Assembly: GCA_963830445.1 (NCBI GenBank)
Contig: CAWHMC010000013.1
Span: 17,242 to 81,241 of the forward strand
Length of the DNA: 64,000 nt
Reading direction: 5' to 3'
Source: an uncultured archaeon
Lineage (GTDB): Archaea; Micrarchaeota; Micrarchaeia; Micrarchaeales; CABMGC01
Part shown: positions 1 to 64,000 of the stretch, one piece after another
Position numbering within the stretch: position 1 is the stretch's first letter
Layout: each line of letters opens with the position of its first letter
Position numbers and translations under genes: made by a program
Notes under the pieces: model-generated
Databases searched by the model: none
Seen by the model: the letters and a program-made list of their open reading frames with translations, nothing else
What the model was told of the DNA's origin: nothing

Positions 1-57
1 ACTTCCAACTAGAAGCAACACTGTAAACATAACCAAAATATTTCTATAATTCTTCAT
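1..57 (-). CDS. 5-prime end of a secreted/membrane protein gene that continues beyond the left edge
   Basis: Reverse-strand ATG at 57-55, then MKNYRNILVMFTVLLLVGS (basic n-region plus hydrophobic core). Only 19 codons are visible. Confidence 0.25.
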   Translation of the reverse strand, partial: MKNYRNILVMFTVLLLVGS

Positions 58-211
58 TTTACCACTTGGCTTTGCCGACGACAAAAAGACTTAGAGAGAC
101 TGAAAAAGATGGCTCACTCTCTAGGCTTATTTGACTTTGGCTTTACCTCCATGCTAGGTATGGGAAAGCTAGGTATTTAAGCCTATGTGTTGAACTAAGC
201 TTGGCGATTCT

Positions 212-664
212 GTGCATAGGTACGTCAAAGGGGCACGTAGCGAACGTGAACTACTCAACCGTCTCTACGAGCACGGCTACTCGGTCATGCGCGCCGCCGG
301 CTCCGGGGTGAATGCGCTGGGCCCCGACATAATCGCGATAAAGGACCGCTTCTGCATGGTCTTCGAGTGCAAGGCCTGGGAGAAGAACCGGCTGAGCATC
401 GACCTGGACGCCTACCAGAAGCTCCACGAGTGGCAGCAGAACACCAGGTTCCCGACCTACATCGCCTGGCGCATGAACGGGAAGGGCTGGTTCTTCGTCA
501 CCCTGGACGAGCTAAAGCACGGGGAGAAGGACCACAGCATAACAAAGATACGCACGCTTGAGATAAACCGCCTCTTCGAAGACGTGTTGAAGCAGGAGGA
601 GAGCGCACCGCAGGCGGTTCCGCAGGTCGTGGTCTCCGAATCAGAGAGCCTGCTGCCTAATTGA
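212..664 (+). CDS. hjc: Holliday junction resolvase Hjc
   Basis: GTG start. KGARSERELLNRLYEHGYSVMRAAGSG...PDIIA...VFECK matches the archaeal Hjc nuclease core (E, D, ExK). Confidence 0.85.
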   Translation: MHRYVKGARSERELLNRLYEHGYSVMRAAGSGVNALGPDIIAIKDRFCMVFECKAWEKNRLSIDLDAYQKLHEWQQNTRFPTYIAWRMNGKGWFFVTLDELKHGEKDHSITKIRTLEINRLFEDVLKQEESAPQAVPQVVVSESESLLPN

Positions 665-667
665 TAT

Positions 668-1096
668 TCATAGCGTCTTGAACTCCCGTACGTGCTTTAT
701 GAAGGGCAGTTTGACGCTCCTTATGAGTTTCTCATCTGCAGTATAGAATATTGATTTCGTTATGTCAGCCAATGCCACATAGACGGCATCATAGAAGGTT
801 ATCTTGTATTCGCCGAGCATCTCTATCGCCCTTTCTGCTATCTCATTATTAAGTTCGAAGATTATGAATCCGTACTCCTCGATTGATTGCATTACCATTT
901 TCAGCTCTGCTGCGCTGAATCTCTTTGCCTTGGAGTATCGTATCCCATTTATTACCTCATAGGGCAACAGCGATGGGATTAGTATCTCGGCCTCCTTTGA
1001 GATGAAGGCGTCTCGCAACGCTTCGGCGCTTTCTGCATCGCTCTCCTTTACAAAGAATTTCAGTATAACGCTGGCGTCAGCTACGATTTGCTCCAT
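668..1096 (-). CDS. vapC: PIN-domain toxin (VapC family)
   Basis: N-terminal VADASVILKF Asp, later FYDAVYVALA and YTADEKL acidic positions. It overlaps the small upstream gene by 20 nt. Confidence 0.8.
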   Translation of the reverse strand: MEQIVADASVILKFFVKESDAESAEALRDAFISKEAEILIPSLLPYEVINGIRYSKAKRFSAAELKMVMQSIEEYGFIIFELNNEIAERAIEMLGEYKITFYDAVYVALADITKSIFYTADEKLIRSVKLPFIKHVREFKTL

Positions 1097-1325
1097 ATCT
1101 GGTGTCCCTGAATTTTCTTATTGCTGTCGTCGTGTCTGTACTCGACTTCTTTTGCAAACGCAGTATTTTCTCGTTTAAGGTCACCGCGAGAGCAACATTG
1201 GTCCTTTTCTTCAGCCTGCTCTGTATAAAGTTTCGAACTTCATTTGACCAGTTGAGACCAGCCTCTTCCATCTTCTTCTTCATGCGCATGTCTACTTTTA
1301 TGAGTATTGCACTTTCATAGGGCAT
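1077..1325 (-). CDS. vapB: VapB-type antitoxin candidate
   Basis: Small basic protein (MPYESAILIKVDMRMKKKMEEAGLNWSNEVRNFIQSRLKK) directly upstream of and overlapping the PIN gene. ATG at 1325 preferred over GTG at 1334 because the TATA palindrome sits just upstream. Confidence 0.55.
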   Translation of the reverse strand: MPYESAILIKVDMRMKKKMEEAGLNWSNEVRNFIQSRLKKRTNVALAVTLNEKILRLQKKSSTDTTTAIRKFRDTRYGANRS

Positions 1326-1333
1326 CTTTATCA

Positions 1334-1352
1334 CGTATATATAGTATATACG
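1334..1352. promoter_or_regulatory. Palindromic TATA/operator element upstream of vapBC
   Basis: CGTATATA-TAG-TATATACG is a perfect 8+8 inverted repeat, followed by ATATATAA, 9-40 nt upstream of the vapB ATG. Confidence 0.4.
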
Positions 1353-1368
1353 ATATATAAATGTCTTT

Positions 1369-2222
1369 CTACTTGATGGGCAATTCCTTGATCGCTACGC
1401 CCAGCGTGCCCCCATTCTCCCGCAGCCATCGCCTTCTTACCTTATGGTCTGGCACTGCTCGTGCCACGAGCGCCCAGAATGCTGGAGAGTGGTTGTGCTG
1501 CTCCAGGTGGGAGAGCTCGTGGGCCATCACGTACTCGAGGATGGGCTCGGGCGCGAAGAGCAGCTTCAGGTTCAGGTTTATCTTCTGCCCGGGATGGGTG
1601 GTGCTGCCCCACAGCCTCGCCTGCTTCTTGAGCTTCACCTCGTTGAAATGGAAGTTGTAGTATTTATTGTTCAGTGCGTCCATCCTGGCGCGAACCTCCG
1701 GCATTGCGTGCTTCGCGATCGCGCGGCGCGTCAGATCCGAGACCATAATCTGCTTCTGCCGCTCCTCCATCGTGGCGGGATCGTGACGTGCACCGACTCG
1801 GCGATGAGCTTCGCCCTTGAACGTATTGCCTCTGGATCCTCGTGCACTATCACCACCATGAGCTTGCCAAGTAGGTTGAACTGGTCGCCGTGCCTGAACG
1901 TGAGCGCCCCGTTTTTGTCGTCGAGTTCCCTGAATCCCTTCTGGCCCAGCTTCTCCAGGTGCTTGAAGGAGCGGCGCTTGAGCGAGTCGATCACCTCGTT
2001 GCGCTCCCTCCTGCCCAGCCACCGGGGCAGCTTTATGGTTATGGTCTCGCTGCCGAAATGTGCCACCGCGGTCCGCCTGCGCTCGAGCACGTACTCGATC
2101 TGAAACCTGCGTCCCGCAACCTCAAGGTAGTCGTTGTTGCTCTTTTCCTGGGGCTCCGGTTCGGCCTTCTTAGCTGAGGTCCACGGCCACCGGGCACTGG
2201 GCGAAGTAGTTCGAGTTGCCAT
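1369..2222 (-). pseudogene. DUF45/YgjP-type HExxH zinc metallopeptidase with interrupted reading frame
   Basis: The N-terminal half is in the frame of ORF 1731-2222 (FQIEYVLERRRTAVAHFGSETITIKLPRWL). The C-terminal half is in the frame of ORF 1369-2022 (ARLWGSTTHPGQKINLNLKLLFAPEPILEYVMAHELSHLEQHNHSPAFWALV). The frames meet near 1771-1795 and differ by one nucleotide. Confidence 0.7.
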
Positions 2223-2733
2223 AAATGTACAGGTGGTAAGCGGTTATCATGGAGCTGTTCGTGTCGCTGTAGTTGAGGTAGATCCCCGGCTCGGATGCGG
2301 CCGACTTCAGGCACGACGCGGCGGTGGTGTTCTCAGGAGTCACCTGGTGGCCCAGGCCATTGGGGGAGTAGGTGCAGCTCGTGGAGTTGACCTCGTAGAA
2401 ATCGATGGTGCTGGGGCTGCGGGTGGTGGAGAGGATCTGCACCAGGTCGCTGAAGCACAGCGCCTCGGAGTTGAGCTGCTCCGAGTTGGAGTAGGTGGAG
2501 AGTATGGCTATCCGCGTCGCCGCGTTGAGGTTCGTCTTGAAGGTAGGGAAGGAGACCAGCGCGTTGCTGCTCGGGAGCACCGTGTAGAGCACGTAGGCCG
2601 CCGCCGCGATGAGGATCAGGAGCACGGCTATTGAGAGATATAGGGGGGTTCGGCTCTTCGGCTCTTCGGCCTTAGGCTTCCTCTCTGCGGCTGCCCTGTT
2701 CTGAGTGGTCTCCTTGGATGCCTTCTTTGCCAT
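2170..2733 (-). CDS. Membrane-anchored extracellular protein with 4-Cys domain and N-glycosylation sequons
   Basis: Lys-rich cytoplasmic N-terminus, one TM (LYLSIAVLLILIAAAAYVLYTVL), then a Ser/Thr/Asn-rich ectodomain with four Cys and several N-x-S/T. Confidence 0.6.
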   Translation of the reverse strand: MAKKASKETTQNRAAAERKPKAEEPKSRTPLYLSIAVLLILIAAAAYVLYTVLPSSNALVSFPTFKTNLNAATRIAILSTYSNSEQLNSEALCFSDLVQILSTTRSPSTIDFYEVNSTSCTYSPNGLGHQVTPENTTAASCLKSAASEPGIYLNYSDTNSSMITAYHLYIYGNSNYFAQCPVAVDLS

Positions 2734-2737
2734 GGTC

Positions 2738-4801
2738 TCACCTGATGAAGAAGCCCGCGTAGCACGAATCCATGAACGCGCTGTTGCCGCTCGCGCGCAT
2801 CACGGTGCCGTAGAGCCCGTATACGCTCATGCTGGAGACGTTGGTAGCTGAAAGCAGCACCACCGGCGTGTTGGTGCGCGCGTACTGATTCATGCACTGG
2901 CTCACATTCTCCGGAATGCCGGAGCCGTAGGTCGTGGGAGTGCAGGCGCTTCCCGTGAAGTAGATCGTGTTGCTGGTGTAGTTGTACTGTCTCGCATAGG
3001 AGTTTATCTCAGAGGCGCAGACCGAGAGCGAGGCGGCCGTGCCATTGACCGCTATGACCACCGTATGGGAGCTGTGCAGAGCGCCCGTGAAGGCGCCCGC
3101 CGGAGCCGAGGCGTTGGCCGCCGAAGCGACAACGTAGGTGACGCCCACGTAGGCGAGCACCAGTATGAACACTATCCCGAAGAACATGTGCCAGGCCCGG
3201 GCGGTCCTGTGGCTCAGGTGCAGCCTCTTGCGCGCCTTCAGGCGCTGGTATTGCACGAACATTATCGCCAGGATCACGAGTCCGATCAGGAACGAGAGGA
3301 GGGCTGCGAGGAGCGGCGCCATCTGCACCGTGGCGGGGTAGGAGAGCCCCAGGGCAGACGACATAAACGCTATGAACGGGCCATCGATGCCGCGCACGAG
3401 CGCCTCCGGACTGAGATCGAGCGTGTTTGAAAGGGAGGGGATCTTGGAGCTTATCTGGGTGAGGTTGGAGAGCGCCTGCGGCAGGTTGGAGATCTGACCA
3501 TTGAGCTGCTGGTTGTACTGCTGCTCGCGGAAGGCGAGGGAGGCCGTCTGGTTGGAGCGGTCGCCGTTGAGCTGCGCCGCTATCAGCGCTGCGGTGTTGC
3601 TGCGGGCCAGTGAGAGGACGGCGGAATAGGAGGCATTCGCCTTTGCGTAGAGCGAGGCGAGCGCTGCGTACTGGGAGGCCAGGCCGGCGGAGTAGCTGGT
3701 CACGTTGAGCGTCAGGTAGTTGCTCCTGAGGTTGGTGAGGTTCTGCTTTGTGCCCGCGAGCTCTGAGCTCATGGTCGCATTGACCAGGTGGGTGAGGAGC
3801 AGCGTGCTCCTGTTCTGCAGCCCTGGCAGCCCCTGAAGCGTAGTGTTGAGGACGACGGAGAGGACGGAGAGCTTCTGCTTGGTGAGAGTAGGCAGAATGT
3901 AGGTCCCTTCGGTATTGCTGATGTTAACGGCCATGGACGCGATGTTCTGCGCCGTGGGCAGCTGCGCGTTGACGGTGTTCATCGCATTCTGTATGGGCGT
4001 GTAGAGGGAGGTGTTGTAGGTGAGGAACTCGCAGTATCCGAGGGCGCTGCAGTACCAGGGCATGACGTAGCCCAGGGAACTGCCTAGTGGGTTGCATGCG
4101 GCGTAGTTCGAGGAGGCCGGAGGCGGGAAGATCGTGCTGTTGCCCATGGCCTGTGTGAGGCTCTCAATCTGGGAGACGGCAAAGAACGCCTTCTGCACGT
4201 TGTTTAGGGCACCCGCGGCGGAGGCGTTGGAGGTGGCTGCGTTGAAGATTGAGACGTTGCTCTGCAGCAGGCCGTACTGCTGCCCGAACTGCATTATGCC
4301 CAGGCCCAGCGGCGAGCCGGCGCCGCCCAGTTCTGAGAGGACCAGGTTGCAGGCCGGGATCTCCGAGCAGGAAGCGCAGTTGTTGGACAGGGTGCAGCTC
4401 GTTCCCTGGACGTTGAGCCCCGTCTCAGTGAGGCAGTCGTTTACTGGTCCGGATGAGCTGTTGAGGTACTGGTTAACTAGCCTGGAGAGGGGCGTAAAGT
4501 TCAAAGAAGCGGCGGTGAAGGAGAGGATGGGGGTTATTATCGACTGTATGGAGCTGGCGTTCAGCACCACCGTGGGCGAAGCGCCCGTGGTGTTGACGAG
4601 GAAGTAGGGCTTGCCCGCGCTGTACACGAGGACGTAGGTGTGGCCCAGGTAGGTGATGTTCGTGAACGTGGCGGTATTTATGATGGAAGCGGAGACGTTG
4701 TAGTTCCTGAGCAGCGTGTTGACTCCCGCATAGGAGGCGGAAGCGCTGAGGGAGGCGAGGAGTAAGGAAGCGAACAGCAACAGGGTGTATTGCATTCTCA
4801 T
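2738..4801 (-). CDS. Large surface glycoprotein with signal peptide, Cys-rich ectodomain, Asn/Leu/Ser-rich coiled-coil-like stalk, TM hairpin and C-terminal 4-Cys domain (possible S-layer anchor)
   Basis: Signal peptide MRMQYTLLLFASLLLASLSASA. Many N-x-S/T sequons. Heptad-like region NLTNLRSNYLTLNVTSYSAGLASQYAALASLYAKANASY. Two hydrophobic segments around LLAALLSFLIGLVILAIMFV and FFGIVFILVLAYVGVTYVV. Confidence 0.6.
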   Translation of the reverse strand: MRMQYTLLLFASLLLASLSASASYAGVNTLLRNYNVSASIINTATFTNITYLGHTYVLVYSAGKPYFLVNTTGASPTVVLNASSIQSIITPILSFTAASLNFTPLSRLVNQYLNSSSGPVNDCLTETGLNVQGTSCTLSNNCASCSEIPACNLVLSELGGAGSPLGLGIMQFGQQYGLLQSNVSIFNAATSNASAAGALNNVQKAFFAVSQIESLTQAMGNSTIFPPPASSNYAACNPLGSSLGYVMPWYCSALGYCEFLTYNTSLYTPIQNAMNTVNAQLPTAQNIASMAVNISNTEGTYILPTLTKQKLSVLSVVLNTTLQGLPGLQNRSTLLLTHLVNATMSSELAGTKQNLTNLRSNYLTLNVTSYSAGLASQYAALASLYAKANASYSAVLSLARSNTAALIAAQLNGDRSNQTASLAFREQQYNQQLNGQISNLPQALSNLTQISSKIPSLSNTLDLSPEALVRGIDGPFIAFMSSALGLSYPATVQMAPLLAALLSFLIGLVILAIMFVQYQRLKARKRLHLSHRTARAWHMFFGIVFILVLAYVGVTYVVASAANASAPAGAFTGALHSSHTVVIAVNGTAASLSVCASEINSYARQYNYTSNTIYFTGSACTPTTYGSGIPENVSQCMNQYARTNTPVVLLSATNVSSMSVYGLYGTVMRASGNSAFMDSCYAGFFIR

Positions 4802-4892
4802 TTAATCGATATTTATAAGGGTAGAAAGAGTTTAAAAATGTTCATCTTCGCTTTGGGATTGTTCTGGCGGGCTGATGACGAGAGGGGACAGG

Positions 4893-5747
4893 CTACCTCC
4901 TCTTCTCAAATACGAGGAGGTGGTGCAGGTCTCGGATCGTGGGCTGGTCGTAGCCCAGGTCCTCGCTGTGAAAGAGCTGCCAGTTGTGCTCCCTGAACCT
5001 TCGTACCCAGCCATCCGGCCGTTCGTAGGTCCCGGGAACGGGTATGCTGCGGTCGTTGAACACGGGATTCCAGAGGACGTCGTTGACGAAGGTGCGTTCC
5101 CACTCTGCCTTGCTGTCGTCCAGGGGCACGGTCTCTAGGATGACCAGCCTCCTGCTCACTATCCGGTCCAGCTCCTTCAGAATCAGCTCGTTTTTGGACT
5201 CGTGGTGCAGGACGTTGGTGAGCACGCCCGCTTCATAGTATGAGCCGGGCACCGGCACCCTTTTCCCATCGAATATGGAGAAGGGCACGCTCACCTCCGG
5301 GCTCTTGAAGTTGACTATATCGAAGGCTTCTACTTTCAGGCCAAGGCCATCGTGGAGCTGCTGGGCTACCTCCCCGCTGCCCGCACCGAAGTCTATGACC
5401 CTGCCCGTTACCCCATCCAGGAAGGGTCTTATCTGGTGAAAAATCTTCTTTGTGCGGTCCCTGAGGGCATGCTTAAGCGCCTCGCCGAATGGCATCCCAT
5501 TGGCCCTTATGGGATCAAGTTCTGCAGAGATGGCGTCCAGCGTCTGTGTCATCGTGCAGTCGGCGACCATCGAACCGATCACGTTGGCTGCGAGCCCATG
5601 GGCGTTCTCACTCCTTAGACCGATATTGCCAAAAGTTATGGCGAAGTCCTGCACTACGTTCATCAGGACACCGCTGTCCGAGAGGGCGGCCCTGAGATGG
5701 GCTTTTGTCTCTTTGCCCCGCGTTAGGGGGCTTTTGCGCTTGTTCAT
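4893..5747 (-). CDS. Class I SAM-dependent methyltransferase
   Basis: Motif I VIDFGAGSGEVAQQL, followed by the acidic EAFDI. Start trimmed to ATG at 5747 (MNKRKSPL) because the longer track ORF adds an implausible Pro/Arg-rich extension. Confidence 0.7.
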   Translation of the reverse strand: MNKRKSPLTRGKETKAHLRAALSDSGVLMNVVQDFAITFGNIGLRSENAHGLAANVIGSMVADCTMTQTLDAISAELDPIRANGMPFGEALKHALRDRTKKIFHQIRPFLDGVTGRVIDFGAGSGEVAQQLHDGLGLKVEAFDIVNFKSPEVSVPFSIFDGKRVPVPGSYYEAGVLTNVLHHESKNELILKELDRIVSRRLVILETVPLDDSKAEWERTFVNDVLWNPVFNDRSIPVPGTYERPDGWVRRFREHNWQLFHSEDLGYDQPTIRDLHHLLVFEKRR

Positions 5748-5926
5748 GGGAGTACCCGGAGTTAAGGCAGATTGATGTTTATTCAGATATTTAGCCCTTT
5801 TCCAACGGCGGCGCGCAGGGCTCACGCAGGAAGCAGTTAGAAGAGAGGGGCCCGGAAGGGCCCCAGAAAGAGGAATGCCAAAAGGCAAAAGTCAAATAAA
5901 CCCATTCGCACGTGGCATCAATTCAT

Positions 5927-8900
5927 TCAAACTGTGGCGTTGGCCAACAGAGCCTGTATGAACTGGTTGCCTGCCGTAACGGTCTGCGCTGCGGAGTATC
6001 CTGCGACGAGCACGCGGTTTGCACCGAATGCCTGAACCACTACGCTGCTCTGACCGAAGGTCGAGTTGAACGATGGGTTCTGCGCGAAGATCTGTCCCGC
6101 GACGCTGTTCACGTACTTGCTGCCCACTACGATCAGCGTTGAGGCGCTGTTCGCGTTGGAGTCAAGCACTGCGAGAGGCGTCGTGGCCGTGTTCAGAGTC
6201 GTAGGCACTACTGCCTGCGTCACTGATGGCACTGCCGTCAGGTTCGCCAATCCGCTCACGTTGCAGCTCGACGTCGTGAATGCGCATGTCGCGTTCACCT
6301 TGCCGATTGTAACGTTCGCGAGGTTTGTCGCCTGGCCTACGCCATACGGTCCTGCCAGCTTCGTGGTCGTTGCGGTGTTGCTTGATACTGATGCCGCGCC
6401 GACGATGAACTGAAGCCCGTCTATGGACTTCGGCTCGTCGTATACCAACGCTGTCGTTGATACTGATGCGACGTCACCACCACGCTCTGTACGGAAGCCC
6501 TGAACAGCCTTTACCTGGTTGTTCTGTGAGCTCTGGTACGTTACCGCGTTGTTGTTGCTGTTCGAGATGTTCAACCAGTACGCAGGTGTCGGGTATCCAA
6601 CAACCGTCGAGGTGTTCGTGATACCAAGTATCACGTTCGCGTTAGGCGATGTGCTGCCCGGTACCGTTATCTCCGGCATCGTGTACGTGAAGAACTGGTT
6701 TCTTGCGGCACTCGAGAACGAAGAGGTCGAGATGGCGAAGTTCACGTTGTTCTGCTCTCCCGTGTAGGTCAGGGTTGACACCGTAGGCGCCACCTTGTAG
6801 CTGTACTGCGGTACGCTGTACAACAGGGTCGGGGTTGACGAGTACGTCAAAGCTCCAAGTTCCACGGAGTTGACCACGAACGCGTTCTGCGCGAAGCTGT
6901 TGCTGCTCGCGAATGCGACCGCGTTAGCTGCGTAGTTCAGCTGTGCCGTGTTGCCCGTTTCGAAGACGTATACTGATACGCCTGGGTTCGGGAGCACTGC
7001 GCTCAACTGGATGTTCGTCAGGTTGCCCAATGCTAGACCGTTTCCAACTAACCAGTTGCCCGCTGCGGACCCTGCGCCCTGGAAGGAGAACGTGTAGGTC
7101 GTAGCAGAGGTCTTGCCCGGCTGGTATCCAGTCAACTGGACGTTCAACGGGTTGCTCGCGGTTATGATGTTCGCGTTCAGGCCCGAGCCTCCAATCAACT
7201 CTACTGCCAGACCACCGTTAGGTGAGGCAAGTATGTTTGCCGCAGATGCCGCGTCTATCACGTTAGGCGTGAGGGACTTGTCCAGCTGGTAGGGGTCGAG
7301 GTTGTAGGTCAGGCTCTGCAGGTTCGATGACGGTGCCGCTAGGCTTCCGGTCGAGGTGACCTGGAATGCGGTCGGGATCGAGCTCTGCACCACGAACTGG
7401 TTAACCGGCTCGGTTACCACTGTCGTGTTGAGCTGCTGCACTGTTCCTGCTGCGCCTCCGAAGCCGCTTACCACAGCCGACGTGCCTCCTGAGGTTGTAG
7501 CGAAGCTGATGTGGTTGGCAGTGAACGGTTCACCGGCCGCTGCACCCAGGTTCGAGTACGTCGTCGCAGAGGAGTAACCCGTCGAGAACGACAGCGCGTC
7601 GTAGTTCGAGTTGCCGCTGCTTGGCGCTCCCAGTGAGTCACCGGCGAAGTTGACGCTCCACCTGGCCGGGCTTGTTATGAACTGGTAGCTCGTGCCTGGC
7701 GTCATTATCGTCTGGGTGCTCTGGTTGGAGTACAGCACTATGCCCTGAAGCGCTGCGTTCGCGGAGGTCGCGGCCGCAGTTGAGGACTGGTTTGTCGTCC
7801 ATCGCAGGCCAACGAGCCAGTTGTTTCCGTTTGCGGAGTTGAAGTTCTTTCCGCTCGTCACGTTGACGGTGTTGGAGAACAGCTGGATCTTTGCCCACTT
7901 CTGGTATGCGTACAAACCTGGGAAGGTCTGTGAAACCTTCACGTACAGCTTCGTGCCAGAGGAGTTGACCACTATGTTCTGGTTAGAGGCGGGACCAGCG
8001 GACGTTACGTTTGTCAATACACCGTTGTTGTATATTGAAAGCGCTGCGTTGCTGATTCCGTTCTGGTTCGGGTATGACAGGTCGTTCAGGACCACTGTGA
8101 ATGGACCTGAAGTTATGTTGTGCCCTACGTATACGGTCTGCACAGGAGTTGAGGCCTGGGCGAGAGTCACGTTACCACCAACGACGAACGAGTTTGACGT
8201 TACACCGGTTATGGAGGTCGGGACGGTCATGCCATATACTGACCAGTTAGCGCCCAGCAACGTGAACTGCGCGTTCGTTGCCGTGCCGCCTGAGGTCACC
8301 TGTATCGGCTTGCCGAAGGTAACAAGGTATGCACCGTTCGTGTCGAGCAGTGAGAGCACGCCCGTTGCCTGGTTGAAGACTGGGAAGCCTGCCAACCATA
8401 GGGATGCCGTCTCCTGGTACGTACCGGAGTTCGATTGCAATCCCGGAACCTGTGCGCTCGTCAGCTGGAGGACGTTATCATATCCGAGAGGAGATGAGGT
8501 GAACCTCGAGAACGAGATGCCGCCACCGTTTGTGCCAGCGCTGACTGTTGGCTGCGGGCTTGGAGTTCCGATGCCAGCAAATACGCTCGTTGCGGTTGGG
8601 CTGCTTGTTATCGCATATGGACCTGTTGTTGGGTCTACGTAGTCATAGTTCGTTCCAGATGCACCCTGCAGCGACTTCGTGTTGACGAGGTTGCCTGAGC
8701 TCAGTACGCCTGGGTTAAGAACCGAGCCTATCAATGCCGTAAAGGAATAAGATCCCGTTGGCACGACAAGTCCCTGCTCTCCTAGCCATACTTGCTGGTT
8801 AGATAGAGTGCACGTTGGGGTCGTTACGACGCACTTCACGTTGCTCCTGCCGCTTACTGTGGCAGTCACGTTCGTGGAGGTGTGAGAGAGGCTCCCAATC

Positions 8901-9094
8901 ACTGCGGCTATGTTCGCAGCAACTACGCCGTCGCTCGGTTGCGCCGTCGATCCTACGACAATCTGCACGACCGGTTGACCCTGTGTGTTTATTATTGGTA
9001 TATTACCAAAGGTCACACCCTGTCCTGCAGCTGCAAGACCTACTAACAAACTGGCCGCGACTGCGGCTATTCGCTTCGCATTTATGCTTTTCAT
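5927..9094 (-). CDS. S-layer (surface layer) glycoprotein candidate
   Basis: Signal peptide MKSINAKRIAAVAASLLVGLAAAGQG. 1055 aa, rich in Thr/Ser/Asn/Val/Gly with dozens of N-x-S/T sequons. No C-terminal TM. The C-terminal LIVVGSKYVNSVAGQIF...VLVAGYSAAQT resembles archaeal S-layer C-termini. Confidence 0.65.
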   Translation of the reverse strand: MKSINAKRIAAVAASLLVGLAAAGQGVTFGNIPIINTQGQPVVQIVVGSTAQPSDGVVAANIAAVIGSLSHTSTNVTATVSGRSNVKCVVTTPTCTLSNQQVWLGEQGLVVPTGSYSFTALIGSVLNPGVLSSGNLVNTKSLQGASGTNYDYVDPTTGPYAITSSPTATSVFAGIGTPSPQPTVSAGTNGGGISFSRFTSSPLGYDNVLQLTSAQVPGLQSNSGTYQETASLWLAGFPVFNQATGVLSLLDTNGAYLVTFGKPIQVTSGGTATNAQFTLLGANWSVYGMTVPTSITGVTSNSFVVGGNVTLAQASTPVQTVYVGHNITSGPFTVVLNDLSYPNQNGISNAALSIYNNGVLTNVTSAGPASNQNIVVNSSGTKLYVKVSQTFPGLYAYQKWAKIQLFSNTVNVTSGKNFNSANGNNWLVGLRWTTNQSSTAAATSANAALQGIVLYSNQSTQTIMTPGTSYQFITSPARWSVNFAGDSLGAPSSGNSNYDALSFSTGYSSATTYSNLGAAAGEPFTANHISFATTSGGTSAVVSGFGGAAGTVQQLNTTVVTEPVNQFVVQSSIPTAFQVTSTGSLAAPSSNLQSLTYNLDPYQLDKSLTPNVIDAASAANILASPNGGLAVELIGGSGLNANIITASNPLNVQLTGYQPGKTSATTYTFSFQGAGSAAGNWLVGNGLALGNLTNIQLSAVLPNPGVSVYVFETGNTAQLNYAANAVAFASSNSFAQNAFVVNSVELGALTYSSTPTLLYSVPQYSYKVAPTVSTLTYTGEQNNVNFAISTSSFSSAARNQFFTYTMPEITVPGSTSPNANVILGITNTSTVVGYPTPAYWLNISNSNNNAVTYQSSQNNQVKAVQGFRTERGGDVASVSTTALVYDEPKSIDGLQFIVGAASVSSNTATTTKLAGPYGVGQATNLANVTIGKVNATCAFTTSSCNVSGLANLTAVPSVTQAVVPTTLNTATTPLAVLDSNANSASTLIVVGSKYVNSVAGQIFAQNPSFNSTFGQSSVVVQAFGANRVLVAGYSAAQTVTAGNQFIQALLANATV

Positions 9095-9135
9095 GACATC
9101 ACATTAACATTGTGAAATTCATTAGAAATGAAAGG

Positions 9136-9143
9136 TATTTAAA
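9136..9143 (-). promoter_or_regulatory. TATA box of the S-layer gene
   Basis: Reverse-strand TTTAAATA lies 42-49 nt upstream of the ATG at 9094. Confidence 0.4.
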
Positions 9144-9259
9144 GGGTACGGTTTCTTTTAACCTTTTGTTTATACGTTGCATGCCAGTATACGTCTTTTG
9201 CAGTAGTTGACTTCTGCTATCCACGTATGCATACGACGGAAACCTGTTTCGCCCTTTTC

Positions 9260-10516
9260 CTAGGCCCTGCGCCTTGAGAGCTTTGTGAGCAGCGCATCCC
9301 AATCGCTCCCCACCCGCTCTGAGGAGAAGTGGGTGCACATCTTCGCGCCGCTTCGGCCCAGTCTCTCCCGTAACGCGACCTCCTTCTCGAGGCGGAGGAT
9401 CTGGCGCGCGTAGTTCTCCACCTTGTCCTCGATCACGGCGTTGACGTTGTTGCGCACCGGATAGCCCTCGAAGGCGAGGCGGGTCCCGAGGACGGGACGG
9501 CAGCGCATGAAGTAGTCGAGGACCTTGACCTTGATCCCGCTGCCCTTCATCAGCGGAGCGATGCAGAGGTCTGCGGTATCGATGAGGCGCCGCTTCTCCT
9601 CGTCGCTCACGTAGCCCAGGCACTCCACGTTGCCCTCGACGCTGCGCTCGGTGCCCGAACCGAGAAATATGAACTGCTTGCCGCGGAGCCGGGGCGCTAT
9701 GGTGCTCCTTATGAGTGCCATCGCCTGGGCGTTGGGCTCGTGGCGGCCGTTGCCGATGAACAGGATCCGCTGTATCCTCCTGCTGGTCGGATGCAGGGGC
9801 GCCTTCAACGCCTCGCCGCTGGGGCATGCTATCGTCGGAAGTACGTGGAACTTGGCCGCCTGCTTCGGGAAGCGCTTCGCGGCGATCCTGCGGTCCTCGG
9901 GAGTGAGATAGGCGACGGCGTCGAGGCCTTCGACCATCCGCGAGTAGACCTCCCAGGAGAAGGCGAGGAAGCGGTCGCTGGCGAAGGAGAGCAGGGCGCG
10001 CCTGGCCGGGGAGTCGCCATGCTGCTTCGCCGCCTCCTGGCGTATCTCCAACGAGTTCTCCACCACTCTGAAGTCATCGGTGATGGTGGCGGTGTGCACG
10101 CCCGCGTGGGCGTGCCTGTAGCGCAACAGGAAGTCGGTGAGGCTCCGGCCCAGCGAGATGAGGTATACGGGCTTGAACTGCTCCACCGCACGGTCCAGCC
10201 CCCTATTATTGTTTATTATATAGTAACTGTACTGGCTGGAGGCCAGGCCCAGCCAGGCGTAATCGATCAATCGGACCAGGGAGGTGCGCGAATCAGAGGC
10301 GATGCGGCTCTTTACGACCTCCTCGGAGTACCCCTTCTCGTTTATCAGCTTGTGCTCCCGGCCCAGCGAGAAGAGCTTGACCGTGTATCCCTTCGCGGAG
10401 AGCGCAGATGCAAGGCTGACCAGGGTGCGTGTGTTCCCCTGCTTGCCCAGGTGGACCTGCTCCGGGAAGACGATCGCGACGCGGCCCTTTTCCAGGTTTG
10501 TCCTCATGATTGCCAC
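9260..10516 (-). CDS. GT-B fold glycosyltransferase (GT4-like)
   Basis: The C-terminal half ILFIGNGRHEPNAQAM...LGYVSDEEKRRLIDTADLCIAPLMKGSGIKVKVLDYF is typical of group 1 glycosyltransferases. Confidence 0.75.
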   Translation of the reverse strand: MAIMRTNLEKGRVAIVFPEQVHLGKQGNTRTLVSLASALSAKGYTVKLFSLGREHKLINEKGYSEEVVKSRIASDSRTSLVRLIDYAWLGLASSQYSYYIINNNRGLDRAVEQFKPVYLISLGRSLTDFLLRYRHAHAGVHTATITDDFRVVENSLEIRQEAAKQHGDSPARRALLSFASDRFLAFSWEVYSRMVEGLDAVAYLTPEDRRIAAKRFPKQAAKFHVLPTIACPSGEALKAPLHPTSRRIQRILFIGNGRHEPNAQAMALIRSTIAPRLRGKQFIFLGSGTERSVEGNVECLGYVSDEEKRRLIDTADLCIAPLMKGSGIKVKVLDYFMRCRPVLGTRLAFEGYPVRNNVNAVIEDKVENYARQILRLEKEVALRERLGRSGAKMCTHFSSERVGSDWDALLTKLSRRRA

Positions 10517-10561
10517 AGTAGTACATGATTTGGCAGGTATTAATAAGTATCTCTCGCTGGG

Positions 10562-11272
10562 CTAGCGCCCCTCCAGCAGTTTCAAGAGCGCGCGGTACTG
10601 TTCAGGCGTATTTACCGTGTGGAAGGAGTCGAGGGGGTAGCAGCATAACCGCTCGCGCCCGGCCCACCTCTCCAGTACGTCGTGCTCCAGGGAGAAGACC
10701 TTCGAGCCGGGCATCTCGTCAACGGCAGCCTTGCTTATTATGTAGACTCCGGCACTTATGGTGCCTGGCTGCGGCCCGTCGAATCGTGGCTTCTCGACGA
10801 TGCGCTTGATTAGCGCCCCATCCGTCTCTATCATCCCGAATGTGCGGACGTCCTCCACCGTGGTCGTGCCGAGCGTGATGAGTGCACGATTGTTGCGATG
10901 GAGCTCGTACATCCCCTCGAGATTGGCGGTGAAAATGGTGTCCCCGTGCACCACAAGAACATCTTCTGGTTTGCCAAGCAGCTCAAACGCCGCCTTTACC
11001 GCGCCGCCGGTCCCGAGAGGCTCCTTCTCTATTATGTACATTAGCTTACCTGAACGGCGCCGCTCACTCGCGTCGAAGTGCTCAGTTATCCTCTCCGCCT
11101 TGTACCCGGCAGCGATGCAGATCCTCTGGACTCCCCAGCCCTCCAGGTCTGCAACGATGTGCTCCAGAAGTGGCTTGTCGTGCATCGGGATCATCGGCTT
11201 CGGGAGGTCGTCGGTGAGGGGCCGGAGCCTGGTCCCCTGCCCCCCTGCAAGTACTATGGCCGTGTCCAGCAT
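10562..11272 (-). CDS. Sugar-1-phosphate nucleotidylyltransferase
   Basis: MLDTAIVLAGGQGTRLRPLTDDLPKPM (GxGTRxxPxT...K signature). The track ORF runs to 12010, but the extra 246 codons are antisense to the next gene, so it is trimmed to ATG 11272. Confidence 0.85.
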   Translation of the reverse strand: MLDTAIVLAGGQGTRLRPLTDDLPKPMIPMHDKPLLEHIVADLEGWGVQRICIAAGYKAERITEHFDASERRRSGKLMYIIEKEPLGTGGAVKAAFELLGKPEDVLVVHGDTIFTANLEGMYELHRNNRALITLGTTTVEDVRTFGMIETDGALIKRIVEKPRFDGPQPGTISAGVYIISKAAVDEMPGSKVFSLEHDVLERWAGRERLCCYPLDSFHTVNTPEQYRALLKLLEGR

Positions 11273-11390
11273 GCGAATACCAGATGAAGATGCGCGAACG
11301 AGTAATATTAACGTTGCTGTCCAAGTTTTTCGAGTGCAATTGAGAATACGCCGAGAGCGCGTCCACTTTTTGCCATAAGTATAAAAAGCT

Positions 11391-12167
11391 ATGGAAACTA
11401 TTACTCTCAGAGGAGACAGTGAAGAATTCGATGCTGGCGAGATTTTGAGGAACCGTATCAGGACAGGGATAACCGGCATGGACAACATGCTGGAAGGCGG
11501 CATACCCGAAGGCAACCAGATTATCCTCGCCGGAGGGCCGGGTTCCGGAAAGACGCTCATGTCCTTCGAGTTCCTGTACAAGGGGGCGCGGGAGGGCCAG
11601 GTGGGTGTGCTCTTCTCCTTCGAAGAGGAGGCGGTGCGCATAATACAGAACGCCAAGGACGCCTTCTCTGAGTTCACGGACATAGACGATCTGATAAAGG
11701 AGAAGAAACTCGTGGTCTTCGGATCAGAGGAGACGAAACCGTTCATACAGACGGGCAACGAGCAGGTCGCATACACGTTCAGCCGGATGATCTCAGAGCT
11801 CCAGAACCGCATAGAGGCGGCTGGGGCGAAGCGCGTCGTCATCGACTCGATCTCATTCGTAAAGCTTTTCATAAGCGACCTGTTTGAATACCGTGCGCTC
11901 TCGCTCAGCCTTCTGACCGTACTCAACCGGCAGGGCGTTACCACGATAATCACAATGGAGGTGCAGAGCCAGGAGAAGAATAATGTAAATTTTGAACAGG
12001 AGTTCTTCATCTATGACGGACTGGTCATGCTCTACTTCTCCGGCTCGGACATGCAGAACAGGATGCCAACCATGGAGATAATGAAGATGCGCGGCACGCA
12101 CCACTCCTACAACGGCATACCCTACGAGATCACCAGCCGGGGCATCAACATACTCTCGATGGTCTAG
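11391..12167 (+). CDS. Single-domain KaiC/RecA-like ATPase
   Basis: Walker A GGPGSGKT, Walker B VVIDSIS, and ITGMDNMLEGGIPEG typical of archaeal KaiC-like proteins. Confidence 0.85.
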   Translation: METITLRGDSEEFDAGEILRNRIRTGITGMDNMLEGGIPEGNQIILAGGPGSGKTLMSFEFLYKGAREGQVGVLFSFEEEAVRIIQNAKDAFSEFTDIDDLIKEKKLVVFGSEETKPFIQTGNEQVAYTFSRMISELQNRIEAAGAKRVVIDSISFVKLFISDLFEYRALSLSLLTVLNRQGVTTIITMEVQSQEKNNVNFEQEFFIYDGLVMLYFSGSDMQNRMPTMEIMKMRGTHHSYNGIPYEITSRGINILSMV

Positions 12168-12178
12168 CGGCTGATTTT

Positions 12179-12583
12179 ATGCCCTCGGTATTCGAGAATT
12201 TTGAACAGCTCCTAAAGGAGGAGAAGTACGGCGAGATAATACTCTACTCCTGGGCCTACGTCGAGTACGTGGTCAACCTCCTCTTCCTGGAGGAGTTCGG
12301 CCTGTCCACAAAGAGCAAGGACAAGAAGGCGGAGTTCCTGATGGAGAAGCTGGAGTTCGAGGAGAAGTGGAAGTATCTTAAGAACGCCGGCCTTTTCACG
12401 GACAAGGAGAAGGAGCAGATCACCAGGTTCCAGAACCAGAGGAACGAGCTCTTCCACGTTACGCTCTTCAGCTCGCCCAAGTTCCACGACCCGAAGGAGA
12501 GAAAGGAGCTCACGGAGCTGGCCAAGAACGCATTCTACATAGTGGTCAACGCCTACGTCAGGAAGCACAAGCTGACTCTCTGA
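12179..12583 (+). CDS. Small helical protein with HEPN-like R-x4-H motif
   Basis: 134 aa, helical-looking, with RFQNQRNELFHV (RN-x3-H as in DUF86/HEPN). It starts 11 nt downstream of the KaiC-like gene. Confidence 0.4.
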   Translation: MPSVFENFEQLLKEEKYGEIILYSWAYVEYVVNLLFLEEFGLSTKSKDKKAEFLMEKLEFEEKWKYLKNAGLFTDKEKEQITRFQNQRNELFHVTLFSSPKFHDPKERKELTELAKNAFYIVVNAYVRKHKLTL

Positions 12584-12586
12584 GAG

Positions 12587-13276
12587 TTAGATGTTGTTCA
12601 GCCGCATCCGTATCTCCTCGGCATTTAGCTTCGTCGTGAGGAGCGGGATGCGCTCCAGCTGGGAGATCTTTATGGCCAGCTTGTCCACCGTGTCCAGGTT
12701 CTGTATGACTACGAGCTTCGGCTTTATCGGGGCAACGCGCACGACCACCATGGGGGAGCGGCCGGTGCTCACCTGGTCGAAGATGAAGGCGCGTTCGCTG
12801 GTAGTGCCGAAGAGCTTCGGGTACTCGGCGGGCTGTATCTCCAGTATTATGCGCAGGCTGTCGAGCAGGGTGTAGCCGAAGAGCTTCATCGAGTCGAGCT
12901 GCCCGGGATTCGTAACTATTTTAGCGTCGATCAGGCGCGCCAAATCTGTCCCGGTTATCGGAGCCGTGAAATCGTGTATGTAGTAGAAGGAGCCCTGCTC
13001 GTCCTTCTTGTTGAATTTGTCGAGGTTGCGGACCACCTCGCCGCCGCGCTGCGCATCGATGGTGAAGAGCGCCTGTATGAAACGCTTTATCACGCCTACT
13101 CCGGGACTCGCTCGCCTATTGCCCTCATAGTCGCTTATGGTGGAAGTGGAGATCTTAAGGTACTTGGCCAGCTCTACCTGTGAGATTCCGAACAGCTCGC
13201 GCCATTTCTTCATGGTGCTGCCCGGTGTCTCCGAGAATGCGATCTCTCCTGCAATCCGTTCCTGCAAACTGTCCAT
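12587..13276 (-). CDS. XRE-type HTH transcriptional regulator with C-terminal domain (archaeal COG1395-like architecture)
   Basis: MKKWRELFGISQVELAKYLKISTSTISDYEGNRR is an HTH_XRE motif, followed by a domain of about 150 aa. It is divergent from the 13434 operon. Confidence 0.7.
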   Translation of the reverse strand: MDSLQERIAGEIAFSETPGSTMKKWRELFGISQVELAKYLKISTSTISDYEGNRRASPGVGVIKRFIQALFTIDAQRGGEVVRNLDKFNKKDEQGSFYYIHDFTAPITGTDLARLIDAKIVTNPGQLDSMKLFGYTLLDSLRIILEIQPAEYPKLFGTTSERAFIFDQVSTGRSPMVVVRVAPIKPKLVVIQNLDTVDKLAIKISQLERIPLLTTKLNAEEIRMRLNNI

Positions 13277-13399
13277 GGATATCCTGAGAGAGTATCCGAG
13301 TTTAGAAATATAAATGGATACGTTGTGGCACGTGTGCCTAAGGGTCGCGATTTAAGGCCGTGGAGACATAGGACAGAAAGGCTTAAATAAGCTTTGAAG

Positions 13400-13408
13400 T
13401 ATAAATAA
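13400..13408 (+). promoter_or_regulatory. TATA box of the VirB-like operon
   Basis: TATAAATAA ends 26 nt upstream of ATG 13434. A second AT-rich box, CTTAAATAA, is at 13382-13390. Confidence 0.4.
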
Positions 13409-13433
13409 TTTACTGAAGTAAAAGGTTGGGAAG

Positions 13434-13814
13434 ATGGATAAACTAGGTAAATTTGGTTCGGTAGGCAGTACAATCCTGAAGATACCCCTTATCATATTGG
13501 GGGTGGGGGTCGCTTTCCTGAGGGAGGCCGGAGCGACAGGGACGTTCGCGTTCGATATCGTATCTACGCTCAATAACATCCAGGGCATACTGGTGCACAT
13601 CGGGCCCGTGCTGAGTGCGGTGCTGTTCGTTACCGCAGGGGTGTTCTACGCAGTCGGGCAGCTCTTCCCGAGCCAGAAGCGCGCGAGCCTGCACAGCGCA
13701 GCCATAGACATCATAATAGGCGCCATAATAGTGGCCGTGCTTTCGGTGGCCTCCGCAAGCCTGGCGCTCGCATCAACGAACTTGCTGTCGAACGTCACGG
13801 CAAACGTTCTCTGA
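13434..13814 (+). CDS. VirB2/TrbC/CedA1-like pilin candidate
   Basis: Signal-like N-terminus ILKIPLIILGVGVAFLREAGA. Then two hydrophobic helices (GPVLSAVLFVTAGVFYAVGQLF and AAIDIIIGAIIVAVLSVASASLALA) joined by the basic loop PSQKRASLH. Confidence 0.5.
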   Translation: MDKLGKFGSVGSTILKIPLIILGVGVAFLREAGATGTFAFDIVSTLNNIQGILVHIGPVLSAVLFVTAGVFYAVGQLFPSQKRASLHSAAIDIIIGAIIVAVLSVASASLALASTNLLSNVTANVL

Positions 13815-13827
13815 GCGGGGGAATCTC

Positions 13828-14874
13828 GTGCCATTGAGCCCCTACGGTTTCAGCATAGCAGTCTACGTGATAAGCATAATGATAGCGATAGGCGGGATCG
13901 CTCTTGGGCTGGGATACGCGCTCAATGAGAAGCGGATGAAGGAGTTCGGCCGGCGGGAGCTCTACGAGTGCGCAATCAATGGAGCCATAGTTGGGGGTCT
14001 CTTCCTTCTCTTCGTATCCGGAGGACCGGTGAGCGCGGCGATAAACCAGCTGACGCTCTCCAGCAACACCACGCTGAACTGCGGTCCCTACATGGCTGAC
14101 AACGCCGCGATGTGCCTTTCCTACGATTACCTGGTGAGCCCGCAGCCCTACACGTTCACTGGCGTGGTTCACACCTCCGTGCTCTCTCAGGTCGGGAGCA
14201 CCATAACCGGGCTTATGATACTCAATGGGATACTGGGAGGGATAGCAGGGGGGAGCGTGGACCTGATAGTGGTCCAGTTCTCCGCCTCCTATGCCATAAC
14301 CCCGATAATAAGCGAGATAACGTACATCGTGAAGATCCTCAGCACGGTTGCGATAAGCGTGACGGTCCAGGCTGCAGTTCTCGAGTTCGCAGCGGCTGGA
14401 GTGCTCACCGTCCTGTTGCCGGCGGGTGTGATCCTGCGTACATTCTACCCTACGCGGAAGCTTGGCGGCTTCCTGATGGCGGTTTCCATAGGCCTGTATG
14501 TTGTGCTGCCCCTCTCCTACGTCTTCAACGCCACGTTGGTAAATACCTACTCCTCTGTCTCATCTGGCCAGAGCATAACCCAGGTCTCGCTGAACGCCAC
14601 AGGAGCGGAGACCCAGCTCTTCCATGAGGGCACAGCGCAGAGCACCAACTCAACGTCACAAAACAGCGCGGTAGGCGGTGTGCTGAGCCTTATCTCGAAC
14701 CTCATCAACACAGTTTCGGGTCTCATAAACTGGATCCTCGGCGAGCTTGCGTACTTTATAGTTTACGCGTTCGTCCTCCCGCTCTTCAGCTTGATTGTGA
14801 CGGGGATCTCAATACGCGAGATTGCAGAGCTTTTGGGCTCGGAGGCGCGCTTCGGCAACTTCAAAATGTTGTGA
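13828..14874 (+). CDS. Polytopic membrane protein, VirB6/TrbL/CedA-like candidate
   Basis: GTG start preceded by a GGGGG. About 7-8 hydrophobic segments by eye and two Ser/Thr/Asn-rich loops with sequons. It is second in the operon. Confidence 0.45.
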   Translation: MPLSPYGFSIAVYVISIMIAIGGIALGLGYALNEKRMKEFGRRELYECAINGAIVGGLFLLFVSGGPVSAAINQLTLSSNTTLNCGPYMADNAAMCLSYDYLVSPQPYTFTGVVHTSVLSQVGSTITGLMILNGILGGIAGGSVDLIVVQFSASYAITPIISEITYIVKILSTVAISVTVQAAVLEFAAAGVLTVLLPAGVILRTFYPTRKLGGFLMAVSIGLYVVLPLSYVFNATLVNTYSSVSSGQSITQVSLNATGAETQLFHEGTAQSTNSTSQNSAVGGVLSLISNLINTVSGLINWILGELAYFIVYAFVLPLFSLIVTGISIREIAELLGSEARFGNFKML

Positions 14875-14878
14875 TCTG

Positions 14879-15607
14879 ATGGACGAGAACGAGCTACTTG
14901 ATAGGCTGTATTCCTACGCCTTCTGCGCCGCGGCGTTGGTGGTAGCGGCGTTCTCTTTGCTCTCTGGCAGTTATCTCCTCGCGCTTATCTGCGCTGCGCT
15001 CCTCCTCTGCGCCGGCGCATTCTTCAGTTCGGGGCACATAATAAACAACCTACTGCTAAAGCATTCGAACATCATCGCCTACTATAACGAATACAAGCTC
15101 AGCAGCACGCTGCTCTCTCTTACGCGCCCGGAGGGCAATATGCACAGGAGCCTCTCCGTTGCGGTGCTGCGCTCCGAGCGTGCTTCTGAAAGCTCTCCCG
15201 AGGCGCTGCGCAATCTCATAGAGGGGATGATGGAACCGTTCGAGTTCTCGATACGCATGGTGCCTGCGGACAAGAAACGAATTGTCGATGTGCTTGACGC
15301 GAAGCGTCGCATGAAGGAGTTACAAATCGCCAAGATGAAGCCCGGAAAGCCAGATGCGGTGAACTCGCTTAGGCGCGAGATACAGGTCATAGAATCGGAC
15401 ATGGAGAACATACGGAAGGGAGGGATGGCATTCGATACCGTGATAAGGATAACTGCGGTGGCGGTGGCCGAGAGCCAGATGGAAGCGGCACGCCAGTCGG
15501 TGCGGAGCCTTGAGCGGCTCTGCGATGCGTTTTCTGCGACGACAAAGTTGGAGTGCGAGATCCTCAAGGGTGAGGCACTGGTGAAGTTCATGAGGTGGAA
15601 TTCGTGA
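14879..15607 (+). CDS. Membrane-anchored protein (two TM, VirB3-like) plus soluble domain, possibly the N-terminal part of a split VirB4
   Basis: ATG 14879 lies 4 nt after the previous stop. TM helices AFCAAALVVAAFSLLSGSYLLALICAALLLCAGAFF precede a soluble domain of about 170 aa. It overlaps the ATPase gene. Confidence 0.45.
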   Translation: MDENELLDRLYSYAFCAAALVVAAFSLLSGSYLLALICAALLLCAGAFFSSGHIINNLLLKHSNIIAYYNEYKLSSTLLSLTRPEGNMHRSLSVAVLRSERASESSPEALRNLIEGMMEPFEFSIRMVPADKKRIVDVLDAKRRMKELQIAKMKPGKPDAVNSLRREIQVIESDMENIRKGGMAFDTVIRITAVAVAESQMEAARQSVRSLERLCDAFSATTKLECEILKGEALVKFMRWNS

Positions 15608-16722
15608 AGATCGTGCAGACTCTAAGCGCAACGCGCCTTTCCAACCTGATCGCTGTGCCGCGCCTATCGGAGCAATCCCACGCACAGGTAGAACGTGCAT
15701 CTGACGGGGGCATATTTATAGGATGCACCGAACGGTCGCGGATGCCTTTCTTCATGAACCCAGAGCTGGCGATAAATCCCCACCTCTTCATTGTCGGGAT
15801 GAGTGGCGGCGGAAAGACCTACCTGGCCAAGAACCTTATGATAAAACTCTACGCCGTGCTGTCGTGCCAGGTTGTTTTGATAGATTTTACGGGCGAGTAC
15901 GAGGAGTTTGCCTCCTTCGTTGGCTGTACCTACTGCCGCGACCTTAACCTGCAGCACATATTGGGCATGGAACGGCAAGAACTGGTGTACCTAAATCTGG
16001 GAAACATGAAGGAGCAGGAGAAGATTGCAAACGGACGCAGGGTAATAGCTGAGCTAACCAGCATAATGCGAATGCGCGGCCTGAACAACAGCACGCGTCT
16101 GTTCATCGTTCTGGATGAGGCGTGGAAGCTGCTGCGCTCCGATCCGGGTCTGGAGACCATCCTACGCGAAGGCCGCAAGTATCGAACGGGCCTGGTGCTC
16201 GCATCGCAGCTTATCGAGGACATGGAACGGGAGCTCTGTTCCAACGTCGCGACCTTCTTCGCATTCAGGGTGCAGGACGCGGGAAGCCTGGCACGGCTGA
16301 AACAGAACTACGAACTTGACGATGCCCAGATACTACGCATACAGAATTTGGATGTGGGAAGCTGCTGTGTGGTACAGACCTACAAGAGCGGCAGACGCGG
16401 CGTCTTCACGATCTCGCGGGTGGCTGGGCTCTCGGTGAAGGAGATGTTTGCATTGACTACAGGTGAAGCGATGGTGGAGATTGAGTTTGAGCGCGTTGAG
16501 CGGATGGTGCGCGCCCTGGCGCGGAAGGAGCCCGGCGCGGTGGTGGCGAAGATACACGCGGAGCGAGGAATCGATCTCAGCGTGTTGGTGGAAGAGCTCC
16601 TACGCCTTGGAGCCGATCGGGTGCGGGTGCTAGCGGCGCTGAGGGAGCTGGGGCTCGACGACACGACCCTGGCGGATGCGTTCGCGTACGCTGTGGCAAA
16701 GGTGAAGAAAGATGAGGAGTAG
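15595..16722 (+). CDS. VirB4/TrbE/CedB-like P-loop ATPase (C-terminal ATPase module)
   Basis: Walker A FIVGMSGGGKTYLAKN, Walker B LFIVLDEAWKLL and REGRKYRTGLVLASQLIEDM. Alternative GTG at 15604 gives a GTGA overlap with the upstream stop. Confidence 0.75.
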   Translation: MEFVKIVQTLSATRLSNLIAVPRLSEQSHAQVERASDGGIFIGCTERSRMPFFMNPELAINPHLFIVGMSGGGKTYLAKNLMIKLYAVLSCQVVLIDFTGEYEEFASFVGCTYCRDLNLQHILGMERQELVYLNLGNMKEQEKIANGRRVIAELTSIMRMRGLNNSTRLFIVLDEAWKLLRSDPGLETILREGRKYRTGLVLASQLIEDMERELCSNVATFFAFRVQDAGSLARLKQNYELDDAQILRIQNLDVGSCCVVQTYKSGRRGVFTISRVAGLSVKEMFALTTGEAMVEIEFERVERMVRALARKEPGAVVAKIHAERGIDLSVLVEELLRLGADRVRVLAALRELGLDDTTLADAFAYAVAKVKKDEE

Positions 16723-17395
16723 GCCAGAAGAGACAAAAGGATATCTGCTCTCCAGCATCCCCTTCAAGGCGAGGCTTGTGAATAGGCGCAGGCTCCTGGA
16801 ACTGTTGAAGGCATACCCGGGGCTTGAGCCCGTACGCTACGGCAGCTCGCTGCACTACTTGATACGAGAAGAGGGAGACGGCTCGCATTTTTACATGGTC
16901 GATTTCGGAATTACGCAGGTTACACTGCAGATCTTTGCGAGGACCGCGCCACTGGAGCTTCTCCATGAAGGGATGCTGCGGCTGTTGAACCTCGCCTCCT
17001 TCGTGGGCGAGGCCTACGACTTCGAGATAGCCAGCATCTTCCCCTATCTCATTCAGGTCCTGGCCCGGCAGCACATTGAGCATCTGCCGGAACGTCCGGA
17101 GCGGAACGGAAAGGAATGGGCCGGCGCAGAGATAATACTGGCGAAAAGGATCATAGAGCTGAGGAACGACAGCACCTTGCTAAAACAGCAGATGGAGTAT
17201 CAATCGGACCGCTTGGTGCGAATGCTTGCGCTGCTGCTCCCACTCCGATATCCGGGAAGGTGCAGCATGAACCAAGCGGCGAAGGAGATGGGCGCGGCAA
17301 AGGCGGAGATACGGGCCGCGGTGAGCATCTCTCAGGGAGCAGGTTACAGGGTAGTATGGCACAACGAGGAGACGTTTAGCATGGTGTGGGAATGA
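16712..17395 (+). CDS. Soluble operon protein of unknown function
   Basis: 227 aa with no TM. The ATG overlaps the ATPase stop by 11 nt. The C-terminal MNQAAKEMGAAKAEIRAAVSISQGAGYRVVW could be a small wHTH. Confidence 0.5.
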   Translation: MRSRPEETKGYLLSSIPFKARLVNRRRLLELLKAYPGLEPVRYGSSLHYLIREEGDGSHFYMVDFGITQVTLQIFARTAPLELLHEGMLRLLNLASFVGEAYDFEIASIFPYLIQVLARQHIEHLPERPERNGKEWAGAEIILAKRIIELRNDSTLLKQQMEYQSDRLVRMLALLLPLRYPGRCSMNQAAKEMGAAKAEIRAAVSISQGAGYRVVWHNEETFSMVWE

Positions 17396-17835
17396 ACGAT
17401 GCATTCTCTTATTATCTGTGGGAGACTGTGCCGATTCTCGTCGGAATCGGATTGATGCTCCTGCTGCGGGCTTTGAAAAGGAGCAGCGGCAAGGTGAGCA
17501 TAACGAGTTCGCTGCCACAAACGCTTGATCCGATATCTCTCGCTGGAGAGGGATACATGATGCGCACAGAGGAGATAATCAAACAGTTCGCCCGCGACCA
17601 GCGCATAGTCTCTGGGGAAGACCCAGTGGACTTGGATGCGAAAGACGCGTTCAAGAGCTTTGGAATATTCGACATTCATTATACCGAGGCGCTTCTGCAC
17701 CATAAAATTGATAGGGATAGTATCAGGTTGCTCCGTAGGCAATCGCCTAGGGTGAAGGACTTGATGCTGCAGTTCGGTTCTGGGGGAGCGGCGTTAATGA
17801 GCTATGCGCTCTCCTACAAAATTGAATGGATCTGA
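17392..17835 (+). CDS. Single-pass membrane protein of unknown function
   Basis: ATGA overlap with the upstream stop (GTG 17386 also possible). TM segment WETVPILVGIGLMLLLRAL. Confidence 0.5.
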   Translation: MNDAFSYYLWETVPILVGIGLMLLLRALKRSSGKVSITSSLPQTLDPISLAGEGYMMRTEEIIKQFARDQRIVSGEDPVDLDAKDAFKSFGIFDIHYTEALLHHKIDRDSIRLLRRQSPRVKDLMLQFGSGGAALMSYALSYKIEWI

Positions 17836-18035
17836 GTGATAATATGCTACTTGTGGATGAGTTTTTTGGGATGGTACTAAGGATTAGCGCGATGGCTGCA
17901 AGCACGACTATATTGTGTCTCGCATTTTATCTCGCACTGTCGAAAACCAACAGGTTTAGGGAGTTCATAGCTGCACGGCTGGTGGCATTCCTGGTCGTCC
18001 TGGTTGTGGCTTTCCTGTTAATGAGGTCGGTGTGA
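17826..18035 (+). CDS. Small two-TM membrane protein (CedA1/A2-sized)
   Basis: 69 aa with two hydrophobic helices. 10-nt overlap with the upstream gene. Confidence 0.45.
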   Translation: MDLSDNMLLVDEFFGMVLRISAMAASTTILCLAFYLALSKTNRFREFIAARLVAFLVVLVVAFLLMRSV

Positions 18036-18316
18036 TGGAGTTTAGAGAGTTTTACAGTATCAACAAGCAGTACCCCGTGAAGCGTGTGCAGCTTCTGCTC
18101 ATAGTCATTACTAACCTGTGCACCATCCTCTCCGTAGTAGTAGGGAACGTGATAGTGGCGATGGAATTGTCGGTTATCGTAGCCCTATTCGTATCCACTG
18201 TGCCGCTGCGGAAGGCGCGCCTGGGGCTTGCAAGCGTAAACACGTTAAGCCTGCTTCTCTTGGTCAGCGTCTTTGTTCTTTTTACGGCACTGGCTTCGCG
18301 TGTAGTAGTATTATGA
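18032..18316 (+). CDS. Small three-TM membrane protein
   Basis: 94 aa with a GTGA overlap with the upstream stop. Three hydrophobic segments. It is the last gene of the operon. Confidence 0.45.
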   Translation: MMEFREFYSINKQYPVKRVQLLLIVITNLCTILSVVVGNVIVAMELSVIVALFVSTVPLRKARLGLASVNTLSLLLLVSVFVLFTALASRVVVL

Positions 18317-18344
18317 CCGCTTGCGTAAGATATTTATATCTGAA

Positions 18345-18370
18345 CATTTAACCATTTAAATGGTTAAATG
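18345..18370. promoter_or_regulatory. Perfect 26-nt palindrome (candidate VapB operator) downstream of a TATA box
   Basis: CATTTAACCATTTAAATGGTTAAATG equals its own reverse complement. TATTTATAT at 18331-18339 precedes it, and the vapB GTG is at 18379. Confidence 0.5.
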
Positions 18371-18378
18371 GCGATAGT

Positions 18379-18630
18379 GTGGTAAAAACGACAATTAATC
18401 TCGATTCGGAAGTATATGCGGCGCTGGTGAGCGAAGCTGTCAAGAAATACGGCACCACTAAGACGCTATCAAAACTTATCAATGAGAAGTTGCGTTCAAA
18501 ACATTCCAGTAATAGTAAGCGCGCTTTTGAGGAGGCCTTCGGCTGCTGGCCTATGAAGGAAACAGGTAGCGAGTATACAAGACGGCTTAGGAAGGATTTT
18601 GAAAAACGTTCTAGGAGGCTGGGGCTGTGA
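18379..18630 (+). CDS. vapB: VapB-type antitoxin
   Basis: MVKTTINLDSEVYAALVSEA is an antitoxin-like N-terminus. 4-nt overlap with the PIN gene. Confidence 0.6.
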   Translation: MVKTTINLDSEVYAALVSEAVKKYGTTKTLSKLINEKLRSKHSSNSKRAFEEAFGCWPMKETGSEYTRRLRKDFEKRSRRLGL

Positions 18631-19010
18631 GTTATTTTGTAGTAGATACCAGCGTATTGATAGATTATTTGCGCGGTTTCGGGGAGTCCCAGGGGATTAT
18701 GGAGAGGGTAAAGAACGGGGAGATTCAGGCAGGTATATCAACACTCACCCAGACGGAGCTCTTTTCAGGCAAGGGTTCAGAAGTTGAGCAGACAAGGAGG
18801 AAGATAGAAAATGTGCTTGAGTTCTTTGTGAAGATTAACGTTGATGAACAGGTTGCAATAAAAGCAGGAGAATTTAGGAGGAGATACGACGTCGGGATAC
18901 CGGATGCGATAATAGCCGCGACCGCGTTCATATCAAACGCAAAACTGCTCACCTGCGATAGGTCAGATTTTGGCAAGATCAAAGAGATAGAAGCGGAGAA
19001 ACCCTACTGA
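18627..19010 (+). CDS. vapC: PIN-domain toxin VapC
   Basis: FVVDTSVLIDYL, TELFSG, IPDAIIAATA and LTCDRSDF match the conserved PIN acidic residues. Confidence 0.85.
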   Translation: MSYFVVDTSVLIDYLRGFGESQGIMERVKNGEIQAGISTLTQTELFSGKGSEVEQTRRKIENVLEFFVKINVDEQVAIKAGEFRRRYDVGIPDAIIAATAFISNAKLLTCDRSDFGKIKEIEAEKPY

Positions 19011-19014
19011 TCCT

Positions 19015-20244
19015 TCAGAGGACGGCAAGTCTCTTCTGGTAGATCATCCTCTTGAGCAATTTCCCGTTCCTCATCCACACCGGAATCGGGATCTCCAGTT
19101 TTGTCGAGGCATAAGCCAAAGCGCTGTTGATGTCCGAGAATATCTTGGGCTCTGTCCGCAGCGCCTCGCGAACGTGCTCACGCACATTCCAGACGCCCAC
19201 AGGCATTATGTATCCAGGATGCACCTCGCGCAGTATCAGGACCTTTGCCTGGGCCTTGTGGCGCTCCAGAAGTTCGCCTACTGCCAGGCGGGCGGCGTAG
19301 TAGCAGCCCCCGATCTCGGCGTAGCTCCTGCGGCCGTCGAATGACTCGTAGGAGGCGCCCATGTCTATCTCTGTGCTGTTCATGTTCCAGGTGGTGTTGG
19401 GGTACCAGGCCTCCATCGACTCGTACTCCCAGGAGCCCGGCACCATTATTATCTCCCAGCGGTTGTCCAGGGCGATGAGCTCGTACACGCGCACAGCATC
19501 AAGGGGCGGGTACTGCTTTATCTGCTTGAGCAGCTCCTTGCCCAGCGTGTCGTCGGTGGCGGTGATGCTCCAGCGGGTGGGCACGAAGACCCGGCGGGAC
19601 TTTCGGCCAAGCACCCCGGCGGAGAGCGCCTTCTGGATCTTGGAGACCTCGACCCCTTTCTGGTAGAGCTCCAGCATCGCGCTTGCCGCGCCCATGCTCT
19701 CGTCCAGGTACGCAGCCTCCAGGCGCCGGTCAGCCTTGCTGTTCTCCAATGTCATGGTTTCCATGGGCGCACTGGGCCCGAAGGGCTGGCTGTTCTCGCT
19801 AAATATGACCCCCTGGGTGGGCATGCGGGTGAGCTTCACGTCCATGGTGCTGTACTTCTCCGCTATCGCTATCTCCTTCACCATCTCCTCAATCCTGCCG
19901 CTGTCCACGTTCTTGACCCGGGTGCGGTGCATCCCGCGGATGAGGAGCGAGCGCATCTCGACGATCTCGGGGATGCTCTTCCCCACCCAGCGCTCCGGCG
20001 TGCCCATGATTGAGGTGTCGCCGAGCTGCGGCGGGACGAGAGGCCCGATGTAGACGTTGGGGTAGCCGATGCGGCCCACGAAGATGTCCGGAGGCGAGCT
20101 GCCATAGATCTCGTTGTTCTTTATCTGCTCCAGGGTCTTGAAGCGGAAGTAGTTCTTGAGGAAGTAGGGATTGCGCATGTTCCTGTATACGGAGCCGTCT
20201 ACGCGCACGGTGGTGGGCTGCATGCAATCAATAGTGTAGGGCAT
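19015..20244 (-). CDS. nreA: Nre-family DNA repair protein (DUF650/DUF651)
   Basis: IYGSSPPDIFVGRIGYPNVYIGPLVPP and PTRWSITATDD are as I recall for the archaeal NreA family. Length 409 aa fits. Confidence 0.65.
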   Translation of the reverse strand: MPYTIDCMQPTTVRVDGSVYRNMRNPYFLKNYFRFKTLEQIKNNEIYGSSPPDIFVGRIGYPNVYIGPLVPPQLGDTSIMGTPERWVGKSIPEIVEMRSLLIRGMHRTRVKNVDSGRIEEMVKEIAIAEKYSTMDVKLTRMPTQGVIFSENSQPFGPSAPMETMTLENSKADRRLEAAYLDESMGAASAMLELYQKGVEVSKIQKALSAGVLGRKSRRVFVPTRWSITATDDTLGKELLKQIKQYPPLDAVRVYELIALDNRWEIIMVPGSWEYESMEAWYPNTTWNMNSTEIDMGASYESFDGRRSYAEIGGCYYAARLAVGELLERHKAQAKVLILREVHPGYIMPVGVWNVREHVREALRTEPKIFSDINSALAYASTKLEIPIPVWMRNGKLLKRMIYQKRLAVL

Positions 20245-20313
20245 TGCAAATCTAAAACCAGACCGTTAATTTTATAGTCTACTAGTACAAAGTATAGACA
20301 TCGGGGTTTCCGA

Positions 20314-21408
20314 ATGGAATCAGAAGAACTACGGGGCAGACTGGCACGAGTGTTCGCACAGGCCGAAGGCGTGGAGAAGATACTGCTCATGAACACAGAC
20401 TACGGCGACCCGAACTTTTTTTACCTTACAGGATTCACCAGCGGCCTTTTCGAGTACAGCTACCTGGTAGTCGAGAAGCAGGGCATGACGCTCTTCACCT
20501 CCTCGCTCGAGTACGCTACGGCTAAGGAGCAGGCACCCAAGGGGCTCACGGTCGTACAAATGGACGATGTGAAGAAGTTCAGGGCGGAACTCAAGGAGAA
20601 GCTCGCAGGATTCCGGGTCGGAGTGAACGAGTCGTTCATCCCGTATGCTGCTTACAAGGCCATACGGCGCAGATACAGGCCAAGAAAGATGGTCGACATC
20701 TCAGAGGCCTTCTCGAAGGCGCGATTGGTCAAGAGCGAATATGAGATTGACCTGATAAAGAAGGCGGTCAAGATAACCAAGTGGGCGATGGTGCTGATAC
20801 AGAAGGACCTCAAGGAGGGGATGACAGAACTCCAGCTGGCAGCCAGATTTGATGGGATCTCAGCGGAGATAGGGTCAGAGGGACCGTCTTTCAAGACGAT
20901 AGTCTGCTTCGGCAAGAACGCTGCACTGCCCCACCACTCTCCTGATCACACGAAGCTCAAGTACGGCGACTTCGTTCTGATTGATGCGGGTGCGAAGGTA
21001 AGCAATTACTGCTCAGACATCACGCGGACTGCCCTCTTCGGGGATGACAAGAGCAGGATCCCAGATTACCAGAAGAAGGAGCGCATGCTGAGGATAGTGA
21101 AGGAGGCGCAGGTGAAGGCGATAAAGAAGATAAAGCCCGGAGTGAAAGGAGCCGCAGTCCACAGGGTCGCGCAGAAAGTGATCGACACCGCCGATAAAGG
21201 CATCTACAAGGGAACATTTATACATTCTCTAGGGCATTCTTTAGGAATAGAGGTGCATGATGGACCGGGCTTCTCGCCTGGCGCGAAACAGGTCCTGAAG
21301 CCGGGAATGATAATAACCGCAGAGCCCGGGATATACGTCGAAGGCTTCGGAGGCGTGCGCATAGAAGACGATGTGCTCGTTACCGAGACCGGAACTGAAG
21401 TAATCTGA
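20314..21408 (+). CDS. M24B Xaa-Pro aminopeptidase/dipeptidase
   Basis: LIDAGAKVSNYCSDITRT, HSLGHSLGIEVHDGP, ITAEPGIY and GGVRIEDDV match the M24 metal-ligand motifs. Confidence 0.85.
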   Translation: MESEELRGRLARVFAQAEGVEKILLMNTDYGDPNFFYLTGFTSGLFEYSYLVVEKQGMTLFTSSLEYATAKEQAPKGLTVVQMDDVKKFRAELKEKLAGFRVGVNESFIPYAAYKAIRRRYRPRKMVDISEAFSKARLVKSEYEIDLIKKAVKITKWAMVLIQKDLKEGMTELQLAARFDGISAEIGSEGPSFKTIVCFGKNAALPHHSPDHTKLKYGDFVLIDAGAKVSNYCSDITRTALFGDDKSRIPDYQKKERMLRIVKEAQVKAIKKIKPGVKGAAVHRVAQKVIDTADKGIYKGTFIHSLGHSLGIEVHDGPGFSPGAKQVLKPGMIITAEPGIYVEGFGGVRIEDDVLVTETGTEVI

Positions 21409-21409
21409 G

Positions 21410-21482
21410 GGGGAGTTATGCTAGCTTGGTAGGCTACCACCTTCGGGAGGTGGTGACACGAGTTCAAATCTCGTACTCCCCA
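21410..21482 (+). tRNA. tRNA-Pro (anticodon CGG)
   Basis: Acceptor GGGGAGT/ACTCCCC, anticodon stem CCACC/GGTGG with loop TTCGGGA, T arm ACGAG-TTCAAAT-CTCGT. No encoded CCA. It starts 2 nt after the peptidase stop. The 10:25 pair is U:U. Confidence 0.8.
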
Positions 21483-21503
21483 AATTTACTTCAGGATGAG
21501 ACG

Positions 21504-21767
21504 CTACTTGTTCTTGTAGATCAGCTTGTAGGCCAGCATTATCGTCATCATCAAAAAGCCCAGGCTTCCGGAGATCATCAGTGGGATGCTTGAGATGCCG
21601 ACTCCGTATACGAAGAAGAGGAGCTGCCCAGCGTCGAGTATGACGATCCACGCTTCGGAGAGGTCTCGCGTGTGCTTCGACCTTATGGTCTTTACTACCT
21701 CAGGAATATATGCGATCGTGACCAGCGCGCTCGCAACCAGGCCTATTATTGTGTTCCAGTCAGTCAT
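21504..21767 (-). CDS. SemiSWEET/PQ-loop family small transporter candidate
   Basis: 87 aa with three TM helices. IAYIPEVVKTIRSKHTRDLS resembles the PQ-loop motif, with PE in place of PQ. Confidence 0.55.
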   Translation of the reverse strand: MTDWNTIIGLVASALVTIAYIPEVVKTIRSKHTRDLSEAWIVILDAGQLLFFVYGVGISSIPLMISGSLGFLMMTIMLAYKLIYKNK

Positions 21768-21837
21768 GTCAATACCGCGGTCTGTTCAATCGGATAGGAA
21801 TAGATACATAAAAACTTAAATGCTCGGGTAACTTGGG

Positions 21838-22314
21838 TCACTTCTTGCGCTTGCTCCTCGCACTGGCCGCTTTCGCTTCCTGCTTGACCTTCTCAGTGGC
21901 CTCCTTTATCCGCTCTACCTCCTCTCCCCTGACCAGACCCTTCTCATAGGCCTTCGCGAGCCTGCTGGCAGCGAGCGCACCGCCTATCGCGCCGCCGATA
22001 ACCATCATGAAGGTCGTTAGGACAGTTAGGAGCAGGGGATTCGAATAAAATATGGAGAGGTATATGGCCAGCGTCTGCCCGAAGATTCCTCCGCCGGTAA
22101 TCATGGTGAGCGGCTGGTTTATGGCTGCCGTAAGCGTGATTAGGTTGCCAACTATGCCCACAATTGCGCCTACCGCTATGCCGCGGAGAGGCTTCCTCAC
22201 GATGTAGCCTATCACTACTCCGATGATTAGCGGACTGAGGATCGGCACCCACCTGGCCACCAGCATCATGATGAGACCTAGTAACACGCCCGCCCAGATC
22301 CTCCAATTTTGCAT
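21838..22314 (-). CDS. Polytopic membrane protein with Lys-rich C-terminal tail
   Basis: Four to five Gly/Ile/Leu-rich hydrophobic segments, then a charged helical tail EEVERIKEATEKVKQEAKAASARSKRKK. Confidence 0.5.
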   Translation of the reverse strand: MQNWRIWAGVLLGLIMMLVARWVPILSPLIIGVVIGYIVRKPLRGIAVGAIVGIVGNLITLTAAINQPLTMITGGGIFGQTLAIYLSIFYSNPLLLTVLTTFMMVIGGAIGGALAASRLAKAYEKGLVRGEEVERIKEATEKVKQEAKAASARSKRKK

Positions 22315-22371
22315 GATACCAGTATCATCACAAAGTAGTTAAATCCATTAGCCCAATAAATTTATGATTTC

Positions 22372-23244
22372 ATGGTGGTCATCGCCGGGCTCGGATTGGG
22401 AAAGATAGTTGCGATAATCGTAGTCATAATTATGGCAGGAGGAGTGGGCGTGCTGTACCTGAACTCGCAGCATGCGATCAGCAGAACCCTTCCCAGCTTC
22501 CAAAACACGAACGGCACGGTGCCCCAGGCGTTCAGGTCCATCTCGACTTCCTCGGAGTCCCGGGCCACTCTGACGCTGGCGACTCTCACCCAGACGCACC
22601 TCTCGAACGCTTCGCAGTTCGGCATCTCCTATACGGGCAGCATCGCTGCAGCGGGAGAGGGGCTCACGAGCCTGCTCTCGCTCGACTCGCCGCTCTACGC
22701 CAACTACTCCAGCTACGGCAGCGAATTGCGGTTCAGCCTGAACGCGACCGGCGTGCCGGTGCTCGGTGCCGCCCAGCTCGCATTCTTCAACCTCAGTGGC
22801 GGGGAGTATGTGTGCACCAATCTCAATGCTACTGCGCTCACGTCCGGGAACCTGCCCGGCGCGGTGCTCGGGAATAAGGCCACCTCCTGCGCAAAAGGGA
22901 ACAGCCTGGCTGGGGTGAACCTGGCGCAGGTGGCCGCGTTCAACTTCTCGCAGCTGAACTCAGAGGGTGTCCAGATGGGCAGCTACACTGTGTACCAGAG
23001 CGTCTACGACGGGACGCCGTGCACCTATCTAACCGTGCCCCTGTCCATGCAGTACGCCAACGGGACGCAGTACGAGCAGGGTAGCCTGGGCATCTGCTAC
23101 TCCGACACCTACTATGTGCCATTGAGCCTCGGCGCCTACCTCTCCGGCAGCAAGTTCTCGTTCTCGCTTGTGCTTAACGAGAGCTCCATCTCGAGCATCG
23201 TGCCGAGGGGATATGTGGAGAGCCTACCGGGCCCTGTGAACTGA
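22372..23244 (+). CDS. N-terminally anchored extracellular glycoprotein
   Basis: TM IVAIIVVIIMAGGVGVLYL, then a Ser/Thr/Asn/Leu-rich ectodomain with many N-x-S/T sequons and four Cys. Confidence 0.5.
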   Translation: MVVIAGLGLGKIVAIIVVIIMAGGVGVLYLNSQHAISRTLPSFQNTNGTVPQAFRSISTSSESRATLTLATLTQTHLSNASQFGISYTGSIAAAGEGLTSLLSLDSPLYANYSSYGSELRFSLNATGVPVLGAAQLAFFNLSGGEYVCTNLNATALTSGNLPGAVLGNKATSCAKGNSLAGVNLAQVAAFNFSQLNSEGVQMGSYTVYQSVYDGTPCTYLTVPLSMQYANGTQYEQGSLGICYSDTYYVPLSLGAYLSGSKFSFSLVLNESSISSIVPRGYVESLPGPVN

Positions 23245-23262
23245 CTGCAGGCCGAAGAAGGA

Positions 23263-24282
23263 TTAGCGCGGAGCTCCGTCCGCCTTGGCGGGCTTGGCCT
23301 GGTCCACGCCGTAGTTCTCGAACTTGACCGAGTTGTTCTTCAGGTACTCGAAGCGGCGGCGCGCATCGGTCACGCTCATCTTGATTATGTGCTCGCTCTT
23401 CTTGTGTATGATGTTCAGCGGGGGGATCTTGTAGGCCACGTTGTCGTCAAGTACGAAGCGCTCGTGCTGCTCGCCCGTGTCCTCCCTGCTCATCAGCTTT
23501 ACCTCGAACGGGATGCCCAGGTTCTGGAGCTCGCTCTTGAGGTCGCGGTAGTTGTTGCCGAAGTTCGAGTCCAGCATCTCTGCGGAGGTGATCACGGTGA
23601 AGGACTTCACGCGCGAGGTGTCGGAGGGTATCAGGCGGCTGAGGTTCGCGAGCGCGGCGGAGTTGAAGTGCTTGTCCACAATCTGTATCTCGCCCACCAG
23701 GGTGTCGAAGAGCTCCTCCTTCAGGCGGACCAGATTGCTGTAGGGCGTGGAGGGGTTGATGCTGATGCCGCGGTTGGTGTTGCGGTTGGTCACCGGGCTG
23801 CGCATGCGGTACTCCAGGTAGAGGTCGAAGACCACGCAGATGCCAATCGCGAGGTAGGTGAGGTAGAGGTGCGTGCTGTAGAAGCTCGTGGCAAAGGTGT
23901 AGTGTATTATGAGGAGTATCATCACGTAGACTATGGCCAGGGTCAGGTGTATGGGCACGTAGCGGTGGACGAAGCCTTCGTAGCGGCTCTCGCCGTAGAT
24001 GAACAGGGTGAAGGCGAGCAGCGCCATGAGGGCGCCGATGCCCGCGAGGAAGTAGGATTCCAGCACCGTCTGCTGAAGCAGGCCCACCTGGCCGGCGACC
24101 CACTGGAACACAGGTATGATCGTGGTGTTGTAGGCCGAGGCCTGGAGGCTGGCTGCGACCCCGTAGCCCTCGTTGAGCGCGAAGACCTGGACAGAGTAGA
24201 TGCCGTTGCCCAGGAGCACCAGCGAAGCTGTGATGAGCAGTATGCTGATCGTTTTGTTATCGTAGAGCTGCTTCGAGTCCAT
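23263..24282 (-). CDS. Membrane protein (about 5 TM) with C-terminal soluble PLD-like/MIT_C-like module
   Basis: N-terminal hydrophobic segments. The C-terminal EIQIVDKHF...FTVITS...GEQHERFVLDDNVAYKIPPLNII resembles the xDPYx...HDRxI...GxGLD pattern of MIT_C-type PLD-fold domains. Confidence 0.4.
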   Translation of the reverse strand: MDSKQLYDNKTISILLITASLVLLGNGIYSVQVFALNEGYGVAASLQASAYNTTIIPVFQWVAGQVGLLQQTVLESYFLAGIGALMALLAFTLFIYGESRYEGFVHRYVPIHLTLAIVYVMILLIIHYTFATSFYSTHLYLTYLAIGICVVFDLYLEYRMRSPVTNRNTNRGISINPSTPYSNLVRLKEELFDTLVGEIQIVDKHFNSAALANLSRLIPSDTSRVKSFTVITSAEMLDSNFGNNYRDLKSELQNLGIPFEVKLMSREDTGEQHERFVLDDNVAYKIPPLNIIHKKSEHIIKMSVTDARRRFEYLKNNSVKFENYGVDQAKPAKADGAPR

Positions 24283-24372
24283 GATCTAGTATGCGAAATA
24301 AAGGTATTAATACCTGCCATGCAACTTTCGGTTCCTGCGCCTGTGCTCTCGAAGTTCTGCGTCGGATTAACG

Positions 24373-24380
24373 TTTATATA
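24373..24380 (+). promoter_or_regulatory. TATA box of rpl29-SUI1
   Basis: TTTATATA ends 35 nt upstream of ATG 24415. Confidence 0.4.
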
Positions 24381-24414
24381 CCTTCTTGCGCATAATATAC
24401 AATACGTGATATTT

Positions 24415-24612
24415 ATGAGGATTAAAGAACTACGCGCACTGTCAAGCGAGGACCTGAAGCGCAAGCTCAAGGAGCTGGACCTGGAGGTCGGCATCGAGAG
24501 GCGCAAGGTCGCGGCAACCGGAGTCTCGAGCAAGAAGGTGAAGCTCCGGGAGATGAAGAGGACGGCGGCGAAGATCCTGACCCTACTTACAGAACGAGGT
24601 GCGGCAGCCTAA
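24415..24612 (+). CDS. rpl29: 50S ribosomal protein uL29
   Basis: MRIKELRALSSEDLKRKLKELDLEV is the canonical L29 N-terminus, 65 aa. It is the C-terminal tail of a long spurious track ORF (23389-24612). Confidence 0.85.
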   Translation: MRIKELRALSSEDLKRKLKELDLEVGIERRKVAATGVSSKKVKLREMKRTAAKILTLLTERGAAA

Positions 24613-24917
24613 TGCCTGACATCTGTCCTAAATGCGGTCTCCCTAAGGAGATCTGCGTATGCGACGTTCTTAACAAGGAGACTAACCGACGTATAAAGGT
24701 TTATACGGAACGCAAGAAGTTCAAGAAATACATGACCGTAGTGTCGGGTCTGTCCGGCGACGAGATGGAGAAGACGGCCAAGGAGCTCAAGCACAAGCTG
24801 GCCTGCGGCGGAACCTCGAAGAACGGCATGATAGAGCTGCAGGGAGAGCACAAGGACGAGGTCAAGAAGGCGCTCCTGGAGCTGGGCTACCCGCAGGAGA
24901 GCATCGACGCCGCTTAA
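24612..24917 (+). CDS. sui1: Translation initiation factor aSUI1 (eIF1 homologue)
   Basis: Zinc knuckle CPKCGLPKEICVC, then RIKVYTERKKFKKYMTVVSGL...LKHKLACGGTSKNGMIELQGEH. Confidence 0.9.
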   Translation: MPDICPKCGLPKEICVCDVLNKETNRRIKVYTERKKFKKYMTVVSGLSGDEMEKTAKELKHKLACGGTSKNGMIELQGEHKDEVKKALLELGYPQESIDAA

Positions 24918-24921
24918 CTCA

Positions 24922-25596
24922 CTACAAGTCCTTCAGCAATTTTAGTAATTCAACCGCACGCTTAGGGTTGCCCCTTCCTATGGGAAAGTAACAGGGTATG
25001 ACACGCGTCCTGAATTTATTTATTTCTACTTCGTAGGAGGCCAGTTTTCCGTCTCTGATGGAGCGTTCGTAGTACTCGGAAAGCTTGATCTTGTTTTTAG
25101 TAAGGTTCTCGAACGGTATCAGTCCAAACGTGAGAACGTATTCGGGCTTTACGATGGAGATCTCTTCTTCCAGTAGGGGCAGGAACAGTTTTATCTTCTG
25201 TGCATCCGGAAGCGTTGCGTCGCTCCCGGTCCACTTCACTATGTTTGTAATGTAAAGTCTCCTTTTCTTCAGGGACTGGAGGACGCTATTGCTAAAGTCT
25301 ACGTCCCAGGTTGAACAGGCGTTTATCTCGTCAAGAAGCTCTTTGTCGAACAGACCAGCTTTGTAGAAGATATTCCAGATGTTCTTTGTTCCTACAAAAG
25401 GATATCTCGGGCCTTTCCAGTCCTTTGAGGAACTTATGTTTCTGTGGGTTGGATTGATAAAAACAAACATGATTTTTGGATTCTTCAGCTCTCCGTTTCC
25501 TAGTATCGGCAGGAGGGCGTTATCCGGGAAGTATTTGTGGTTTAATTCTTGCACCCTCCGCCATAATCGTTCTAGCTCCTTTGACTCGTCCATCAT
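24922..25596 (-). CDS. Uracil-DNA glycosylase superfamily protein (family 4/5-like)
   Basis: KIMFVFINPT (motif A region), KAGLF, LYITNIVKW, P-loop-less core, and a C-terminal IPCYFPIGRGNP. Start set to the ATG at 25596, which forms an ATGA overlap with the nth stop. Confidence 0.65.
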   Translation of the reverse strand: MMDESKELERLWRRVQELNHKYFPDNALLPILGNGELKNPKIMFVFINPTHRNISSSKDWKGPRYPFVGTKNIWNIFYKAGLFDKELLDEINACSTWDVDFSNSVLQSLKKRRLYITNIVKWTGSDATLPDAQKIKLFLPLLEEEISIVKPEYVLTFGLIPFENLTKNKIKLSEYYERSIRDGKLASYEVEINKFRTRVIPCYFPIGRGNPKRAVELLKLLKDL

Positions 25597-26231
25597 TTCA
25601 CCGTGCTGCTCGGGCAGAGATCTTTCAAGACGCAGCGTGAGCAATACTTTGTACGGGCAGTACACGTGTCTCTTCCCAATGCGATTAACAGGTTGGAGGC
25701 CACCCTCCACTGCGATTTAGGTATCCTGCGCATCAGGTCTATCTCTATCTTGTCCGCGACCTTGTGGCGAGTGAGGCCCAGGCGCTGGGAGACGGTTATG
25801 CAGTGCGTGTCGACGGCTATTCCTGGCGAGAGCCCAAAGCCCTCGTTGAGCATCACATTCGCGACCTTGCGCCCCACTCCGTAGAGCGTCATCAGCTCCG
25901 GAAGAGTCCGTGGAACCTTCCCGTCGTAATCAGATATTATCGCGCGCGCGGCGAGGCGCAGGTTCCGCGCCTTGCTCCGGTAGTAGTTGAGACCGCTAAG
26001 GTCGCGCATCAGCACCCGCAGGTCTGCATTCGCGTAATCGTCGAAACTTCTGTACTTCCTGAAGAGGGCAGTGGTGACCACGTTCACCTGCCTATCGGTG
26101 CACTGTGGCGAGAGCACCACCGCAACGAAGAGCTCGGTCAGGTTCCTGTGCACCAACTCGGTCTGGAGCTTGTCGCTGTACCTGCGCATCAGCCTCCGGA
26201 GCACCGTCTCCACATATTCCTGGTTGTCCAT
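25593..26231 (-). CDS. nth: Endonuclease III (Nth)
   Basis: HhH-GPD LMTLYGVGRKVANVMLNEGFG and the FeS cluster loop CTARTKYCSRCVLKDLC. ATG 26231 (MDNQEY) preferred over the TTG at 26252. Confidence 0.9.
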   Translation of the reverse strand: MDNQEYVETVLRRLMRRYSDKLQTELVHRNLTELFVAVVLSPQCTDRQVNVVTTALFRKYRSFDDYANADLRVLMRDLSGLNYYRSKARNLRLAARAIISDYDGKVPRTLPELMTLYGVGRKVANVMLNEGFGLSPGIAVDTHCITVSQRLGLTRHKVADKIEIDLMRRIPKSQWRVASNLLIALGRDTCTARTKYCSRCVLKDLCPSSTVK

Positions 26232-26256
26232 CCAGGTATCTTCTCCGAACAACGCC

Positions 26257-26268
26257 TTATAAAATTAT
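26257..26268. promoter_or_regulatory. Shared AT-rich TATA element between divergent nth and pilin-like genes
   Basis: TTATAAAATTAT lies 25 nt from the nth ATG (26231) and 31 nt from the pilin-like ATG (26300). Confidence 0.4.
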
Positions 26269-26299
26269 CCCTCCATAGGATATACGAAAAGTGTTTCGC

Positions 26300-26830
26300 A
26301 TGAAGGCGCAGTTCTGGTCATTCGACATGATCTTCGCGATCGTCATCTTTGTCTTCGCGATGGTGATGCTCATGTACGTGTGGATAACCCTGAGCAACCA
26401 GTTCTCGCTCTCCTACGGCAGCAGCCCGAACCTGGTGCAATGGCAGCTGCAGAACCTGGGCACAAATCTGCTCCAACCAGGAAAGCCCGTCAATTGGGAA
26501 TCGGTAGTTAACACAACCAACGTCGCCACCTGGAACAACGTGAGCATAGGCTTTGGAACTCTTGGCGGGAGCGGGCTCTCCTACAATAAGGTGATGAGCT
26601 TCTATGCGATGGCGAACAAGAATTACTCCGAGACAAAGGCATTGATGGGGGTGAGCTATGATTATTACATAATGATAAAGGGCAGCGACTTCAACATCAA
26701 CATAGGCAGGAACCCGGCGCTGTACAACTCTTTCTCGACCCAGGTACTTAACGAGCCGGTCGTCATAGGCGGACTGCCAGCCCAGATGACCATTGAAGTG
26801 TGGACCAATACCACTTTCGGCATCGACTAG
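26300..26830 (+). CDS. Archaeal type IV pilin-like protein (class III signal peptide, Gln at +1)
   Basis: MKA-QFWSFDMIFAIVIFVFAMVMLMYVWITL has a short basic leader, A/Q junction, an acidic residue soon after, and a long hydrophobic helix. A sequon-bearing globular part follows. Confidence 0.5.
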   Translation: MKAQFWSFDMIFAIVIFVFAMVMLMYVWITLSNQFSLSYGSSPNLVQWQLQNLGTNLLQPGKPVNWESVVNTTNVATWNNVSIGFGTLGGSGLSYNKVMSFYAMANKNYSETKALMGVSYDYYIMIKGSDFNINIGRNPALYNSFSTQVLNEPVVIGGLPAQMTIEVWTNTTFGID

Positions 26831-27237
26831 CGGAACGGGTCGAATTTTTGCTCCACTAGGCTCTTCACCATGGGCGACAGAGGGAAGGGCAGATTATTCC
26901 AGTCCACCCACTTCCAGGACTCGTGTTTGTCCGGCTCCTTGAGCTGGACGGTCCCGGAGGCGTAATCAGCCACGCAGACCACTATCAGGACATGGTGGCT
27001 CCGCTCCTTGAATATCTCGGAGACCAGCGTGCCGAGCCTTATGTTTTTTATCTTTATCCCGACCTCTTCCCGGGTTTCCCTCAGAACACAGTCGTTGACC
27101 TCCTCACCGAACTCCATTTTTCCGCCGGGACTGCCCCACCCTAGTGGAAACTTCTTTCGGCTGCCAAGAAGGATCTTTCCATCTTTCCTTATCAGCACTG
27201 CGACTGCTATTCGCGGGACGCCCTCCACTGGAATCAC
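26827..27237 (-). CDS. NUDIX hydrolase
   Basis: Nudix box GGKMEFGEEVNDCVLRETREEVGI. GTG start in a GTGA overlap with the upstream platform gene stop. Confidence 0.9.
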   Translation of the reverse strand: MIPVEGVPRIAVAVLIRKDGKILLGSRKKFPLGWGSPGGKMEFGEEVNDCVLRETREEVGIKIKNIRLGTLVSEIFKERSHHVLIVVCVADYASGTVQLKEPDKHESWKWVDWNNLPFPLSPMVKSLVEQKFDPFR

Positions 27238-28238
27238 ACGCCGGTCGCGACGCTGCCGAGGACCGCGCCGAACAGAGCAGATACGACGAAGAAGATCACC
27301 AGGCCGATGATTATGAACAGCGGGATGTACTTTATGCCCTTTATCACCGATCCTGACGAGATGGCCGATACGATGAGCGCACTCATGCCCGCTATTATGA
27401 TTATGGCCAGCAGCGAGAAGGTGTTGTACTCGCTCGGCTGCACCGTAGGGGCGTGGGGCGAGAGGAAGGAGAGCGAGGAGGACTGGGTAAGGGCGCCTAA
27501 CCCTCCTGAACCGGATTGGAGGATGTGGCCCCAGATCGTGTCGGTTATGGAGATCATCCTGTTGGTCAGGCCGAAGAGCACCGGGGCCGCGACCACGGCG
27601 GCGAAGGTGATGAATATGGTGTACATGAACAGCTGGCCGGAGATCTCCTTCTGTATGGTCTGCTGGTTGCGCAGGTCGCGGGCGATCTGGTTGAGTATAT
27701 CGGCCATGCCGCCCCCGTAGCGCAGCGCCTCGGACATCATGCGCGTGGTGCGCTTGAGCTGCAGCGAGCGGTAGCGGTTGGACAGGTTGAGCAGCGCGTT
27801 GGACATGGTCTCGCCGGAGAAGAGCCGCTTGCCCATCAGCAGGATGTCCTGTCGGAAGTAGGAGAACTCGGGCCTTGCCGAACTTATCAGCGCCTTGTCC
27901 AGCGCCACGCCGCTCCTGATATTCGCTGCGGTGAGCTGCAGGTAGTCGGGCAGCACCCCCTCAACGAAGGTCTTGCGCTTGTCTATGAGGTACTCGAGAA
28001 TCGCGTAGAGAGAGATCTCGAACATGATTGCGGCGGCGAAGCCGATGCCCGCGGAAAAGAGGGGGTTGAAGCTGAATAGCAGGACGGGTATGAAAGCGCA
28101 TAATATGAACAGCGCCAGTCCCCCGACAACCGCGATGCGTATGAAGCTGTTGACGCTGCTCTTAATGCCCGAAAGGTCCATCTCGTCGGAGACGAATCTC
28201 ACCACATTCCTGGATACAAGCGTTTCGAAGTTTACCAT
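27234..28238 (-). CDS. Type IV pilus platform protein, single T2SSF domain (TadC/EpdK-like)
   Basis: TM pair, then cytoplasmic helical domain LPDYLQLTAANIRSGVALDKAL...MSNALLNLSNRY...ALRYGGGMADILNQIARDL, then C-terminal TMs. Confidence 0.75.
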   Translation of the reverse strand: MVNFETLVSRNVVRFVSDEMDLSGIKSSVNSFIRIAVVGGLALFILCAFIPVLLFSFNPLFSAGIGFAAAIMFEISLYAILEYLIDKRKTFVEGVLPDYLQLTAANIRSGVALDKALISSARPEFSYFRQDILLMGKRLFSGETMSNALLNLSNRYRSLQLKRTTRMMSEALRYGGGMADILNQIARDLRNQQTIQKEISGQLFMYTIFITFAAVVAAPVLFGLTNRMISITDTIWGHILQSGSGGLGALTQSSSLSFLSPHAPTVQPSEYNTFSLLAIIIIAGMSALIVSAISSGSVIKGIKYIPLFIIIGLVIFFVVSALFGAVLGSVATGV

Positions 28239-28245
28239 CTAATCA

Positions 28246-29430
28246 TCATGTGGAGAACAATGGGCGGGAGTTCTTTATAAGCAGGAGGAAGATGACCTGC
28301 AGCCCTACTATTCCGACCATCACAAAAATGAGGGTCGTGCTGTCGACCGTGAAGAGGCTTATGAAAGTGCTCATGATCACCGCGATGGCGACGCCCATGC
28401 TCGGGAAGATTATTCCGAAGAGCATGTAGAACATGGCGAGGGCGTTCAGCTTCTGCCCGTACCTGCGCAGCTCAATCACGCGTTCCTGCATTATGTCGTC
28501 GACCACGCTCTGCAGCGAGCCGGTGACGTCCGCGCCCACCCTTATGCTCACGCTCGCCTGGAGCATGATGCGCTTGAACGTCCTGGACTTGCTCCTGTCG
28601 CTCACCTCGTCGATGGCCTGCTCGATCGGGGAACCCAGCTGTATGAGCGAGACTATCTTGGCGAACTCCGCGCTGGCTGCGCCGTAGCCGTTGCTGACGG
28701 CGGTCATGGCGTTGAAGAGCGGCATTCCCGACCTCATGCTGATCACCAGGTCGCGGGTTGCGAAGAGGATATCCTTCTCTATCTGCTTGCCTATCTGGCG
28801 GGCACGGGCGAGCGGGTAGCTGGCGAACCTGCCGAAGAAGGCGTTGTAGAAAGCGACCGCACAGACGGCCGAAAGGATCACCGAGAGGATTATGTTAATC
28901 TGTGGGAACAGAGTGAATATGTAGAACACAATGCAACTGAGGAGCACGCTCAGTATTATCGCGTAGATTATCATCCGCTTTATGAAGTCGTAGGGAGTGG
29001 ACTTGAGCCCAATGTCACGCAGCGCCTCGTCGAGCCCCTTCTTGTTTGTAATGTACTTTAGGATGTACTTGCTCTTCTTTGCGGTGACGGTGGCATCAAG
29101 TGTCATCGGTCTCTTCTCCCTGGGCGGATGCGGAGCTGGTGAAGGGATCGGTTGCTGGATCGGCTTCGGTGTGGGCTTCGGCGTCGGCTGCGGAACTGGG
29201 CGCGGTGCCGGCGGAGGAGGAGTGGACGAGGATGTTGCGCTCGGTGCCGCACTGGGCGCGGGCTGCGGAGCTGCAGGGGCGGCCCCATAGATTGGTTTTG
29301 AGCGGATCTTGAAAAATAGGAATTTCTTGGGCTTTGTGTACCCGATAGGAGTTTGGCCAGACGTCGGACTTTGAGCACTGTTCGGATTTTGTTGTCCTTC
29401 CAAAGCAACCACTAAAGGCTCCGCCCGCAT
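28246..29430 (-). CDS. Type IV pilus platform protein, single T2SSF domain (TadB/EpdJ-like) with Pro-rich N-terminal extension
   Basis: The T2SSF-like core is DILFATRDLVISMRSGMPLFNAMTAVSNGYG...IQLGSPIEQAIDEV...SVSIRVGADVTGSLQSVVDDI. The first ~110 aa are low complexity (APAAPQPAPSAAPSATSSSTPPPPAPRPVPQPTPKPTPKPIQQPIPSPAPHPP). Confidence 0.75.
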   Translation of the reverse strand: MRAEPLVVALEGQQNPNSAQSPTSGQTPIGYTKPKKFLFFKIRSKPIYGAAPAAPQPAPSAAPSATSSSTPPPPAPRPVPQPTPKPTPKPIQQPIPSPAPHPPREKRPMTLDATVTAKKSKYILKYITNKKGLDEALRDIGLKSTPYDFIKRMIIYAIILSVLLSCIVFYIFTLFPQINIILSVILSAVCAVAFYNAFFGRFASYPLARARQIGKQIEKDILFATRDLVISMRSGMPLFNAMTAVSNGYGAASAEFAKIVSLIQLGSPIEQAIDEVSDRSKSRTFKRIMLQASVSIRVGADVTGSLQSVVDDIMQERVIELRRYGQKLNALAMFYMLFGIIFPSMGVAIAVIMSTFISLFTVDSTTLIFVMVGIVGLQVIFLLLIKNSRPLFST

Positions 29431-29530
29431 GCAGCTGCAATGAACAGGTTAGGCCAATAATTAATACATGGACATCTTTTTAAAGGATTGGGTGGCAGCG
29501 AGGGATTAATGCTGCACGTGCAAGTCCATT

Positions 29531-30184
29531 TTAGTTCATGAGATTGAGCTTCTGCTGCACTTCCGCAAGGCGCCTGTTCCTTATCTCGACCAGCTCGCTG
29601 TTCTCCGTGGTGGCGTGACTGCCCTTCAGTGAGAGGGTGAGCGCCTGTACCTCCTGCCGGACGATGCGCAGGTTCCCCTCGTTGAATGCGTGCTCGTCCA
29701 GGCCCACGCTTATGCGCTCCAGCTCTGCCGTCTGGTCCTGAATTGAAAGTGACTCCAGCACGAATTTGCCGTGCACCATTATCTTTACCCTGCCGACTGC
29801 GCTGTCGATCTCCTTTTTCGCCGCGCTGAAGAGCCCTGTGAACTCCTGCTCCACCTTCATGGCGCTGCTGCCGAAGCCGCCGCCGCTGCTGACATTGCTG
29901 AGCTGTGTGTTTAGCTCGCCCTCCGCCTTCTTGGTGTCCGCGGAGAGATCTTTGCTGACCGCGGGGGCGTGCGGAGCGGCTTTTGTGCGCCGCTCCTTTG
30001 TACGCGGGGTTCCGGATAGCAGGCGGTCTGCAGTGGACGCCGCTTCGTCGTAGCTGTAGGTGGTGATCAGTTGCGGCTCCGCGAGTGCGGATGCAACGTC
30101 GAGGAATCCTGGCGCTGGCGCCTCTGCGTCCAGATGATTGAGCAGGTCGACCGCTTTCTGGTAATCGGGATCTAGTGTTGCCAT
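29531..30184 (-). CDS. Pilus-operon protein of unknown function
   Basis: 217 aa, soluble, lying between the ATPase and platform genes. The C-terminal half is helical or coiled-coil-like. Confidence 0.45.
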   Translation of the reverse strand: MATLDPDYQKAVDLLNHLDAEAPAPGFLDVASALAEPQLITTYSYDEAASTADRLLSGTPRTKERRTKAAPHAPAVSKDLSADTKKAEGELNTQLSNVSSGGGFGSSAMKVEQEFTGLFSAAKKEIDSAVGRVKIMVHGKFVLESLSIQDQTAELERISVGLDEHAFNEGNLRIVRQEVQALTLSLKGSHATTENSELVEIRNRRLAEVQQKLNLMN

Positions 30185-30190
30185 CGCCGA

Positions 30191-31699
30191 TCACTTGAAC
30201 AGGTCCTTGGAGAAGGCCACGTTGTCGTGAACGATGCCCAGCACCTTGTCCTTATTATTGTAATAATGAGCCACCACATTGCCGCAGGTGTCCACGTCGA
30301 GTATGTTGTTGTGCACCATCCAGTCCAGCACCTGGCTCTTCTCATCCAGGTCCTGGCGGATCTCCTCCTGGGTGTAACCGCCGTAGAGCGCGATCGTCTG
30401 ACCCAGCCTGGAGAGCCCGGCAACGTCGGAGAACGCGTCGCTGCGCATGTTCCAGCGCTTTATTACCGAGACGTCGCCCGCGCTGGTGACCTCGCCGAAC
30501 TCGAACAGGCGTCGGATGCCGAGACGGCGGTGGCGGAAGAGGGAGGTGATGGCGCCTATGGAGTTGAGCATGATCTTAGGTATGTCGATGGGCGGGTTGG
30601 TCATTCTCGTTATCGTGTCCTGGGCGCTGTCCGCGTGGACTGTGCCGTAGACCGCGTGGCCCGTGTGGATAGCCTCGAACAGGGTCTCCGCGTCGCTCTT
30701 GACCCTGATTTCGCCTATGAGCATCAGGTCGGGACGCTGACGCAATGCGTTGACCATCAGGTCGTAGAGGTTGACCTGGCCCTTGCCCTCCGGGTTCGCC
30801 TGGCGCGTCTGCATCGGCACCCATTGCAGGAAGCTCGGGAGCGTGAGTTCGCGGGTTTCCTCTACGGAGATGATGCGCCTGTTGGCCGGCATGAAGATGC
30901 TCATGGCGTTGAGGAAGCTTGTCTTTCCGCTGGCCGTTCCTCCGGAGATGAGCATGCTGATCTCGTTCTGCACGGCGAGCCAGATCAGGCTTGCGAGCGG
31001 GCTGGAGATGGTCTTGTTGGTGATGAGCGCGGTCATGCTCCACGGATTGCGCGCAAACTTTCTGACCGTAATCGTGTTGCCCTTCTGTGAGATTGGGAAG
31101 AGGGTTGCATTGACACGGGAACCGTCCGGCAGCTCGGCATCCATCATCGGGGAGAGGTTTGTAATCTCCCTGCCGACTCGCCGGCCGATCTGCTCCGCCG
31201 TCTGGTATATCTCGTCCTCGTTCCGTATCTTGATGTTGGTCTTGCACCAGCCGAAGCTCTTGTGGAAGACCCAGGCAGGCTCCTTGGCGTTGTTCACCAC
31301 TACTTCCTCAAGGTCGTAGTCGCTGAGTAGGAACTCCATGTCGCCAAGGCCCAGGAGCATGTTGGTGAGATACGCAATCAGCACCGTGCGAGAAGCGTCC
31401 GACATTCCGGGCAGGTACTTGTCAAGTATAGGGACGGCCGCGGCGGCGTATCTGCGCGTCAGCTCCTCTATGTACTTCTGGTCCTCGACGCGCGTCTGGT
31501 CGATGGGCACCATGGAGAGCAGCTCCGGTCGTAATGAAAGAAGCAGTAGCTTGGTCGCCTCGCCGACGTCCGGCACCGTTACGTTGTACAGAGGAACGAA
31601 ATCATCACCGAGAGTCACCGCCACGTGCACCGTCATGCCGTTCGCATTGACGTCATAGGTCTTTAGCGTCTGAATCTTCGGTTGGTCCACCATAGGCAT
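30191..31699 (-). CDS. Type II/IV secretion family ATPase (PilB/FlaI/TadA/EpdL-like)
   Basis: Walker A LISGGTASGKTSFLNA, ISVEETRELTLP, RQRPDLMLIGEIR (Walker B/Asp box) and HTGHAVYGTVHA (His box). Confidence 0.9.
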   Translation of the reverse strand: MPMVDQPKIQTLKTYDVNANGMTVHVAVTLGDDFVPLYNVTVPDVGEATKLLLLSLRPELLSMVPIDQTRVEDQKYIEELTRRYAAAAVPILDKYLPGMSDASRTVLIAYLTNMLLGLGDMEFLLSDYDLEEVVVNNAKEPAWVFHKSFGWCKTNIKIRNEDEIYQTAEQIGRRVGREITNLSPMMDAELPDGSRVNATLFPISQKGNTITVRKFARNPWSMTALITNKTISSPLASLIWLAVQNEISMLISGGTASGKTSFLNAMSIFMPANRRIISVEETRELTLPSFLQWVPMQTRQANPEGKGQVNLYDLMVNALRQRPDLMLIGEIRVKSDAETLFEAIHTGHAVYGTVHADSAQDTITRMTNPPIDIPKIMLNSIGAITSLFRHRRLGIRRLFEFGEVTSAGDVSVIKRWNMRSDAFSDVAGLSRLGQTIALYGGYTQEEIRQDLDEKSQVLDWMVHNNILDVDTCGNVVAHYYNNKDKVLGIVHDNVAFSKDLFK

Positions 31700-31704
31700 A
31701 CAAC

Positions 31705-33009
31705 TTATTGCTTTTTATTGGCTTTCGTCAGGTTCGAGACGTCCTCGACCTCGCCGTCGACCACAGAGATCTTGTCTTTGATCTCCTTCATCTGCGCGCC
31801 GTAGGTCTTCGATTTCTTCTCTATGTCCGCAATTAGGCGATTGCTCTCGGCCGGATTCTTCTTCTTGCCCTTCTGGATCTCGTCAAGATTGACGGAGAAC
31901 TCCTGTAGCTCCTTCTTCAGGTTGTCGCGTTCGGTGGTTATCTCCACGATCTCTGACTTTATGTTATTAAGTTTCTGCTCCAGTTCCGTGACCTTGCCCA
32001 TCTCTACAATCTCGTTTGAGAGCATGAGGTCGAACTCATTGAATTTCTTAGCTGCTACATTGTACAGGCTGTCCAGATTGTTCTGTGCCTTTGTGGAACG
32101 GTCGATGAATGCTTCACGCTCCTTGGCGGCGCGGGCCATGTACTTCTCGAATGCCCTTCGGTAGGACTCGGCCTGGCGCTGGTATTGGGTCAGCTGCCCC
32201 TCAGCGCTTTGCGTGAAACTGTCAAGACGCTTGCTCTCCGCCTTCACGTGGGAGGAGAACTCGACGAGCTTCCGGCGCTCCTCTTCGACCTTCTGATCGA
32301 ACGCGGCGAGAAGTTCGTCGGTGGATGTGCTGATCAGCGCCGACTTGCCACGTATGTCGTCGATGAGCGCGTTTGTGTTCTTTGCCGTCTCGTCGAGGTT
32401 ATTAACTATGCTCTGCTGTCCTGCGGCTCCGGTGCCCTTTTCCATCTCTGTGGTCAGGGCCTCCAGCTCCTTCTTGTAGGCACCGACCGACTCGAAGCTC
32501 TTGGCCGCATCCGCATGCAGCGCATTGAGCTGGTTCATGTAGCTCTTGAACTCCACGGATTTGTTCTTGAACAGCTTCTGGGCGTCGTCGATGTAGTTGT
32601 GCAGCTCATGAATCTGTGGCTCCAGACGCTCAACCACGCGCATCTGGGATTCAATGTTATCGTTAAGTATTGAGCTCTTGACTGTGTTGAGCTTCTCTAT
32701 CTCCTCAACCGTGAGTTTCTCATAGTGGACATTCGTCGTAGTACTAGGTGCATTTGCTGCTGGCATCTGTGAAGTGTCGGCGGGCGTGTCGGATACTTTT
32801 ATCGATTCGGCAAGCAGGGAGACATACATCTTGCCCAGCTTGTAGGTTATGACCACTAGCTGGGCTTTTTCGAGTACCGCGGCCCAATCGTGCACGGTGG
32901 TTTCGCTTACGCCCATCGCAGAAGACAGAGTCCCGATATCGGTCTCACCTTTTTCGGCGAGATATTTGAGAAGACCGTCTATACCAGTTACAACGTCTTC
33001 ATTCGCCAT
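31705..33009 (-). CDS. wHTH-like N-terminal domain fused to a long coiled coil
   Basis: MANEDVVTGIDGLLKYLAEKGETDIGTLSSAMGVSETTVHDWAAVLEKAQLVVITYKLGKMYVSL, then about 340 aa of Glu/Lys/Leu-rich heptad-like sequence. Start trimmed to ATG 33009. Confidence 0.55.
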   Translation of the reverse strand: MANEDVVTGIDGLLKYLAEKGETDIGTLSSAMGVSETTVHDWAAVLEKAQLVVITYKLGKMYVSLLAESIKVSDTPADTSQMPAANAPSTTTNVHYEKLTVEEIEKLNTVKSSILNDNIESQMRVVERLEPQIHELHNYIDDAQKLFKNKSVEFKSYMNQLNALHADAAKSFESVGAYKKELEALTTEMEKGTGAAGQQSIVNNLDETAKNTNALIDDIRGKSALISTSTDELLAAFDQKVEEERRKLVEFSSHVKAESKRLDSFTQSAEGQLTQYQRQAESYRRAFEKYMARAAKEREAFIDRSTKAQNNLDSLYNVAAKKFNEFDLMLSNEIVEMGKVTELEQKLNNIKSEIVEITTERDNLKKELQEFSVNLDEIQKGKKKNPAESNRLIADIEKKSKTYGAQMKEIKDKISVVDGEVEDVSNLTKANKKQ

Positions 33010-33115
33010 CCGCTCACGTGCACTTCTTAAGTAGTAAAAGCACAAATAAATAGGTTTGTGTAAGTTTTTGACGATTCAGAGGTAAAATTCGTTTTGTATT
33101 CAAACAGTACCTGGC

Positions 33116-33325
33116 CTAGACTGCGCCACTGCTTAATGAGAAGTAGGTCTTGCCCATGCGGTTGGAGATGGTCACAAACTTAACCTTCTCAAGCCTAGAG
33201 GCCCATTCGCGGATGGTGCCCTGCGGAACTTTGATTGCGGCCGACACCGCATCCATCTCGGTTTCGCCGTTGTCGGCGAGGTACTTTATGAATGTGTCGA
33301 TGCCCGTCGTGACGTTCTCAGCCAT
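33116..33325 (-). CDS. Stand-alone paralogue of the wHTH-like domain
   Basis: MAENVTTGIDTFIKYLADNGETEMDAVSAAIKVPQGTIREWASRLEKVKFVTISNRMGKTYFSL aligns residue for residue with the N-terminus of the 31705-33009 product. Confidence 0.55.
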   Translation of the reverse strand: MAENVTTGIDTFIKYLADNGETEMDAVSAAIKVPQGTIREWASRLEKVKFVTISNRMGKTYFSLSSGAV

Positions 33326-33382
33326 GCAACAGACTTGCAGATGAAGGAATAAATACATTTTCTGCATGCGGTTTGCAAAGGG

Positions 33383-33393
33383 CTATAAATTTT
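33383..33393 (+). promoter_or_regulatory. TATA box of the DNA ligase gene
   Basis: CTATAAATTTT ends 26 nt upstream of ATG 33419. Confidence 0.45.
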
Positions 33394-33418
33394 CGGCGTG
33401 ATAGCCTAGCGTGCCAAT

Positions 33419-35199
33419 ATGCTATTCAAGGACGTTGCCGAGTATTACAACAAATTGGAAGTGGTCTCATCGCGGCTGTCGATGATAGACATACTCGCGG
33501 AGATGATGGGCAAGGCGGCAAGGAAGAGATGCAGGCTCTCGTCTACATAACCCAGGGCATACTGGCCCCCCCTTTTGAGGGAGTAGAGATCGGGATGGCG
33601 GAGAAGCTCGCCGAGCAGGCGATCGCCATGGCGACGGGATTCGAGCAGACGGAGGTCCACGCCAGTTTTAGGAAGAGCGGCGATCTTGGCATCACTGCGG
33701 AAGAGATGATAGGGAAGACCAAGCTGCGACGCATGGGCTCGCAGAAGTTGGAGATAAACGGGCTTCTTTCATCGATGCACGAGATTGCGGGCACGTCCGG
33801 GTACGGGAGCGTAGAGATAAAATTAAAGAGGCTGGCAGGGATGTTGGCGCAATCCACTCCATTGGAAGCGCGTTATGTGACCCGATTCGCCCTGGGAAAG
33901 CTGCGGCTCGGTGCCGGCGATGCGACCATACTTGAAGCCCTCTCGAAGTCATTCACCGGGGACAGAGAGTCAAAGGCGGAGCTTGAGAACGCATACAACC
34001 TCTGCAGCGATCTGGGGAGGGTGGCCGCAGTACTCGCGGCGAAGGGCATGCACGGAATCACGCAGTTTGAGATTACGCCGTTCAGTCCCATACGGCCAGA
34101 ACTGGCAGAGCGCGCGAAGACATTCGAGGAGATAATGGAGCGCATGAACGGAAGATGCTTTGTGGACGCCAAGTACGACGGTTTGAGGGCGCAGGTCCAC
34201 CTAAACAGGTCGAAGAAACGGGTGGAGATATTTTCGAGGAATCTGGAGCGGCTTACGGCCATGTTCCCGGACATCGCGGAAGCGGTATTGAAGGATGTGA
34301 AGGCGGATGAAGCAATATTGGAGGGAGAGATGATCTCCTTTGACGAAGAGTCGGGCGAATTTCATTCGTTCCAGGAAACGATACAGCGCAAGCGAAAGCA
34401 CGACATAAAGGAGACGAGCGAGAAGTTCCCCGTGCACCTTTTCACGTTCGATTTGATGTACCTGAACGGCGAGAGTTACATGGGAAAAAGTTATGAGGAA
34501 CGCCGAAAGAAGTTAGAATCGATAGTTAAAGAGAGTGAGCAGAGCAAAGTGAAGCTCACCGAGGAGATCGTAGCGACATCCGCGAAGAATGTGGAGCTCT
34601 TCTTCAACAAGTGCATCGAGAGCGGGCTCGAGGGCGTCATCGCGAAGGAGCCGAATTCAGTCTACACTGCAGGCGCAAGGAAGTATAGCTGGATAAAGAT
34701 GAAGCGCAGCTACAAGAGCGAACTCTCCGACACGGTGGATCTGGTAATCATCGGATACTTCCTGGGCAAGGGTGCGAGGACCGCCTTCGGCTTCGGAGGC
34801 CTGCTCGCCGCCACCTACAACGACAGGAAAGATATCTTTGAGAGCGTCACAAGAATAGGCACGGGGTTCACCGAGGAGCAGATGGGGTTCTTCAAGAAGG
34901 AGCTGGACAAGGTAAAGCGCAGCAAGAAACCCGCCCGGGTCGTCTCCACCATGGAGCCCGACGTTTGGGTTGAGCCCATCCATGTGGTCGAGGTTCGCGC
35001 GGATGAGATCACCCGTTCGCCGATGCACATGTGCGGAAAAGGGGATTACGACAACGCCGAGGAGCCCGGCTACGCACTGCGTTTCCCGAGAATAGTGAAC
35101 AAGGGATTCCGGGACAAGAAGGCAGAGGATGCAACTACCACGAAGGAGATAGTGGGGATGTTCGGTCTGCAGAAAAAGAAAAAGTTAGATGAAAAGTGA
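33419..35199 (+). CDS. lig: ATP-dependent DNA ligase (frame interrupted near 33510-33531)
   Basis: The canonical N-terminus MLFKDVAEYYNKLEVVSSRLSMIDILAEMMGKAARK is in the frame of ATG 33419 and stops at 33548. The rest (ALVYITQGILAPPFEG..., adenylation motif VDAKYDGLRAQVH, EGVIAK, YSWIKMK) is in the frame of the track ORF 33373-35199. Confidence 0.9.
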
Positions 35200-35206
35200 T
35201 CGCCTC

Positions 35207-35211
35207 TTTTT
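35207..35211 (+). terminator. Oligo-T terminator candidate after ligase
   Basis: CTTTTTG lies 8 nt after the TGA at 35197-35199. Confidence 0.3.
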
Positions 35212-35302
35212 GTCGTCTGGAGTTCCCTCGGCAGAAAAAGTCGGACTTTTGGCGAAATTTTCCATTTCGAGGAATTCCACTATCATGCGCCTTAGCATAA
35301 AC

Positions 35303-35314
35303 TATATAAATATA
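35303..35314 (+). promoter_or_regulatory. TATA box of the ftsZ tandem
   Basis: TATATAAATATA ends 29 nt upstream of ATG 35343. Confidence 0.4.
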
Positions 35315-35342
35315 TCGATAAATTATAATCACTGGCGATCAG

Positions 35343-36407
35343 ATGGTAGATTTTACCGCAGACCTTTTGGGAAAAAGCATGGATAGTAGCAGCAGCAGTG
35401 CCAACGTCAACTTCGCACCACAAATAAAAATTGTGACGATCGGAGTTGGAGGAGGCGGAAACAACACGGTTAACCGGTTGGTAAAGTTCGGTGTGAAGGG
35501 CACAGACCTAGTTGCACTCAACACGGACGTTCAGCACTTCAAGATGCTGGATGACCGCATCAAGAAGATACTCATCGGAAAGAGTATAACCCGCGGACTC
35601 GGCGCAGGCGGCGACCCGAACATCGGCGCGAAGGCGGCAGAAGTGGACAGACAGGCGATCGAAGAGGTCCTGTATGGTGCACAGCTGGTCTTCCTATGCG
35701 CAGGAATGGGTGGCGGCTCTGGAACTGGAGCAATCCCGGTGGTTGCACAGATAGCCAAGGAGCAGGGCGCGATAGTAGTAGCAATGGTAACCTACCCGTT
35801 CGACCTCGAAAGAGTTAGGAAGGTAAAGGCAGAGGAGGGCATCCAGAAGCTCCGCCAGCACGCGGACAGCGTCATCATCCTGGACAACAACAAGCTGGTG
35901 AAGCTGGTGCCGAACCTGCCGATGAACGAGGCGTTCGCAGTCGCAGACGACATCCTGGCCAAGGCCATCGGTGGACTGGTCTGGACAATCACCCAGCCAA
36001 GCCTGATAAATATCGACTTCGCAGACGTCCGCTCGATCATGGGCAACGGCGATGTGGGATTCATCAGCGTGGGCATGGGCAAGGGCAATGACAAGGTGCA
36101 GTCCGCAGCCGATGCAGTCATCAAGAACAAGCTGCTTGACGTAGACTTTGAGAACGCGAAGGGCGCACTGATACACATCTCCGGCGCATCCGACCTAACG
36201 TTGGGCGATGCGATAAAGGCAGGAGAGGTAATCACCGAGCGCATGGACCCGAAGGCGAACATCAAGTGGGGCGCACGCATCGTACCGGGCTATGAGGGCC
36301 AGCTTGAGATAGTGGCTATAGTCACCGGAGTAAGCGGCGCAAGCATAGTCGGAAAGTTCGCTGAGAAGAAGGCTTCAACGCAGTTTGGCGGCCTAGAGAT
36401 GATCTGA
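35343..36407 (+). CDS. ftsZ: Cell division GTPase FtsZ (paralogue A)
   Basis: GVGGGGNNTVNRL, NTDVQH, GLGAGGDPNIGAKAA and the tubulin signature GMGGGSGTGAIPVVAQIAKE. Confidence 0.9.
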   Translation: MVDFTADLLGKSMDSSSSSANVNFAPQIKIVTIGVGGGGNNTVNRLVKFGVKGTDLVALNTDVQHFKMLDDRIKKILIGKSITRGLGAGGDPNIGAKAAEVDRQAIEEVLYGAQLVFLCAGMGGGSGTGAIPVVAQIAKEQGAIVVAMVTYPFDLERVRKVKAEEGIQKLRQHADSVIILDNNKLVKLVPNLPMNEAFAVADDILAKAIGGLVWTITQPSLINIDFADVRSIMGNGDVGFISVGMGKGNDKVQSAADAVIKNKLLDVDFENAKGALIHISGASDLTLGDAIKAGEVITERMDPKANIKWGARIVPGYEGQLEIVAIVTGVSGASIVGKFAEKKASTQFGGLEMI

Positions 36408-37423
36408 TGACCGACGAATTCAACTACGACTCGTTCACCCCCCGGGTGGCGGTCGTAGGATGCGGAGGACAGGGAAGCAACCTGGTGAACAGGATCTTCA
36501 CCAGCGGGATCAAGAGCGCTGACACGATCGCCATCAACACGGACGTCGGCCACCTCAACATGATCAAGGCCCACAAGAAGGTCCTGATCGGAAAGGAGAT
36601 AACCAATGGACTGGGAGCTGGCGGCTACCCCGAAGTGGGGCAGAAGTGCGCAGAGTGCAGCAAGGCCGAGATCCAGGCAGTACTTGAAGGCTACGACCTG
36701 GTCTTCATAGCTGCAGGAATGGGTGGCGGCTCTGGAACCGGCAGCGCGCCGGTTGTCGCTCAGATCGCTCGTGAGATGGGTGCGACTACGATCGCAACCG
36801 TCACGTACCCGTTCGCGCTTGAAAGGAGCCGGAAGCTCAAGGCGGAATGGGGCATCGAGCAGCTGAACAAGCAGGCTGACTGCGTAATAGTCATAGAGAA
36901 CGACAAGCTGCTGGGCTACGTCCCGAACCTGCCCATAGAGCGGGCATTCGAGCTCGTTGACAACATCACTGGCAATGCGGTGAAGGGCATCGCGGACACC
37001 ATAACGCTCCCGAGCCTGATCAACCTGGACTTCGCCGACCTGAGGAACGTCGTGAGGAACACCGGAACGGCCGTCATAAGCATCGGCACGGGCCATGGTT
37101 CCGACCGCGTCGAGCAGGCGATAAAGTCGACTCGACTGCACCCGCTCCTGACTGTAGACTACGAAGGCGCAAAGGGCGCGCTGGTCCACGTCACCGGAGG
37201 CACGAACCTCACCATAAGCGAGGCGACGAGGATAGGCGCAGGCGTTACTGATACGCTCGCATCGGACGCGAACGTCATCTTCGGAGCCAGGATGGAGCCG
37301 GAGCTGCAGGACAAGGTCAGCGTCATGTCAGTGGTCACAGGGGTCAAGGCGAGGTTCTCGTCAGCGCGCAAGGAGCGCAACGAAGCCGCCATGGCCATGG
37401 AATCCACGGACAGGCTCTTCTGA
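36407..37423 (+). CDS. ftsZ: Cell division GTPase FtsZ (paralogue B)
   Basis: GCGGQGSNLVNRI, NTDVGH, GLGAGGYPEVGQKCA and GMGGGSGTGSAPVVAQIARE. The ATG shares one nucleotide with the upstream TGA (TGATG). Confidence 0.9.
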   Translation: MTDEFNYDSFTPRVAVVGCGGQGSNLVNRIFTSGIKSADTIAINTDVGHLNMIKAHKKVLIGKEITNGLGAGGYPEVGQKCAECSKAEIQAVLEGYDLVFIAAGMGGGSGTGSAPVVAQIAREMGATTIATVTYPFALERSRKLKAEWGIEQLNKQADCVIVIENDKLLGYVPNLPIERAFELVDNITGNAVKGIADTITLPSLINLDFADLRNVVRNTGTAVISIGTGHGSDRVEQAIKSTRLHPLLTVDYEGAKGALVHVTGGTNLTISEATRIGAGVTDTLASDANVIFGARMEPELQDKVSVMSVVTGVKARFSSARKERNEAAMAMESTDRLF

Positions 37424-37444
37424 GCGCAGTTTATTTTATGTTCG

Positions 37445-37462
37445 AGGGGGACTTTTCCCCCT
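37445..37462. terminator. GC hairpin between convergent ftsZ and GNAT genes
   Basis: AGGGGGA-CTTT-TCCCCCT is a 7-bp stem with a 4-nt loop, followed by T-rich TTACTATTTTATTT. Confidence 0.45.
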
Positions 37463-37495
37463 TACTATTTTATTTGACCCCCAGAGGCAACAATG

Positions 37496-37963
37496 TCAGA
37501 GCTTCTTCTCAAGAACTAGACTATAGTCAGTAAGCCCCTCCCGTCTGTAGAAGCCGATACCTCTCAGATTCTCCGCAGAGGCAACCGCACGAATTCGGGC
37601 CACTCTTCTTGATTTGCACCACTTGATAAACTCTCCAAAGAGTTGTTTGCCGATTCCTAGACTTCTATACTCTTCAAGAACGAACATGTTCTCTGCTTCG
37701 GCCAGCCTGGAGACGTTTCTATAATCTTCAGTAGGTATAATCGTTCCCGCCAGATAGCCGACGGTCTTATTTCCAACAGAAGCTACCAAAACGCAGCCAT
37801 CTTTTATCCGTCCCTTGAAGTAGTCCTCCCCCAATTTTTGCATAGGATAGTCGCTGTTTATCGTAGCGTCGAACTCCCTGCTCTCTTTTATGCAGAGTTG
37901 GTGATTTAGAGCCAGGATAGCCACTAGGTCTTTGGGCGTAGCAGATTTAACTTTGACTTTCAT
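37496..37963 (-). CDS. GNAT family N-acetyltransferase
   Basis: The acetyl-CoA binding region VLEEYRSLGIGKQLFGEFIKWCK and the C-terminal ENLRGIGFYRREGL. Confidence 0.8.
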   Translation of the reverse strand: MKVKVKSATPKDLVAILALNHQLCIKESREFDATINSDYPMQKLGEDYFKGRIKDGCVLVASVGNKTVGYLAGTIIPTEDYRNVSRLAEAENMFVLEEYRSLGIGKQLFGEFIKWCKSRRVARIRAVASAENLRGIGFYRREGLTDYSLVLEKKL

Positions 37964-38054
37964 GTTATGAGATTAGGCTATAGAAATTATAAATACGACC
38001 CATGAGTAGGCTTATTTTATATATCTGGAATGCCCATAAAACAGATGTGGGCTT

Positions 38055-38570
38055 ATGCTTAATTCAACCCGAAAGGGAACCGTAGAGAGGAACGTCTTGG
38101 CTCTTGCGGCCCGTTATCAGAGACGATTTCCGCAGGTACTCGAAGGTTCCGTAGTTCCTGGCGCGGTAACGCTTGGTGCTAGAGAGCCTCTCCTACAGGA
38201 TTACGCAAGACTGATGATTCCTGAACAACGACTTCGAGAGATACTTCTTAACTCGAAGGACAGTATTGAGGAAGTTTCCCATAAGTTGGTTGGGTATTTA
38301 TTGGAAAAGAATAATCTTTCTGCAGAAAAGACAACTGCGGAACTTCAGGAGCTGTTTACTTATTTGGGTGGGGACAAAAAGAGGGAGCTTATCCACAAAG
38401 AGGATCTCGCGCAGTTGGCGAGCTTGAAGCGGATGGAACTCCAAGACGCCGCCGAATTTATAAAAGAAACAGACCATTTGATAGGCACTTGCTCGTGTAT
38501 TTTGATTGGTCCGATATATACGGCGATTGGTATTATGCAAAGGAATGCGCTTTTAACTAAACGTGCTTGA
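38055..38570 (+). CDS. Hypothetical protein
   Basis: 171-aa ORF in a lower-GC patch. No motif recognised. The C-terminal hydrophobic CSCILIGPIYTAIGIM may be a TM. Confidence 0.4.
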   Translation: MLNSTRKGTVERNVLALAARYQRRFPQVLEGSVVPGAVTLGAREPLLQDYARLMIPEQRLREILLNSKDSIEEVSHKLVGYLLEKNNLSAEKTTAELQELFTYLGGDKKRELIHKEDLAQLASLKRMELQDAAEFIKETDHLIGTCSCILIGPIYTAIGIMQRNALLTKRA

Positions 38571-38582
38571 GTGGAACGGAAG

Positions 38583-39449
38583 CTATTTTCTTAGGAATTC
38601 GAGGACCGAGTCCACTATCTCTTTCTCGAAGCCGTCGAAATCGTGCTCTGCACCGTCAAGTACTTTTCCAACAACGTTGGGGGAGTTGACTGCTTCCTTC
38701 TTTATCATGGTTAGGGCCGCCTCCTTATCGATAGGTATCCCGACATCTTCGGTTCCAGTAATTGCCAGAATAGGGACATCTATCGCCTTTAGGGTATCGA
38801 AACCTAGTTCTGGATTGTAGTAATTGAAGATTGCCATGTTCTTGTTCTCCTTTGAGAAGTTTATGTAGGACTTGGCCGACTGCATTGCGAACCCCCGCGG
38901 CATTCCAGACACTAGCTGGTTCTCTTTGCCCTGGCTAACTAGGTCATGTGCTTCTTTGAGGTGTTGCTGGTAATCAGGAAGGTCTTTCGGATTAACAAGT
39001 AGGCCAATCATGTCCGAAGGAGAGATAAAAATCAGGCTTTTGATTGAGTTGTCTTTTGAACTCTTCTTGTAGTAAGCTATCTTTGCGCATCCCAGGCTAT
39101 GACCTTGCAGATGAATCTTCTGGTAGCCACGGGACTTGAGAAAGCTTATCCATGCCTGGATATCGAGAGGAGAGTCTTCGAATAATTCATGGGCATTGCC
39201 TATTAGTCTGAATCCTTCGTCCTTCTTCTTAAACCATCGCAGCATCTCCGAGCCCCTGTTCTCTGCGGTTAAAAATGCCACATTGTTCTTCGGGTATCGG
39301 TTCAGCATCTCTTTGACAAACGCGTTCTCCCAGAAATTGCCTGCCATCCCGTGAATATGAAGTATAACTTCCTCAGTGCTATTGCTCGGCTCAGAGATAA
39401 GTCCTTGGAGGATAAGCCCGTCGCTTGTTGAGGTTTCAACGAATTCCAT
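38583..39449 (-). CDS. Alpha/beta hydrolase
   Basis: HIHGMAGNF (oxyanion region), nucleophile elbow HLQGHSLGC, and late D and H residues (GTEDVGIP, GAEHDF). Confidence 0.7.
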   Translation of the reverse strand: MEFVETSTSDGLILQGLISEPSNSTEEVILHIHGMAGNFWENAFVKEMLNRYPKNNVAFLTAENRGSEMLRWFKKKDEGFRLIGNAHELFEDSPLDIQAWISFLKSRGYQKIHLQGHSLGCAKIAYYKKSSKDNSIKSLIFISPSDMIGLLVNPKDLPDYQQHLKEAHDLVSQGKENQLVSGMPRGFAMQSAKSYINFSKENKNMAIFNYYNPELGFDTLKAIDVPILAITGTEDVGIPIDKEAALTMIKKEAVNSPNVVGKVLDGAEHDFDGFEKEIVDSVLEFLRK

Positions 39450-39514
39450 AGTCTCATATACACTTGAGCCTGTTTGCCTTTTATTTCTTCTTCTGCAAGA
39501 GTATTGTTGGGAAT

Positions 39515-40075
39515 ATGGTAGTCATAAGCGAAAGCAAGCAGTTGAAGCTTGTCAGCTTTGAGCAGATAATCAAGCGTTGCCCGTTCTGCCTGAAGGACAC
39601 ACAGCAGACGGCCTACTACGCAGAGCTGCCGGACCTAAGCGTGACCGTGAAGACCGATACCCAGCCGCCTGAATTCATAAAAGTAACTCCAAAGATAGAG
39701 CACCAGTACTCCTGGGACGTGATGGCGAAGTGCTCGGAATGCGGGCTCATCTACAGGATAAGCGGGATCCCTCGCATGCGAATACCTGAGATCCCTCAGG
39801 GAGCGCATCTGGAGCAGGCAACGGTGGGGCTCACCTGCTGTGATGTATGCTACAGGCTGGACAAGAGGTATGTAGTGGGAGAGACATTCATCAGGCTCAG
39901 CGACTCCGGAAATGTCTATCTGTGCAAAGAGCACGCCGACGAAGCCGAGGCGGGCCACAAGAAGAACAAGGACTACTCTGCGCTCATAGATAAACTGGCT
40001 GGGCGGGAAGCAAAGAAGAGCTCGATCGACAGGATCAAAGAGAGGTTCGGCTTTTTCGGAAAGGGCGGAACCTAA
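39515..40075 (+). CDS. Cys-rich zinc-ribbon protein
   Basis: CPFC...CSEC and CCDVC...CKEH Cys pairs. Start trimmed to ATG 39515 (MVVISESK). Confidence 0.45.
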   Translation: MVVISESKQLKLVSFEQIIKRCPFCLKDTQQTAYYAELPDLSVTVKTDTQPPEFIKVTPKIEHQYSWDVMAKCSECGLIYRISGIPRMRIPEIPQGAHLEQATVGLTCCDVCYRLDKRYVVGETFIRLSDSGNVYLCKEHADEAEAGHKKNKDYSALIDKLAGREAKKSSIDRIKERFGFFGKGGT

Positions 40076-40083
40076 GCTAATTC

Positions 40084-40764
40084 CTAATCTTCGCGGTTTA
40101 AGATTACTTCTGCGCTGCCTGTGGCGGCCTTGATGTGACGCTCGCTGCGGCTATGTTCTTCGGCATCGCGACCTTCTTCACGTCGCGGTCTGGGAACTTT
40201 GGTTCCCGGCTGGACGATGCGTACGGTTATGCCTATTGCTCCGTACTTAGGATAAGCGGCGATCTTCGCCTCGTCGACGAGCTTCGTCGAGTTTCCTGAC
40301 TTGGGCAGGTAGCCCAGTCTGACCTTCATCTTCTTTGCGCGGGCACCCTTCGCTGCAAGCTTGCCCTTCGCGATTATCTCTGCTCCAAGTGCCCCGTTCT
40401 GCATGATCTCCTTTATCGCCGAGTGTATGAGCCTTCTCGGGTTGATCCCCCTTTCCAGTGAGTTGACTATCGACTTTGCGACGAGTCTCGGCTCGAGCTT
40501 CGCATTCGCAACGTCGGCGACGCTGATCTGCGGGTTGTCGAGCTTGAACTTCTTCTTCATCGTGTCCGTGAGTGCATCGATCGTCTCTCCGCCTCGTCCG
40601 ATGACACGGCCCGGATTCATGACGTAGGGAGTTATCCTCGTTATCACAGGCGTCTTCTGTATGTCCACGCGGGAGTAGCCGGCCTTGGCGAGCGCACGCT
40701 CCATATACTTGGAGATGCGCCTCTTGATTATCAAATCAGCTATGAATTTTCGTTCTACGACCAT
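40084..40764 (-). CDS. rps3: 30S ribosomal protein uS3
   Basis: KH domain VIGRGGETIDALTDTMKKKF and GAEIIAKGKLAAKGARAKKMKVRLGYLPKSG. Confidence 0.9.
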   Translation of the reverse strand: MVVERKFIADLIIKRRISKYMERALAKAGYSRVDIQKTPVITRITPYVMNPGRVIGRGGETIDALTDTMKKKFKLDNPQISVADVANAKLEPRLVAKSIVNSLERGINPRRLIHSAIKEIMQNGALGAEIIAKGKLAAKGARAKKMKVRLGYLPKSGNSTKLVDEAKIAAYPKYGAIGITVRIVQPGTKVPRPRREEGRDAEEHSRSERHIKAATGSAEVILNRED

Positions 40765-40791
40765 CGACTCACTTTGTTGTGCTGGCTGCTG

Positions 40792-41433
40792 CTATCGCCT
40801 TCTTCGACTCAGGGTTCTTCTCTTCTTCTTCTTCGGAGCCTCCTTCTTTGTCTCCGGCTTCTTCGCTCCCCTCTTGGAGCGTTCAATCGCGTGTGCAAAA
40901 GGCGCCTTCTGCTTTATGAAGTAGGCCATGTTCTTGGTCATCTCCTTCTCGCTCGGATCGGCGAGCGCGATCTCTACCTTCGCATACTCGAGGTCGCTGT
41001 GCATCATTGCCGACTGCCCGTACATGCCGCGCCCCCAGGAGATGCCGCCCTTCGATGGCTGCCTTCTCTCGATGTGGGTCTTGTTCGCGCAGGCGTGAAC
41101 TATGACCATCTCCTCTCCGTCGAGCGCGTTCTGGTGCGCATTGGCGATGGCGTTTATGAGTACAACCTTTACTTCCTTCGCCGCCTTTACGGGGTAGGCG
41201 CCCTTCCTTCCGTGAAGCTCGTGCCTCGCGCCCATGTGCTTGTTGTGGCGCTTGTACAGAATAGGGGTCTCCATGTCAGCGATCTTGTCCAGCAGGACAA
41301 GGGCCGGTCGCGCTTTCATGTAGCGTATTGCGGTGCAGACTGCGCCCAGGTCCTTGTAGCTGGCGTTGATCTCGTAGCGCTGGGCGAAGGCCATCGACTC
41401 CCTGTTCATCTTAAGATTGAAAGAGTATTCCAT
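40792..41433 (-). CDS. rpl22: 50S ribosomal protein uL22 with Lys-rich C-terminal extension
   Basis: ASYKDLGAVCTAIRYMKARPALVLL...AYPVKAAKEVKVVLINAIANA. About 50 extra C-terminal residues end KKPETKKEAPKKKKRRTLSRRRR. Confidence 0.85.
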   Translation of the reverse strand: MEYSFNLKMNRESMAFAQRYEINASYKDLGAVCTAIRYMKARPALVLLDKIADMETPILYKRHNKHMGARHELHGRKGAYPVKAAKEVKVVLINAIANAHQNALDGEEMVIVHACANKTHIERRQPSKGGISWGRGMYGQSAMMHSDLEYAKVEIALADPSEKEMTKNMAYFIKQKAPFAHAIERSKRGAKKPETKKEAPKKKKRRTLSRRRR

Positions 41434-41825
41434 TACTTCACCGCTAGGAACTTGCTGCCGCGTGTGGCGCGAACGCCTGGCGCGGAGTGCATGACGCGCT
41501 TCGTCGTGAAGGCGTATTCGCCGAGCCTGTGGCCGAGCATCTCATCTATGATTGTCAACTCCTTGAACTCCTTCCCGGTGTAAACCGCGATCTTGGAGCC
41601 GAGCCAGCTGGGCAGTATGAGCGCCTCGCGCACATGCGTTCGGACGGGCTTTGACCTGCCGGACTTCTGCGCCTCCGCCACCTTAACTATGAGCGCCTTG
41701 TATTCGGTGCTCATGCGCTTGTAGGCGCGGCGCTGGCGTGCCGTGACGAGAGGGAGGTACTGCTCCACCGTCATGTTCTTCAGCTCGTCGCCGCTCTTGC
41801 CTTTAAATGTATATACTCGTGGCAT
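41433..41825 (-). CDS. rps19: 30S ribosomal protein uS19
   Basis: IAVYTGKEFKELTIIDEMLGHRLGEYAFTTKRVMHSAPG. Confidence 0.9.
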   Translation of the reverse strand: MPRVYTFKGKSGDELKNMTVEQYLPLVTARQRRAYKRMSTEYKALIVKVAEAQKSGRSKPVRTHVREALILPSWLGSKIAVYTGKEFKELTIIDEMLGHRLGEYAFTTKRVMHSAPGVRATRGSKFLAVK

Positions 41826-41829
41826 AATT

Positions 41830-42546
41830 TCATCTCTTCCTTCGTCCTACGCGGCTAGCCGCAATGTGGCCGACCTTCATTCCAGGCGGTGCATGTCGTG
41901 AGATCATGCTGCTTGCACCCTTGTGGTGCTGCTTCCCTCCGAAGGGGTGGTCTACAGGGTTCATCTTCACGCCCCTGTTAACAGGCCATGTCCTATTTAC
42001 TGCGTGCTTCATGTAGTGGGCCTTGCCCGCCTTCATTATGGGCTTGGTCCTGGCGCCGCCGCCTGCGACTGCGCCGATCTCGGCGCGGCAGTCTGGATTC
42101 AGTTCGATCGTGAGCTTTGATGGGAGTGAGACAGTGACCGAGGTGGCGGAGTGAGCCGCTACTGTCGCGTAGCCGCCAGCTGCGCGGGTCATCTTCCCGC
42201 CGTCGTTAGGCTTTGATTCTACATTGTAAATCGGAGTTCCCTCTGGGATGTCGCGCAGCTGCAGCACGCTTCCCAGGGTCAGGTCAGCGCCCTTCCCTTC
42301 CGTTATGCGGTCGCCGATCTTTATGCCCTCCGGGGCGATGAGCGTGTTCTCCGTGAAGTCGTCGTAGCGTATGCGCATGAGCGGGGCCGTGTGGCCCGGA
42401 TCGTCGATGAACTCGATGACCTCGCCCGTGACCTTGCTCTGGGCGTTGCGGCTCGCGAACATGACGTCTACCTTGAAGTGGTTTGCGGGCTTTGTGTATA
42501 CGTTGCTGCCCTTTCCGCGCCTCTGTTGCTTAAGTCGTTTTCCCAT
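41830..42546 (-). CDS. rpl2: 50S ribosomal protein uL2
   Basis: GKRLKQQRRGKGS and VDHPFGGKQHHKGASSMISRHAPPGMKVGHIAA. Confidence 0.95.
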   Translation of the reverse strand: MGKRLKQQRRGKGSNVYTKPANHFKVDVMFASRNAQSKVTGEVIEFIDDPGHTAPLMRIRYDDFTENTLIAPEGIKIGDRITEGKGADLTLGSVLQLRDIPEGTPIYNVESKPNDGGKMTRAAGGYATVAAHSATSVTVSLPSKLTIELNPDCRAEIGAVAGGGARTKPIMKAGKAHYMKHAVNRTWPVNRGVKMNPVDHPFGGKQHHKGASSMISRHAPPGMKVGHIAASRVGRRKR

Positions 42547-42555
42547 TTTCTAACC

Positions 42556-42807
42556 TCATACCAGTTTGAGCTTCTTCGCGATGTCTGACGCGAGATACTC
42601 CTTCTTCAGCCTTATGTAGGCGCGCTTTGCGTTCTTCGGCACTATGACCGTGTTCACGCTCTCCACCTTCACGTTGAAGGTGCTCTCGAACTCCTTCTTT
42701 ATCTCGGTCTTGTTCGCCTTCATGTGCACTACATAAAGTATCGTGTTCTCGCGCTCTGCGAGATTGAGCGCCTTTTCAGTTGCTATTGGATATTGAAGCA
42801 GTGCCAT
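42556..42807 (-). CDS. rpl23: 50S ribosomal protein uL23
   Basis: YPIATEKALNLAERENTILYVVHMKANKTEIKKEFESTFNVKVESVNT. Confidence 0.9.
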   Translation of the reverse strand: MALLQYPIATEKALNLAERENTILYVVHMKANKTEIKKEFESTFNVKVESVNTVIVPKNAKRAYIRLKKEYLASDIAKKLKLV

Positions 42808-42811
42808 GTGA

Positions 42812-43600
42812 TCATTCCTTGTTCAACGTCTTCTCGATTGACTCCGCCGCACCCTTGCTCCATATGGCCAGGCGCGGGTGCGCTCCGGGAGCTAGCTTTG
42901 CTATGGTTAGCGCATCGATGCTGCATACGTCCACTCCGGGTATGTTGCGCCCTGCCTTCTCGACCTTTGATCCCGGCCTCGTGACTATGAGCACGCTGTT
43001 CCTGAAGTGGCGCTTGTTGACCTTGCGGGCCGCGCCCTTCCTGAGCTGCGGCTTGTGTGAGCGTTCGAGGTCTGCCGCGAGTCCCAGCGATTCCAGGACC
43101 TTCAGCAGCTCGCTTGCCTTTGCGATGTGCTCTATCTTGTCGTCAAGTATGAATGGTACTTTCTTGTCTACGGTATGGCGCTGCGCAACCATCGCATGGT
43201 TCGCAGAACCTGATATCGCTGAGATTATTGCGATCAGGTATTCCTTCTTGTTTATCTGCTCGTCCAGCCTCTTCTCTATCTTGTGCGGGTGGGCTCGCTT
43301 TCCCTTTACGCTGGAAGGGATCCTGCGGACGTCTCCCATGGCGCCTCCGGCGAGCTTCTGGCGAGGTCGGATCGCGATACCCATGTGGCGGCCGCGTCTG
43401 TATCCGCTGTACTTTCCTACGTAGACTGCGGTGGTGTTGAGACCTGCCATGACCGCGTGGCCCTGGGGCTGGTACATCAGGCTCTGCTCGCTGAGAAGTG
43501 CCCGGCGCACGATGTCCTCTCGGAACTCGTGCAGGAAGACGTGCGGCAAGGCTATCTTGCCGGAGACATTCCCGTCCAGTCCATAAATATTTGCATCCAT
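42812..43600 (-). CDS. rpl4: 50S ribosomal protein uL4
   Basis: YVGKYSGYRRGRHMGIAIRPRQKLAGGAMGDVRRIP, in the expected operon position between rpl3 and rpl23. Confidence 0.9.
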   Translation of the reverse strand: MDANIYGLDGNVSGKIALPHVFLHEFREDIVRRALLSEQSLMYQPQGHAVMAGLNTTAVYVGKYSGYRRGRHMGIAIRPRQKLAGGAMGDVRRIPSSVKGKRAHPHKIEKRLDEQINKKEYLIAIISAISGSANHAMVAQRHTVDKKVPFILDDKIEHIAKASELLKVLESLGLAADLERSHKPQLRKGAARKVNKRHFRNSVLIVTRPGSKVEKAGRNIPGVDVCSIDALTIAKLAPGAHPRLAIWSKGAAESIEKTLNKE

Positions 43601-43605
43601 TCAAA

Positions 43606-44556
43606 TCACTGCTTCGAAGCCACGGAGATGTAGTTGACCTGGGGCGCCTTTATCGGGGCCTTGTTCCTCAGCGCCTTGCGCAAGCGCACCAGGCGCTTTG
43701 CCACTCCAGGTATCGTGCCGTCGATGACTATGTAGTCGTTCTTGATGACTCCGTACCTCAGGAATCCGCCGCTCACGTTCACCGCGTTCGCCTCCGCCGG
43801 GGTTCCGACCTTGAGGACGCGCTTGTTTATCTCCGTACGATAATTGTAACCCATATGACCCGAGTGCGGGACGCTGAAGAGAACCTTGGGCGGGTGCCAG
43901 GCTCCCAGAGTGCCTACGTGGCGCACCTTGCCCGTCGCCTTCCGGTACTGGCGGGATACCCCGAATCGCTTCACGACGCCGGCCCAGCCCTTGCCCTTGC
44001 TGATGCTCGTGACGTCTATGTAATCGCCCGGCTTTACGAAACTTGTAATCTTGACCTCCTTGCCCAGCATGCCCTCGATGAATGAGAGCTTCGCCGCCGC
44101 ATCCTTGCCTCCGACTGAGATCTCGAAGCGCATGACGCTCTTGTTGCCGAATCCGAGTGAGCCTGCATCCAGGTAGGCCAATGCGGTGACGTCGAGGAGG
44201 TCCATGCCCTTGAATGCACCGACATCGTTCTTCTTTATCGCCTTTATCCCGACCTTGGTTGCATGGACCGGGTCGTAGATCTCTCCTGCAATCTGCTTGT
44301 AGGTGTAGCCCTTCTTGTAGAATCGGGCGCCGTAAATGTAAATCTTAGGTATCTCGAGAATCGTGACCGCGCGGGCGATTTCTGTGCCCTTTGACGGGGA
44401 CTCGCTGTCATCCATCATCATCACGTGGGACATGCCCGCCTTGTAGGCTGCGAGGCTCAGGATGCCGGGCTCGCTGACAATCGGCATGCTGCGGACGCGC
44501 GGCATCTGCTTCTTCGCGCGTCGGTGCGGCCAAAATTCAAGCGATCCTTTTCTCAT
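43606..44556 (-). CDS. rpl3: 50S ribosomal protein uL3
   Basis: GSLEFWPHRRAKKQMPRVRS, KGKGWAGVVKRFGV and GTLGAWHPPKV. Confidence 0.95.
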   Translation of the reverse strand: MRKGSLEFWPHRRAKKQMPRVRSMPIVSEPGILSLAAYKAGMSHVMMMDDSESPSKGTEIARAVTILEIPKIYIYGARFYKKGYTYKQIAGEIYDPVHATKVGIKAIKKNDVGAFKGMDLLDVTALAYLDAGSLGFGNKSVMRFEISVGGKDAAAKLSFIEGMLGKEVKITSFVKPGDYIDVTSISKGKGWAGVVKRFGVSRQYRKATGKVRHVGTLGAWHPPKVLFSVPHSGHMGYNYRTEINKRVLKVGTPAEANAVNVSGGFLRYGVIKNDYIVIDGTIPGVAKRLVRLRKALRNKAPIKAPQVNYISVASKQ

Positions 44557-44565
44557 GTTGAAACC

Positions 44566-44847
44566 TTATCTTTGTGTTTTTGCCCTCTTGCTATTTAAGG
44601 CTTGCTTAGCCTCGATGCTGTCGGCCATGGCGACCACGCTGCCCACGATGGTGAGCTGGCGGATCACGCTGCCCATGGACATCAGGAGCGCCTTTGAGTC
44701 CTGCGCCGTGAATGTTACTTCAAGCGTGTTCTTCTTCTCATGGAGCTCCGCATTCGCATGGGCGAACTCAAGCCTCTTGCCGATTACCTGCGAGTAATTG
44801 GCAGAGTTGCCCAGATCGATAACCATTGAAGCGGATAACATGTGCAA
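44566..44847 (-). CDS. pcc1: KEOPS subunit Pcc1-like protein
   Basis: 93 aa. LEVTFTAQDSKALLMSMGSVIRQLTIVGSVV resembles the Pcc1 core (A-x-D-x-x-AL...S-x-x-R-x-L) as I recall from Pyrococcus Pcc1. Confidence 0.5.
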   Translation of the reverse strand: MHMLSASMVIDLGNSANYSQVIGKRLEFAHANAELHEKKNTLEVTFTAQDSKALLMSMGSVIRQLTIVGSVVAMADSIEAKQALNSKRAKTQR

Positions 44848-44850
44848 ACC

Positions 44851-45429
44851 TTATATAACCTTTACGCCGCGGTGGCTTGAGCGGAAGCTTGGCCTGTTGT
44901 TCTGGGTTCCGCGGCCCTTGTAGCGGATGCCCCTGTGCTTCAGGCCCGCGCTCGTGAGTCCGCGGTAGGAACGCCCTTTCATGCCCGAAAGGTTCGCGTA
45001 GATGGGATCATTCTGTATCGCCGGGTGCGACCTGTCGACCATTATGACCTCGAAGAACTTGTACTTGCCGTCCTCTCCCACGTAGTAGGAGTTCAGGACC
45101 TCTGAATTGGTAAACTTTGCCGATGCGCGGTCCTCTGCGACTGCCTGCAGGGACTTCTGGTGCGAGAAGAAGCGTCCGGACTTGCTCGGCTTGCGGCCGC
45201 CGGCCGGCTTTGCGCGCTTGCTCATCCCCTTCGGAGTCCTTACGCGCGCCACGACCACGCCCTGCTTCGCCTTGTATCCAAGCTCGCGGGCGCGGGCTAC
45301 GTTGGTCGGGCCATCCAGCCTCTCGACTGTGCCCTCCTTCCTCCATACGGTGACCCGCTGGCGTGCAACCTCGTCTCTCTGGTTGTACTCGCGTTGGAAG
45401 TTCTGTTTAATGTATTTATATGCGCCCAT
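44851..45429 (-). CDS. rpl15e: 50S ribosomal protein eL15
   Basis: MGAYKYIKQNFQREY...RARELGYKAKQGVVVARVR...YFEVIMVDRSHPAI. Confidence 0.9.
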   Translation of the reverse strand: MGAYKYIKQNFQREYNQRDEVARQRVTVWRKEGTVERLDGPTNVARARELGYKAKQGVVVARVRTPKGMSKRAKPAGGRKPSKSGRFFSHQKSLQAVAEDRASAKFTNSEVLNSYYVGEDGKYKFFEVIMVDRSHPAIQNDPIYANLSGMKGRSYRGLTSAGLKHRGIRYKGRGTQNNRPSFRSSHRGVKVI

Positions 45430-45605
45430 GTGAGCACCAATGCTGGCTCTGCTCTAAACTCGTGGTATTCTATGGATCAGCACCTGACGCCCGAAGGCGG
45501 GATGCCTCATATTCACCTAACGAAGGCTTTAGAATGACTAAAGTTATAGTTAAATTAATTTAAATACCCTTCGCTCGCGATAAAATAGATACTTACAACC
45601 GTCTT

Positions 45606-46781
45606 TTACTGGATAATTGTGGCAAAGCCCTTTCTGTATAAGTATATCGCAGCGTAGCCTGGAAGCTCGACCGTCTGGTTCTCATAGGGTCCGAAGCCCT
45701 CCCCGTTCATTATCAGTATGTGCTTCATGTTTACTTTCGCTTTTATGGGCTGCTTCGGAAGGGCTATGGCTGCTGACATCGGATCGAATGAGTCCAAGTC
45801 TGAAACGCTAATCTTCTTCGAGATAAGGCCCGTATCGCCGTGGATCGTGTTCGGGAGGCGGATCAGGTGGGTGGGGTCGTTGGTCACGTTCTTGTCTATC
45901 TTGTCGCTCTGCGCTATGGCGTGCTGCTGGAGCACCTTGTTCCACAGGTCGGACTTGTCCTTGACGAAGGCCATGTCCCAGTTCCCGGAGTTTATGCCCA
46001 TTATTATGAGGCTGCGCTTCTTGTAAAGGACGGCCGCCATCTGCTTGCTTATCCCCAGGTTGGCCGCCATATAGTCAGCACCGGCCTCGAGGTCGTAGAT
46101 TGCACCCTTTGCGATCCTGCCCGCCCAGCCGGCGTCGGTGGGCTTGGGCCCCGAGAGCTTCTTTATCCTTGAGCCGCCGCCGATCTCCGCGGTGCTGAAG
46201 AAGTCATCAAAGCTTATTCCTGTGCCGCCTATGTACTCAGTTATCTGCTTTCTTGCATCACCGCTCAGGCTGAGCACCGACTCCTTGTTCACATGCACGT
46301 GATAGCCGCGGTTTCCGCTGAAGTTGATGCTTATCTCCTTCTTGGAGAACCCGAAATCGGGAACGAGGAACTCCTCTATCAGCTTTACGACTTCCTCCTT
46401 CACGCTCTTCAGGCAGTTCTCGCACACCCAGGAGCTGCCGTGCTCCGCCTGGCAGGACAGCTTCATGTCGTTCGCATCAATATCGAAGACCAGCTCGGCC
46501 CCTATCCACCCCTTGTTCTCCATGGGCCTGAATGAGGGATTCTTGTAGTAGGCCATCGAGCAGGAGATGAACGGGGGCGCCTTCTCGGCCAGGTATTTCT
46601 TGAGGTCGGCGGGATTCTTGAACTCCAGGTGGCGGAAACGGATCTTCGTCTCGAAGTCACCCACGCCGTACTCGCGCTGTTCCGTGCGCTCAGGAGCAAG
46701 ACTTGCTGGCTCCTGCTTGGAGTAGTACTCGCCAATCATCTTCGAGACCAGGCCGTTGGCCTGCTCCTGCGTAAGCTCCAA
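45606..46781 (-). CDS. priS: DNA primase small (catalytic) subunit PriS
   Basis: ELVFDIDANDM (catalytic DxD), a zinc-knuckle Cys cluster, NFSGNRGYHVHV and RLPNTIHGDTGL. Confidence 0.85.
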   Translation of the reverse strand: MELTQEQANGLVSKMIGEYYSKQEPASLAPERTEQREYGVGDFETKIRFRHLEFKNPADLKKYLAEKAPPFISCSMAYYKNPSFRPMENKGWIGAELVFDIDANDMKLSCQAEHGSSWVCENCLKSVKEEVVKLIEEFLVPDFGFSKKEISINFSGNRGYHVHVNKESVLSLSGDARKQITEYIGGTGISFDDFFSTAEIGGGSRIKKLSGPKPTDAGWAGRIAKGAIYDLEAGADYMAANLGISKQMAAVLYKKRSLIIMGINSGNWDMAFVKDKSDLWNKVLQQHAIAQSDKIDKNVTNDPTHLIRLPNTIHGDTGLISKKISVSDLDSFDPMSAAIALPKQPIKAKVNMKHILIMNGEGFGPYENQTVELPGYAAIYLYRKGFATIIQ

Positions 46782-46837
46782 GAAGCCACCAGAGTACTAT
46801 TGCGCATCCCGCTTTTATCTTTTTCTACAGGAGGCGT

Positions 46838-47317
46838 TTATACTGCCTTTTCGTTGAGGAGTTGCTCTCTTTCGGATTCAGCACGGGCTTGCGCATCCTC
46901 AATCTCTTTCTCTAGCCGCCTTCTTCGTTCGGTTAGGAATTTGGAGATTGAACCGCGCCTAAAGCCCAATCTCTTAGCTATCTCTTTTTGAGTTAGCTTC
47001 TGGGCGAGCAATGAGAGGATGAGTTCCTCGTGATTCTCCACCAGGTCCCGTCCCATGCCCTTGGTGATAAATCTGTCACCTACGGTTGTGGCTGCAATGT
47101 TAAGACGTTGTCCTATCTCCCTGGTTGTTATCCCGCGGTGCCTTAACTCGAACATGATGAATTCGTCTATAGGAGTTATGATCGTACGCTGGCTATCTTC
47201 AGAAAGCACTGCGGATTTTGCCATGACATACGGATTGTACCTGAGGACTGCGATTTGGGTAGCGCCGTCTACTCGAATGACCGGCGGAGCTATTAGCGGC
47301 GTACCCGTCTTTTCCAT
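46838..47317 (-). CDS. Protein with two HTH motifs and a C-terminal coiled coil
   Basis: GITTREIGQRLNIAATTVGDRF and LTQKEIAKRLGFRRGSISKFL are HTH_23/sigma-r4-like, followed by RRRRLEKEIEDAQARAESEREQLL. It lies in a lower-GC patch. Confidence 0.5.
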   Translation of the reverse strand: MEKTGTPLIAPPVIRVDGATQIAVLRYNPYVMAKSAVLSEDSQRTIITPIDEFIMFELRHRGITTREIGQRLNIAATTVGDRFITKGMGRDLVENHEELILSLLAQKLTQKEIAKRLGFRRGSISKFLTERRRRLEKEIEDAQARAESEREQLLNEKAV

Positions 47318-47343
47318 CTCCTTCGCATGTCGCTTATGCAGAC

Positions 47344-47556
47344 CTACAGAGCTTGACGATATTCCAGTTCTCTTGAGATATAGTCCATGCCTTTTCCATT
47401 CCTGGTGAGTTCTGCGACCCTCGCCGTCTTCTGCATTACCATCTCATGGCTCATCTTGGCTTTTCCAAGACCACGAAGGACTGTTCCCACTGCGCTTGAG
47501 CTTGCGCCAACTAGCTTTCCGATTTCAATATTATTCAGGTTGTAGGTCTCGTTCAA
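47344..47556 (-). CDS. Small HTH protein
   Basis: NNIEIGKLVGASSSAVGTVLRGLG is HTH-like. 4-nt overlap with the upstream gene. Confidence 0.45.
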   Translation of the reverse strand: MNETYNLNNIEIGKLVGASSSAVGTVLRGLGKAKMSHEMVMQKTARVAELTRNGKGMDYISRELEYRQAL

Positions 47557-48014
47557 TTGAAGGAGAGCTTGTTTTTTACAACTCTGCCTATCTCCTTGCG
47601 TTCTCTTATTCCCTGTAAGGTTTTGAGGAGTACTTCAGGAATTGGTGGGTAATTAGTATATTTCGTTTTGGCGGTACTTCTGGCGGACCGGAATCTCCGC
47701 ATATACGCGGCTTTGTTGGCTCGCTTCTCCTCTTCTGAAAGAAGCACTCTTGGAACTGACGGTTCCCTTCTTACGCTCGGCCGCCTTACCAAACTGCGCA
47801 GAGGAGCAGCTAATTTGTCCTCAATGGATAATACAACACGCGGCTGGGGCTTCTTTACCGTGATCGGTCTCTCAAATTTTTCATCACTCAGTTTATTTGC
47901 GCGCCATTTCGCAAATCGTGCAGCAAGACCATTGGAATCTCTCCGACTTTCCACTAGTCCTAGTTTATTGGCATTGGGCAGGCAAGTATGCGTGCTGTTG
48001 GCTGTCTTAAGCAT
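47553..48014 (-). CDS. Basic hypothetical protein
   Basis: 153 aa, Arg/Lys-rich. It is the first gene of a three-gene lower-GC cassette. Confidence 0.4.
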   Translation of the reverse strand: MLKTANSTHTCLPNANKLGLVESRRDSNGLAARFAKWRANKLSDEKFERPITVKKPQPRVVLSIEDKLAAPLRSLVRRPSVRREPSVPRVLLSEEEKRANKAAYMRRFRSARSTAKTKYTNYPPIPEVLLKTLQGIRERKEIGRVVKNKLSFN

Positions 48015-48107
48015 GCAATATACTCAGAAAATCCAGATATAAATGTGTGACGGGAGTTGAGGGTGGCTTGCTTTTTAGCTTTTTACTTCTTATAGCTAAC
48101 AGATAGG

Positions 48108-48464
48108 ATGGACGAGATAAGGCAGGCGATAATAGTAAGAAAAGATATCAAGCTGGGTACTGGGAAGCTTGCCGCCCAGGTTGCCCATGCCTCTCTGATG
48201 AGCTACTTCGAGGCGGAGAAGAAGGACAAGAAGGTCGCAGAGGAGTGGCTCGACACCGGAGAGAAGAAGATAGTGCTCAAGGTGGATGACGATAAGGCGT
48301 TGAAGAAATTGCATGAGGCGTTCAAGTACAAGGGATTCCCAACGGCGCTTGTGACTGACGCGGGGCTTACTCAGGTCCCTCCGGGAACCATAACGGCGCT
48401 TGGAGTTGGGCCGTGGTACGGCAAGGAGATAGACTTCTTCACTTCTGCACTGAAGCTTCTGTAG
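48108..48464 (+). CDS. pth: Peptidyl-tRNA hydrolase, archaeal type (Pth2)
   Basis: GKLAAQVAHASL...KIVLKV...VTDAGLTQVPPGTITALGVGP. Confidence 0.9.
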   Translation: MDEIRQAIIVRKDIKLGTGKLAAQVAHASLMSYFEAEKKDKKVAEEWLDTGEKKIVLKVDDDKALKKLHEAFKYKGFPTALVTDAGLTQVPPGTITALGVGPWYGKEIDFFTSALKLL

Positions 48465-48518
48465 AAAGAATTATTATGATTTCTAGGGCTAATAATAGAA
48501 GTATAATTAGATGATTTT

Positions 48519-48884
48519 ATGGCGCAGCCAGAACAACCGCAGGAAGGATCCGAAGTAGAGAGGCTCTTGAGGGATTACCAGATGACCCAGGAGCAGCTGC
48601 GCACGCTAGCCATGCAGATAGAGCAGCTTCAGGCGCAGAAGTTCGAGATGGAGCGCGCCAAGGAGGAGCTCGACAAGGCCTCGGGCAAGGTATACTTCAG
48701 CGTTGGCGGCGTGATAGTCGAGACCACCAAAGAGAAGGCGCTCGCCGACATAACCGACAGGAGCTCGCTCACTGCAGCGCGGCTCACCTCATTCAACAAG
48801 CAGTACACTGACGTGCGCGCCAAGGAGAAGCAGCTGAACGAGAAGCTGACCCAGTTCTACAAGCAGAGCAAGGGGGGACAGTGA
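48519..48884 (+). CDS. pfdB: Prefoldin beta subunit
   Basis: Two coiled-coil arms flank the beta hairpin region KVYFSVGGVIVETTKEKALADI. 121 aa. Confidence 0.75.
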   Translation: MAQPEQPQEGSEVERLLRDYQMTQEQLRTLAMQIEQLQAQKFEMERAKEELDKASGKVYFSVGGVIVETTKEKALADITDRSSLTAARLTSFNKQYTDVRAKEKQLNEKLTQFYKQSKGGQ

Positions 48885-49885
48885 TTCCGTTTCTGAACCT
48901 TAACGAGCTTTCCGAATATATTCTAAAGAACAAGGATCGCAGGGTGACGCTCACGTTCCACTCCATAGGCGATAGGGACGGCGTTGCTGCGGCAGTCGCC
49001 CTTTCCCAGATGTTCACCCATGCGGAAGTGGTGACGCCCGACTTCATAACCAATAACGCGAAGCACATGGTGGAGCACTCGGGCTACACCGGTAGGATAG
49101 GAGGCGGGCTGTCCAAGTTCACGGAGCTGGTGGTGATAGTCGACGCGAACAGGCTGGAGCTGCTGGGAAAGATGGGCGAGCATCTCGTGGACTTCAGGGG
49201 TGAGATCCTCTTCATAGACCACCACAGCCTGGCAGGATACCCGGACTACGGCGGAAAGGTGCGGATATGCAACGACGAGCTCTACAACTCGGCATCGAGC
49301 ATAGTCTACGAGCTACTGAAGATGAACAAGATACCGCTAAAGAGAGAGATTGCCTACATGCTGATAAACGGGATAGTGTCAGATTCGGCGAACTTCCAGA
49401 ACTCAAGCCCGCAGACCTTCAGGCAGATTTCAGAACTGTTGGAGGGAGCGGGATTAGATTACCCAGATGTGATAGACAACACGCACGGTTCCGCCTCGGC
49501 GGAGATTAGGAACAGGATAATGAAGGATCTCTTCTCGGCTGCGACGGAGGTGTGCGGAAATTACGTAATCGTGTACGGCCCCGCGCAGTTCCAGGCGAAT
49601 ACGGCGGCGGAGACTGCTCTCTCGCTCGGGGCGGACGCCTCGCTCTTCTGGTCCATGCACGACGGGGAGGTCTCGTTCTCGGGCAGGCTGCGCGCTCCTC
49701 TGGACAAGAAGCTCTCGATACACCTGGGCAAGATTATGGCAATGGTCGGACCCATGATCTCAGGCACCGGAGGGGGCCACCCGTGCGCTGCAGGAGCATA
49801 TGGGAAGAAGAGCTCGGCGGCTGAGGAAGCGAAGCAATACATACTCAAAGCCATTAGGGAGAAATTCGGCTCCGAAAGCAGATGA
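48881..49885 (+). CDS. DHH/DHHA1 family phosphoesterase (NrnA-like)
   Basis: HSIGDRDGVAAAVAL, VIVDAN, LFIDHHS, DSANFQ and DHHA1 GGGHPCAAGA. GTGA overlap with the pfdB stop. Confidence 0.8.
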   Translation: MIPFLNLNELSEYILKNKDRRVTLTFHSIGDRDGVAAAVALSQMFTHAEVVTPDFITNNAKHMVEHSGYTGRIGGGLSKFTELVVIVDANRLELLGKMGEHLVDFRGEILFIDHHSLAGYPDYGGKVRICNDELYNSASSIVYELLKMNKIPLKREIAYMLINGIVSDSANFQNSSPQTFRQISELLEGAGLDYPDVIDNTHGSASAEIRNRIMKDLFSAATEVCGNYVIVYGPAQFQANTAAETALSLGADASLFWSMHDGEVSFSGRLRAPLDKKLSIHLGKIMAMVGPMISGTGGGHPCAAGAYGKKSSAAEEAKQYILKAIREKFGSESR

Positions 49886-49889
49886 TGGT

Positions 49890-50279
49890 GTGGCGCGAAA
49901 GGAAGTACCAAAGATCATAAGCGACGTTGGCTTCGATTTTGACTGGAGCGAGAAGAAAGTGTGGGCGCTGGATATACCAGTAGTGGACATTTCTATTAAG
50001 GAACTCGAATGGCACTTCGGAATCCCGTTCTGGAACAAACCAGGAGGAGTCTATGACCTTACTCCTGATGAAGTAATGGAGAACCCTGAACTTCATAAGG
50101 CAGAGTACAGACGAATACAAAATGCGGACCTTAGACATCCAATAGATATTATGGAAAACAAGGGACGATGGCTTATACTAGACGGTTTGCACAGACTCGC
50201 TAAGGCAAGGACACAGGGCATGGAGATAATAAAGGTCAGGAAAATCCCCAGAAGTGCAATACCTAGAATAGCGCCATAG
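49890..50279 (+). CDS. ParB/sulfiredoxin-like domain protein
   Basis: GRWLILDGLHRLAKARTQG contains the DGxHR core of ParB-like nuclease domains. GTG at 49890 is chosen because the track ORF start overlaps the DHH gene. Confidence 0.4.
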   Translation: MARKEVPKIISDVGFDFDWSEKKVWALDIPVVDISIKELEWHFGIPFWNKPGGVYDLTPDEVMENPELHKAEYRRIQNADLRHPIDIMENKGRWLILDGLHRLAKARTQGMEIIKVRKIPRSAIPRIAP

Positions 50280-50337
50280 GGTTCGGTTGCCCTCTAGCAA
50301 ACGTTTTATATATTATACAAGAGCCAATACTAAACAA

Positions 50338-50412
50338 GGGTCCGTAACTCAGTTTGGCTAGAGTGGAAGGCTTTTAACCTTTAAGTCGTGGGTTCAAATC
50401 CCACCGGGCCCG
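50338..50412 (+). tRNA. tRNA-Lys (anticodon UUU)
   Basis: Acceptor GGGTCCG/CGGGCCC, D arm ACTC/GAGT, anticodon stem GAAGG/CCTTT with loop CTTTTAA, T arm GTGGG-TTCAAAT-CCCAC. TATA TTTTATATATTATA lies 20-35 nt upstream. Confidence 0.9.
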
Positions 50413-50423
50413 TATAATAGTTC

Positions 50424-51984
50424 ATGGTCTGGAAGATGGAAAAGAAAACCAAGGAGCAGATGAGTGGAAAGCACTGGTCAGACATACTGGTGGACAGGAT
50501 CGTCGAGCAGAAGAAGCCTCCTTTTGTGATAACTGGCGGGATGACCACCAGCGGTCCCGCGCATATGGGCACGGTGTGCGAGTTCCTGTACCCCTCAATC
50601 ATAACGCAGGTCATGAAAAACAAGGGGCTCCCGGTGGAGTTCCACTTCGTCGCCGACATCTTCGATGCCTTTGATGGACTGCTGCCGGAATTAATGCCCT
50701 ACGAAGCCATGCTGAATGAGGAATTAGGAAAGCCGCTGGTCCATGTCACGGATCCGTTCAAGTGCCACAAATCACTCGGAGAGCATTATCTCGGGCAGGC
50801 CGAGTACATATTGGAGATTTTGGGTCTAAAGGTAGACATAGTCAAGTCAAACGACCTTTATGCTGCAGGAAAGTTTGACCAGTATGCGGTGTTATTCCTC
50901 AAGAATGAGGACAAGACTAAGGAGATAGTTGCGCGCACCTCCATGCGAAAGATAGAGGAGATGAAGAATTGGAGTCCAATAATGCCGATATGTGGAAGGT
51001 GCGGAAGGATTGCAACAACTTCAGTCACTTGGCACAATGACACAGAGTACAAGTATGTATGCAACAAGGATGTGAAGTACACCAAAGGCTGCGGATACGA
51101 GGGATCAAACAAGCTGTCGGAGCATAAGTGGAAGCTCCAGTGGAGACTTCATTGGCCCTCCTGGCAGATGCTCTTCAGTACCAGCGCAGAGGGCAGCGGC
51201 GTAGACCACATGACCGTCGGCGGGAGTGTCACAACCGCAGAAGCAGTTCACAGGGAACTTTTCGAACAGGGAACCGCCGCTCTTCTACAAATATGGATTT
51301 ATACTGGTCAACGGGAAGAAGTCCTCCAAGTCAAAGGGCAACGCGATGAGCGTTGTTGAACTTATTAAATTGATACCGCCAGGGATGCTGAAGTACAAGC
51401 TCATCGAATCCAATCTAGAGCAGGACAAGGACATAGTGCCGTCCGGTGACGCATTGATCGCACTGTATGAGGACGTGGAAAAGATAGCGAAGCTGGAATC
51501 TACTGACTCGCGCGACCTTGAGAAGAAGAAGCTTGCGTTTAACCTGGCCATAGGAAAGCTGCCTTGGAAGGCAGCGTTCGTGGACGTGCTTCTCAACTAC
51601 CAGATATACAAGGACTGGGACAAGGTCGGGGAAGTGGTCGGCGACAAGGCTGGCGCAAAATACCTGTCGAAGTACATTGAGGAGTGGTTGAGGCTTGGAT
51701 ATGAGCCGGAGCAGTACAACTTCTCCGTCAAGGCCGCCAAGATAGACTCATTGAAGGAAGTAGTATCATACTTCAACGGGCAGCTCAAGCCAGAGATGAC
51801 CGACGTCCAGATACACAACCTCGTCTACGAAGTCGCAACTGCGAAGAACGTCAAGGGCGGAGAGCTGTTTGCAGCCCTTTACAAGGCGCTCATCGGGAAG
51901 GAGAAGGGTCCGCGTCTTGGAAAGCTGATTGCATCCATAGGAGTGGGAGAGACGAAGAAGATGCTCGCTTTCGCTGTCAGCTAA
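50424..51984 (+). CDS. lysK: Class I lysyl-tRNA synthetase (frame interrupted near 51258-51271)
   Basis: The N-terminal part is in ORF 50424-51359 (HIGH-like SGPAHMGTVCE, zinc Cys cluster, WRLHWP). The remainder is in ORF 51226-51984 (REPPLFYKYGFILVNGKKSSKSKGN, a KMSKS-like loop). The frames differ by +1 around CTTTTCGAACAGG. Confidence 0.85.
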
Positions 51985-52013
51985 TTCTGAAAGAGCAAAA
52001 TAACGAGATTGCT

Positions 52014-52445
52014 CTAATAACCTATTTCACGCTGTGTTGCTCCCTGAGACAGTGCTTCGGGAGACCTAGTTCCTGCGCGTCGATGGAGTCTGAGTACAGA
52101 ACCTAGATCCACGCCGAACTCTTTTGTGTGGGCTATTGCGGAGATCTCGGCAGCCTGCAGCACTGTTCTCTTGTTTACGGGTATTTTGAGCAACTCGTCT
52201 AGACGCTCATTTGCCGTAACATATGTCTTTTCAGGCTTTGCTAGTACTGTTCCCTGGGGTTTTCCTGCTGCAGGGATAACTTTCCTGTAGAGCCTGACAA
52301 ATAAATTCTGTCTTTCTGTGTTCGCTTGCACTCCCTCTGCTGGAGCTATTGTTTTTGTTCCCATCTTCTTCACGTTCTTTTTCGTTATAACTGAGTTATG
52401 GGAATTCAGCTTTATTAACCTTCTGTGCGAAAACGCCCCGTCCAA
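52014..52445 (-). CDS. Hypothetical protein
   Basis: 143-aa ORF in a lower-GC patch. The internal ATG (MGTKTIAP) is a possible true start. No motif recognised. Confidence 0.35.
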   Translation of the reverse strand: MDGAFSHRRLIKLNSHNSVITKKNVKKMGTKTIAPAEGVQANTERQNLFVRLYRKVIPAAGKPQGTVLAKPEKTYVTANERLDELLKIPVNKRTVLQAAEISAIAHTKEFGVDLGSVLRLHRRAGTRSPEALSQGATQREIGY

Positions 52446-52557
52446 TATAAAAGCACGCAGAAGTAAGTTTTATATATTAATCTGGGTTAAATAATAGCAC
52501 GCAAAGCTGGAGACACACGCAGATTTAAATCTTACTGGGTCATATATAAGAGAAACT

Positions 52558-52687
52558 GCCAGGGTGGCAGAATCCGGTAACGCGTACGCCTGGAAAACCA
52601 GAACCTGTCAGCGTATGGCTCTTTGAGCCTTCTGGGTTCAAAAAAAGCCCCTTGAGAAAGAGGTCTCTGAAAATCCCAGCCCTGGCG
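52558..52687 (+). tRNA. tRNA-Ser (anticodon GGA) with two introns: canonical 37/38 (about 52596-52609) and T-loop 59/60 (about 52643-52673)
   Basis: Acceptor GCCAGGG/CCCTGGC. Anticodon stem TACGC/GCGTA encloses 21 nt (CTGGAA+14 nt+A). Long variable arm GGCTC-TTT-GAGCC. T stem CTGGG/CCCAG encloses 38 nt instead of 7 (TTCAAA...31 nt...T). The spliced length would be 85 nt. Confidence 0.8.
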
Positions 52688-52712
52688 TTTTACACTTAGG
52701 AAAGTTGAATCG

Positions 52713-53315
52713 ATGGATGCGAAGAATGCAAAGGCAGAGAGCATAATCAGAATGTCCGGACGGGACATCAACGGCAGTCTCAACATCGTCCGCGGCGTGA
52801 TGCAGATCAAGGGCATCGGCTGGAACCTGGCCAACGCCATAGCTACGTGCTACGAGGCCAAGTACGGGATCTCCGAGAACACGAAGATCGGCACGCTGGA
52901 GGATGCGCAGATCGCCCAGCTCGAGGCGATAATCAAGGAGCCCGCCAAGGCGGGAGTGCCATTATACATGCTTAACAGGAGGAAGGACGCCGAGACGGGA
53001 GCGGACATGCACGTCGTCGGCACCGACCTCATAGTCAAGGTGCGCCAGGACATCGACATGGGCATAAAGATGCAGACCTGGATAGGATCGAGGCACCAGT
53101 ACGGCCAGCGCGTACGCGGACAGCGCACACGCTCGACCGGCAGGACAGGCACCACCGTGGGCGTCATGAAGAAGTCGGCCATAGCGCCTGGAGCAGCTGC
53201 GGCAGCCGAGGAGAAGGGCAAGTCCGGAAGCCCAGGAAAGCCGGGAGCAGCGAAGCCGGCGGCGGGGGCAAAGCCAGAGGCAGCCGCACCAGCAGCAGCG
53301 CCAGCGGCAAAGTGA
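52713..53315 (+). CDS. rps13: 30S ribosomal protein uS13 with Ala/Pro/Lys-rich C-terminal extension
   Basis: RMSGRDINGSLNIVRGVMQIKGIGWNLANAI...WIGSRHQYGQRVRGQRTRSTGRTG, then about 45 low-complexity residues. Confidence 0.9.
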   Translation: MDAKNAKAESIIRMSGRDINGSLNIVRGVMQIKGIGWNLANAIATCYEAKYGISENTKIGTLEDAQIAQLEAIIKEPAKAGVPLYMLNRRKDAETGADMHVVGTDLIVKVRQDIDMGIKMQTWIGSRHQYGQRVRGQRTRSTGRTGTTVGVMKKSAIAPGAAAAAEEKGKSGSPGKPGAAKPAAGAKPEAAAPAAAPAAK

Positions 53316-53322
53316 TGATTGA

Positions 53323-53880
53323 ATGGGAGCACCAAAGCGAAACAGGAAAAAGTATGAGCGCCCATCAGCGATGTGGAACAAGAAGCGCATCGAGGAGGAG
53401 CACAAGCTCAAGGCCGACTACGGCCTCAAGAACCTGCGCGAGCTTTGGATAGCGACCAGCGAGATAAGAAGGATAAGGCGGAACGTCCGCGAAGTGCTCT
53501 CCGGAAAGGTGAGCGACGACGTGGGCAGGGACGTGATAGCGCGGCTCGCCCGCCAGAGCATAGTGGGCGAGAGCGCAATACTTGATGATCTTCTACTCAT
53601 AAAGCCGGAGGCGATACTGGAACGCAGGCTGCAGACCGTAGTCTACAGGAAGGGTCTTGCAAAGACCCTCGCCCAGTCGCGCCAGCTGATCACCCACGGA
53701 TTCATCTCCATCAACGGGCAGCGCACCAAGTCGCCAGGATACCTGGTGAAGAAACTCGAGGAGAGCGGGATCTCATACTACAAACCGATAACCATAGAGC
53801 AGACTCCGGTTCCGCCGGCTGCGCCTCAGGCGGCAGCGGCTCCCGTGGCTGAACCTGCGGCAGAACCCAAGGGCGAATAA
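53323..53880 (+). CDS. rps4: 30S ribosomal protein uS4
   Basis: [25 protein letters not shown], the S4 domain [34 protein letters not shown], and a Pro/Ala-rich tail. Confidence 0.9.
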
Positions 53881-53882
53881 TC

Positions 53883-54407
53883 ATGGCTAAACAAAAGGGC
53901 ACATCCAAACCAGTCAAGGAAGTCAAGAAGGGAGAGAAGGCAGGGGAGCAGCAGCAGGCGAAGAAGGGAGACGTTTCCTACGAGACAGAGGTAATCGCGG
54001 CGCAGGAGAAGTACAAGCAGAAGGGCATCCGATGGGGCGTCGCTCATATCTATTCATCTAAGAACAACACGATAATCACGCTTACGGATCTTTCAGGGGC
54101 AGAGACCATCGCCATAGGCAGCGGCGGGATGGTGGTCGACACGGACCACGAGGAAGGCTCTCCCTACGCGGCGACCCAGGCGGCCTACAAGGTCTCGGCA
54201 ACGGCCATTGAGAAGGGAGTCACGCACATCAACATCAAGATACGCGCGCCGGGCGGACACAACTCCAAGACACCGGGCCACGGGGCCCAGGCGGTGGTCA
54301 GGGCGCTCGCAAGGTCAGGCTTCAGGATAGGCAGCATAGAGGACGTCACTCCGATACCGACGGACACGACCAAGAGGGCCGGCGGACGAAGAGGACGCAG
54401 AGTGTAA
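53883..54407 (+). CDS. rps11: 30S ribosomal protein uS11 with Lys-rich N-terminal extension
   Basis: [27 protein letters not shown]...[14 protein letters not shown]...[26 protein letters not shown]. Confidence 0.9.
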
Positions 54408-54452
54408 CTCTTCTTTTTATTCTTTTCATGCACTTAGTGTAACGGCGTTACA

Positions 54453-54914
54453 GTGAAGAAGACTGAGAAGACCAGGATAGTTATTCTGTCAGTAGTTGTA
54501 CTGGCAGTCATCGCATTTCTTGCTTACATGTACAGCGTGAACCTGCTCCCGCTCGGAGCCTATTATCAGAAGGGCTCGATAACGATATCCAATGGCACCG
54601 CTTCGCTGAACAGGAGCGTCTGGCTCGCAGAGTCACAGACGCAGTTGACAACGGGGATGATGTGGAGGCAGGATTTCGGAGGCGCCTACGGGATGCTCTT
54701 CGTGTTTCCCGCGCAACAGCCGCTCTGCTTCTGGATGGAGAACACGGTCATACCTCTGGAGCAGGCGTGGATAAACGGTTCCGGATACGTCACAGCGGTT
54801 TACGAAGCGCCGGCCCTGAACACGACGCCGATTTGCGCTCCGGGTAAATATGTACTCGAGCTGCCTGCAAACGCCAGCCTCTCGGTGGGTTCCAGGATCG
54901 TGCTCAGTAGATAA
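54453..54914 (+). CDS. DUF192-family protein with N-terminal membrane anchor
   Basis: TTGMMWRQDFGGAYGMLFVFPAQQPLCFWMENTVIPLEQAWI matches the DUF192 core pattern (GLM...GMLF...FWMxNTxxPLD) as I recall it. Confidence 0.55.
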   Translation: MKKTEKTRIVILSVVVLAVIAFLAYMYSVNLLPLGAYYQKGSITISNGTASLNRSVWLAESQTQLTTGMMWRQDFGGAYGMLFVFPAQQPLCFWMENTVIPLEQAWINGSGYVTAVYEAPALNTTPICAPGKYVLELPANASLSVGSRIVLSR

Positions 54915-55836
54915 GGCGAAGCGCGACAGTCAGTATGAGAGAGACGGCCAGGTTATCGTCTATCTGTAGCGGAAGGCTCTCGGCCAGTGCGGCGAGTATG
55001 GCCATGGGCACCGAGACAATGCCTATTACCGGGTAGGCGATTATCAGAACGCACGCAGCATAGGTAAAAGTCCCAGCTATGCTCTTCTTCTTGTTGTAGG
55101 GCATCCTGGTCTTCCCGTATCGGATTCCCACAATTGTGGAGAGCGAGTCTGCTATGAATATGGCCGCGAATACGACGATAACCAGATTTGAGTTGAGGAA
55201 CGCGGCTGCGAAGAGCGTGCCTATGCCCAGCCATGCGGCTCCATGGCCCAATTCGGAGCCCTCGCGCTCCATTTTGGAAAACGTCCGGTGCAGGGCGCCC
55301 TTTGGATGGTTGAGCGCATAGCTCCCAACGGCAATTCCCAGGAGGAAAGCGAACAACAGCAGGAGGGCAGCTACCTCAAGTGGAAGGAAGAAGAAGAGAC
55401 CTATCGCGATGATGCCGAGACCGATCTGGAACAGGTTGCGGGGCAGTTCGGTGCGCAGTTTCGTCTTTCCTTTCCTGACTGCGCGGCTAAAGATCAGATA
55501 ATTGCGCGGGGCGCTGAGAACGCCGATTACAGCCGATTGCAGGACAAGCGAGATGTTTAGATTGTTCACTGCAAGAGCCACCAGCAGGTAGTAAATACCA
55601 AGCAGGAGGTAGAGCTTGCAGCGCCGCTCCCCGTAGGAGTTGAAGATGGCATTGAATATCACCAGGCCGCAGATCAGCACAGGGCTAAGCGCGCCCTCCC
55701 TCCAGAAGATGAGCGCCGCTGCAGCTGCGAAAGCGGCAAGCAGGAACAGCTCTCCCTTCCTCACCCTGGATCTGAAAATCTGATAGGCGAAGGTCAGCAG
55801 GGCAAAGGCGTAAAGCAGTAGGGAGGTGTAGTCCAT
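54904..55836 (-). CDS. Dolichol kinase / CdsA-family cytidylyltransferase-like membrane protein
   Basis: Polytopic. The C-terminal FIADSLSTIVGIRYGKTRMPYNKKKSIAGTFTY is the CTP-transferase family signature region. Start trimmed to ATG 55836. Confidence 0.55.
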   Translation of the reverse strand: MDYTSLLLYAFALLTFAYQIFRSRVRKGELFLLAAFAAAAALIFWREGALSPVLICGLVIFNAIFNSYGERRCKLYLLLGIYYLLVALAVNNLNISLVLQSAVIGVLSAPRNYLIFSRAVRKGKTKLRTELPRNLFQIGLGIIAIGLFFFLPLEVAALLLLFAFLLGIAVGSYALNHPKGALHRTFSKMEREGSELGHGAAWLGIGTLFAAAFLNSNLVIVVFAAIFIADSLSTIVGIRYGKTRMPYNKKKSIAGTFTYAACVLIIAYPVIGIVSVPMAILAALAESLPLQIDDNLAVSLILTVALRLIY

Positions 55837-55840
55837 GCTC

Positions 55841-57679
55841 TCACACGATATATATTGCGCATACGGCGAGGATGAAGAACGCGGCAATCAGCAACGGAAG
55901 GCGTTTCTTGCCCAGGTGTATGATGTCCCTGCTCACCTTGGTCACCGTGTCCTCGGAGCCGTGGCCCCACACCTTGAAGTCCTTCAGCATGAAGAGAGAG
56001 TAGCTGGCGCGTACGGGCCCTGTACTCTTTACTGCCTTGCCCAGTAGCAGATCAAGTGCGGGCAGTATCATGGCGGGCGTGGTCTCCCTTCCAAGCACAT
56101 TTGCAGCGGATAGGGAGAGGGTGTTGACCGCATGCGTGTCTGTGGTGCAGACCTCGGCATCCATCCCGTATTTGCTCTTTATGTGCGAGAGTATTGACTT
56201 TCGGAAGCTGGGGAGGAGGTTGTTGGAGTCGAAGTAGACTATGCAGAAGCTTCGCGAGCCAAACCTGAAGATGGCAACGCTAAGAGGGCCCTTGCCCAGG
56301 TCCTTCCGGTGGATTGAACTGCTTGGAGTAGAAGAGGCGGACCCGAAGTTCAGCTGCAGTGGGGGGCGTTTGGAGAGCTCCTTCATCGCAGAATGTATCG
56401 CGCGCTCGTACAGTTTGACGTACTTGCTGCCAGGATAGACGCCGCGGAGCTCGTCGTCGGAAGCGGACTCGAAGCGCGTATTGTGCGCATCGAGGAGTAT
56501 CACGTTCTTCACGTACCTGCGCGCGACTCCGGCAAGATACCTTCCAACCTCGCGGTCGAGATCCTCGGTGACCCTCGGCGCCTTTGTTAGCATGATCATG
56601 CATAGGTCGTTTATCTTTATGGCTATGGCGCGGCAGGGGCCCGCCTGGCCTATTGCAAAGGCTCCCTTCGCTTCCGAGAAGGAGCTGCCCGGCAGCGAAT
56701 TAAGCCGGGATAGAACCGACCTGGAGAGCTTAGGGATCTGGTTGGCGCTTATGGGATTATCCTCCAGGTTCACCCCGCCGTGGAGCACGAACGGCGTTGC
56801 GCCCGCCTTCGCGAGCTCTGCTCCCAGATGCTCGGTGGTGCCTGCGCCTCCGACCCCCGCGATCGGCCCATAATGTATCTCAGGCTTGACGAACACCGCA
56901 CGGTCCGTCCTCCCTTTCTGCAGCACAAGAAGTTCAACGGGCACATCGCGCTCGATCCCCGAGTCCTTGAGTATGTCGTTGTCGTGGACCACGTCGTACA
57001 GCCACTGGTTGATCATCGCGCCCATCAGCTCCACGCCGCTGAAGTTCAGCTCGCGCTTCGAGGGCCTGTCCATCACATATAGGATGGAATAACCGCACAC
57101 GAGGAAGACGAGCATCGCTGCCCAGAGCTTGATCAGCACCAGGTTGAGAGGGAGCTGGATGGAGAGCAGGTAGCCGCTCGCCGGCAGATAGAGCAGGATG
57201 TTGAGCAGAGGCTGGATTGCGGCTGTGACCACGGGGCTCTTGCGATGGTTGAACACCACCCGGCTGATCATGAACCAGTAGCCGTAGATGAAGCCGTTGG
57301 CGAGCAGGAAGACTATGTACACGAGCACATAGCTCTGGGTGAAGCGGAAGATTACTGCATCAGCAATGAGAAAGAGGGAGTAGGCGATGGAGACGGCGAT
57401 GACCCCTACGAAGGCGTGGCGCAGCTTGAGCCTACGGTTCATCACCTTGATCAGGATCGCAGTCAGCATCGCCGGCAGCGCGACCATTACGATGCCGGCG
57501 CTGGCTCCGTACAGGGCTATCGAATAAGGGCTTGAACTCATGAAGCTCAGGATCAGCTCCGCGAGAATGCCCGTTGCGGCGCCCAGAAGCAGCAGAATGA
57601 GCGCGAGGTAGGGAGCCCGCGGCATCTCTAGGCCAAAGTATTTGGTAAAGTGCGTAATGTCCCTTTTTCCGTCGGGCAT
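55841..57679 (-). CDS. Large membrane protein: N-terminal polytopic region plus C-terminal soluble domain (possibly DUF2070-type)
   Basis: About 7 hydrophobic segments in the first 230 aa, a soluble region of about 330 aa, and a final TM. The family name comes from memory of the architecture only. Confidence 0.5.
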   Translation of the reverse strand: MPDGKRDITHFTKYFGLEMPRAPYLALILLLLGAATGILAELILSFMSSSPYSIALYGASAGIVMVALPAMLTAILIKVMNRRLKLRHAFVGVIAVSIAYSLFLIADAVIFRFTQSYVLVYIVFLLANGFIYGYWFMISRVVFNHRKSPVVTAAIQPLLNILLYLPASGYLLSIQLPLNLVLIKLWAAMLVFLVCGYSILYVMDRPSKRELNFSGVELMGAMINQWLYDVVHDNDILKDSGIERDVPVELLVLQKGRTDRAVFVKPEIHYGPIAGVGGAGTTEHLGAELAKAGATPFVLHGGVNLEDNPISANQIPKLSRSVLSRLNSLPGSSFSEAKGAFAIGQAGPCRAIAIKINDLCMIMLTKAPRVTEDLDREVGRYLAGVARRYVKNVILLDAHNTRFESASDDELRGVYPGSKYVKLYERAIHSAMKELSKRPPLQLNFGSASSTPSSSIHRKDLGKGPLSVAIFRFGSRSFCIVYFDSNNLLPSFRKSILSHIKSKYGMDAEVCTTDTHAVNTLSLSAANVLGRETTPAMILPALDLLLGKAVKSTGPVRASYSLFMLKDFKVWGHGSEDTVTKVSRDIIHLGKKRLPLLIAAFFILAVCAIYIV

Positions 57680-57689
57680 GGAAACACGC

Positions 57690-58388
57690 TTATCGGCCGA
57701 ACCTGCGCTGCCTGCGGTTGTAGTCCAGCAGCGCGGCGTGGAGGTCCTTCTCGGTGAAGTCCGGCCACAGCTTCTTCGAGAAGTAGAGCTCGGAGTACGC
57801 AGTCTGCCAGGGCATGAAGCCGGAGAGGCGGTGCTCGCCGGAGGTGCGTATTATGAAGTCTATCTCGGGCAGGCCGCTCGAGATGAGCAGCTTGCGGAAC
57901 ATCGCCTCGTTTATGGATGAGGCGCTCTTCACCGTGGTGACGGCGCGCTTCACCGCGTTAAGTATGTCGTCCTTGCCCCCGTAGCCTATGAGCATGTTGA
58001 TCACCCGGTCCTTGTAGCACCTGGTCTCCTGCTCCACCTTGTTCAGGGCCAGCAGAAGGTCCCTGGGCAGCAGCCGCTTGTTGCCAACTATGCGCAGGCG
58101 GGTCTGGTTCTTGTGGAGGCGGGCGAGGATCTTCTTGTCGTTCGCCACCTTCCTGTAGATGCTGAACAGCGCCTTCACCTCCTTCGGGTCCCGGGAGAAG
58201 TTCTCCGTGGAGAACGCCCAGACGGAGATGCTGTTGATCCCGTAGGCCCTGCACCACTCGCTGAAGGAGATGAACTTCTTCACCCCCAGGTCGTAGCCGT
58301 TGAGTATGGAGAGCGCGTGAGCGCTGGCCCATCGGCGGTTCCCGTCAGGTATCAACGCTATGGTGCGTGGGAGATTTTTTATAGGCAT
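57690..58388 (-). CDS. uppS: cis-Prenyltransferase (undecaprenyl/dolichyl diphosphate synthase)
   Basis: IALIPDGNRRWA, WAFSTENFSR and IRTSGEHRLSGFMPWQTAYSELYF. Confidence 0.9.
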   Translation of the reverse strand: MPIKNLPRTIALIPDGNRRWASAHALSILNGYDLGVKKFISFSEWCRAYGINSISVWAFSTENFSRDPKEVKALFSIYRKVANDKKILARLHKNQTRLRIVGNKRLLPRDLLLALNKVEQETRCYKDRVINMLIGYGGKDDILNAVKRAVTTVKSASSINEAMFRKLLISSGLPEIDFIIRTSGEHRLSGFMPWQTAYSELYFSKKLWPDFTEKDLHAALLDYNRRQRRFGR

Positions 58389-58459
58389 AGAAATCCAACT
58401 TGTATTGGCTCTAAAATATATTAATATGTAAGGTATATATAGCTTGATTAGTTGAGAGT

Positions 58460-59002
58460 ATGACCTCGCAAACTGAGAACCAGAACCTGGAGCTGATACG
58501 CAAGAGCATACGCGACATACCCAATTATCCGAAGGCGGGAATCCTATTCAAGGACATCACCCCCCTGCTGAAAGACAAGGCCGCATTCAAAGCCTGCATC
58601 GACGAGATTATAAAGTCGGTCTCTGCGGTGCCGTTCGATTACGTGCTGGGTGTGGAGTCGCGGGGCTTCATACTAGGAGGAGCAGTGGCCTACAGGCTCG
58701 GCAAGGGCTTCGTCCCGGCGAGGAAGAAGGGCAAGCTTCCCTACAAGACCGTCTCCCAGGAGTACGCGCTGGAATATGGCACTGCCACGCTGGAGATGCA
58801 CACCGACGCTCTGGAGAAGGGGAGCAAGGTCCTGATCGTTGATGATCTGCTGGCCACCGGAGGCACGGTGGGCGCGACAGCCAAGCTCGTGGAACAGCTT
58901 GGAGGAGTGGTCACGGGTATCTCATTCGTCGTTGAATTGGAGTTTCTAAAGGGGAGAGAGAAACTAAAGGACTACAAGATTATCTCGTTGCTCAAGTACT
59001 AA
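58460..59002 (+). CDS. apt: Adenine phosphoribosyltransferase
   Basis: IPNYPKAGILFKDITPLL and the PRPP loop VLIVDDLLATGGT. Confidence 0.9.
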   Translation: MTSQTENQNLELIRKSIRDIPNYPKAGILFKDITPLLKDKAAFKACIDEIIKSVSAVPFDYVLGVESRGFILGGAVAYRLGKGFVPARKKGKLPYKTVSQEYALEYGTATLEMHTDALEKGSKVLIVDDLLATGGTVGATAKLVEQLGGVVTGISFVVELEFLKGREKLKDYKIISLLKY

Positions 59003-59081
59003 GTATACGTCGTAAAAAGCCGCTGTGACGCTGAAGGTCTAACTTTATATATCTAGGCTATTGAGTTATACTCGTGAATGA

Positions 59082-59753
59082 ATGCATGCTGCAGTAACCC
59101 GGCCTCGTGGGCTCCATGAACTCAAGCGACATGCGGCCGAGACTCAGGACTTTAGTTCGCTCAAGGAGAGACTGAAGGCACTCCAGATAGATACGCGGGA
59201 GCAGCATGAAAGAGTGACAACCTACCTGCTTCGCCCGGTTCAGGCGCGCGCAGATTACGAATTGGTTGTAAGCATAGAGAAGGGCAGGATGGAAGGACTG
59301 CACCCATATATAGAAGGTGAGGACATAAGGCTGCCTCCGCAGGATATAGAGGCCCTGATTTATGTGCCTCCGCCACTTATGGAATTGGAGTATAAAGTGG
59401 AGAGAAAGGAGCTGGAGGGAGACGAGAGACACAAAAGGATTAAGCTATTCTCGGGGGACGATTTAAACGTATTAATGTGGCTAGGGGGCAGTATTTCCAA
59501 GGAACAACTCGAGTCATTCCGACGTGTCCTGTTCCCAGCGGATCCTGACCGTAAGCTGGAGATGCTGCTTAACGATTCCAAATACAGACATGCTGCATTG
59601 CAGTACTCCGGTGAGTTCCTGCAGCAGTGCAAATTCCAGAATGACAGGGACCTGGGCAGACACGGCCTCAGGCCCCAGGATAGGGCCATGAACCGGCTTG
59701 CGGATGAACTAATGCATATGTATGCTACGGAGATGGGCGTAACGCTCCGATAA
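59082..59753 (+). CDS. Hypothetical protein, abutting dys
   Basis: 223-aa ORF whose TAA is immediately followed by the dys ATG. No motif recognised. Confidence 0.45.
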   Translation: MHAAVTRPRGLHELKRHAAETQDFSSLKERLKALQIDTREQHERVTTYLLRPVQARADYELVVSIEKGRMEGLHPYIEGEDIRLPPQDIEALIYVPPPLMELEYKVERKELEGDERHKRIKLFSGDDLNVLMWLGGSISKEQLESFRRVLFPADPDRKLEMLLNDSKYRHAALQYSGEFLQQCKFQNDRDLGRHGLRPQDRAMNRLADELMHMYATEMGVTLR

Positions 59754-60764
59754 ATGAGTGATTTTATCAAGAAAATAGACCCTAGAAAGGCGTTATTCAA
59801 GAAAAGCGTAGAGCTCGGCGAAGGCAAGATACGGGGCTACGACTTCGAGAAGCCGTTCAATGCTGAGGCGTTCTTTGAAGCCTACAAGGACACTGGATTC
59901 CAGGCCACGAACCTGGCGCGGGCGATAGAGCTGGTAAAGGCCATGCAGAAGGAGAAGGCCACGATATTCCTAGGATTCACTTCCAACATCACCACCAGCG
60001 GGCTGCGCGACATAATAACGTATCTAGTTAGGCATAGGCTCGTGCACTTCCTCGTGACAACGACCGGCGGGCTCGAGGAGGACCTAATAAAGACCCATGG
60101 GAAGTTCCTCCATGGCTCGTTCGAGGCCAACGGAGCGCATCTGCGGGAGAATGGAGTGAACAGGAGCGGCAACATCTTCGTCCCGAATGAGAGGTACATC
60201 TGGTTCGAGGGCTTCATGAAAGGGTTGCTAGCAGATATTTACAAGACCCAGAAGAAGACAGGCAGGATCTGCGACAGCGTGCAACTGGTGCGCGAGATGG
60301 GCAGGGCGCTTGAGGGCAGCAAGAATTGCGAGGAGAGCTTCACCTGCTGGGCCTACAGGAACAAGATCCCGCTGCTGTGTGTACCCCTGGCCGATGGAGC
60401 CATAGGCGATCATCTTTATTTCTTCAGGAAGGAGCATCCAGACTTTGGCGTTGAGCTCGCGAAGGAGGTCGAGCTCCTCTACGACACGGTTCTGAATGCT
60501 GACAAGACCGGCGCGATAATACTTGGGGGCTCGGTACCGAAGCACCATATAATGAACGCCATGATGCTTAGGGAAGGCTCCAATTACACCGTGTACATCA
60601 ACACCGGAAATGAGGGAGACGGCAGCAACGCAGGGGCAAGCCCAGAGGAAGCGAAGAGCTGGGGCAAGGCCTCTCCCGACGAGAATAACGTGAAGGTTTG
60701 GGGGGAGGCGACGATAATATTCCCGATATTGGTAGCCGCGGGATTCAAACTTCGTTCAGAGTAG
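59754..60764 (+). CDS. dys: Deoxyhypusine synthase
   Basis: IFLGFTSNITTSGLRDII...VTTTGGLEEDLIK...GNIFVPNERY...ILGGSVPKHH...DGSNAGASPEEAKSWGK. Confidence 0.9.
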   Translation: MSDFIKKIDPRKALFKKSVELGEGKIRGYDFEKPFNAEAFFEAYKDTGFQATNLARAIELVKAMQKEKATIFLGFTSNITTSGLRDIITYLVRHRLVHFLVTTTGGLEEDLIKTHGKFLHGSFEANGAHLRENGVNRSGNIFVPNERYIWFEGFMKGLLADIYKTQKKTGRICDSVQLVREMGRALEGSKNCEESFTCWAYRNKIPLLCVPLADGAIGDHLYFFRKEHPDFGVELAKEVELLYDTVLNADKTGAIILGGSVPKHHIMNAMMLREGSNYTVYINTGNEGDGSNAGASPEEAKSWGKASPDENNVKVWGEATIIFPILVAAGFKLRSE

Positions 60765-61361
60765 CTTCAGAACGTCGTATCCTGTGATTATCCCTATTGC
60801 CTTCGTCTTGTCTACAACCAGAACTGCGCCGAATATCTCCAGTATGTGCTTTAGCGCAGAGACGGGCGTGTCCTTGTCCACCTTCGGCAGCGCCGGCTCG
60901 ACTATGCTGTCCACCTTTATCCGCGAAAGCTCGGTTGGTTTGTTGGTAGCCAGCTCGAGAAGACTTTTTTGGTATACTGTGCCATCGACGATTCCACTCC
61001 GGTTTAGCACCGGTATGTATGCGAAGTCGTAGTGCCTTATTATGCTTATGGCCTTGTCTACCGTGTCTCCGTGATTTAGGAAGATCACGTTGCGGTGCAT
61101 TATCTCGTGCGCCTTCTTGTAGAGCAACTTCGCTCGATGGGCAAGCTCGCTCGATTCGGCGAGCTTCTGCATTACAGTATAAACGGCACCGTAGCTAGGG
61201 TTCAGTTTCTCTATGTCGCTTTCCAACCTTGCGACCATGCTCTGGCTCATCCCGCAGGCCTTTGCCAAAGTCGCTTGGCTTATTCCGATTGAACGACGTC
61301 TGTTTCGTATTGTGCTCGATATTGAAGAGAGTCCCTCCAGGTCGTTTTCCATAATTACCAA
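60756..61361 (-). CDS. XRE-type HTH regulator with CBS domain pair
   Basis: IRNRRRSIGISQATLAKACGMSQSMVARLES is the HTH, followed by two CBS-like repeats (IMHRNVIFLNHGDTVDKAI..., VEPALPKVDKDTPVSAL...). Confidence 0.8.
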   Translation of the reverse strand: MVIMENDLEGLSSISSTIRNRRRSIGISQATLAKACGMSQSMVARLESDIEKLNPSYGAVYTVMQKLAESSELAHRAKLLYKKAHEIMHRNVIFLNHGDTVDKAISIIRHYDFAYIPVLNRSGIVDGTVYQKSLLELATNKPTELSRIKVDSIVEPALPKVDKDTPVSALKHILEIFGAVLVVDKTKAIGIITGYDVLKLL

Positions 61362-61449
61362 CGGTAATTTTTATTAATCTATTTATTATGAAAGAAAACA
61401 TCTATATACCTTTTGCGGCTCATACCCTGATGTACAACAAGAGTGGAGT

Positions 61450-62655
61450 GTGACTATGGGAAACATATCAGTAAACAAAATGGATTTTACACCTGTAAGC
61501 GAGCAAAACACCGAATACGTGGAGCGCAAGGGGATCGGGCATCCGGACAGCCTCATAGACGGCATCGTTGACGCAACAAGCTGTGAGTTGTCAAGGAGGT
61601 ACATAGCGGAGTTCGGAAGCATACTGCACCACAACGTTGACAAAGGACTTATAATTGGAGGGGCATCGAGGGTGGGGTTCGGAAAAGGCGCCATAACGAA
61701 GCGCATAGAAGTAATAGTTACGGGTAGAGCTACGAGCGAGGCGGACGGAAAGAGGATAGACGTGAACCAGGTGGCCAAAGAAGTCACGGCCAAGTATCTC
61801 AAGGAGCACACGCGCTTCCTCAACGTGGATGATGAGGTGTTTATACAATCTAAGATTGCGAGCGGGAGCCTTGATCTAGGCAATATATTCAAGCGTAGCA
61901 CAAGCGTGCCGCTGGCAAACGACACCTCATTCGGGATAGGATTCGCCCCGTTCAGCGTCACCGAGAGGCTGGTTCTTGAGACCGAGCGTTTCTTGAACTC
62001 GAAGGAATACAAGCACAGGATGCCCTCGGCAGGAGAGGACATAAAGGTCATGGGCATGCGCGATAAAGACGCGATCACGCTTACGGTGGCCATAGCCTTC
62101 GTGGCGAAGCATGTGCCAAACATTGAGGCGTACAAGGAGAACAAGACGAAGATAAAGGCAGACATAAAGAAGAACGCAAAGAAGATAACCGACAGGGAGA
62201 TCTCGGTCCATATTAATACTGGAGATGACGTAGAGGGTGGGGACGTATACCTTACGAAGTCCGGGCTCAGCTGCGAGGCTGGAGACGATGGTTCTGTAGG
62301 AAGAGGAAACAGGGTGAACGGGCTGATAACGCCGTTCCGCCAGATGAGTCTCGAGGCAGCCGCCGGAAAGAATCCGGTGAATCATATCGGGAAGATCTAT
62401 AATATACTTGCCACGGAGATGGCGCAGAGCATAACGAAGGAGTATCCAGAGATAAAGCAGTGCGATGTTGCAGTGCTCTCCCAGATAGGCAAGCCGATCA
62501 GTCAACCGCATAATCTGAACATAAACCTTGTTCTGGCGAAGAAGGCGGACTTTGCGAAGTTGCAACCGAAGGTGGATTACATCGCACAGGGCTTCCTTGA
62601 AAACATTGGCCAGCTGACCACGGACATAGCGCTGGGCAAGTACAAGACGTTCTGA
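61450..62655 (+). CDS. mat: Archaeal-type S-adenosylmethionine synthetase
   Basis: YVERKGIGHPDSLIDGI, HHNVDKGLIIGG, GEDIKVMG, LTKSGLSCEAGDDGSVGRGNRVNGLITP. Confidence 0.9.
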   Translation: MTMGNISVNKMDFTPVSEQNTEYVERKGIGHPDSLIDGIVDATSCELSRRYIAEFGSILHHNVDKGLIIGGASRVGFGKGAITKRIEVIVTGRATSEADGKRIDVNQVAKEVTAKYLKEHTRFLNVDDEVFIQSKIASGSLDLGNIFKRSTSVPLANDTSFGIGFAPFSVTERLVLETERFLNSKEYKHRMPSAGEDIKVMGMRDKDAITLTVAIAFVAKHVPNIEAYKENKTKIKADIKKNAKKITDREISVHINTGDDVEGGDVYLTKSGLSCEAGDDGSVGRGNRVNGLITPFRQMSLEAAAGKNPVNHIGKIYNILATEMAQSITKEYPEIKQCDVAVLSQIGKPISQPHNLNINLVLAKKADFAKLQPKVDYIAQGFLENIGQLTTDIALGKYKTF

Positions 62656-62950
62656 GACGCAAGTAATTTAAGAGAACGTGCCGTAGACTAATCACGGTGG
62701 TTGGATCTCAACTAGAAACATCTCAGCTTTAGATTCCCTCATATCGAAAACAGGGATCACCAAGGTCTCAGACCTAAGGGTCATACGTGAGCTCTACTCG
62801 GATTGGTATGGCGCACCGCTAGGCCGGTACGGAAAAATTAGGCAGAAGTACAACACCCCTGGAAATGTCCTTTCGTATAAGTACAAGGGGAAGGACGTCC
62901 GCTTCGAATTTGATGATGAGGAGGATAGGAACAACACACTTTGGCTGATA

Positions 62951-63538
62951 GTGGAGAACTTCAAATTTGACCAATACAATCATCTTGACGTCAAGGATAG
63001 GGCGGTACTAGACATCGGAGCCAACATAGGTGACACGGCGATATATTTCGCAATTAATGGGGCCAGACACGTCTACGCGGTGGAACCGTCACCTTATATG
63101 TATGTGGCAGCCAAGAGGAACGTAAAGCTCAATGGCTTGCATGACAAAATCACCCTGCTCAATGAAGGCATAGGTGGAAAGCCTGCAACAGTATCTCTGA
63201 GTAAGGAGAAGACAACAGGAAGTAGCAAACTTATCAAAGGCGGATCGGATTCGAAGCCTGTGAAAATAAGTACGCTGAAGGAGCTCGTGGAGAGGTATAA
63301 CATACAGGATGGCGTGCTCAAAATAGATTGTGAAGGATACGAATATGAGTCGGTGCTCAACTCCGACAACAGTATTTTGCGCAGATTCACGCAGATAGAT
63401 CTTGAGTACCACAATGGCTACATCGACCTTGAAAGAAAGCTTAAGGACGCCGGATTCGATGTGAAGCACAGCCTGCCCAGGCCCGTTCTCTACGACAAGG
63501 CGATGGTAAACGGAATAATAAGGGCGGACAGGAAATAG
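62951..63538 (+). CDS. FkbM-family SAM methyltransferase (start uncertain; frame open back to 62687)
   Basis: VLDIGANIGDTAIYFAINGARHVYAVEPSPYMYVAAKRNVKLNGL...LKIDCEGYEYESV. The upstream in-frame 88 codons look coding but contain no ATG/GTG/TTG. Confidence 0.6.
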   Translation: MENFKFDQYNHLDVKDRAVLDIGANIGDTAIYFAINGARHVYAVEPSPYMYVAAKRNVKLNGLHDKITLLNEGIGGKPATVSLSKEKTTGSSKLIKGGSDSKPVKISTLKELVERYNIQDGVLKIDCEGYEYESVLNSDNSILRRFTQIDLEYHNGYIDLERKLKDAGFDVKHSLPRPVLYDKAMVNGIIRADRK

Positions 63539-63646
63539 ATCTGGGGGCGTAGGGTAAGTACAAGACATTCGGGTTGTTTTGTTCCGTCACACGAGTTTAA
63601 TCGGATTAAGCATATATATCTAAAAAAGCCATTAATATTGAGAGGT

Positions 63647-64000
63647 ATGGCGAAGCAGGTAGTATGCCAAAAATGCAGTAGCAAAGCCGCTGATGCGTTA
63701 AAGCAGAGCGTGCGCGGGCCTAGGGATGAGTTCATCAATAGCCCCGGAAATATCTTGCATGCGACCACCCTAGACCGATTAGATACCATCGTAAAGTATG
63801 GTCTGGTTTCTATGCAACATAATCGCGACTGGAAGGAAAAGACGTACCTCTCAAGCGGTTATAAGTTCGATGGATGCCCCTGCAATCAGAATATCTCAAA
63901 GGAAATTATGGCATCGTTAGATACGGGAGGGTATGTGTTCTTTCAGGCTTTGGGCGTACCCAGTATAAACGGAGGCATGGTCACTGTTCGTAACACTCAC
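63647..64000 (+). CDS. Hypothetical protein, 5-prime part (runs off the right edge)
   Basis: ATG at 63647 is preceded by CATATATATCTAAAAAA about 25-35 nt upstream. The frame stays open to the window end (MAKQVVCQKCSSKAADALKQ...). It is absent from the ORF track because no stop is reached. Confidence 0.4.
   Translation, partial: MAKQVVCQKCSSKAADALKQSVRGPRDEFINSPGNILHATTLDRLDTIVKYGLVSMQHNRDWKEKTYLSSGYKFDGCPCNQNISKEIMASLDTGGYVFFQALGVPSINGGMVTVRNTH

Follow-up and report, generated by a model that had tools for sequence, protein, structure and literature searches.

A phylum-wide Micrarchaeota operon with a VirB2-type pilin and an apparently split VirB4/CedB-like motor resembles a relaxase-less T4SS

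Genes of the T4SS (conjugation) machinery are usually located on mobile elements. Two archaeal systems, Ced and Ted, have been described as domesticated T4SS for DNA import (PMC9905601), and in the case of Ced, the proteins CedB and CedD combine a membrane domain, a VirB4-like N-domain and an ATPase domain of the HerA clade, within which both were formerly classed (PMC11868833). In Patescibacteria, the T4SS clusters are chromosomal and mostly relaxase-less, often with VirB2-like pilin genes nearby, and in one Saccharimonadia strain the cluster is essential for epibiotic growth, whereas the competence system is not (PMC12102498). In the present work we describe an operon of eight genes, g1 to g8, that is phylum-wide and specific to the Micrarchaeota, and that we consider reasonably likely to be a further relaxase-less T4SS derivative. 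Micrarchaeota are DPANN archaea that live attached to other archaea, and their cultivated members are obligate episymbionts.

The operon spans positions 13434–18316 of the window (the whole 64-kb stretch of DNA that was analysed), where the ORF list and an independent public gene call on identical DNA, with products of 126, 346, 242, 372, 227, 147, 69 and 93 aa, both support the eight closely packed plus-strand ORFs reported in the initial annotation; it is a genuine operon. Some of the starts given there had to be revised, since g4 rather begins at the ATG at 15604 (372 aa) than at the GTG at 15595, and positions 17392 and 18035 are likelier for g6 and g8. Gaps of 13 nt (g1/g2) and 4 nt (g2/g3) are followed by overlaps of 4 nt (g3/g4, where the g3 stop and the g4 start share ATGA), 11 nt (g4/g5), 4 nt (g5/g6), 10 nt (g6/g7) and, depending on the choice of start, 1–4 nt (g7/g8). 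The motifs PSQKRASLH, GMSGGGKT, FIVLDEAWKLL and REGRKYRTGLVLASQ are all present in the translations, and the GC content equals that of the surroundings. The TATA box placed at 13400 can be read directly as TATAAATA (13400–13407, plus strand) and is the putative promoter; its 3' end lies 26 nt before the g1 ATG (13434), implying a leaderless or very short-leader transcript.

The first gene, g1 (13434–13814, +), encodes a VirB2/TrbC-type prepilin of 126 aa, with a signal-like helix (residues 6–30), helix 1 (38–77), the basic loop PSQKR, helix 2 (80–125) and, at the C-terminal end, an N-x-T sequon whose Asn120 is invariant. The window protein itself matches Pfam T4SS_pilin with E=3e-4 and 21.3 bits, under the 26.6-bit cut-off, and within the family T4SS_pilin is matched by 22 of the 59 members (best 3e-7) and TrbC/VirB2 by 27 of 59 (best 4e-6). 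A profile search of 1.84 billion proteins yielded 79 representatives; the 61 non-core relatives then scanned include 29 with T4SS_pilin and 20 with TrbC matches. The AF2 model predicts a helix-loop-helix plus the signal helix, with pLDDT >90 across most of the mature part, and the Foldseek run with this model was uninformative. These profile matches, in the family and in its remote relatives, bear out the earlier view of g1 as a VirB2-type pilin, with membership established at the family level. It is also the best-conserved gene of the operon (identity 45–75% by tblastn, 40–70% in full-length alignment).

By Pfam, NCBIfam and PDB profiles, g4 (15604–16722, +; 372 aa) is a P-loop ATPase of the FtsK/HerA/VirB4 superfamily, with Walker A GMSGGGKT, Walker B VLDEAW, the motif REGRKY and a conserved helical C-terminal extension of ~85 aa. 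All its Pfam matches are over cut-off, AAA_10 (1.7e-15) being the top one, followed by DUF87 and P-loop_TraG (2e-9 each). The NCBIfam CedB model matches 38 of 38 family members with the lowest E-value of all families (4e-24), ahead of CedD, HerA_antiphage and TraC; it is the best curated model for g4, yet the score is far under its cut-off. The assignment to the VirB4/CedB type made in the initial annotation is therefore upheld by AAA_10 and CedB. Clustering with HerA had been named as evidence against it. By PDB sequence profile g4 is nearer to anti-phage HerA (7e-22, 8wiv best) than to VirB4 (2e-7), PADLOC models for HerA reach scores like those of CedB, the mad8 model matches too, and the ATPase domain has about equal scores against the HerA and VirB4 families. 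As CedB and CedD were themselves earlier placed in the HerA clade, and g4 scores about equally on both sides, such clustering is not a clean test.

The preceding gene, g3 (14879–15607, +; 242 aa), encodes a protein that starts with a membrane-helix hairpin, continues into a cytoplasmic α/β domain and had no match in sequence-level searches. In a Foldseek comparison of its AF2 model (pLDDT 79, built from only 9 sequences) with the PDB, the 12 matches of lowest E-value, among the 50 listed, come without exception from R388 entries; wherever a chain was identified, it is TrwK/VirB4 (best E=1.6e-3, 167 columns, probability 1.00). HerA entries do not appear among these 50, though the PDB holds many HerA structures. 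The structural match is modest (query-normalised TM-score 0.33–0.37, rmsd 7–8 Å; output without aligned VirB4 residue positions), and the predicted α/β domain thus shows a modest resemblance to the VirB4 N-terminal domain. Moreover, g4 residue 33 aligns with position 248 of the CedB model, so that CedB has ~215 additional N-terminal model positions, near the length of g3. Jointly, g3 and g4 look like a split VirB4/CedB-type motor, which would act as a complex: the membrane, N- and ATPase domains that CedB and CedD carry in one protein would here be spread over two.

Adjacent to the pilin gene, g2 (13828–14874, +) encodes a polytopic membrane protein of 346 or 348 aa with ~7 helices, according to hydropathy and an alignment of 59 sequences, which also reveals a pair of invariant cysteines as well as sequons in the first outer loop, together with the conserved cytoplasmic motifs RxFYPTRKLGGF and GISIRE..LGSE. 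Its position and topology fit the suggested relation to VirB6/CedA, whereas neither Pfam nor the PDB sequence search gives a match, the pilin-profile comparison shows it to be unlike g1, and similarity to VirB6, TrbL or CedA is not detectable. On the grounds of pilin-gene adjacency and topology only, we propose g2 as a putative channel or assembly platform like VirB6/CedA/TedA.

Downstream of the ATPase, g5 (16712–17395, +; 227 aa), found at the equivalent position in ~65 loci, encodes a soluble protein for which an alignment of 54 sequences shows an α/β domain at the N-terminus, then a coiled-coil helix and, at the C-terminal end, an HTH-like domain. Profile matches of the latter to the DeoR N-terminal HTH (7bhy, E=7e-4; weak) and to BirA/MarR HTH domains suggest that it is probably a winged-helix, and g5 is a possible adaptor for DNA or substrate, or a regulator. 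The putative accessory membrane subunits g6 (17392–17835, +; 147 aa, one N-terminal membrane helix) and g7 (17826–18035, +; 69 aa, two membrane helices), and the final gene here, g8 (18035–18316, +; 93 aa, 2–3 membrane helices), match nothing in the searches, among them Pfam, NCBIfam and PADLOC scans for g6 and an hhalign comparison of g7 with the pilin, which are unrelated. They are kept across loci in position, size and membrane-helix number. Counterparts of g6 occur in 56 of 64 loci examined (120–215 aa, usually one membrane helix, 4-nt overlap with g5), with sequence similarity detectable in only 8 loci besides the window's own contig; those of g7 occur in 34 loci (54–72 aa, mostly two membrane helices) and those of g8 in 27 (76–100 aa, 1–3 membrane helices). 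Of the five partners initially listed as lacking a recognisable family, these three remain so, and g3 and g5 now have their VirB4 and HTH-like matches.

The survey of relatives called for at the outset shows that the order and strand of g1–g5 are kept in ~70 other species-level Micrarchaeota (DPANN) genomes (74 loci), g6–g8 being recognised by position, size and helices. The close relatives are all genomes of Micrarchaeota (DPANN), in agreement with the idea that this host, with its two FtsZ genes, lies outside the Cdv-type lineages. A syntenic nreA gene lies downstream in 25 loci and an M24 peptidase gene in 20. This conservation of gene order, often with shared housekeeping neighbours, indicates a phylum trait inherited vertically and not a mobile element: the operon is syntenic, chromosomally fixed and Micrarchaeota-specific. 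We found no published description of such a Micrarchaeota operon. In 41 relatives a ninth gene, 3' of g8, encodes a novel ATPase of ~735 aa; neither this gene nor the phylum-wide synteny had been noticed in the first reading. At that position the window locus has instead a VapBC module (vapB/vapC, 18379–19010), and given the missing ninth ATPase the system here could be incomplete, or could rely on a gene at some other place of the genome.

That the operon belongs to an integrated conjugative element or a plasmid, or is what decay has left of one, is very improbable. T4SS genes are mostly carried by such elements, a toxin-antitoxin pair is adjacent, and two distant ATPase relatives (L075, L076) have ParA/MinD-like genes and large membrane proteins as neighbours, as archaeal conjugative elements typically do; nevertheless, the same gene order recurs in ~70 species-level genomes, with nreA or M24 peptidase as neighbours in 20–25 of them. 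As initially claimed for relaxase, coupling protein and integrase, Pfam scans of the called genes of the 64-kb window (apart from the ribosomal-protein block at ~40.1–45.4 kb, three ribosomal-protein-like genes at 52.7–54.4 kb, uncalled ORFs and intergenic gaps) gave no match to integrase, relaxase, TraG/VirD4 coupling protein or ParA, and outside the operon returned housekeeping families only. The tRNA genes in the window lie only at 21410 and 50338, no direct repeats of note flank the operon, its GC is not anomalous, phage genomes and IMG/VR hold no relatives and plasmids only weak partial matches. Synteny, shared neighbours, normal GC and the lack of mobility genes among those scanned largely refute this reading. 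Just as faint is the chance that the operon is a membrane-associated HerA-type module for defence against viruses or for the processing of DNA ends. The PDB sequence matches of g4, the best of which are to anti-phage HerA proteins (8wiv, 7e-22), and the PADLOC HerA and mad8 matches would agree with it, but the operon has no defence partner (Sir2, DUF4297 or NurA-like nuclease), the other seven proteins have no PADLOC match bar one weak coiled-coil match, g4 has no HAS-barrel N-domain, the g3 domain matches VirB4 and not HerA, and a VirB2-type pilin gene stands in front.

Two further readings concern what the machine does. A VirB2-type pilus for host attachment or recognition only, with no passage through it, seems distinctly unlikely to us. 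In bacterial systems, VirB4 by itself is the motor of pilus assembly, the short operon form found here has a single ATPase, and no other component is as conserved as the pilin, whose invariant C-terminal sequon would face the surface. However, adhesion is already provided for by another locus of this genome, one for an archaeal type IV pilus (27.2–31.7 kb, with T2SSE and T2SSF genes), and the HTH-like g5 and the ninth ATPase of 41 relatives are hard to reconcile with a pure adhesin. Somewhat unlikely, in our judgement, is a T4SS-derived apparatus with a non-DNA cargo, delivering effector proteins into the host or taking up host RNA, nucleotides, lipids or proteins, which these symbionts with their poor metabolism are unable to produce. 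The operon is kept across the phylum, and the members in cultivation live as obligate episymbionts; no relaxase was found, and there is no second ATPase here to serve as DNA coupling protein; the Patescibacteria T4SS, and not the competence system, is essential for epibiosis (PMC12102498), and nanohaloarchaeal giant proteins with VirB4/TraG-like domains have been proposed as effector secretors (PMC10266531). Against this, no conserved effector or cargo gene was found beside the operon, the C-terminal domain of g5 is HTH-like, and DNA is what Ced and Ted, the archaeal relatives that have been characterised, transport.

All together, we favour, as the reasonably likely reading, a relaxase-less T4SS derivative linking the symbiont to a neighbouring cell for the transfer of macromolecules, most likely DNA. 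The TATA box at 13400 would drive transcription of a single message, and the g1 prepilin would be inserted into the membrane and presumably trimmed by signal peptidase I to a hairpin of two helices joined by a basic loop, like the VirB2 and TedC pilins. The seven-helix g2 might form the membrane platform or channel in the role of VirB6/CedA/TedA, beneath which the membrane hairpin and VirB4-type N-domain of g3 and the ATPase domain of g4 would assemble into the VirB4/CedB-like motor, with g5 as cytoplasmic adaptor or regulator carrying the HTH-like domain and g6–g8 as small accessory membrane proteins. Driven by ATP, this motor would extract pilins into a conjugative-type pilus, pass substrate through the channel, or both, so that the machine joins the symbiont with a host or sibling cell and moves a macromolecule across. 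Pilus formation, cargo and direction of transfer are inferred; DNA is the most likely cargo only by analogy with what Ced, Ted and conjugation transfer, and the operon itself offers just two DNA-related hints, the weak g5 HTH match and the history of the ATPase family.

A point against this function is that, in the sole imaged Micrarchaeota co-culture, intercellular nanotubes were ascribed to the host and not to the symbiont (bioRxiv 10.1101/2024.05.20.594898). A pared-down T4SS relative could offer a possible route of material exchange between Micrarchaeota and their hosts. The T4SS clusters of Patescibacteria are a precedent: like the Micrarchaeota operon they are chromosomal, in most cases relaxase-less and frequently close to a VirB2-like pilin gene.

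Between positions 13434 and 18316 of the window, eight plus-strand open reading frames form a tightly packed operon, as the initial annotation had proposed, and every motif quoted there is present in the translations. Public gene calls made independently on a 6.6-kb contig of identical sequence yield products of 126, 346, 242, 372, 227, 147, 69 and 93 residues (g1 to g8 hereafter). The junctions have gaps of 13 and 4 nt and otherwise overlaps of 4 to 11 nt, with ATGA-type 4-nt overlaps at three or four of them, and the sequence TATAAATA at 13400–13407 ends 26 nt upstream of the first ATG of the operon. In the case of g4, a start at GTG 15595 was discarded: an exact-protein look-up of that form was empty, and the recorded gene starts at ATG 15604. 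The GC content of the operon (0.55–0.565) is that of the window.

The operon is a trait of the phylum, not a mobile element. About 90 relatives of the g4 ATPase were found in a collection of 5.8 billion proteins, and all those with an organism name are Micrarchaeota. With each GTDB species represented by a single genome, scanning yielded 79 loci, 73 of which (L002–L074) constitute the operon family, all in Micrarchaeota-type metagenome-assembled genomes (MAGs), a few of them labelled Marsarchaeota or 'uncultured archaeon'; the complete genome of ARM-1 (AP024486), a Micrarchaeota strain cultivated together with its host, and a complete MAG chromosome (OY969902) are included. As followed by tblastn and then by profile HMMs, the order and strand of g1-g2-g3-g4-g5 are constant in all sufficiently long loci. 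The five genes are complete in 64 loci, the remainder being cut by contig ends or having one gene undetected, and ARM-1 carries g1–g4. Product lengths are almost invariant across loci, and downstream synteny is seen with nreA in 25 loci and with an M24 peptidase gene in 20. Two MAGs hold the whole operon twice, on different contigs (L006 and L007 in MAS3.bin106, L062 and L064 in MAS1.bin30); the MAS3.bin106 copies have clearly diverged, with ATPase identities to the window of 44% and 40%, and the duplicates are either true paralogous operons or the product of mixed bins.

The 126-residue g1 product is a predicted VirB2/TrbC-type pilin, with a signal peptide and a basic loop between two hydrophobic helices. 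By itself, the window protein scores 21.3 bits against T4SS_pilin, under the 26.6-bit Pfam cut-off. The pilin assignment made from the sequence is borne out at the level of the family, where TrbC/VirB2 is matched by 27 of 59 members (best 4e-6) and T4SS_pilin by 22 of 59 (best 3e-7), and by the helix-loop-helix model; some members already bear one or other of these Pfam labels in precomputed annotation. A g1 profile search over all 1.84 billion cluster representatives returned 79 proteins. Among non-core relatives, T4SS_pilin was recognized in 29 of the 61 scanned and TrbC in 20 of the 61, and the motif AG..YA.GQ....E.RA is common to the remote ones. At the N-terminus, the alignment shows a variable hydrophobic leader whose last residues are small, pointing to cleavage by signal peptidase I, followed by a strongly conserved mature part (GP.LSAVLFI.AGIFYA.GQLFP..KRA..H...IDIIIGAIIVAVLSVAS) and a C-terminal N-x-T sequon whose Asn is invariant. 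Conservation of g1 is the highest among the operon genes, which fits a subunit under filament-packing constraint. The AlphaFold2 (AF2) model comprises a leader helix and then a helix-basic loop-helix hairpin. Its Foldseek comparison with the PDB retrieved generic helical hairpins only (ATP synthase c-subunits, chemoreceptors), which is no surprise for a protein of two helices whose model includes the signal peptide, and the g1 profile had no match among PDB sequences.

Judging from profile matches and a structural model, g3 and g4 together look like a split VirB4/CedB-type motor, in which, on our reading, g3 would combine a VirB3-like anchor with the VirB4 N-domain and g4 would be the VirB4 C-domain. 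The g4 product scores 57 bits against AAA_10, the VirB4/TraC-type ATPase family (cut-off 27.5 bits), and also matches DUF87/HerA, P-loop_TraG and TrwB in Pfam. The CedB model (NCBIfam NF041017) is matched by 38 of 38 g4 family members with the best E-value of any family (4e-24), followed among NCBI curated models by CedD, anti-phage HerA and TraC, all far under their cut-offs. The equivalog level of CedB is not reached, with 52.5 bits for the window protein against a cut-off of 700 bits and no member near it, and the VirB4_CagE model gives 28 bits (cut-off 643). The g3 product consists of a membrane hairpin and an alpha/beta domain that includes a long helical hairpin. Sequence searches with g3 returned coiled-coil noise only (e.g., Get1). 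The best 12 Foldseek PDB matches of its AF2 model (pLDDT 79) are all R388 entries, the identified chains being TrwK/VirB4; the first of them (E=1.6e-3, probability 1.00) covers 167 columns, the length of the soluble domain, with modest statistics, from a model built on only 9 sequences (51 for g1) and with the aligned VirB4 residues unreported. Both components that define a VirB4-type ATPase, a P-loop C-domain and a specific N-domain, are thus represented, by AAA_10 on g4 and by the TrwK/VirB4 match on g3. In this regard, residue 33 of g4 aligns to position 248 of the CedB model, so CedB has ~215 extra N-terminal model positions, a number close to the length of g3 (242 aa), whose stop codon overlaps the start of g4.

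The initial preference for a VirB4/CedB-like enzyme over HerA stands as far as AAA_10 and the best-scoring CedB model are concerned, but not for the PDB sequence profile of g4, in which anti-phage HerA proteins outscore VirB4. This ambiguity is not decisive, because CedB and CedD are themselves classed in the HerA clade, yet have N-domains that are structurally VirB4-like (PMC11868833); a good score of the g4 core against HerA is as expected within the superfamily. A HerA module, either HerA-NurA or anti-phage, was rejected, since g4 lacks the N-terminal HAS-barrel of such ATPases, starting only ~50 residues before Walker A, and g3 matches VirB4 instead. HerA entries are absent from the 50 listed Foldseek matches of the g3 model, and no HerA-system partner (NurA, Sir2, DUF4297 and the like) was detected in the operon by PADLOC, a scan on which the reading as a defence system was rejected. 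The hypothesis of a conjugative plasmid or integrative element is likewise discarded, as no mobility genes were detected among the scanned genes, no flanking repeats were found around the operon, and the context is syntenic in 20–25 other genomes. The lack of relaxase, coupling protein, integrase and partition gene noted from the sequence agrees with the Pfam scans, in which no integrase, relaxase, TraG/VirD4 or ParA family appeared among the called genes of the 64 kb lying outside a ribosomal-protein block (~40.1–45.4 kb) and three ribosomal-protein-like genes (52.7–54.4 kb). Only housekeeping families were recovered there, among them Hjc resolvase, PIN proteins, glycosyl- and nucleotidyl-transferases, a KaiC-like ATPase, NreA, DNA ligase, two FtsZ, primase and SAM synthetase. 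Operon relatives were absent from phage genomes and IMG/VR, and plasmids gave weak partial matches only; together with PHROGs searches and synteny, these results led to the rejection of mobile-element and virus readings. An archaeal type IV pilus or archaellum was also considered and rejected: g1–g8 match no PilB/FlaI, TadC/FlaJ or prepilin-peptidase-type pilin family.

The g2 product, encoded between the pilin and ATPase genes, has ~7 membrane helices and large outer loops. According to the positive-inside rule, two of its loops are extracellular, the first with two invariant cysteines and sequons and the second variable and rich in Ser, Thr and Asn, while two strongly conserved motifs, RxFYPTRKLGGF and GISIRE..LGSE, lie on the cytoplasmic side. 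No Pfam match was obtained in 59 members, nor any match among PDB sequences, in which TrwI/VirB6 is present. Encoded next to the pilin and with this topology, g2 would suit a VirB6/CedA/TedA-type role; VirB6 makes up, with VirB2 and VirB4, the minimal set of T4SS-derived machines. No similarity was seen between g2 and g1, and therefore nothing like the relation of the CedA N-terminus to CedA1 reported for Ced. The g5 protein is soluble and carries an HTH-like domain at its C-terminus (DeoR HTH, E=7e-4). The small membrane proteins g6, g7 and g8 diverge fast in sequence, with position, size and helix count kept in 56, 34 and 27 loci, respectively, and hhalign comparisons with the pilin, with g2 and with each other showed no relation.

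A ninth gene, for a ~735-aa P-loop ATPase, follows g8 in 41 of 67 informative loci (e.g., L003:12758–14992 and L002:6569–8773). Its product, with the motifs GLPGTGKS, EEAQL and FRKKG., belongs to no Pfam family and shows faint HerA/VirB4/mad8 similarity only; its function could correspond to that of a coupling protein or of CedD. The gene is absent from the window and from 26 loci with enough downstream sequence. In the window, the corresponding position (18316–19015) is taken by vapB/vapC (18379–19010), which separate the operon from nreA and code for an 83-aa VapB-like antitoxin and a 127-aa toxin with a PIN domain; shortly before the pair, at ~18348–18367, comes a perfect palindrome of 20 nt, TTAACCATTTAAATGGTTAA.

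Outside the operon family, a sister version of the operon is found at L081:8001–11253 (GCA_964441305.1; also P0089–P0092), with a 141-aa pilin, a 359-aa g2-like and a 266-aa g3-like product. In its ATPase, a helical insertion of ~120 aa separates Walker A from Walker B, and the C-terminal helical extension of g4 is kept. More distant ATPase relatives occur in MAGs labelled Hydrothermarchaeota, Methanobacteriota and Aenigmatarchaeota (L075, L076 and L080). Those of L075, which has a weak g2-like gene (E=5e-9), and L076 have ParA/MinD-like genes as neighbours, together with genes for very large proteins of the membrane or secreted type, a setting like that of conjugative elements, and this neighbourhood of the insertion-type ATPases hints at an origin of the ATPase in archaeal conjugative elements.

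Several other features of the window deserve description. A separate archaeal type IV pilus-like locus occupies 27234–33325 on the minus strand, with two T2SSF platform genes (27234–29106, minus strand) and a T2SSE ATPase (30191–31693, minus strand); it also encodes coiled-coil proteins of 217 and 403 aa and a 69-aa protein, the latter having an HTH-like motif in common with the N-terminus of the 403-aa protein. Two large proteins of 685 and 935 aa (2738–4795 and 5927–8734, minus strand), very rich in N-x-S/T sequons and outside any Pfam family, may be S-layer proteins or adhesins on the surface of the symbiont; the former has an N-terminal signal-like leader. Just upstream of a divergent HTH_3 regulator (12587–13276), positions 11391–12583 encode a single-domain KaiC/RadA-like ATPase (258 aa) and then a family-less 134-aa protein, and none of the three is conserved beside the operon in other genomes. 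The two FtsZ genes recognized in the initial annotation, which the Pfam scan confirmed, are tandem paralogues at 35343–37423, the second beginning at the last stop-codon base of the first (36407); a window FtsZ clusters at 90% identity with that of one MAG among the operon-bearing relatives, and on the strength of its closest relatives the window itself is assigned to a Micrarchaeota (DPANN) genome. Directly after tRNA-Lys (50338–50412), a class I lysyl-tRNA synthetase is seemingly split into overlapping ORFs in different frames (50424–51359 and 51226–51984), for which a frameshift, faulty assembly or a programmed event could account.

DPANN archaea make up a large share of archaeal diversity and have tiny genomes. 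To our knowledge, attachment is obligate in all cultivated cases, and we know of no settled account of how these organisms get what they need from their hosts or of which molecules form the cell-cell connections. A conserved, single-copy eight- or nine-gene operon resembling a type IV secretion system (T4SS) across a DPANN phylum provides a concrete, testable candidate for the host connection, and operon-bearing ARM-1 is cultivated, with cryo-tomography and proteomics data already available.

The best-supported reading of the operon is that of a domesticated, minimal T4SS. The pilin would be Sec-exported and then processed, with g2 serving as the polytopic platform and the split VirB4-like motor powering pilus assembly, translocation, or both; g5 would contribute a cytoplasmic HTH-like protein, and the small membrane proteins would be accessories. 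By analogy with the Ced and Ted systems, DNA would be the default cargo (PMC9905601). The Micrarchaeota lifestyle and the Patescibacteria precedent (PMC12102498) make host-directed exchange equally worth testing: as outlined in that report, Tn-seq in Ca. Southlakia epibionticum identifies a chromosomal relaxase-less T4SS as essential for epibiosis. We consider possible, although rather unlikely, that the operon is the symbiont side of a Micrarchaeota-host bridge, a T4SS-derived pilus or docking channel importing host nucleic acids or other macromolecules, which would be the archaeal counterpart of that epibiosis-essential T4SS and a candidate for the ARM-1 envelope structure or nanotube. Cryo-tomography of the ARM-1 co-culture revealed host-symbiont nanotubes of 6.7 nm outer diameter, ascribed by the authors to the host, and a 21-nm barrel in the symbiont envelope that they did not identify (bioRxiv 10.1101/2024.05.20.594898); a link between the operon and either structure is speculation.

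Four known systems come closest to the operon. In the bacterial VirB/Trw machinery (R388 TrwL/VirB2, TrwM/VirB3, TrwK/VirB4, TrwI/VirB6), the pilin belongs to the same superfamily as g1, the order of pilin gene and then VirB3/4 is that of the operon, and the two-helix hairpin that precedes the VirB4 N-domain in g3 mirrors VirB3. VirB3 is sometimes fused to VirB4. Unlike VirB/Trw, the operon has no outer-membrane core (VirB7/9/10), VirB8, VirB11, VirD4 or relaxase, and its VirB4 is split between N- and C-domains, a natural dissection of the motor in which the N-domain protein is anchored in the membrane and the ATPase stands apart. The T4SS of Patescibacteria/CPR (PMC12102498) follows the same lifestyle logic, that of ultra-small obligate epibionts with reduced genomes; as in the operon, it is chromosomal, phylum-wide and mostly relaxase-less, and its VirB2-like pilins match the same two Pfam models as the g1 family (PF04956, PF18895). 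It differs in that the machine is bacterial and of the monoderm type (MPF-FATA), that it includes PrgI/PrgH/PrgL-like parts together with a full-length VirB4, and that arrays of 2–11 divergent pilin genes are often present, against the single, highly conserved pilin of Micrarchaeota. No sign of common descent closer than the T4SS superfamily emerged, and the resemblance suggests convergent use of one machine for epibiotic life.

Within Archaea, the Ced system of Sulfolobales comprises CedA, CedA1, CedA2 and CedB, plus CedD and CedE (PMC11868833). The layout of CedB and CedD is that of g3 plus g4, namely membrane helices, an N-domain like that of VirB4 and an ATPase domain of the HerA clade, and both systems have small two-helix membrane proteins alongside a polytopic one. 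The Ced genes lie dispersed, CedB away from CedA, in contrast to the single tight unit described here; the CedA1 pilin is reported as apparently secreted unprocessed, whereas g1 has a signal-like leader; and Ced acts together with UV-induced Ups pili. The operon is not counted as a Ced member because its ATPase falls short of the CedB cut-off. An NCBIfam scan of g1, g2, g7 and g8, with a model set that did not include CedA, CedA1 and CedA2, returned nothing relevant. Ted, from Thermoproteales (TedC pilin, TedA channel, TedB ATPase), is, like the operon, a chromosomal, relaxase-less, minimal archaeal T4SS derivative. Compared by layout only, both have a signal-peptide pilin gene adjoining the gene of a polytopic membrane protein, and a VirB4-type ATPase; for the N-terminal peptide of the Ted VirB2-like pilin, signal peptidase I is the presumed cleaving enzyme (Beltran et al. 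2023, PMC9905601). The operon departs from Ted in its phylum, the DPANN Micrarchaeota, in an ATPase divided over two genes, g3 and g4, in an accessory set made of the HTH-like g5, three small membrane proteins and the second, ~735-aa ATPase in 41 relatives, and in the absence of VirC1/ParA, Rad50 or HerA genes nearby. We found no published description of this system in Micrarchaeota or DPANN archaea in a search that covered subscription journals thinly, so that a prior mention is possible. All together, the operon is best filed as a new variant within the domesticated archaeal T4SS, with a split VirB4, distinct accessories, an optional second ATPase of a novel kind and restriction to a DPANN phylum as its own features, and it would represent the third independent archaeal domestication of conjugation machinery, after Ced and Ted.

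Follow-up and report, generated by a model that had tools for sequence, protein, structure and literature searches.

Conjugation-derived machines encoded on archaeal chromosomes have been described from Crenarchaeota as the Ced and Ted systems. In the Ted system, the pilin TedC carries a signal-peptidase-I leader and is followed downstream by the 7-TM protein TedA (Beltran et al. 2023, PMC9905601), while the Ced pilin CedA1 is reported to be secreted without leader cleavage (PMC9905601). CedA and VirB6 were reported to begin with a pilin-like module (Beltran et al., PMC9905601). Among bacteria, nearly all Patescibacteria have a type IV secretion system (T4SS) whose pilins are VirB2-like and which mostly lacks a relaxase, and host-to-symbiont transfer was proposed for their T4SS pili (PMC12102498). 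How DPANN archaea attach to their hosts and take up material is an open question, and DPANN are not mentioned in the Ced/Ted paper (PMC9905601). The literature searched, the coverage of which is incomplete, gave no account of a pilin or system of this kind in Micrarchaeota. Here, one small, highly conserved gene is reported as a likely conjugation-type pilus subunit in Micrarchaeota, and its mature N-terminus, membrane topology and glycosylation site are predicted.

Similar to TedC (Pyrobaculum calidifontis Pcal_0765, Thermoproteales), the protein is archaeal and chromosomally encoded, with a leader predicted to be of the signal-peptidase-I type ahead of a helix-loop-helix mature part, and its gene lies directly upstream of that of a protein with about seven TM segments, in company with a VirB4/HerA-clade ATPase. 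In contrast to TedC, it belongs to the DPANN phylum Micrarchaeota, its predicted mature part is longer (92 aa) and ends with an invariant N-x-T sequon. Sequence similarity to TedC was not detectable, as the close-family profile matched no PDB sequence even at E ≤ 10, provided that the PDB copy searched includes the CedA1 and TedC chains of PMC9905601. The operon also differs from Ted in having a short, 375-aa ATPase with a separate 242-aa membrane partner, and in lacking HerA, Rad50 and ParA genes beside it in the loci examined. With CedA1 (Sulfolobales and Aeropyrum pernix) it shares a VirB2-like two-helix pilin, a chromosomal archaeal machine and an ATPase that is nearest to CedB; unlike CedA1, a cleavable leader is predicted, and no sequence match to CedA1 or CedA was obtained in NCBIfam or PDB searches.

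The likeness to the bacterial VirB2/TrbC/TraA pilins (PF04956; TrwL of R388) comprises a long leader, two helices, a basic loop and an early operon position, together with a weak but specific sequence similarity. However, the other genes of the operon have no VirB- or Tra-type family match in Pfam or NCBIfam, the membrane is archaeal, and the tail is predicted to be glycosylated. The Patescibacteria T4SS are comparable in that the cells are ultra-small and host-dependent, the cluster occurs in most genomes without a nearby relaxase, and VirB2-like pilins are present, sometimes in arrays, whereas they differ in the domain of life, in the accessory genes, and in that the similarity to PF18895 found here is sub-threshold. 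In its working, the closest counterpart appears to be TedC/TedA/TedB, because a leader-bearing pilin lies directly upstream of a polytopic protein in a chromosomal cluster where no relaxase was seen; by ATPase sequence the closest is Ced, and by pilin sequence the bacterial TrbC/T4SS_pilin families. The phylum, the longer mature pilin with its sequon, the two-gene ATPase module and the orphan partner proteins set the locus apart from Ced, Ted and the bacterial systems.

The features of the pilin gene are given below in coordinates of the window, that is, the whole stretch of 64,000 nucleotides that was analysed.

13400..13407, + strand: TATA-like box tataaata, read from the sequence, 26 nt upstream of the ATG.
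13434..13814 (stop codon included), + strand: pre-pilin gene, 126 aa, from the open reading frame and homologues.
13434..13535, + strand: predicted Sec-type leader, residues 1-34, from hydropathy and a pattern kept in 114/114 homologues.
13536..13811, + strand: predicted mature pilin, residues 35-126 (92 aa), from conserved columns, AF2 and Pfam.
13668..13694, + strand: basic inter-helix loop PSQKRASLH, residues 79-87, from the motif in homologues.
13791..13799, + strand: N-x-T sequon N120-V-T122 near the C-terminus, predicted to be N-glycosylated outside the cell, from conservation.

The pre-pilin occupies 126 codons of a 130-codon open frame, and its start is the first ATG, GTG or TTG of that frame, four codons past the upstream stop. 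The start codon is unambiguous, since no earlier start is possible after that stop. The tataaata box probably drives a leaderless or short-leader operon transcript. Using a word-indexed search of 5.8 billion proteins, 207 homologues were recovered at E ≤ 0.01 (best 1e-44), all of about 110-135 aa; the named ones come from Micrarchaeota metagenome-assembled genomes (MAGs), some of which carry the NCBI label Marsarchaeota. In an alignment of 45 sequences, 22 columns were invariant, all of them within residues 41-120, while the first 34 residues varied freely. The family was present in 162 of 201 genomes of the Micrarchaeota sample, including 32/35 genomes of one of the two nearest families and 48/56 of the other. 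The homologues, the invariant columns and this distribution together confirmed that the open reading frame at 13434-13814 is a real conserved gene and not a chance one. The sequence-only reading of the locus had given the frame and translation correctly, although the product string that it quoted stops at ...STNLL and lacks the last eight residues, SNVTANVL. It had also stated that nothing else in the window resembles this protein, and consistently, the family profile returned a single match in the whole assembly.

The product was described in that reading as having a leader that ends in A-G-A, and the homologues bear this out as far as the form of the leader is concerned, while cleavage itself is predicted from the sequence. 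The 34 residues comprise a basic n-region (K3, K6 and K16), the hydrophobic core IPLIILGVGVAFL and the c-region REAGA, with Ala at -3 and -1. Among the 114 homologues with a complete N-terminus, which served as the sample for the leader analysis, all carried a K/R n-region and a strongly hydrophobic core (mean maximum 10-residue hydropathy of 2.67), and all had small residues at -3 and -1, with Ala at -1 in 106. The -3/-1 site was located 3-9 residues before the invariant Asp41, and the spacing was 5 in 66 of the 114. The leader looks like a cleaved Sec signal, because its form is constant and its sequence variable, while the body of the protein is highly conserved. Cleavage by signal peptidase I would then be expected after A34. 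Searched with the archaeal signal peptidase I model, the source assembly, which is 65% complete, gave no match; of 26 relatives, 24 encode a divergent form of the enzyme, among them every one of the 15 of high quality.

A 19-residue hydropathy scan of the precursor revealed three hydrophobic segments, at residues 7-32, 48-78 and 83-118. The predicted mature pilin is ordered as an amphipathic N-terminal segment, helix 1 (about residues 48-78, with an invariant G57-P58), the loop, helix 2 (about residues 83-118) and the tail. AF2 modelling of the precursor with the family alignment gave a pLDDT of 78, low over the leader, and modelling of the mature part gave a pLDDT of 87.8, with two long antiparallel helices at residues 2-43 and 46-91 of 92. 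The loop was recognized in 96 of 120 homologues by the motif GQ[LMI][FLM]P..[KR][KR]A, and in the 45-sequence alignment P79 and A84 were invariant and R83 and H87 nearly so. Two hydrophobic helices flanking a short basic loop, the layout claimed earlier, were thus recovered by hydropathy, by structure prediction and by the K/R motif of the family.

According to the positive-inside rule, the K-R loop of the membrane-stored form is expected to face the cytoplasm, with both ends of the mature protein outside; by analogy with VirB2-type filaments, the same basic loop would line the lumen of the assembled filament. The tail was examined for conservation as well: N120 was invariant in the 45-sequence alignment, and an N-x-S/T sequon occurred within the last 14 residues in 113 of 114 homologues. 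Two STT3/AglB-like genes are present in the source assembly. Judged from this pattern, Asn120 is probably N-glycosylated on an external tail.

In the sequence-only reading, the protein had been put forward as a candidate conjugative-type pilin with the layout of VirB2/TraA pilins, and this identity was evaluated with profile searches. The best Pfam match of the pre-pilin was T4SS_pilin (PF18895), with 21.3 bits against a cut-off of 26.6 (E 3e-4, residues 42-102); a search of its own genome gave 22.4 bits and E 8e-5 for the same model. The curated Pfam cut-off was not reached by the window protein, and TrbC (PF04956) did not match it. T4SS_pilin and TrbC models also gave weak matches (E ≤ 1) in 11-12 of 14 control genomes, so that a single sub-threshold pilin match is not enough. 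At the level of the family, TrbC/VirB2 was matched by 19 of 45 close homologues (best 4e-6) and T4SS_pilin by 14 of 45 (best 2e-6), while each of the other Pfam families among 24,736 models was matched by no more than three members. As a control, the same 45 close sequences were reversed, which keeps composition and hydrophobic pattern, and 0 of 45 then matched either conjugative-pilin model.

The search was extended with a profile against all 1.84 billion cluster representatives, giving 80 clusters at E ≤ 0.001. In a remote set of 63 sequences, consisting of the window protein and 62 remote relatives, T4SS_pilin was matched by 30 and TrbC by 21. When the profile of the wider family was compared with 177,635 PDB sequences, TrwL, the VirB2-type pilin of plasmid R388 with a solved pilus structure (8s6h), ranked first (E 0.008), with an alignment that spans the amphipathic N-terminal segment, helix 1 and the loop and reaches into helix 2. 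Fold comparison by Foldseek, with the full-length and mature models against the PDB, yielded nothing at E ≤ 0.001; conjugative pilins were absent from the top 50, which were generic helical hairpins with E above 0.2, and two-helix hairpins carry little fold information. In two of the remote relatives the pilin domain occurs in tandem, and in one helix 2 is followed by a repeat-rich C-terminal extension; judged from their sequences, these arrangements fit an outward C-terminus and a polymerising subunit.

At the family level, the sequence comparisons therefore lend good support to a remote homology with the VirB2/TrbC/T4SS_pilin superfamily, one that is specific rather than a product of composition, and the pre-pilin is probably a VirB2-superfamily homologue. 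The earlier proposal is accordingly supported at the level of the family, through its matches, the empty reversed control and the top rank of TrwL, and is qualified for the window protein, which by itself stays below the Pfam cut-off.

The pilin heads a cluster of eight tightly packed same-strand genes, after which a vapBC pair is found. The genes downstream of the pilin are as follows.

13828..14874, + strand: polytopic membrane protein of 348 aa, immediately 3' of the pilin, from hydropathy.
14879..15607, + strand: 242-aa protein that combines two TM segments with a coiled-coil domain in the cytoplasm, from hydropathy and synteny.
15595..16722, + strand: P-loop ATPase of 375 aa, HerA/FtsK/VirB4 superfamily, from Pfam, NCBIfam and PDB profile searches.
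16712..18316, + strand: four operon genes of 227, 149, 69 and 94 aa, from open reading frames, the last three encoding membrane proteins.

This organization was compared across 80 loci from named Micrarchaeota/Micrarchaeia MAGs, and genes were counted only where enough DNA was present. Downstream of the pilin, the polytopic protein was encoded in 78 of 78 loci, the ATPase in 77 of 77, the 2-TM protein in 68 of 78 and the 227-aa protein in 60 of 75. The first place of the pilin in the operon, also pointed out previously, is hence part of a conserved gene order. The 149-, 69- and 94-aa genes are too divergent for tblastn, and genes of the same sizes occupy the same places in relatives. The polytopic protein was detected in 76 of 81 genomes, and three families (f9, f10 and f14) have neither it nor the pilin.

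In the 348-aa protein, hydropathy shows about 6-7 hydrophobic segments, and the first outer loop contains two Cys that are invariant. Neither the single sequence nor an alignment of its family matched any Pfam, NCBIfam or PDB sequence entry, including VirB6, CedA and TedA, and a large-database search returned unannotated Micrarchaeota proteins only. Its position and topology suggest a VirB6/TedA/CedA-like role. The 242-aa protein similarly had no match in Pfam, NCBIfam or PDB, either as a single protein or as an alignment. Its open reading frame can also be read from a TTG at 14822 (261 aa), and its orthologues are called at 243 aa. This protein may be a membrane-anchored partner of the ATPase or correspond to its N-terminal half. 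That the ATPase and its membrane-anchored neighbour are separate genes is conserved and does not stem from a frameshift, because the same arrangement and gene sizes are kept in relatives.

The ATPase matched Pfam AAA_10 with 57.4 bits, above the cut-off of 27.5. In NCBIfam, CedB was the best model for all 33 of the 33 ATPase orthologues (best 6e-26), followed by VirB4-like CD1110, CedD, VirB4_plasma, HerA_antiphage, TraC and VirB4_CagE. For the window ATPase, every reported NCBIfam score was below the equivalog cut-off, CedB reaching 52.5 against 700 bits. Compared with the PDB, the ATPase profile was nearer to HerA (1e-21) than to VirB4 (1e-9). Because CedB is the best model, the scores remain sub-cut-off and HerA ranks above VirB4 in the PDB, the ATPase is, by sequence, a translocase of the HerA/VirB4 clade that lies closest to the Ced ATPase, rather than a canonical VirB4.

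No match to relaxase, coupling-protein or recombination families was found among the operon genes in Pfam and NCBIfam, and none was annotated in two flanks. In two relatives, the operon lies among rpl10e/L16, superoxide dismutase, diphthamide synthase and translin genes. A mobile-element reading was rejected, as the operon occurs almost throughout the nearest families and is placed among housekeeping genes in these two relatives; the cluster is a resident chromosomal system, not a plasmid or an integrative and conjugative element. The gene thus appears to encode a lineage-specific variant of the VirB2/TedC-type pilin, and its chromosomal cluster showed no relaxase in the stretches that were examined.

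The identity of the protein as a conjugation-type pilin was weighed against other explanations of the same small product. A secreted or membrane protein of this size with a hydrophobic N-terminus, encoded in a window with a separate, putatively type IV pilus-like locus at 26300-33325, could suggest a class III signal peptide cut by a prepilin peptidase, as in a type IV pilin or an archaellin-like protein. However, the layout contradicts this reading, which was rejected as extremely improbable: conservation is lowest over the first 34 residues, which have no conserved [KR]-G/A cut site before the hydrophobic stretch, two further membrane helices take the place of a globular beta domain, no type IV pilin family was matched, and the gene is linked to an ATPase of HerA/VirB4 type rather than of PilB/FlaI type. 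We consider it improbable, too, that the gene encodes an unrelated small three-segment membrane protein, such as an accessory transporter subunit, whose pilin matches are a compositional artefact. Scores below the curated thresholds, the weak matches of the pilin models in most control genomes (11-12/14 at E ≤ 1), weak matches to DUF1097 and other models, and fold searches that are non-specific would be in line with an artefact, but composition does not account for 0/45 reversed against 19/45 and 14/45 forward matches, nor for their concentration on two related pilin families among the 24,736 models. The top position of TrwL in the PDB and the constant linkage to a Ced/VirB4-clade ATPase argue against an unrelated protein as well.

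A protein truly homologous to the VirB2 superfamily might, on the other hand, act without forming a filament, as a channel-lining or structural subunit of a Ced/Ted-like translocon in the membrane, with cargo crossing only the cell's own membrane at direct cell-cell contact. The homology and synteny evidence fits such a subunit equally well, and the putative type IV pilus-like locus of the window could provide the adhesion. We nevertheless regard this explanation as unlikely, if far from negligible, since the external sequon and the C-terminal extensions in relatives better suit a surface-exposed polymer, and since CedA1 and TedC, from comparable archaeal systems, form pili where tested (PMC9905601). 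Gram-positive VirB2-like proteins are likewise reported to form pili in a preprint (10.64898/2025.12.18.695078). The full reading, in which the operon builds a pilus or a pilus-like conduit with the gene product as its subunit, is the one that we favour, with moderate confidence.

For such a pilus subunit, the following sequence of events is proposed. The 126-aa precursor would be inserted via Sec and cut by signal peptidase I after Ala34, as its sequence predicts, and the 92-aa hairpin would be stored in the membrane with the Lys-Arg loop in the cytoplasm and both ends outside, where the C-terminal tail would probably be N-glycosylated at Asn120. By analogy, the 375-aa ATPase and the 242-aa membrane partner could, at the 348-aa protein, extract the pilin, probably with lipid, and the subunits would be stacked into a tubular filament with the basic loops lining its lumen; this assembly step is modelled on the solved F, pED208, T, R388, CedA1 and TedC pili (PMC9905601). 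Pilins of the VirB2 superfamily form helical tubes, and most of the solved ones contain lipid in stoichiometric amounts. The filament or channel would then join the cell to a host or a conspecific, and DNA or other macromolecules would be transferred.

The pilin-headed cluster may in this way link Micrarchaeota cells to other cells. Classical plasmid conjugation is unlikely, because no relaxase, coupling or recombination match occurs in the operon or the two annotated flanks, which leaves Ced/Ted-like DNA exchange or host-to-symbiont transfer; confidence in any particular cargo is low. That a glycosylated, lipid-bearing pilus is the conduit to a host archaeon or to sister cells, supplying nucleic acids or other macromolecules, is offered tentatively, as a possibility that we find doubtful; if true, it would give biosynthetically poor cells a way to obtain nucleic acids and macromolecules. 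On that tentative reading, the cluster would be the third chromosomal T4SS-derived system of archaea after Ced and Ted and a DPANN counterpart of the T4SS pili proposed for the Patescibacteria. If the pilus reading is true, conjugation-derived chromosomal machines would extend from the Crenarchaeota to DPANN, in parallel with the Patescibacteria T4SS.

The relationship published for CedA1/CedA and VirB2/VirB6 was also tested between the pilin and the polytopic protein. Aligned by hhalign, pilin residues 64-101 paired with residues 18-61 of the polytopic protein, which are the regions expected to correspond, but the alignment was not significant (E 0.68). A paralogue elsewhere on the contig has a 16-residue motif in common with the pilin, and YA-x-x-x-LFPSQ(K/R)R stands at the corresponding position in both (BLASTP E 2e-4; hhalign E 0.0023, probability 12.5%), a weakly significant match that is no more than suggestive. 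Among the remote sequences, P0174 was considered as a pilin fused to a polytopic protein, and this was rejected, as it consists of a pilin domain followed by a repeat-rich extension. A far more distant pilin-like open reading frame is located on the same contig, outside the window.

Toxin-antitoxin or abortive-infection-type genes were found beside the operon in all loci inspected (the window and the loci L013, L014, L015 and L016), and their identity varied by locus. In the other loci, MazE/ParE genes, or a PIN gene with a small partner, lay upstream, with AbiEii nearby. In the window, a vapBC pair of this kind and a regulator lie on either side of the operon:

18379-19010: vapBC, downstream of the operon
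12587-13276, minus strand: HTH_3 (Xre-type) regulator, 229 aa, divergent from the operon's promoter region

The HTH_3 regulator was absent from the equivalent position in both relatives whose flanks were inspected, small antitoxin-like genes being located there.

The same contig (G000:C13) carries a second conjugation-like locus at G000:C13:148500-163040 on the minus strand (L145), which is outside the window, about 70 kb past its end, and comprises the following minus-strand genes:

Within 148500-163040: a tandem array of five proteins (395-536 aa), each paralogous to the 348-aa polytopic protein
Within 148500-163040: two proteins of ~275 aa with hydrophobic N-terminal segments, probably 2-TM
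Within 148500-163040: an unsplit AAA_10-type ATPase, 502 aa

The 408-aa polytopic paralogue of this locus contains YALSNLFPSQRREQL, a near-match to YAVGQLFPSQKRASL of the pilin. In other Micrarchaeota families, up to 14 matches to the polytopic protein family were found per ~1 Mb genome (e.g., genomes G037, G059, G004 and G044), part of which fell within open frames of >1000 aa.

Further, a pilin-like ORF was detected on the contig, also outside the window:

G000:C13:136388-136855 (L049:1381-1848), minus strand: pilin-like ORF, 155 aa

It combines a signal peptide with two hydrophobic helices, matches both pilin models weakly (TrbC, E 0.014; T4SS_pilin, E 0.04), and is adjoined by an STT3/AglB-like gene, not an ATPase. 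This ORF is similar to a more distant pilin group.

No signal peptidase I candidate was found in the own assembly, which is 65% complete. The Micrarchaeota candidates (loci L052 and L053, and other matches) lie in open frames of ~340-370 aa and aligned to the 158-position archaeal model as two separate pieces, each under the curated cut-off; this split, sub-cut-off matching suggests a larger and divergent version of the enzyme.

Among the remote relatives (P0140, P0141 and P0174), some pilin-domain proteins carry a tandem pair of pilin modules with Cys-rich linkers, and one has a long repeat-rich extension C-terminal to helix 2. Such proteins would be pilins bearing a surface-displayed domain.

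Follow-up and report, generated by a model that had tools for sequence, protein, structure and literature searches.

What is encoded at positions 52558-52687 of the 64,000-nt stretch of archaeal DNA analysed here (the window), where the stems of a class II tRNA-Ser enclose an anticodon loop of 21 nt and a T loop of 38 nt? The sequence-only reading of this stretch had proposed a tRNA-Ser(GGA) gene with two introns, one of them at a non-canonical position in the T loop. Comparison with relatives and the enzymes found in the genome support the locus as a genuine tRNA-Ser(GGA) gene of Micrarchaeota, with predicted introns at the canonical position 37/38 and at position 59/60 of the T loop. The raw locus is called neither by ARAGORN, with intron mode on or off, in the window or the genome, nor by the Rfam tRNA model, at its gathering threshold or at E<=10 on a 281-nt stretch, as is expected because of the T-loop intron. 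The only tRNAs that ARAGORN calls in the window are tRNA-Pro(CGG) and tRNA-Lys(UUU).

Read along the plus strand, the locus is laid out as GCCAGGG, TG, GCAGAATCCGGTAACGC, G, TACGC, the 21-nt loop, GCGTA, TGGCTCTTTGAGCCTT, CTGGG, the 38-nt loop, CCCAG, CCCTGGC and G. Its parts are the following, with the basis for each assignment in brackets.

52558..52687, plus strand: pre-tRNA-Ser(GGA) gene, 130 nt, from position 1 to discriminator G73; no CCA encoded
52558..52595, plus strand: exon 1, 38 nt; 5' strand of the acceptor stem, D arm, 5' strand of the anticodon stem and loop nucleotides 32-37 (CTGGAA, anticodon GGA) (ARAGORN, spliced sequence)
52596..52609, plus strand: predicted intron 1, 14 nt, AACCAGAACCTGTC, canonical position 37/38 (ARAGORN; orthologue table)
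52610..52642, plus strand: exon 2, 33 nt; A38, 3' strand of the anticodon stem, long variable arm, 5' strand of the T stem and T-loop nucleotides 54-59 (TTCAAA) (ARAGORN; orthologues)
52643..52673, plus strand: predicted intron 2, 31 nt, AAAAGCCCCTTGAGAAAGAGGTCTCTGAAAA, T-loop position 59/60 (TTCAAAT restored on removal; orthologues)
52674..52687, plus strand: exon 3, 14 nt; T60, 3' strand of the T stem, 3' strand of the acceptor stem and G73 (ARAGORN)
52558-64 / 52680-86, plus strand: acceptor stem GCCAGGG / CCCTGGC, with discriminator G at 52687 (sequence)
52585-89 / 52611-15, plus strand: anticodon stem TACGC / GCGTA around the 21-nt loop (sequence)
52617-29, plus strand: variable arm GGCTC-TTT-GAGCC, 5 bp (sequence)
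52632-36 / 52675-79, plus strand: T stem CTGGG / CCCAG around the 38-nt loop (sequence)

When both inserts are deleted in silico, ARAGORN calls an 85-nt tRNA-Ser(GGA) with the anticodon loop CTGGAAA, the T loop TTCAAAT and discriminator G, which is the class II product that had been predicted from removal of 14 and 31 nt. With the T-loop insert alone deleted, the same tRNA is called with a 14-nt intron, AACCAGAACCTGTC. The stems, the variable arm, the loop sizes and the complementarity of TTCA to TGAA with its AAA and AAT flanks, all described beforehand from the letters, were found again at the same positions. The features of a class II tRNA-Ser are present, namely the long variable arm, the GGA anticodon, G73, a 7-bp acceptor stem and 5-bp anticodon and T stems. 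The D stem (52567-52583) has just two Watson-Crick pairs and an A12.C23 mismatch. This mismatch occurs in the genus of the present genome, the pair being G-C in many genera and A-T in L014 and L015 (among orthologues L003-L057), and it has the look of a compensatory change that is only half complete. The anatomy of a tRNA-Ser(GGA), taken together with the inserts that relatives carry at the same two sites, lies far beyond chance.

Three elements flank the gene on the same strand.

52521..52529, plus strand: putative archaeal TATA-like box, ATTTAAAT, about 30-36 nt upstream of tRNA position 1
52688..52691, plus strand: T4 tract directly after the discriminator, a possible archaeal termination or processing signal
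52713..53315, plus strand: ribosomal protein uS13 gene, 25 nt downstream of the tRNA, given for context (ORF list)

A comparison of the relatives' upstream regions finds a TTTAAA(T)-type box at equal distance in most orthologues, the T4 tract is kept in orthologues of the same genus, and an ORF begins shortly 3' of the orthologous tRNA in many relatives. Two other candidates at the locus were rejected. A minus-strand ORF (52532-52840, 102 aa) overlaps both the tRNA and rps13 and is considered spurious, and a terminator-like hairpin on the minus strand within intron 2, together with a weak Phe_leader match, is put down to chance, these being bacterial motifs in an archaeal tRNA gene and far below threshold. 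Elsewhere in the window, tRNA-Lys(UUU) (50338-50412) ends 11 nt 5' of a class I lysyl-tRNA synthetase gene (50424-51984), which is divided between two frames that overlap (50424-51359 and 51226-51984); a frameshift, a sequencing error or recoding could each account for this. The tRNA-Pro(CGG) at 21410-21482 has a weak D stem, its first pair being flagged as non-standard in the Rfam alignment, and so recalls the tRNA-Pro(CGG) of ARMAN-2, whose D arm has a single Watson-Crick pair (PMC3239211).

How might the T-loop insert be removed? TTCA (52637-40) is complementary to TGAA (52668-71), with AAA (52641-43) following on the 5' strand and AAT (52672-74) forming a bulge between helix and T stem. 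The elements of the proposed BHB motif are listed below.

52637..52640, plus strand: 5' strand of the putative central BHB helix, 4 bp (T54 T55 C56 A57), followed by the 5' bulge AA|A (52641-43) (orthologue pairing)
52668..52671, plus strand: 3' strand of the putative central BHB helix (TGAA, intronic), followed by the 3' bulge AA|T (52672-74) (orthologue pairing)
52645..52666, plus strand: putative distal helix h' of the T-loop intron, degenerate; A45-T66, G47.T64, C48-G63, C49-G62, C51-G60, T52-A59 and T53-A58, with a GAGA loop (hand pairing and constrained folding)

The rule that the cut falls after the second bulge nucleotide, applied here, gives 52642|52643 and 52673|52674, which corresponds to 59/60. 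The distal helix is mismatched at its first, third and seventh positions and, unlike in most orthologues, the pairs adjoining the bulge are mismatched. The 5' cut site would therefore lie in an asymmetric internal loop and not in a clean 3-nt bulge, making the motif hBH/BHL-like. The sequence-only reading had ascribed a relaxed BHB to a weak inner helix; the relaxed motif holds, but the 4-bp central helix is intact and it is the distal h' that is degenerate.

At the anticodon loop, CCTG (52604-07) pairs with C32, G34 and G35, leaving a U33.U mismatch in the central helix (CTGG:CCTG). The bulges are A36 A37 | A on the 5' side and TCA (52608-10) on the 3' side, and there is no distal helix, so that this intron would also have a relaxed motif. 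Both introns of the window gene show the relaxed form of the BHB and fall short of the strict hBHBh', which most orthologues have at the T loop. An anticodon-loop insert of 10-24 nt is found in 47/47 tabulated orthologues, with a central helix C[CT]NG in which U33 is mismatched in 38 of the 47. AACCAG and AACCTG stand in tandem in the region 52594-52607 around the start of intron 1. The first of them pairs perfectly with C32-G35 (CTGG:CCAG) and is the one chosen by the MFE fold. Only the second, mismatched copy lies in the BHB register; four orthologues have CCAG in that register.

Thermodynamic folding favours other structures over the BHB conformer. The free MFE of the pre-tRNA is -48.1 kcal/mol, versus -39.3 kcal/mol with the cloverleaf and the BHB helices enforced, and neither cloverleaf nor BHB emerges when the entire pre-tRNA or the arms in isolation are folded freely: CTGG:CCAG is preferred in the anticodon loop, and TTCA/TGAA is absent from the MFE structure of the isolated T arm. 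We judge this outcome to be uninformative rather than contradictory and note it as a caveat, since short, A/U-rich helices are involved and the comparative signal is strong.

That signal comes from 60 relatives, almost all of which have an orthologous tRNA-Ser(GGA); 55 orthologues were parsed. The exons hardly differ across these 55 genomes, which span several families, whereas the interiors of the introns have diverged freely. In 47 of the 55, a T-loop insert of 13-43 nt lies at the same site, with the TTCA/TGAA helix, both 3-nt bulges and a variable interior. The remaining eight are free of a T-loop insert, their T loop being exactly TTCAAAT (GGGTTCAAATCCC). One of the eight, L039, lacks the anticodon-loop insert too, and its intronless 85-nt gene is nearly identical to the predicted spliced product. 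Inserts at the two sites are found in relatives from all sampled families of the order. In another family of the class, outside the order, the orthologues span about 100 nt and match the spliced query from one end to the other, which implies that they carry only the anticodon-loop insert. Within genus g32, two species have T-loop inserts of 38 and 43 nt (G041 and G050) and a third has none (G054), which suggests a recent precise intron loss or, alternatively, an unrecognised paralogue.

The central helix of the T-loop motif is kept in 47/47 orthologues with an insert, as four Watson-Crick pairs in 31, with one G-U in 12 and with one mismatch in four. One of the 47 shows a compensatory TCCA/TGGA change in this helix. 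The orthologue concerned is L012 (G007:C30), whose exon would carry C55 in place of the near-universal U55, compensated in the intron; C55 could be genuine, or it could stem from misassembly, the MAG being 58% complete. The distal helix differs in identity between lineages (GC../..GC, TAAACC/GGTTTA, TAAGCTTA/TAAGCTTA, CAGC/GCTG), and contiguous h' pairs average 3.4 over the 47 orthologues, versus 0.67 in shuffled interiors (maximum 1.17 in 1000 shuffles). An anchored 30-column alignment covers the T stem, the central helix, the bulges and the first three h' pairs; being built around the proposed structure, it leans to it, and 95.6% of its cells are paired, versus 84.3% in shuffles (0/500 reach the observed value) and no more than 57% with slid partners. 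All three aligned h' pairs have changed on both sides, and the covariation of h' is plain in the raw sequences too.

Which enzymes could process such a transcript? The assembly is a 732-kb Micrarchaeota MAG of 16 contigs, with about 54% G+C and an estimated completeness of about 65%. It contains one tRNA-intron endonuclease gene, on contig C5, encoding 385 aa with two Pfam tRNA_int_endo stretches and one tRNA_int_endo_N. Residues 12-385 align with residues 14-387 of PDB 4FZ2, the epsilon2 EndA of ARMAN-2, a full-length match with E=1e-153. In ARMAN-2 EndA the catalytic residues are Y236, H251 and K282, and K161 in the ASL loop gives broad specificity (Hirata et al. 2012, PMC3488258). In the alignment with 4FZ2 all three catalytic residues are conserved, as Y233, H249 and K280, and so is the ASL lysine, as K158 in GSYKAADR (K161 in GTYKVSEH). 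On this evidence the EndA of the genome is predicted to be of the epsilon2 type, a single three-unit polypeptide of ~390 aa (alphaN, alpha, betaC), in agreement with the earlier remark that non-canonical introns go mainly with Thermoproteota and some DPANN/ARMAN-type lineages, whose endonucleases tolerate relaxed BHB motifs. Homodimeric assembly and cleavage of BHL substrates are documented for the ARMAN-2 enzyme only (PMC3239211, PMC12397907). The epsilon2 type is one of the two archaeal types known to cleave relaxed BHB motifs outside the canonical position (PMC3239211, PMC3488258), and the ARMAN-2 enzyme cuts a relaxed hBH intron at 59/60 in vitro (PMC3239211, PMC3488258, PMC12397907). By analogy, the two relaxed motifs described above would belong to the substrate class that an epsilon2 enzyme accepts. 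Nearly all relatives of this EndA in public genomes bear the label Micrarchaeota, Micrarchaeales or Micrarchaeaceae. These labels and the epsilon2 enzyme place the genome in the one DPANN lineage documented for both a broad-specificity endonuclease and heavily disrupted tRNA genes.

RtcB is the archaeal tRNA ligase, and matches to it are found on contigs C13 and C5. The copy at C13:101486-104281 (L143) lies within an open frame of 1034 aa. Its matches to profile positions 1-50 and 47-426 are separated by ~1.4 kb, apparently an intein-sized insertion. The second copy (C5:143069-144381) is matched in three pieces, each with a different open-frame length, and may be frameshifted.

Is the locus an isolated case in this genome? 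A genome-wide scan by in-silico splicing, filtered for BHB motifs, passed 82,734 candidates to ARAGORN, and the many artefactual end-splices of intact tRNAs were discarded. The scan recovered the tRNA-Ser(GGA) locus and the following further disrupted tRNAs.

tRNA-Ala(GGC), with a 24-nt intron at 59/60
C13:101058-101155, minus strand: tRNA-Leu(CAA), with a 13-nt T-loop intron (101073-101085); outside the window
C3:13849-13882: 34-nt D-loop intron of tRNA-Ser(GCT)
C15:~21145-21165: insert of about 20 nt in the D-loop region of tRNA-Leu(TAA), borders approximate
C10:11632-11665: 34-nt canonical intron of tRNA-Ser(TGA), which ARAGORN miscalls as Ala(TGC)

tRNA-Ala(GGC) and tRNA-Leu(CAA) share the T-loop architecture of tRNA-Ser(GGA). 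The CCA end of tRNA-Leu(CAA) is genomically encoded, unlike that of tRNA-Ser(GGA). An ARAGORN call of 'Ser(CGA) i(38,47)' at C13:133816-133939 looks like a tRNA with a CAT anticodon and a long intron and was not used. No second Ser(GGA) gene was found in this genome (about 65% complete) or in the closed or near-complete relatives searched, so that the locus should be required for reading UCU/UCC.

From the gene anatomy, the restored canonical tRNA, the enzymes and the pattern of conservation and covariation we infer a path of transcription, cleavage in vivo and ligation, and consider it very probable as a whole: a pre-tRNA-Ser(GGA) with two BHB introns would be cleaved by the epsilon2 enzyme and its exons ligated by RtcB. 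Transcription, driven by the TTTAAAT box at 52521-29, probably begins a few nucleotides 5' of the tRNA, and the primary transcript would contain two protein-spliced (BHB-type) introns. The epsilon2 endonuclease, presumably a homodimer of the three-unit protein encoded on another contig, would recognise a 4-bp helix with a 3-nt bulge on each strand at either intron and cut between the second and third bulge nucleotides. Cutting at 37|38 in the anticodon loop would release 14 nt, while in the T loop the T54-A57/TGAA helix, stacked on the T stem, would set the cuts at 59|60 and release 31 nt. RtcB would then join exons of 38, 33 and 14 nt into the 85-nt class II tRNA, with CCA added afterwards.

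The same gene and the same mature product could also arise if the T loop were cut elsewhere in the A runs, at 56/57, 57/58 or 58/59, or if the helix formed in a different register. The A runs (TTC|A|A|A|...AAAA|T) do make four cut positions, 56/57 to 59/60, equivalent in this sequence, each yielding an identical TTCAAAT, so that the assignment to 59/60 draws on the BHB rule and the comparative pattern in addition to the sequence itself. In tRNA-Leu(CAA) of the same genome, moreover, the register found by the BHB filter is shifted by one (GTTC/GAAC), implying 58/59. What argues for 59|60 is the variation among the 47 orthologues with an insert: the 5' bulge has a constant AA followed by A, T or C, and the 3' bulge has AA, TA, CA or AG followed by a constant T. 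This fits the pattern expected under the standard rule if AA and T are exonic and the other positions intronic. Orthologues of the type AAA...TAT permit 58/59 or 59/60 and those of the type AAT...TAT permit 59/60 or 60/61, the sole shared position being 59/60. Cuts at other positions thus seem quite unlikely, and the 59/60 cuts proposed by the sequence-only reading are supported by the BHB geometry, by this bulge pattern and by the TTCAAAT of the insert-free orthologues.

Might the locus instead be a decaying tRNA pseudogene, whose loops have gained insertions and from which no functional tRNA is made, or might the 31-nt insert be kept, either as an expanded T loop of the mature tRNA or in an RNA with a non-tRNA function? 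Decay would account for the failure of standard finders, for the A.C mismatch in the D stem, for the degenerate distal helix and for an MFE structure that is not a cloverleaf. All stems are intact, however, and exons that stay near-identical in 55 genomes of several families beside freely diverging introns, a conserved upstream TTTAAAT box and the status of the only Ser(GGA) gene found in the genome and its closed or near-complete relatives are hard to reconcile with decay; the A12.C23 pair, too, is replaced in other genera by G-C or A-T, as in a working D stem. We regard a pseudogene as extremely improbable, and retention of the insert as equally so. Excision is deduced here rather than directly seen, and the insert is present in most relatives, as retention would have it. 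But a 38-nt T loop would destroy the elbow between T loop and D loop, the length (0 or 13-43 nt) and the interior of the insert are unconstrained and the BHB elements alone are conserved, insert-free orthologues have the canonical TTCAAAT, and the cognate class of enzyme cleaves such a 59/60 substrate in vitro (PMC3239211). Both the observation and the interpretation of the sequence-only reading are supported.

Why has the T-loop intron been kept in so many relatives? We put forward only tentatively, and think it rather unlikely, that the 59/60 intron is ancient in Micrarchaeales, having arisen at or near the base of the order (it is absent from the sampled sister-family orthologues), and has been kept by selection and not by drift. 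Possible reasons for selected retention are that the intron blocks the T arm as an integration target of mobile elements or that it is needed in a modification or quality-control step before splicing. If the intron were both ancient and selected, its precise recurrent losses (8/55, including within a genus) would offer a natural system for measuring rates of tRNA-intron gain and loss. The comparison of 55 genomes, with its strict, relaxed and intron-free alleles, could likewise serve as a small data set on the drift, degeneration and loss of BHB introns.

For annotation, the consequence is practical. The only serine tRNA for UCU/UCC found in the genome is invisible to ARAGORN and Rfam, so automated annotation of Micrarchaeota MAGs will report a missing tRNA-Ser. 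The locus reveals no new mechanism, the proposed path being ordinary protein-catalysed archaeal tRNA splicing; it gives one more well-documented example of broad-specificity (epsilon2) endonucleases occurring together with heavily disrupted tRNA genes, a link that is already known. In ARMAN-2, 56% of tRNA genes are disrupted, including 59/60 T-loop introns and multi-intron genes, as described in 2011 (Fujishima et al., PMC3239211). With T-loop 59/60 introns, multi-intron tRNAs and epsilon2 cleavage already known from that organism, the tRNA-Ser(GGA) gene is a well-supported and expected case.

The closest parallel is the pre-tRNA-Cys(GCA) of ARMAN-2 (Candidatus Micrarchaeum acidiphilum), which likewise combines a 59/60 intron with an epsilon2 enzyme in a member of the Micrarchaeota (PMC3239211, PMC3488258). 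Its motif is also a relaxed hBH/BHL, in which the 3' end of the intron pairs with T-loop nucleotides to make the central helix, and its insert of 13 nt has the same length as those of the Ser(GGA) orthologues L011 and L030. The present gene differs in being a class II tRNA-Ser, in its 31-nt insert with a degenerate distal hairpin and in its second, canonical intron, and its cleavage is predicted. The pre-tRNA-Pro(GGG) of ARMAN-2, with introns at 53/54 and 59/60 (PMC3239211, Figure 1C), is similarly a multi-intron gene with one intron at 59/60; both of its introns lie in the T arm and have strict hBHBh' motifs, whereas those of tRNA-Ser(GGA) lie at 37/38 and 59/60 and are both of relaxed form. 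Thermoproteales and other Thermoproteota, with their (alpha-beta)2 EndA, share non-canonical positions, including the T loop, and relaxed HBh'/hBH motifs (PMC4090602, PMC3239211). Their tRNAs contain up to three BHB introns, and intron load correlates with a broad-specificity endonuclease (PMC4090602, PMC3239211). They belong, however, to a different phylum, and their endonuclease evolved convergently, with a CSL loop in place of the ASL loop found here. Within the genome itself, tRNA-Ala(GGC), which would be served by the same enzyme, has the same TTCR/YGAA central helix and AA|T bulges at 59/60; unlike tRNA-Ser(GGA) it has only one intron, and its distal helix (CGCCG.../...CGGC) is better.
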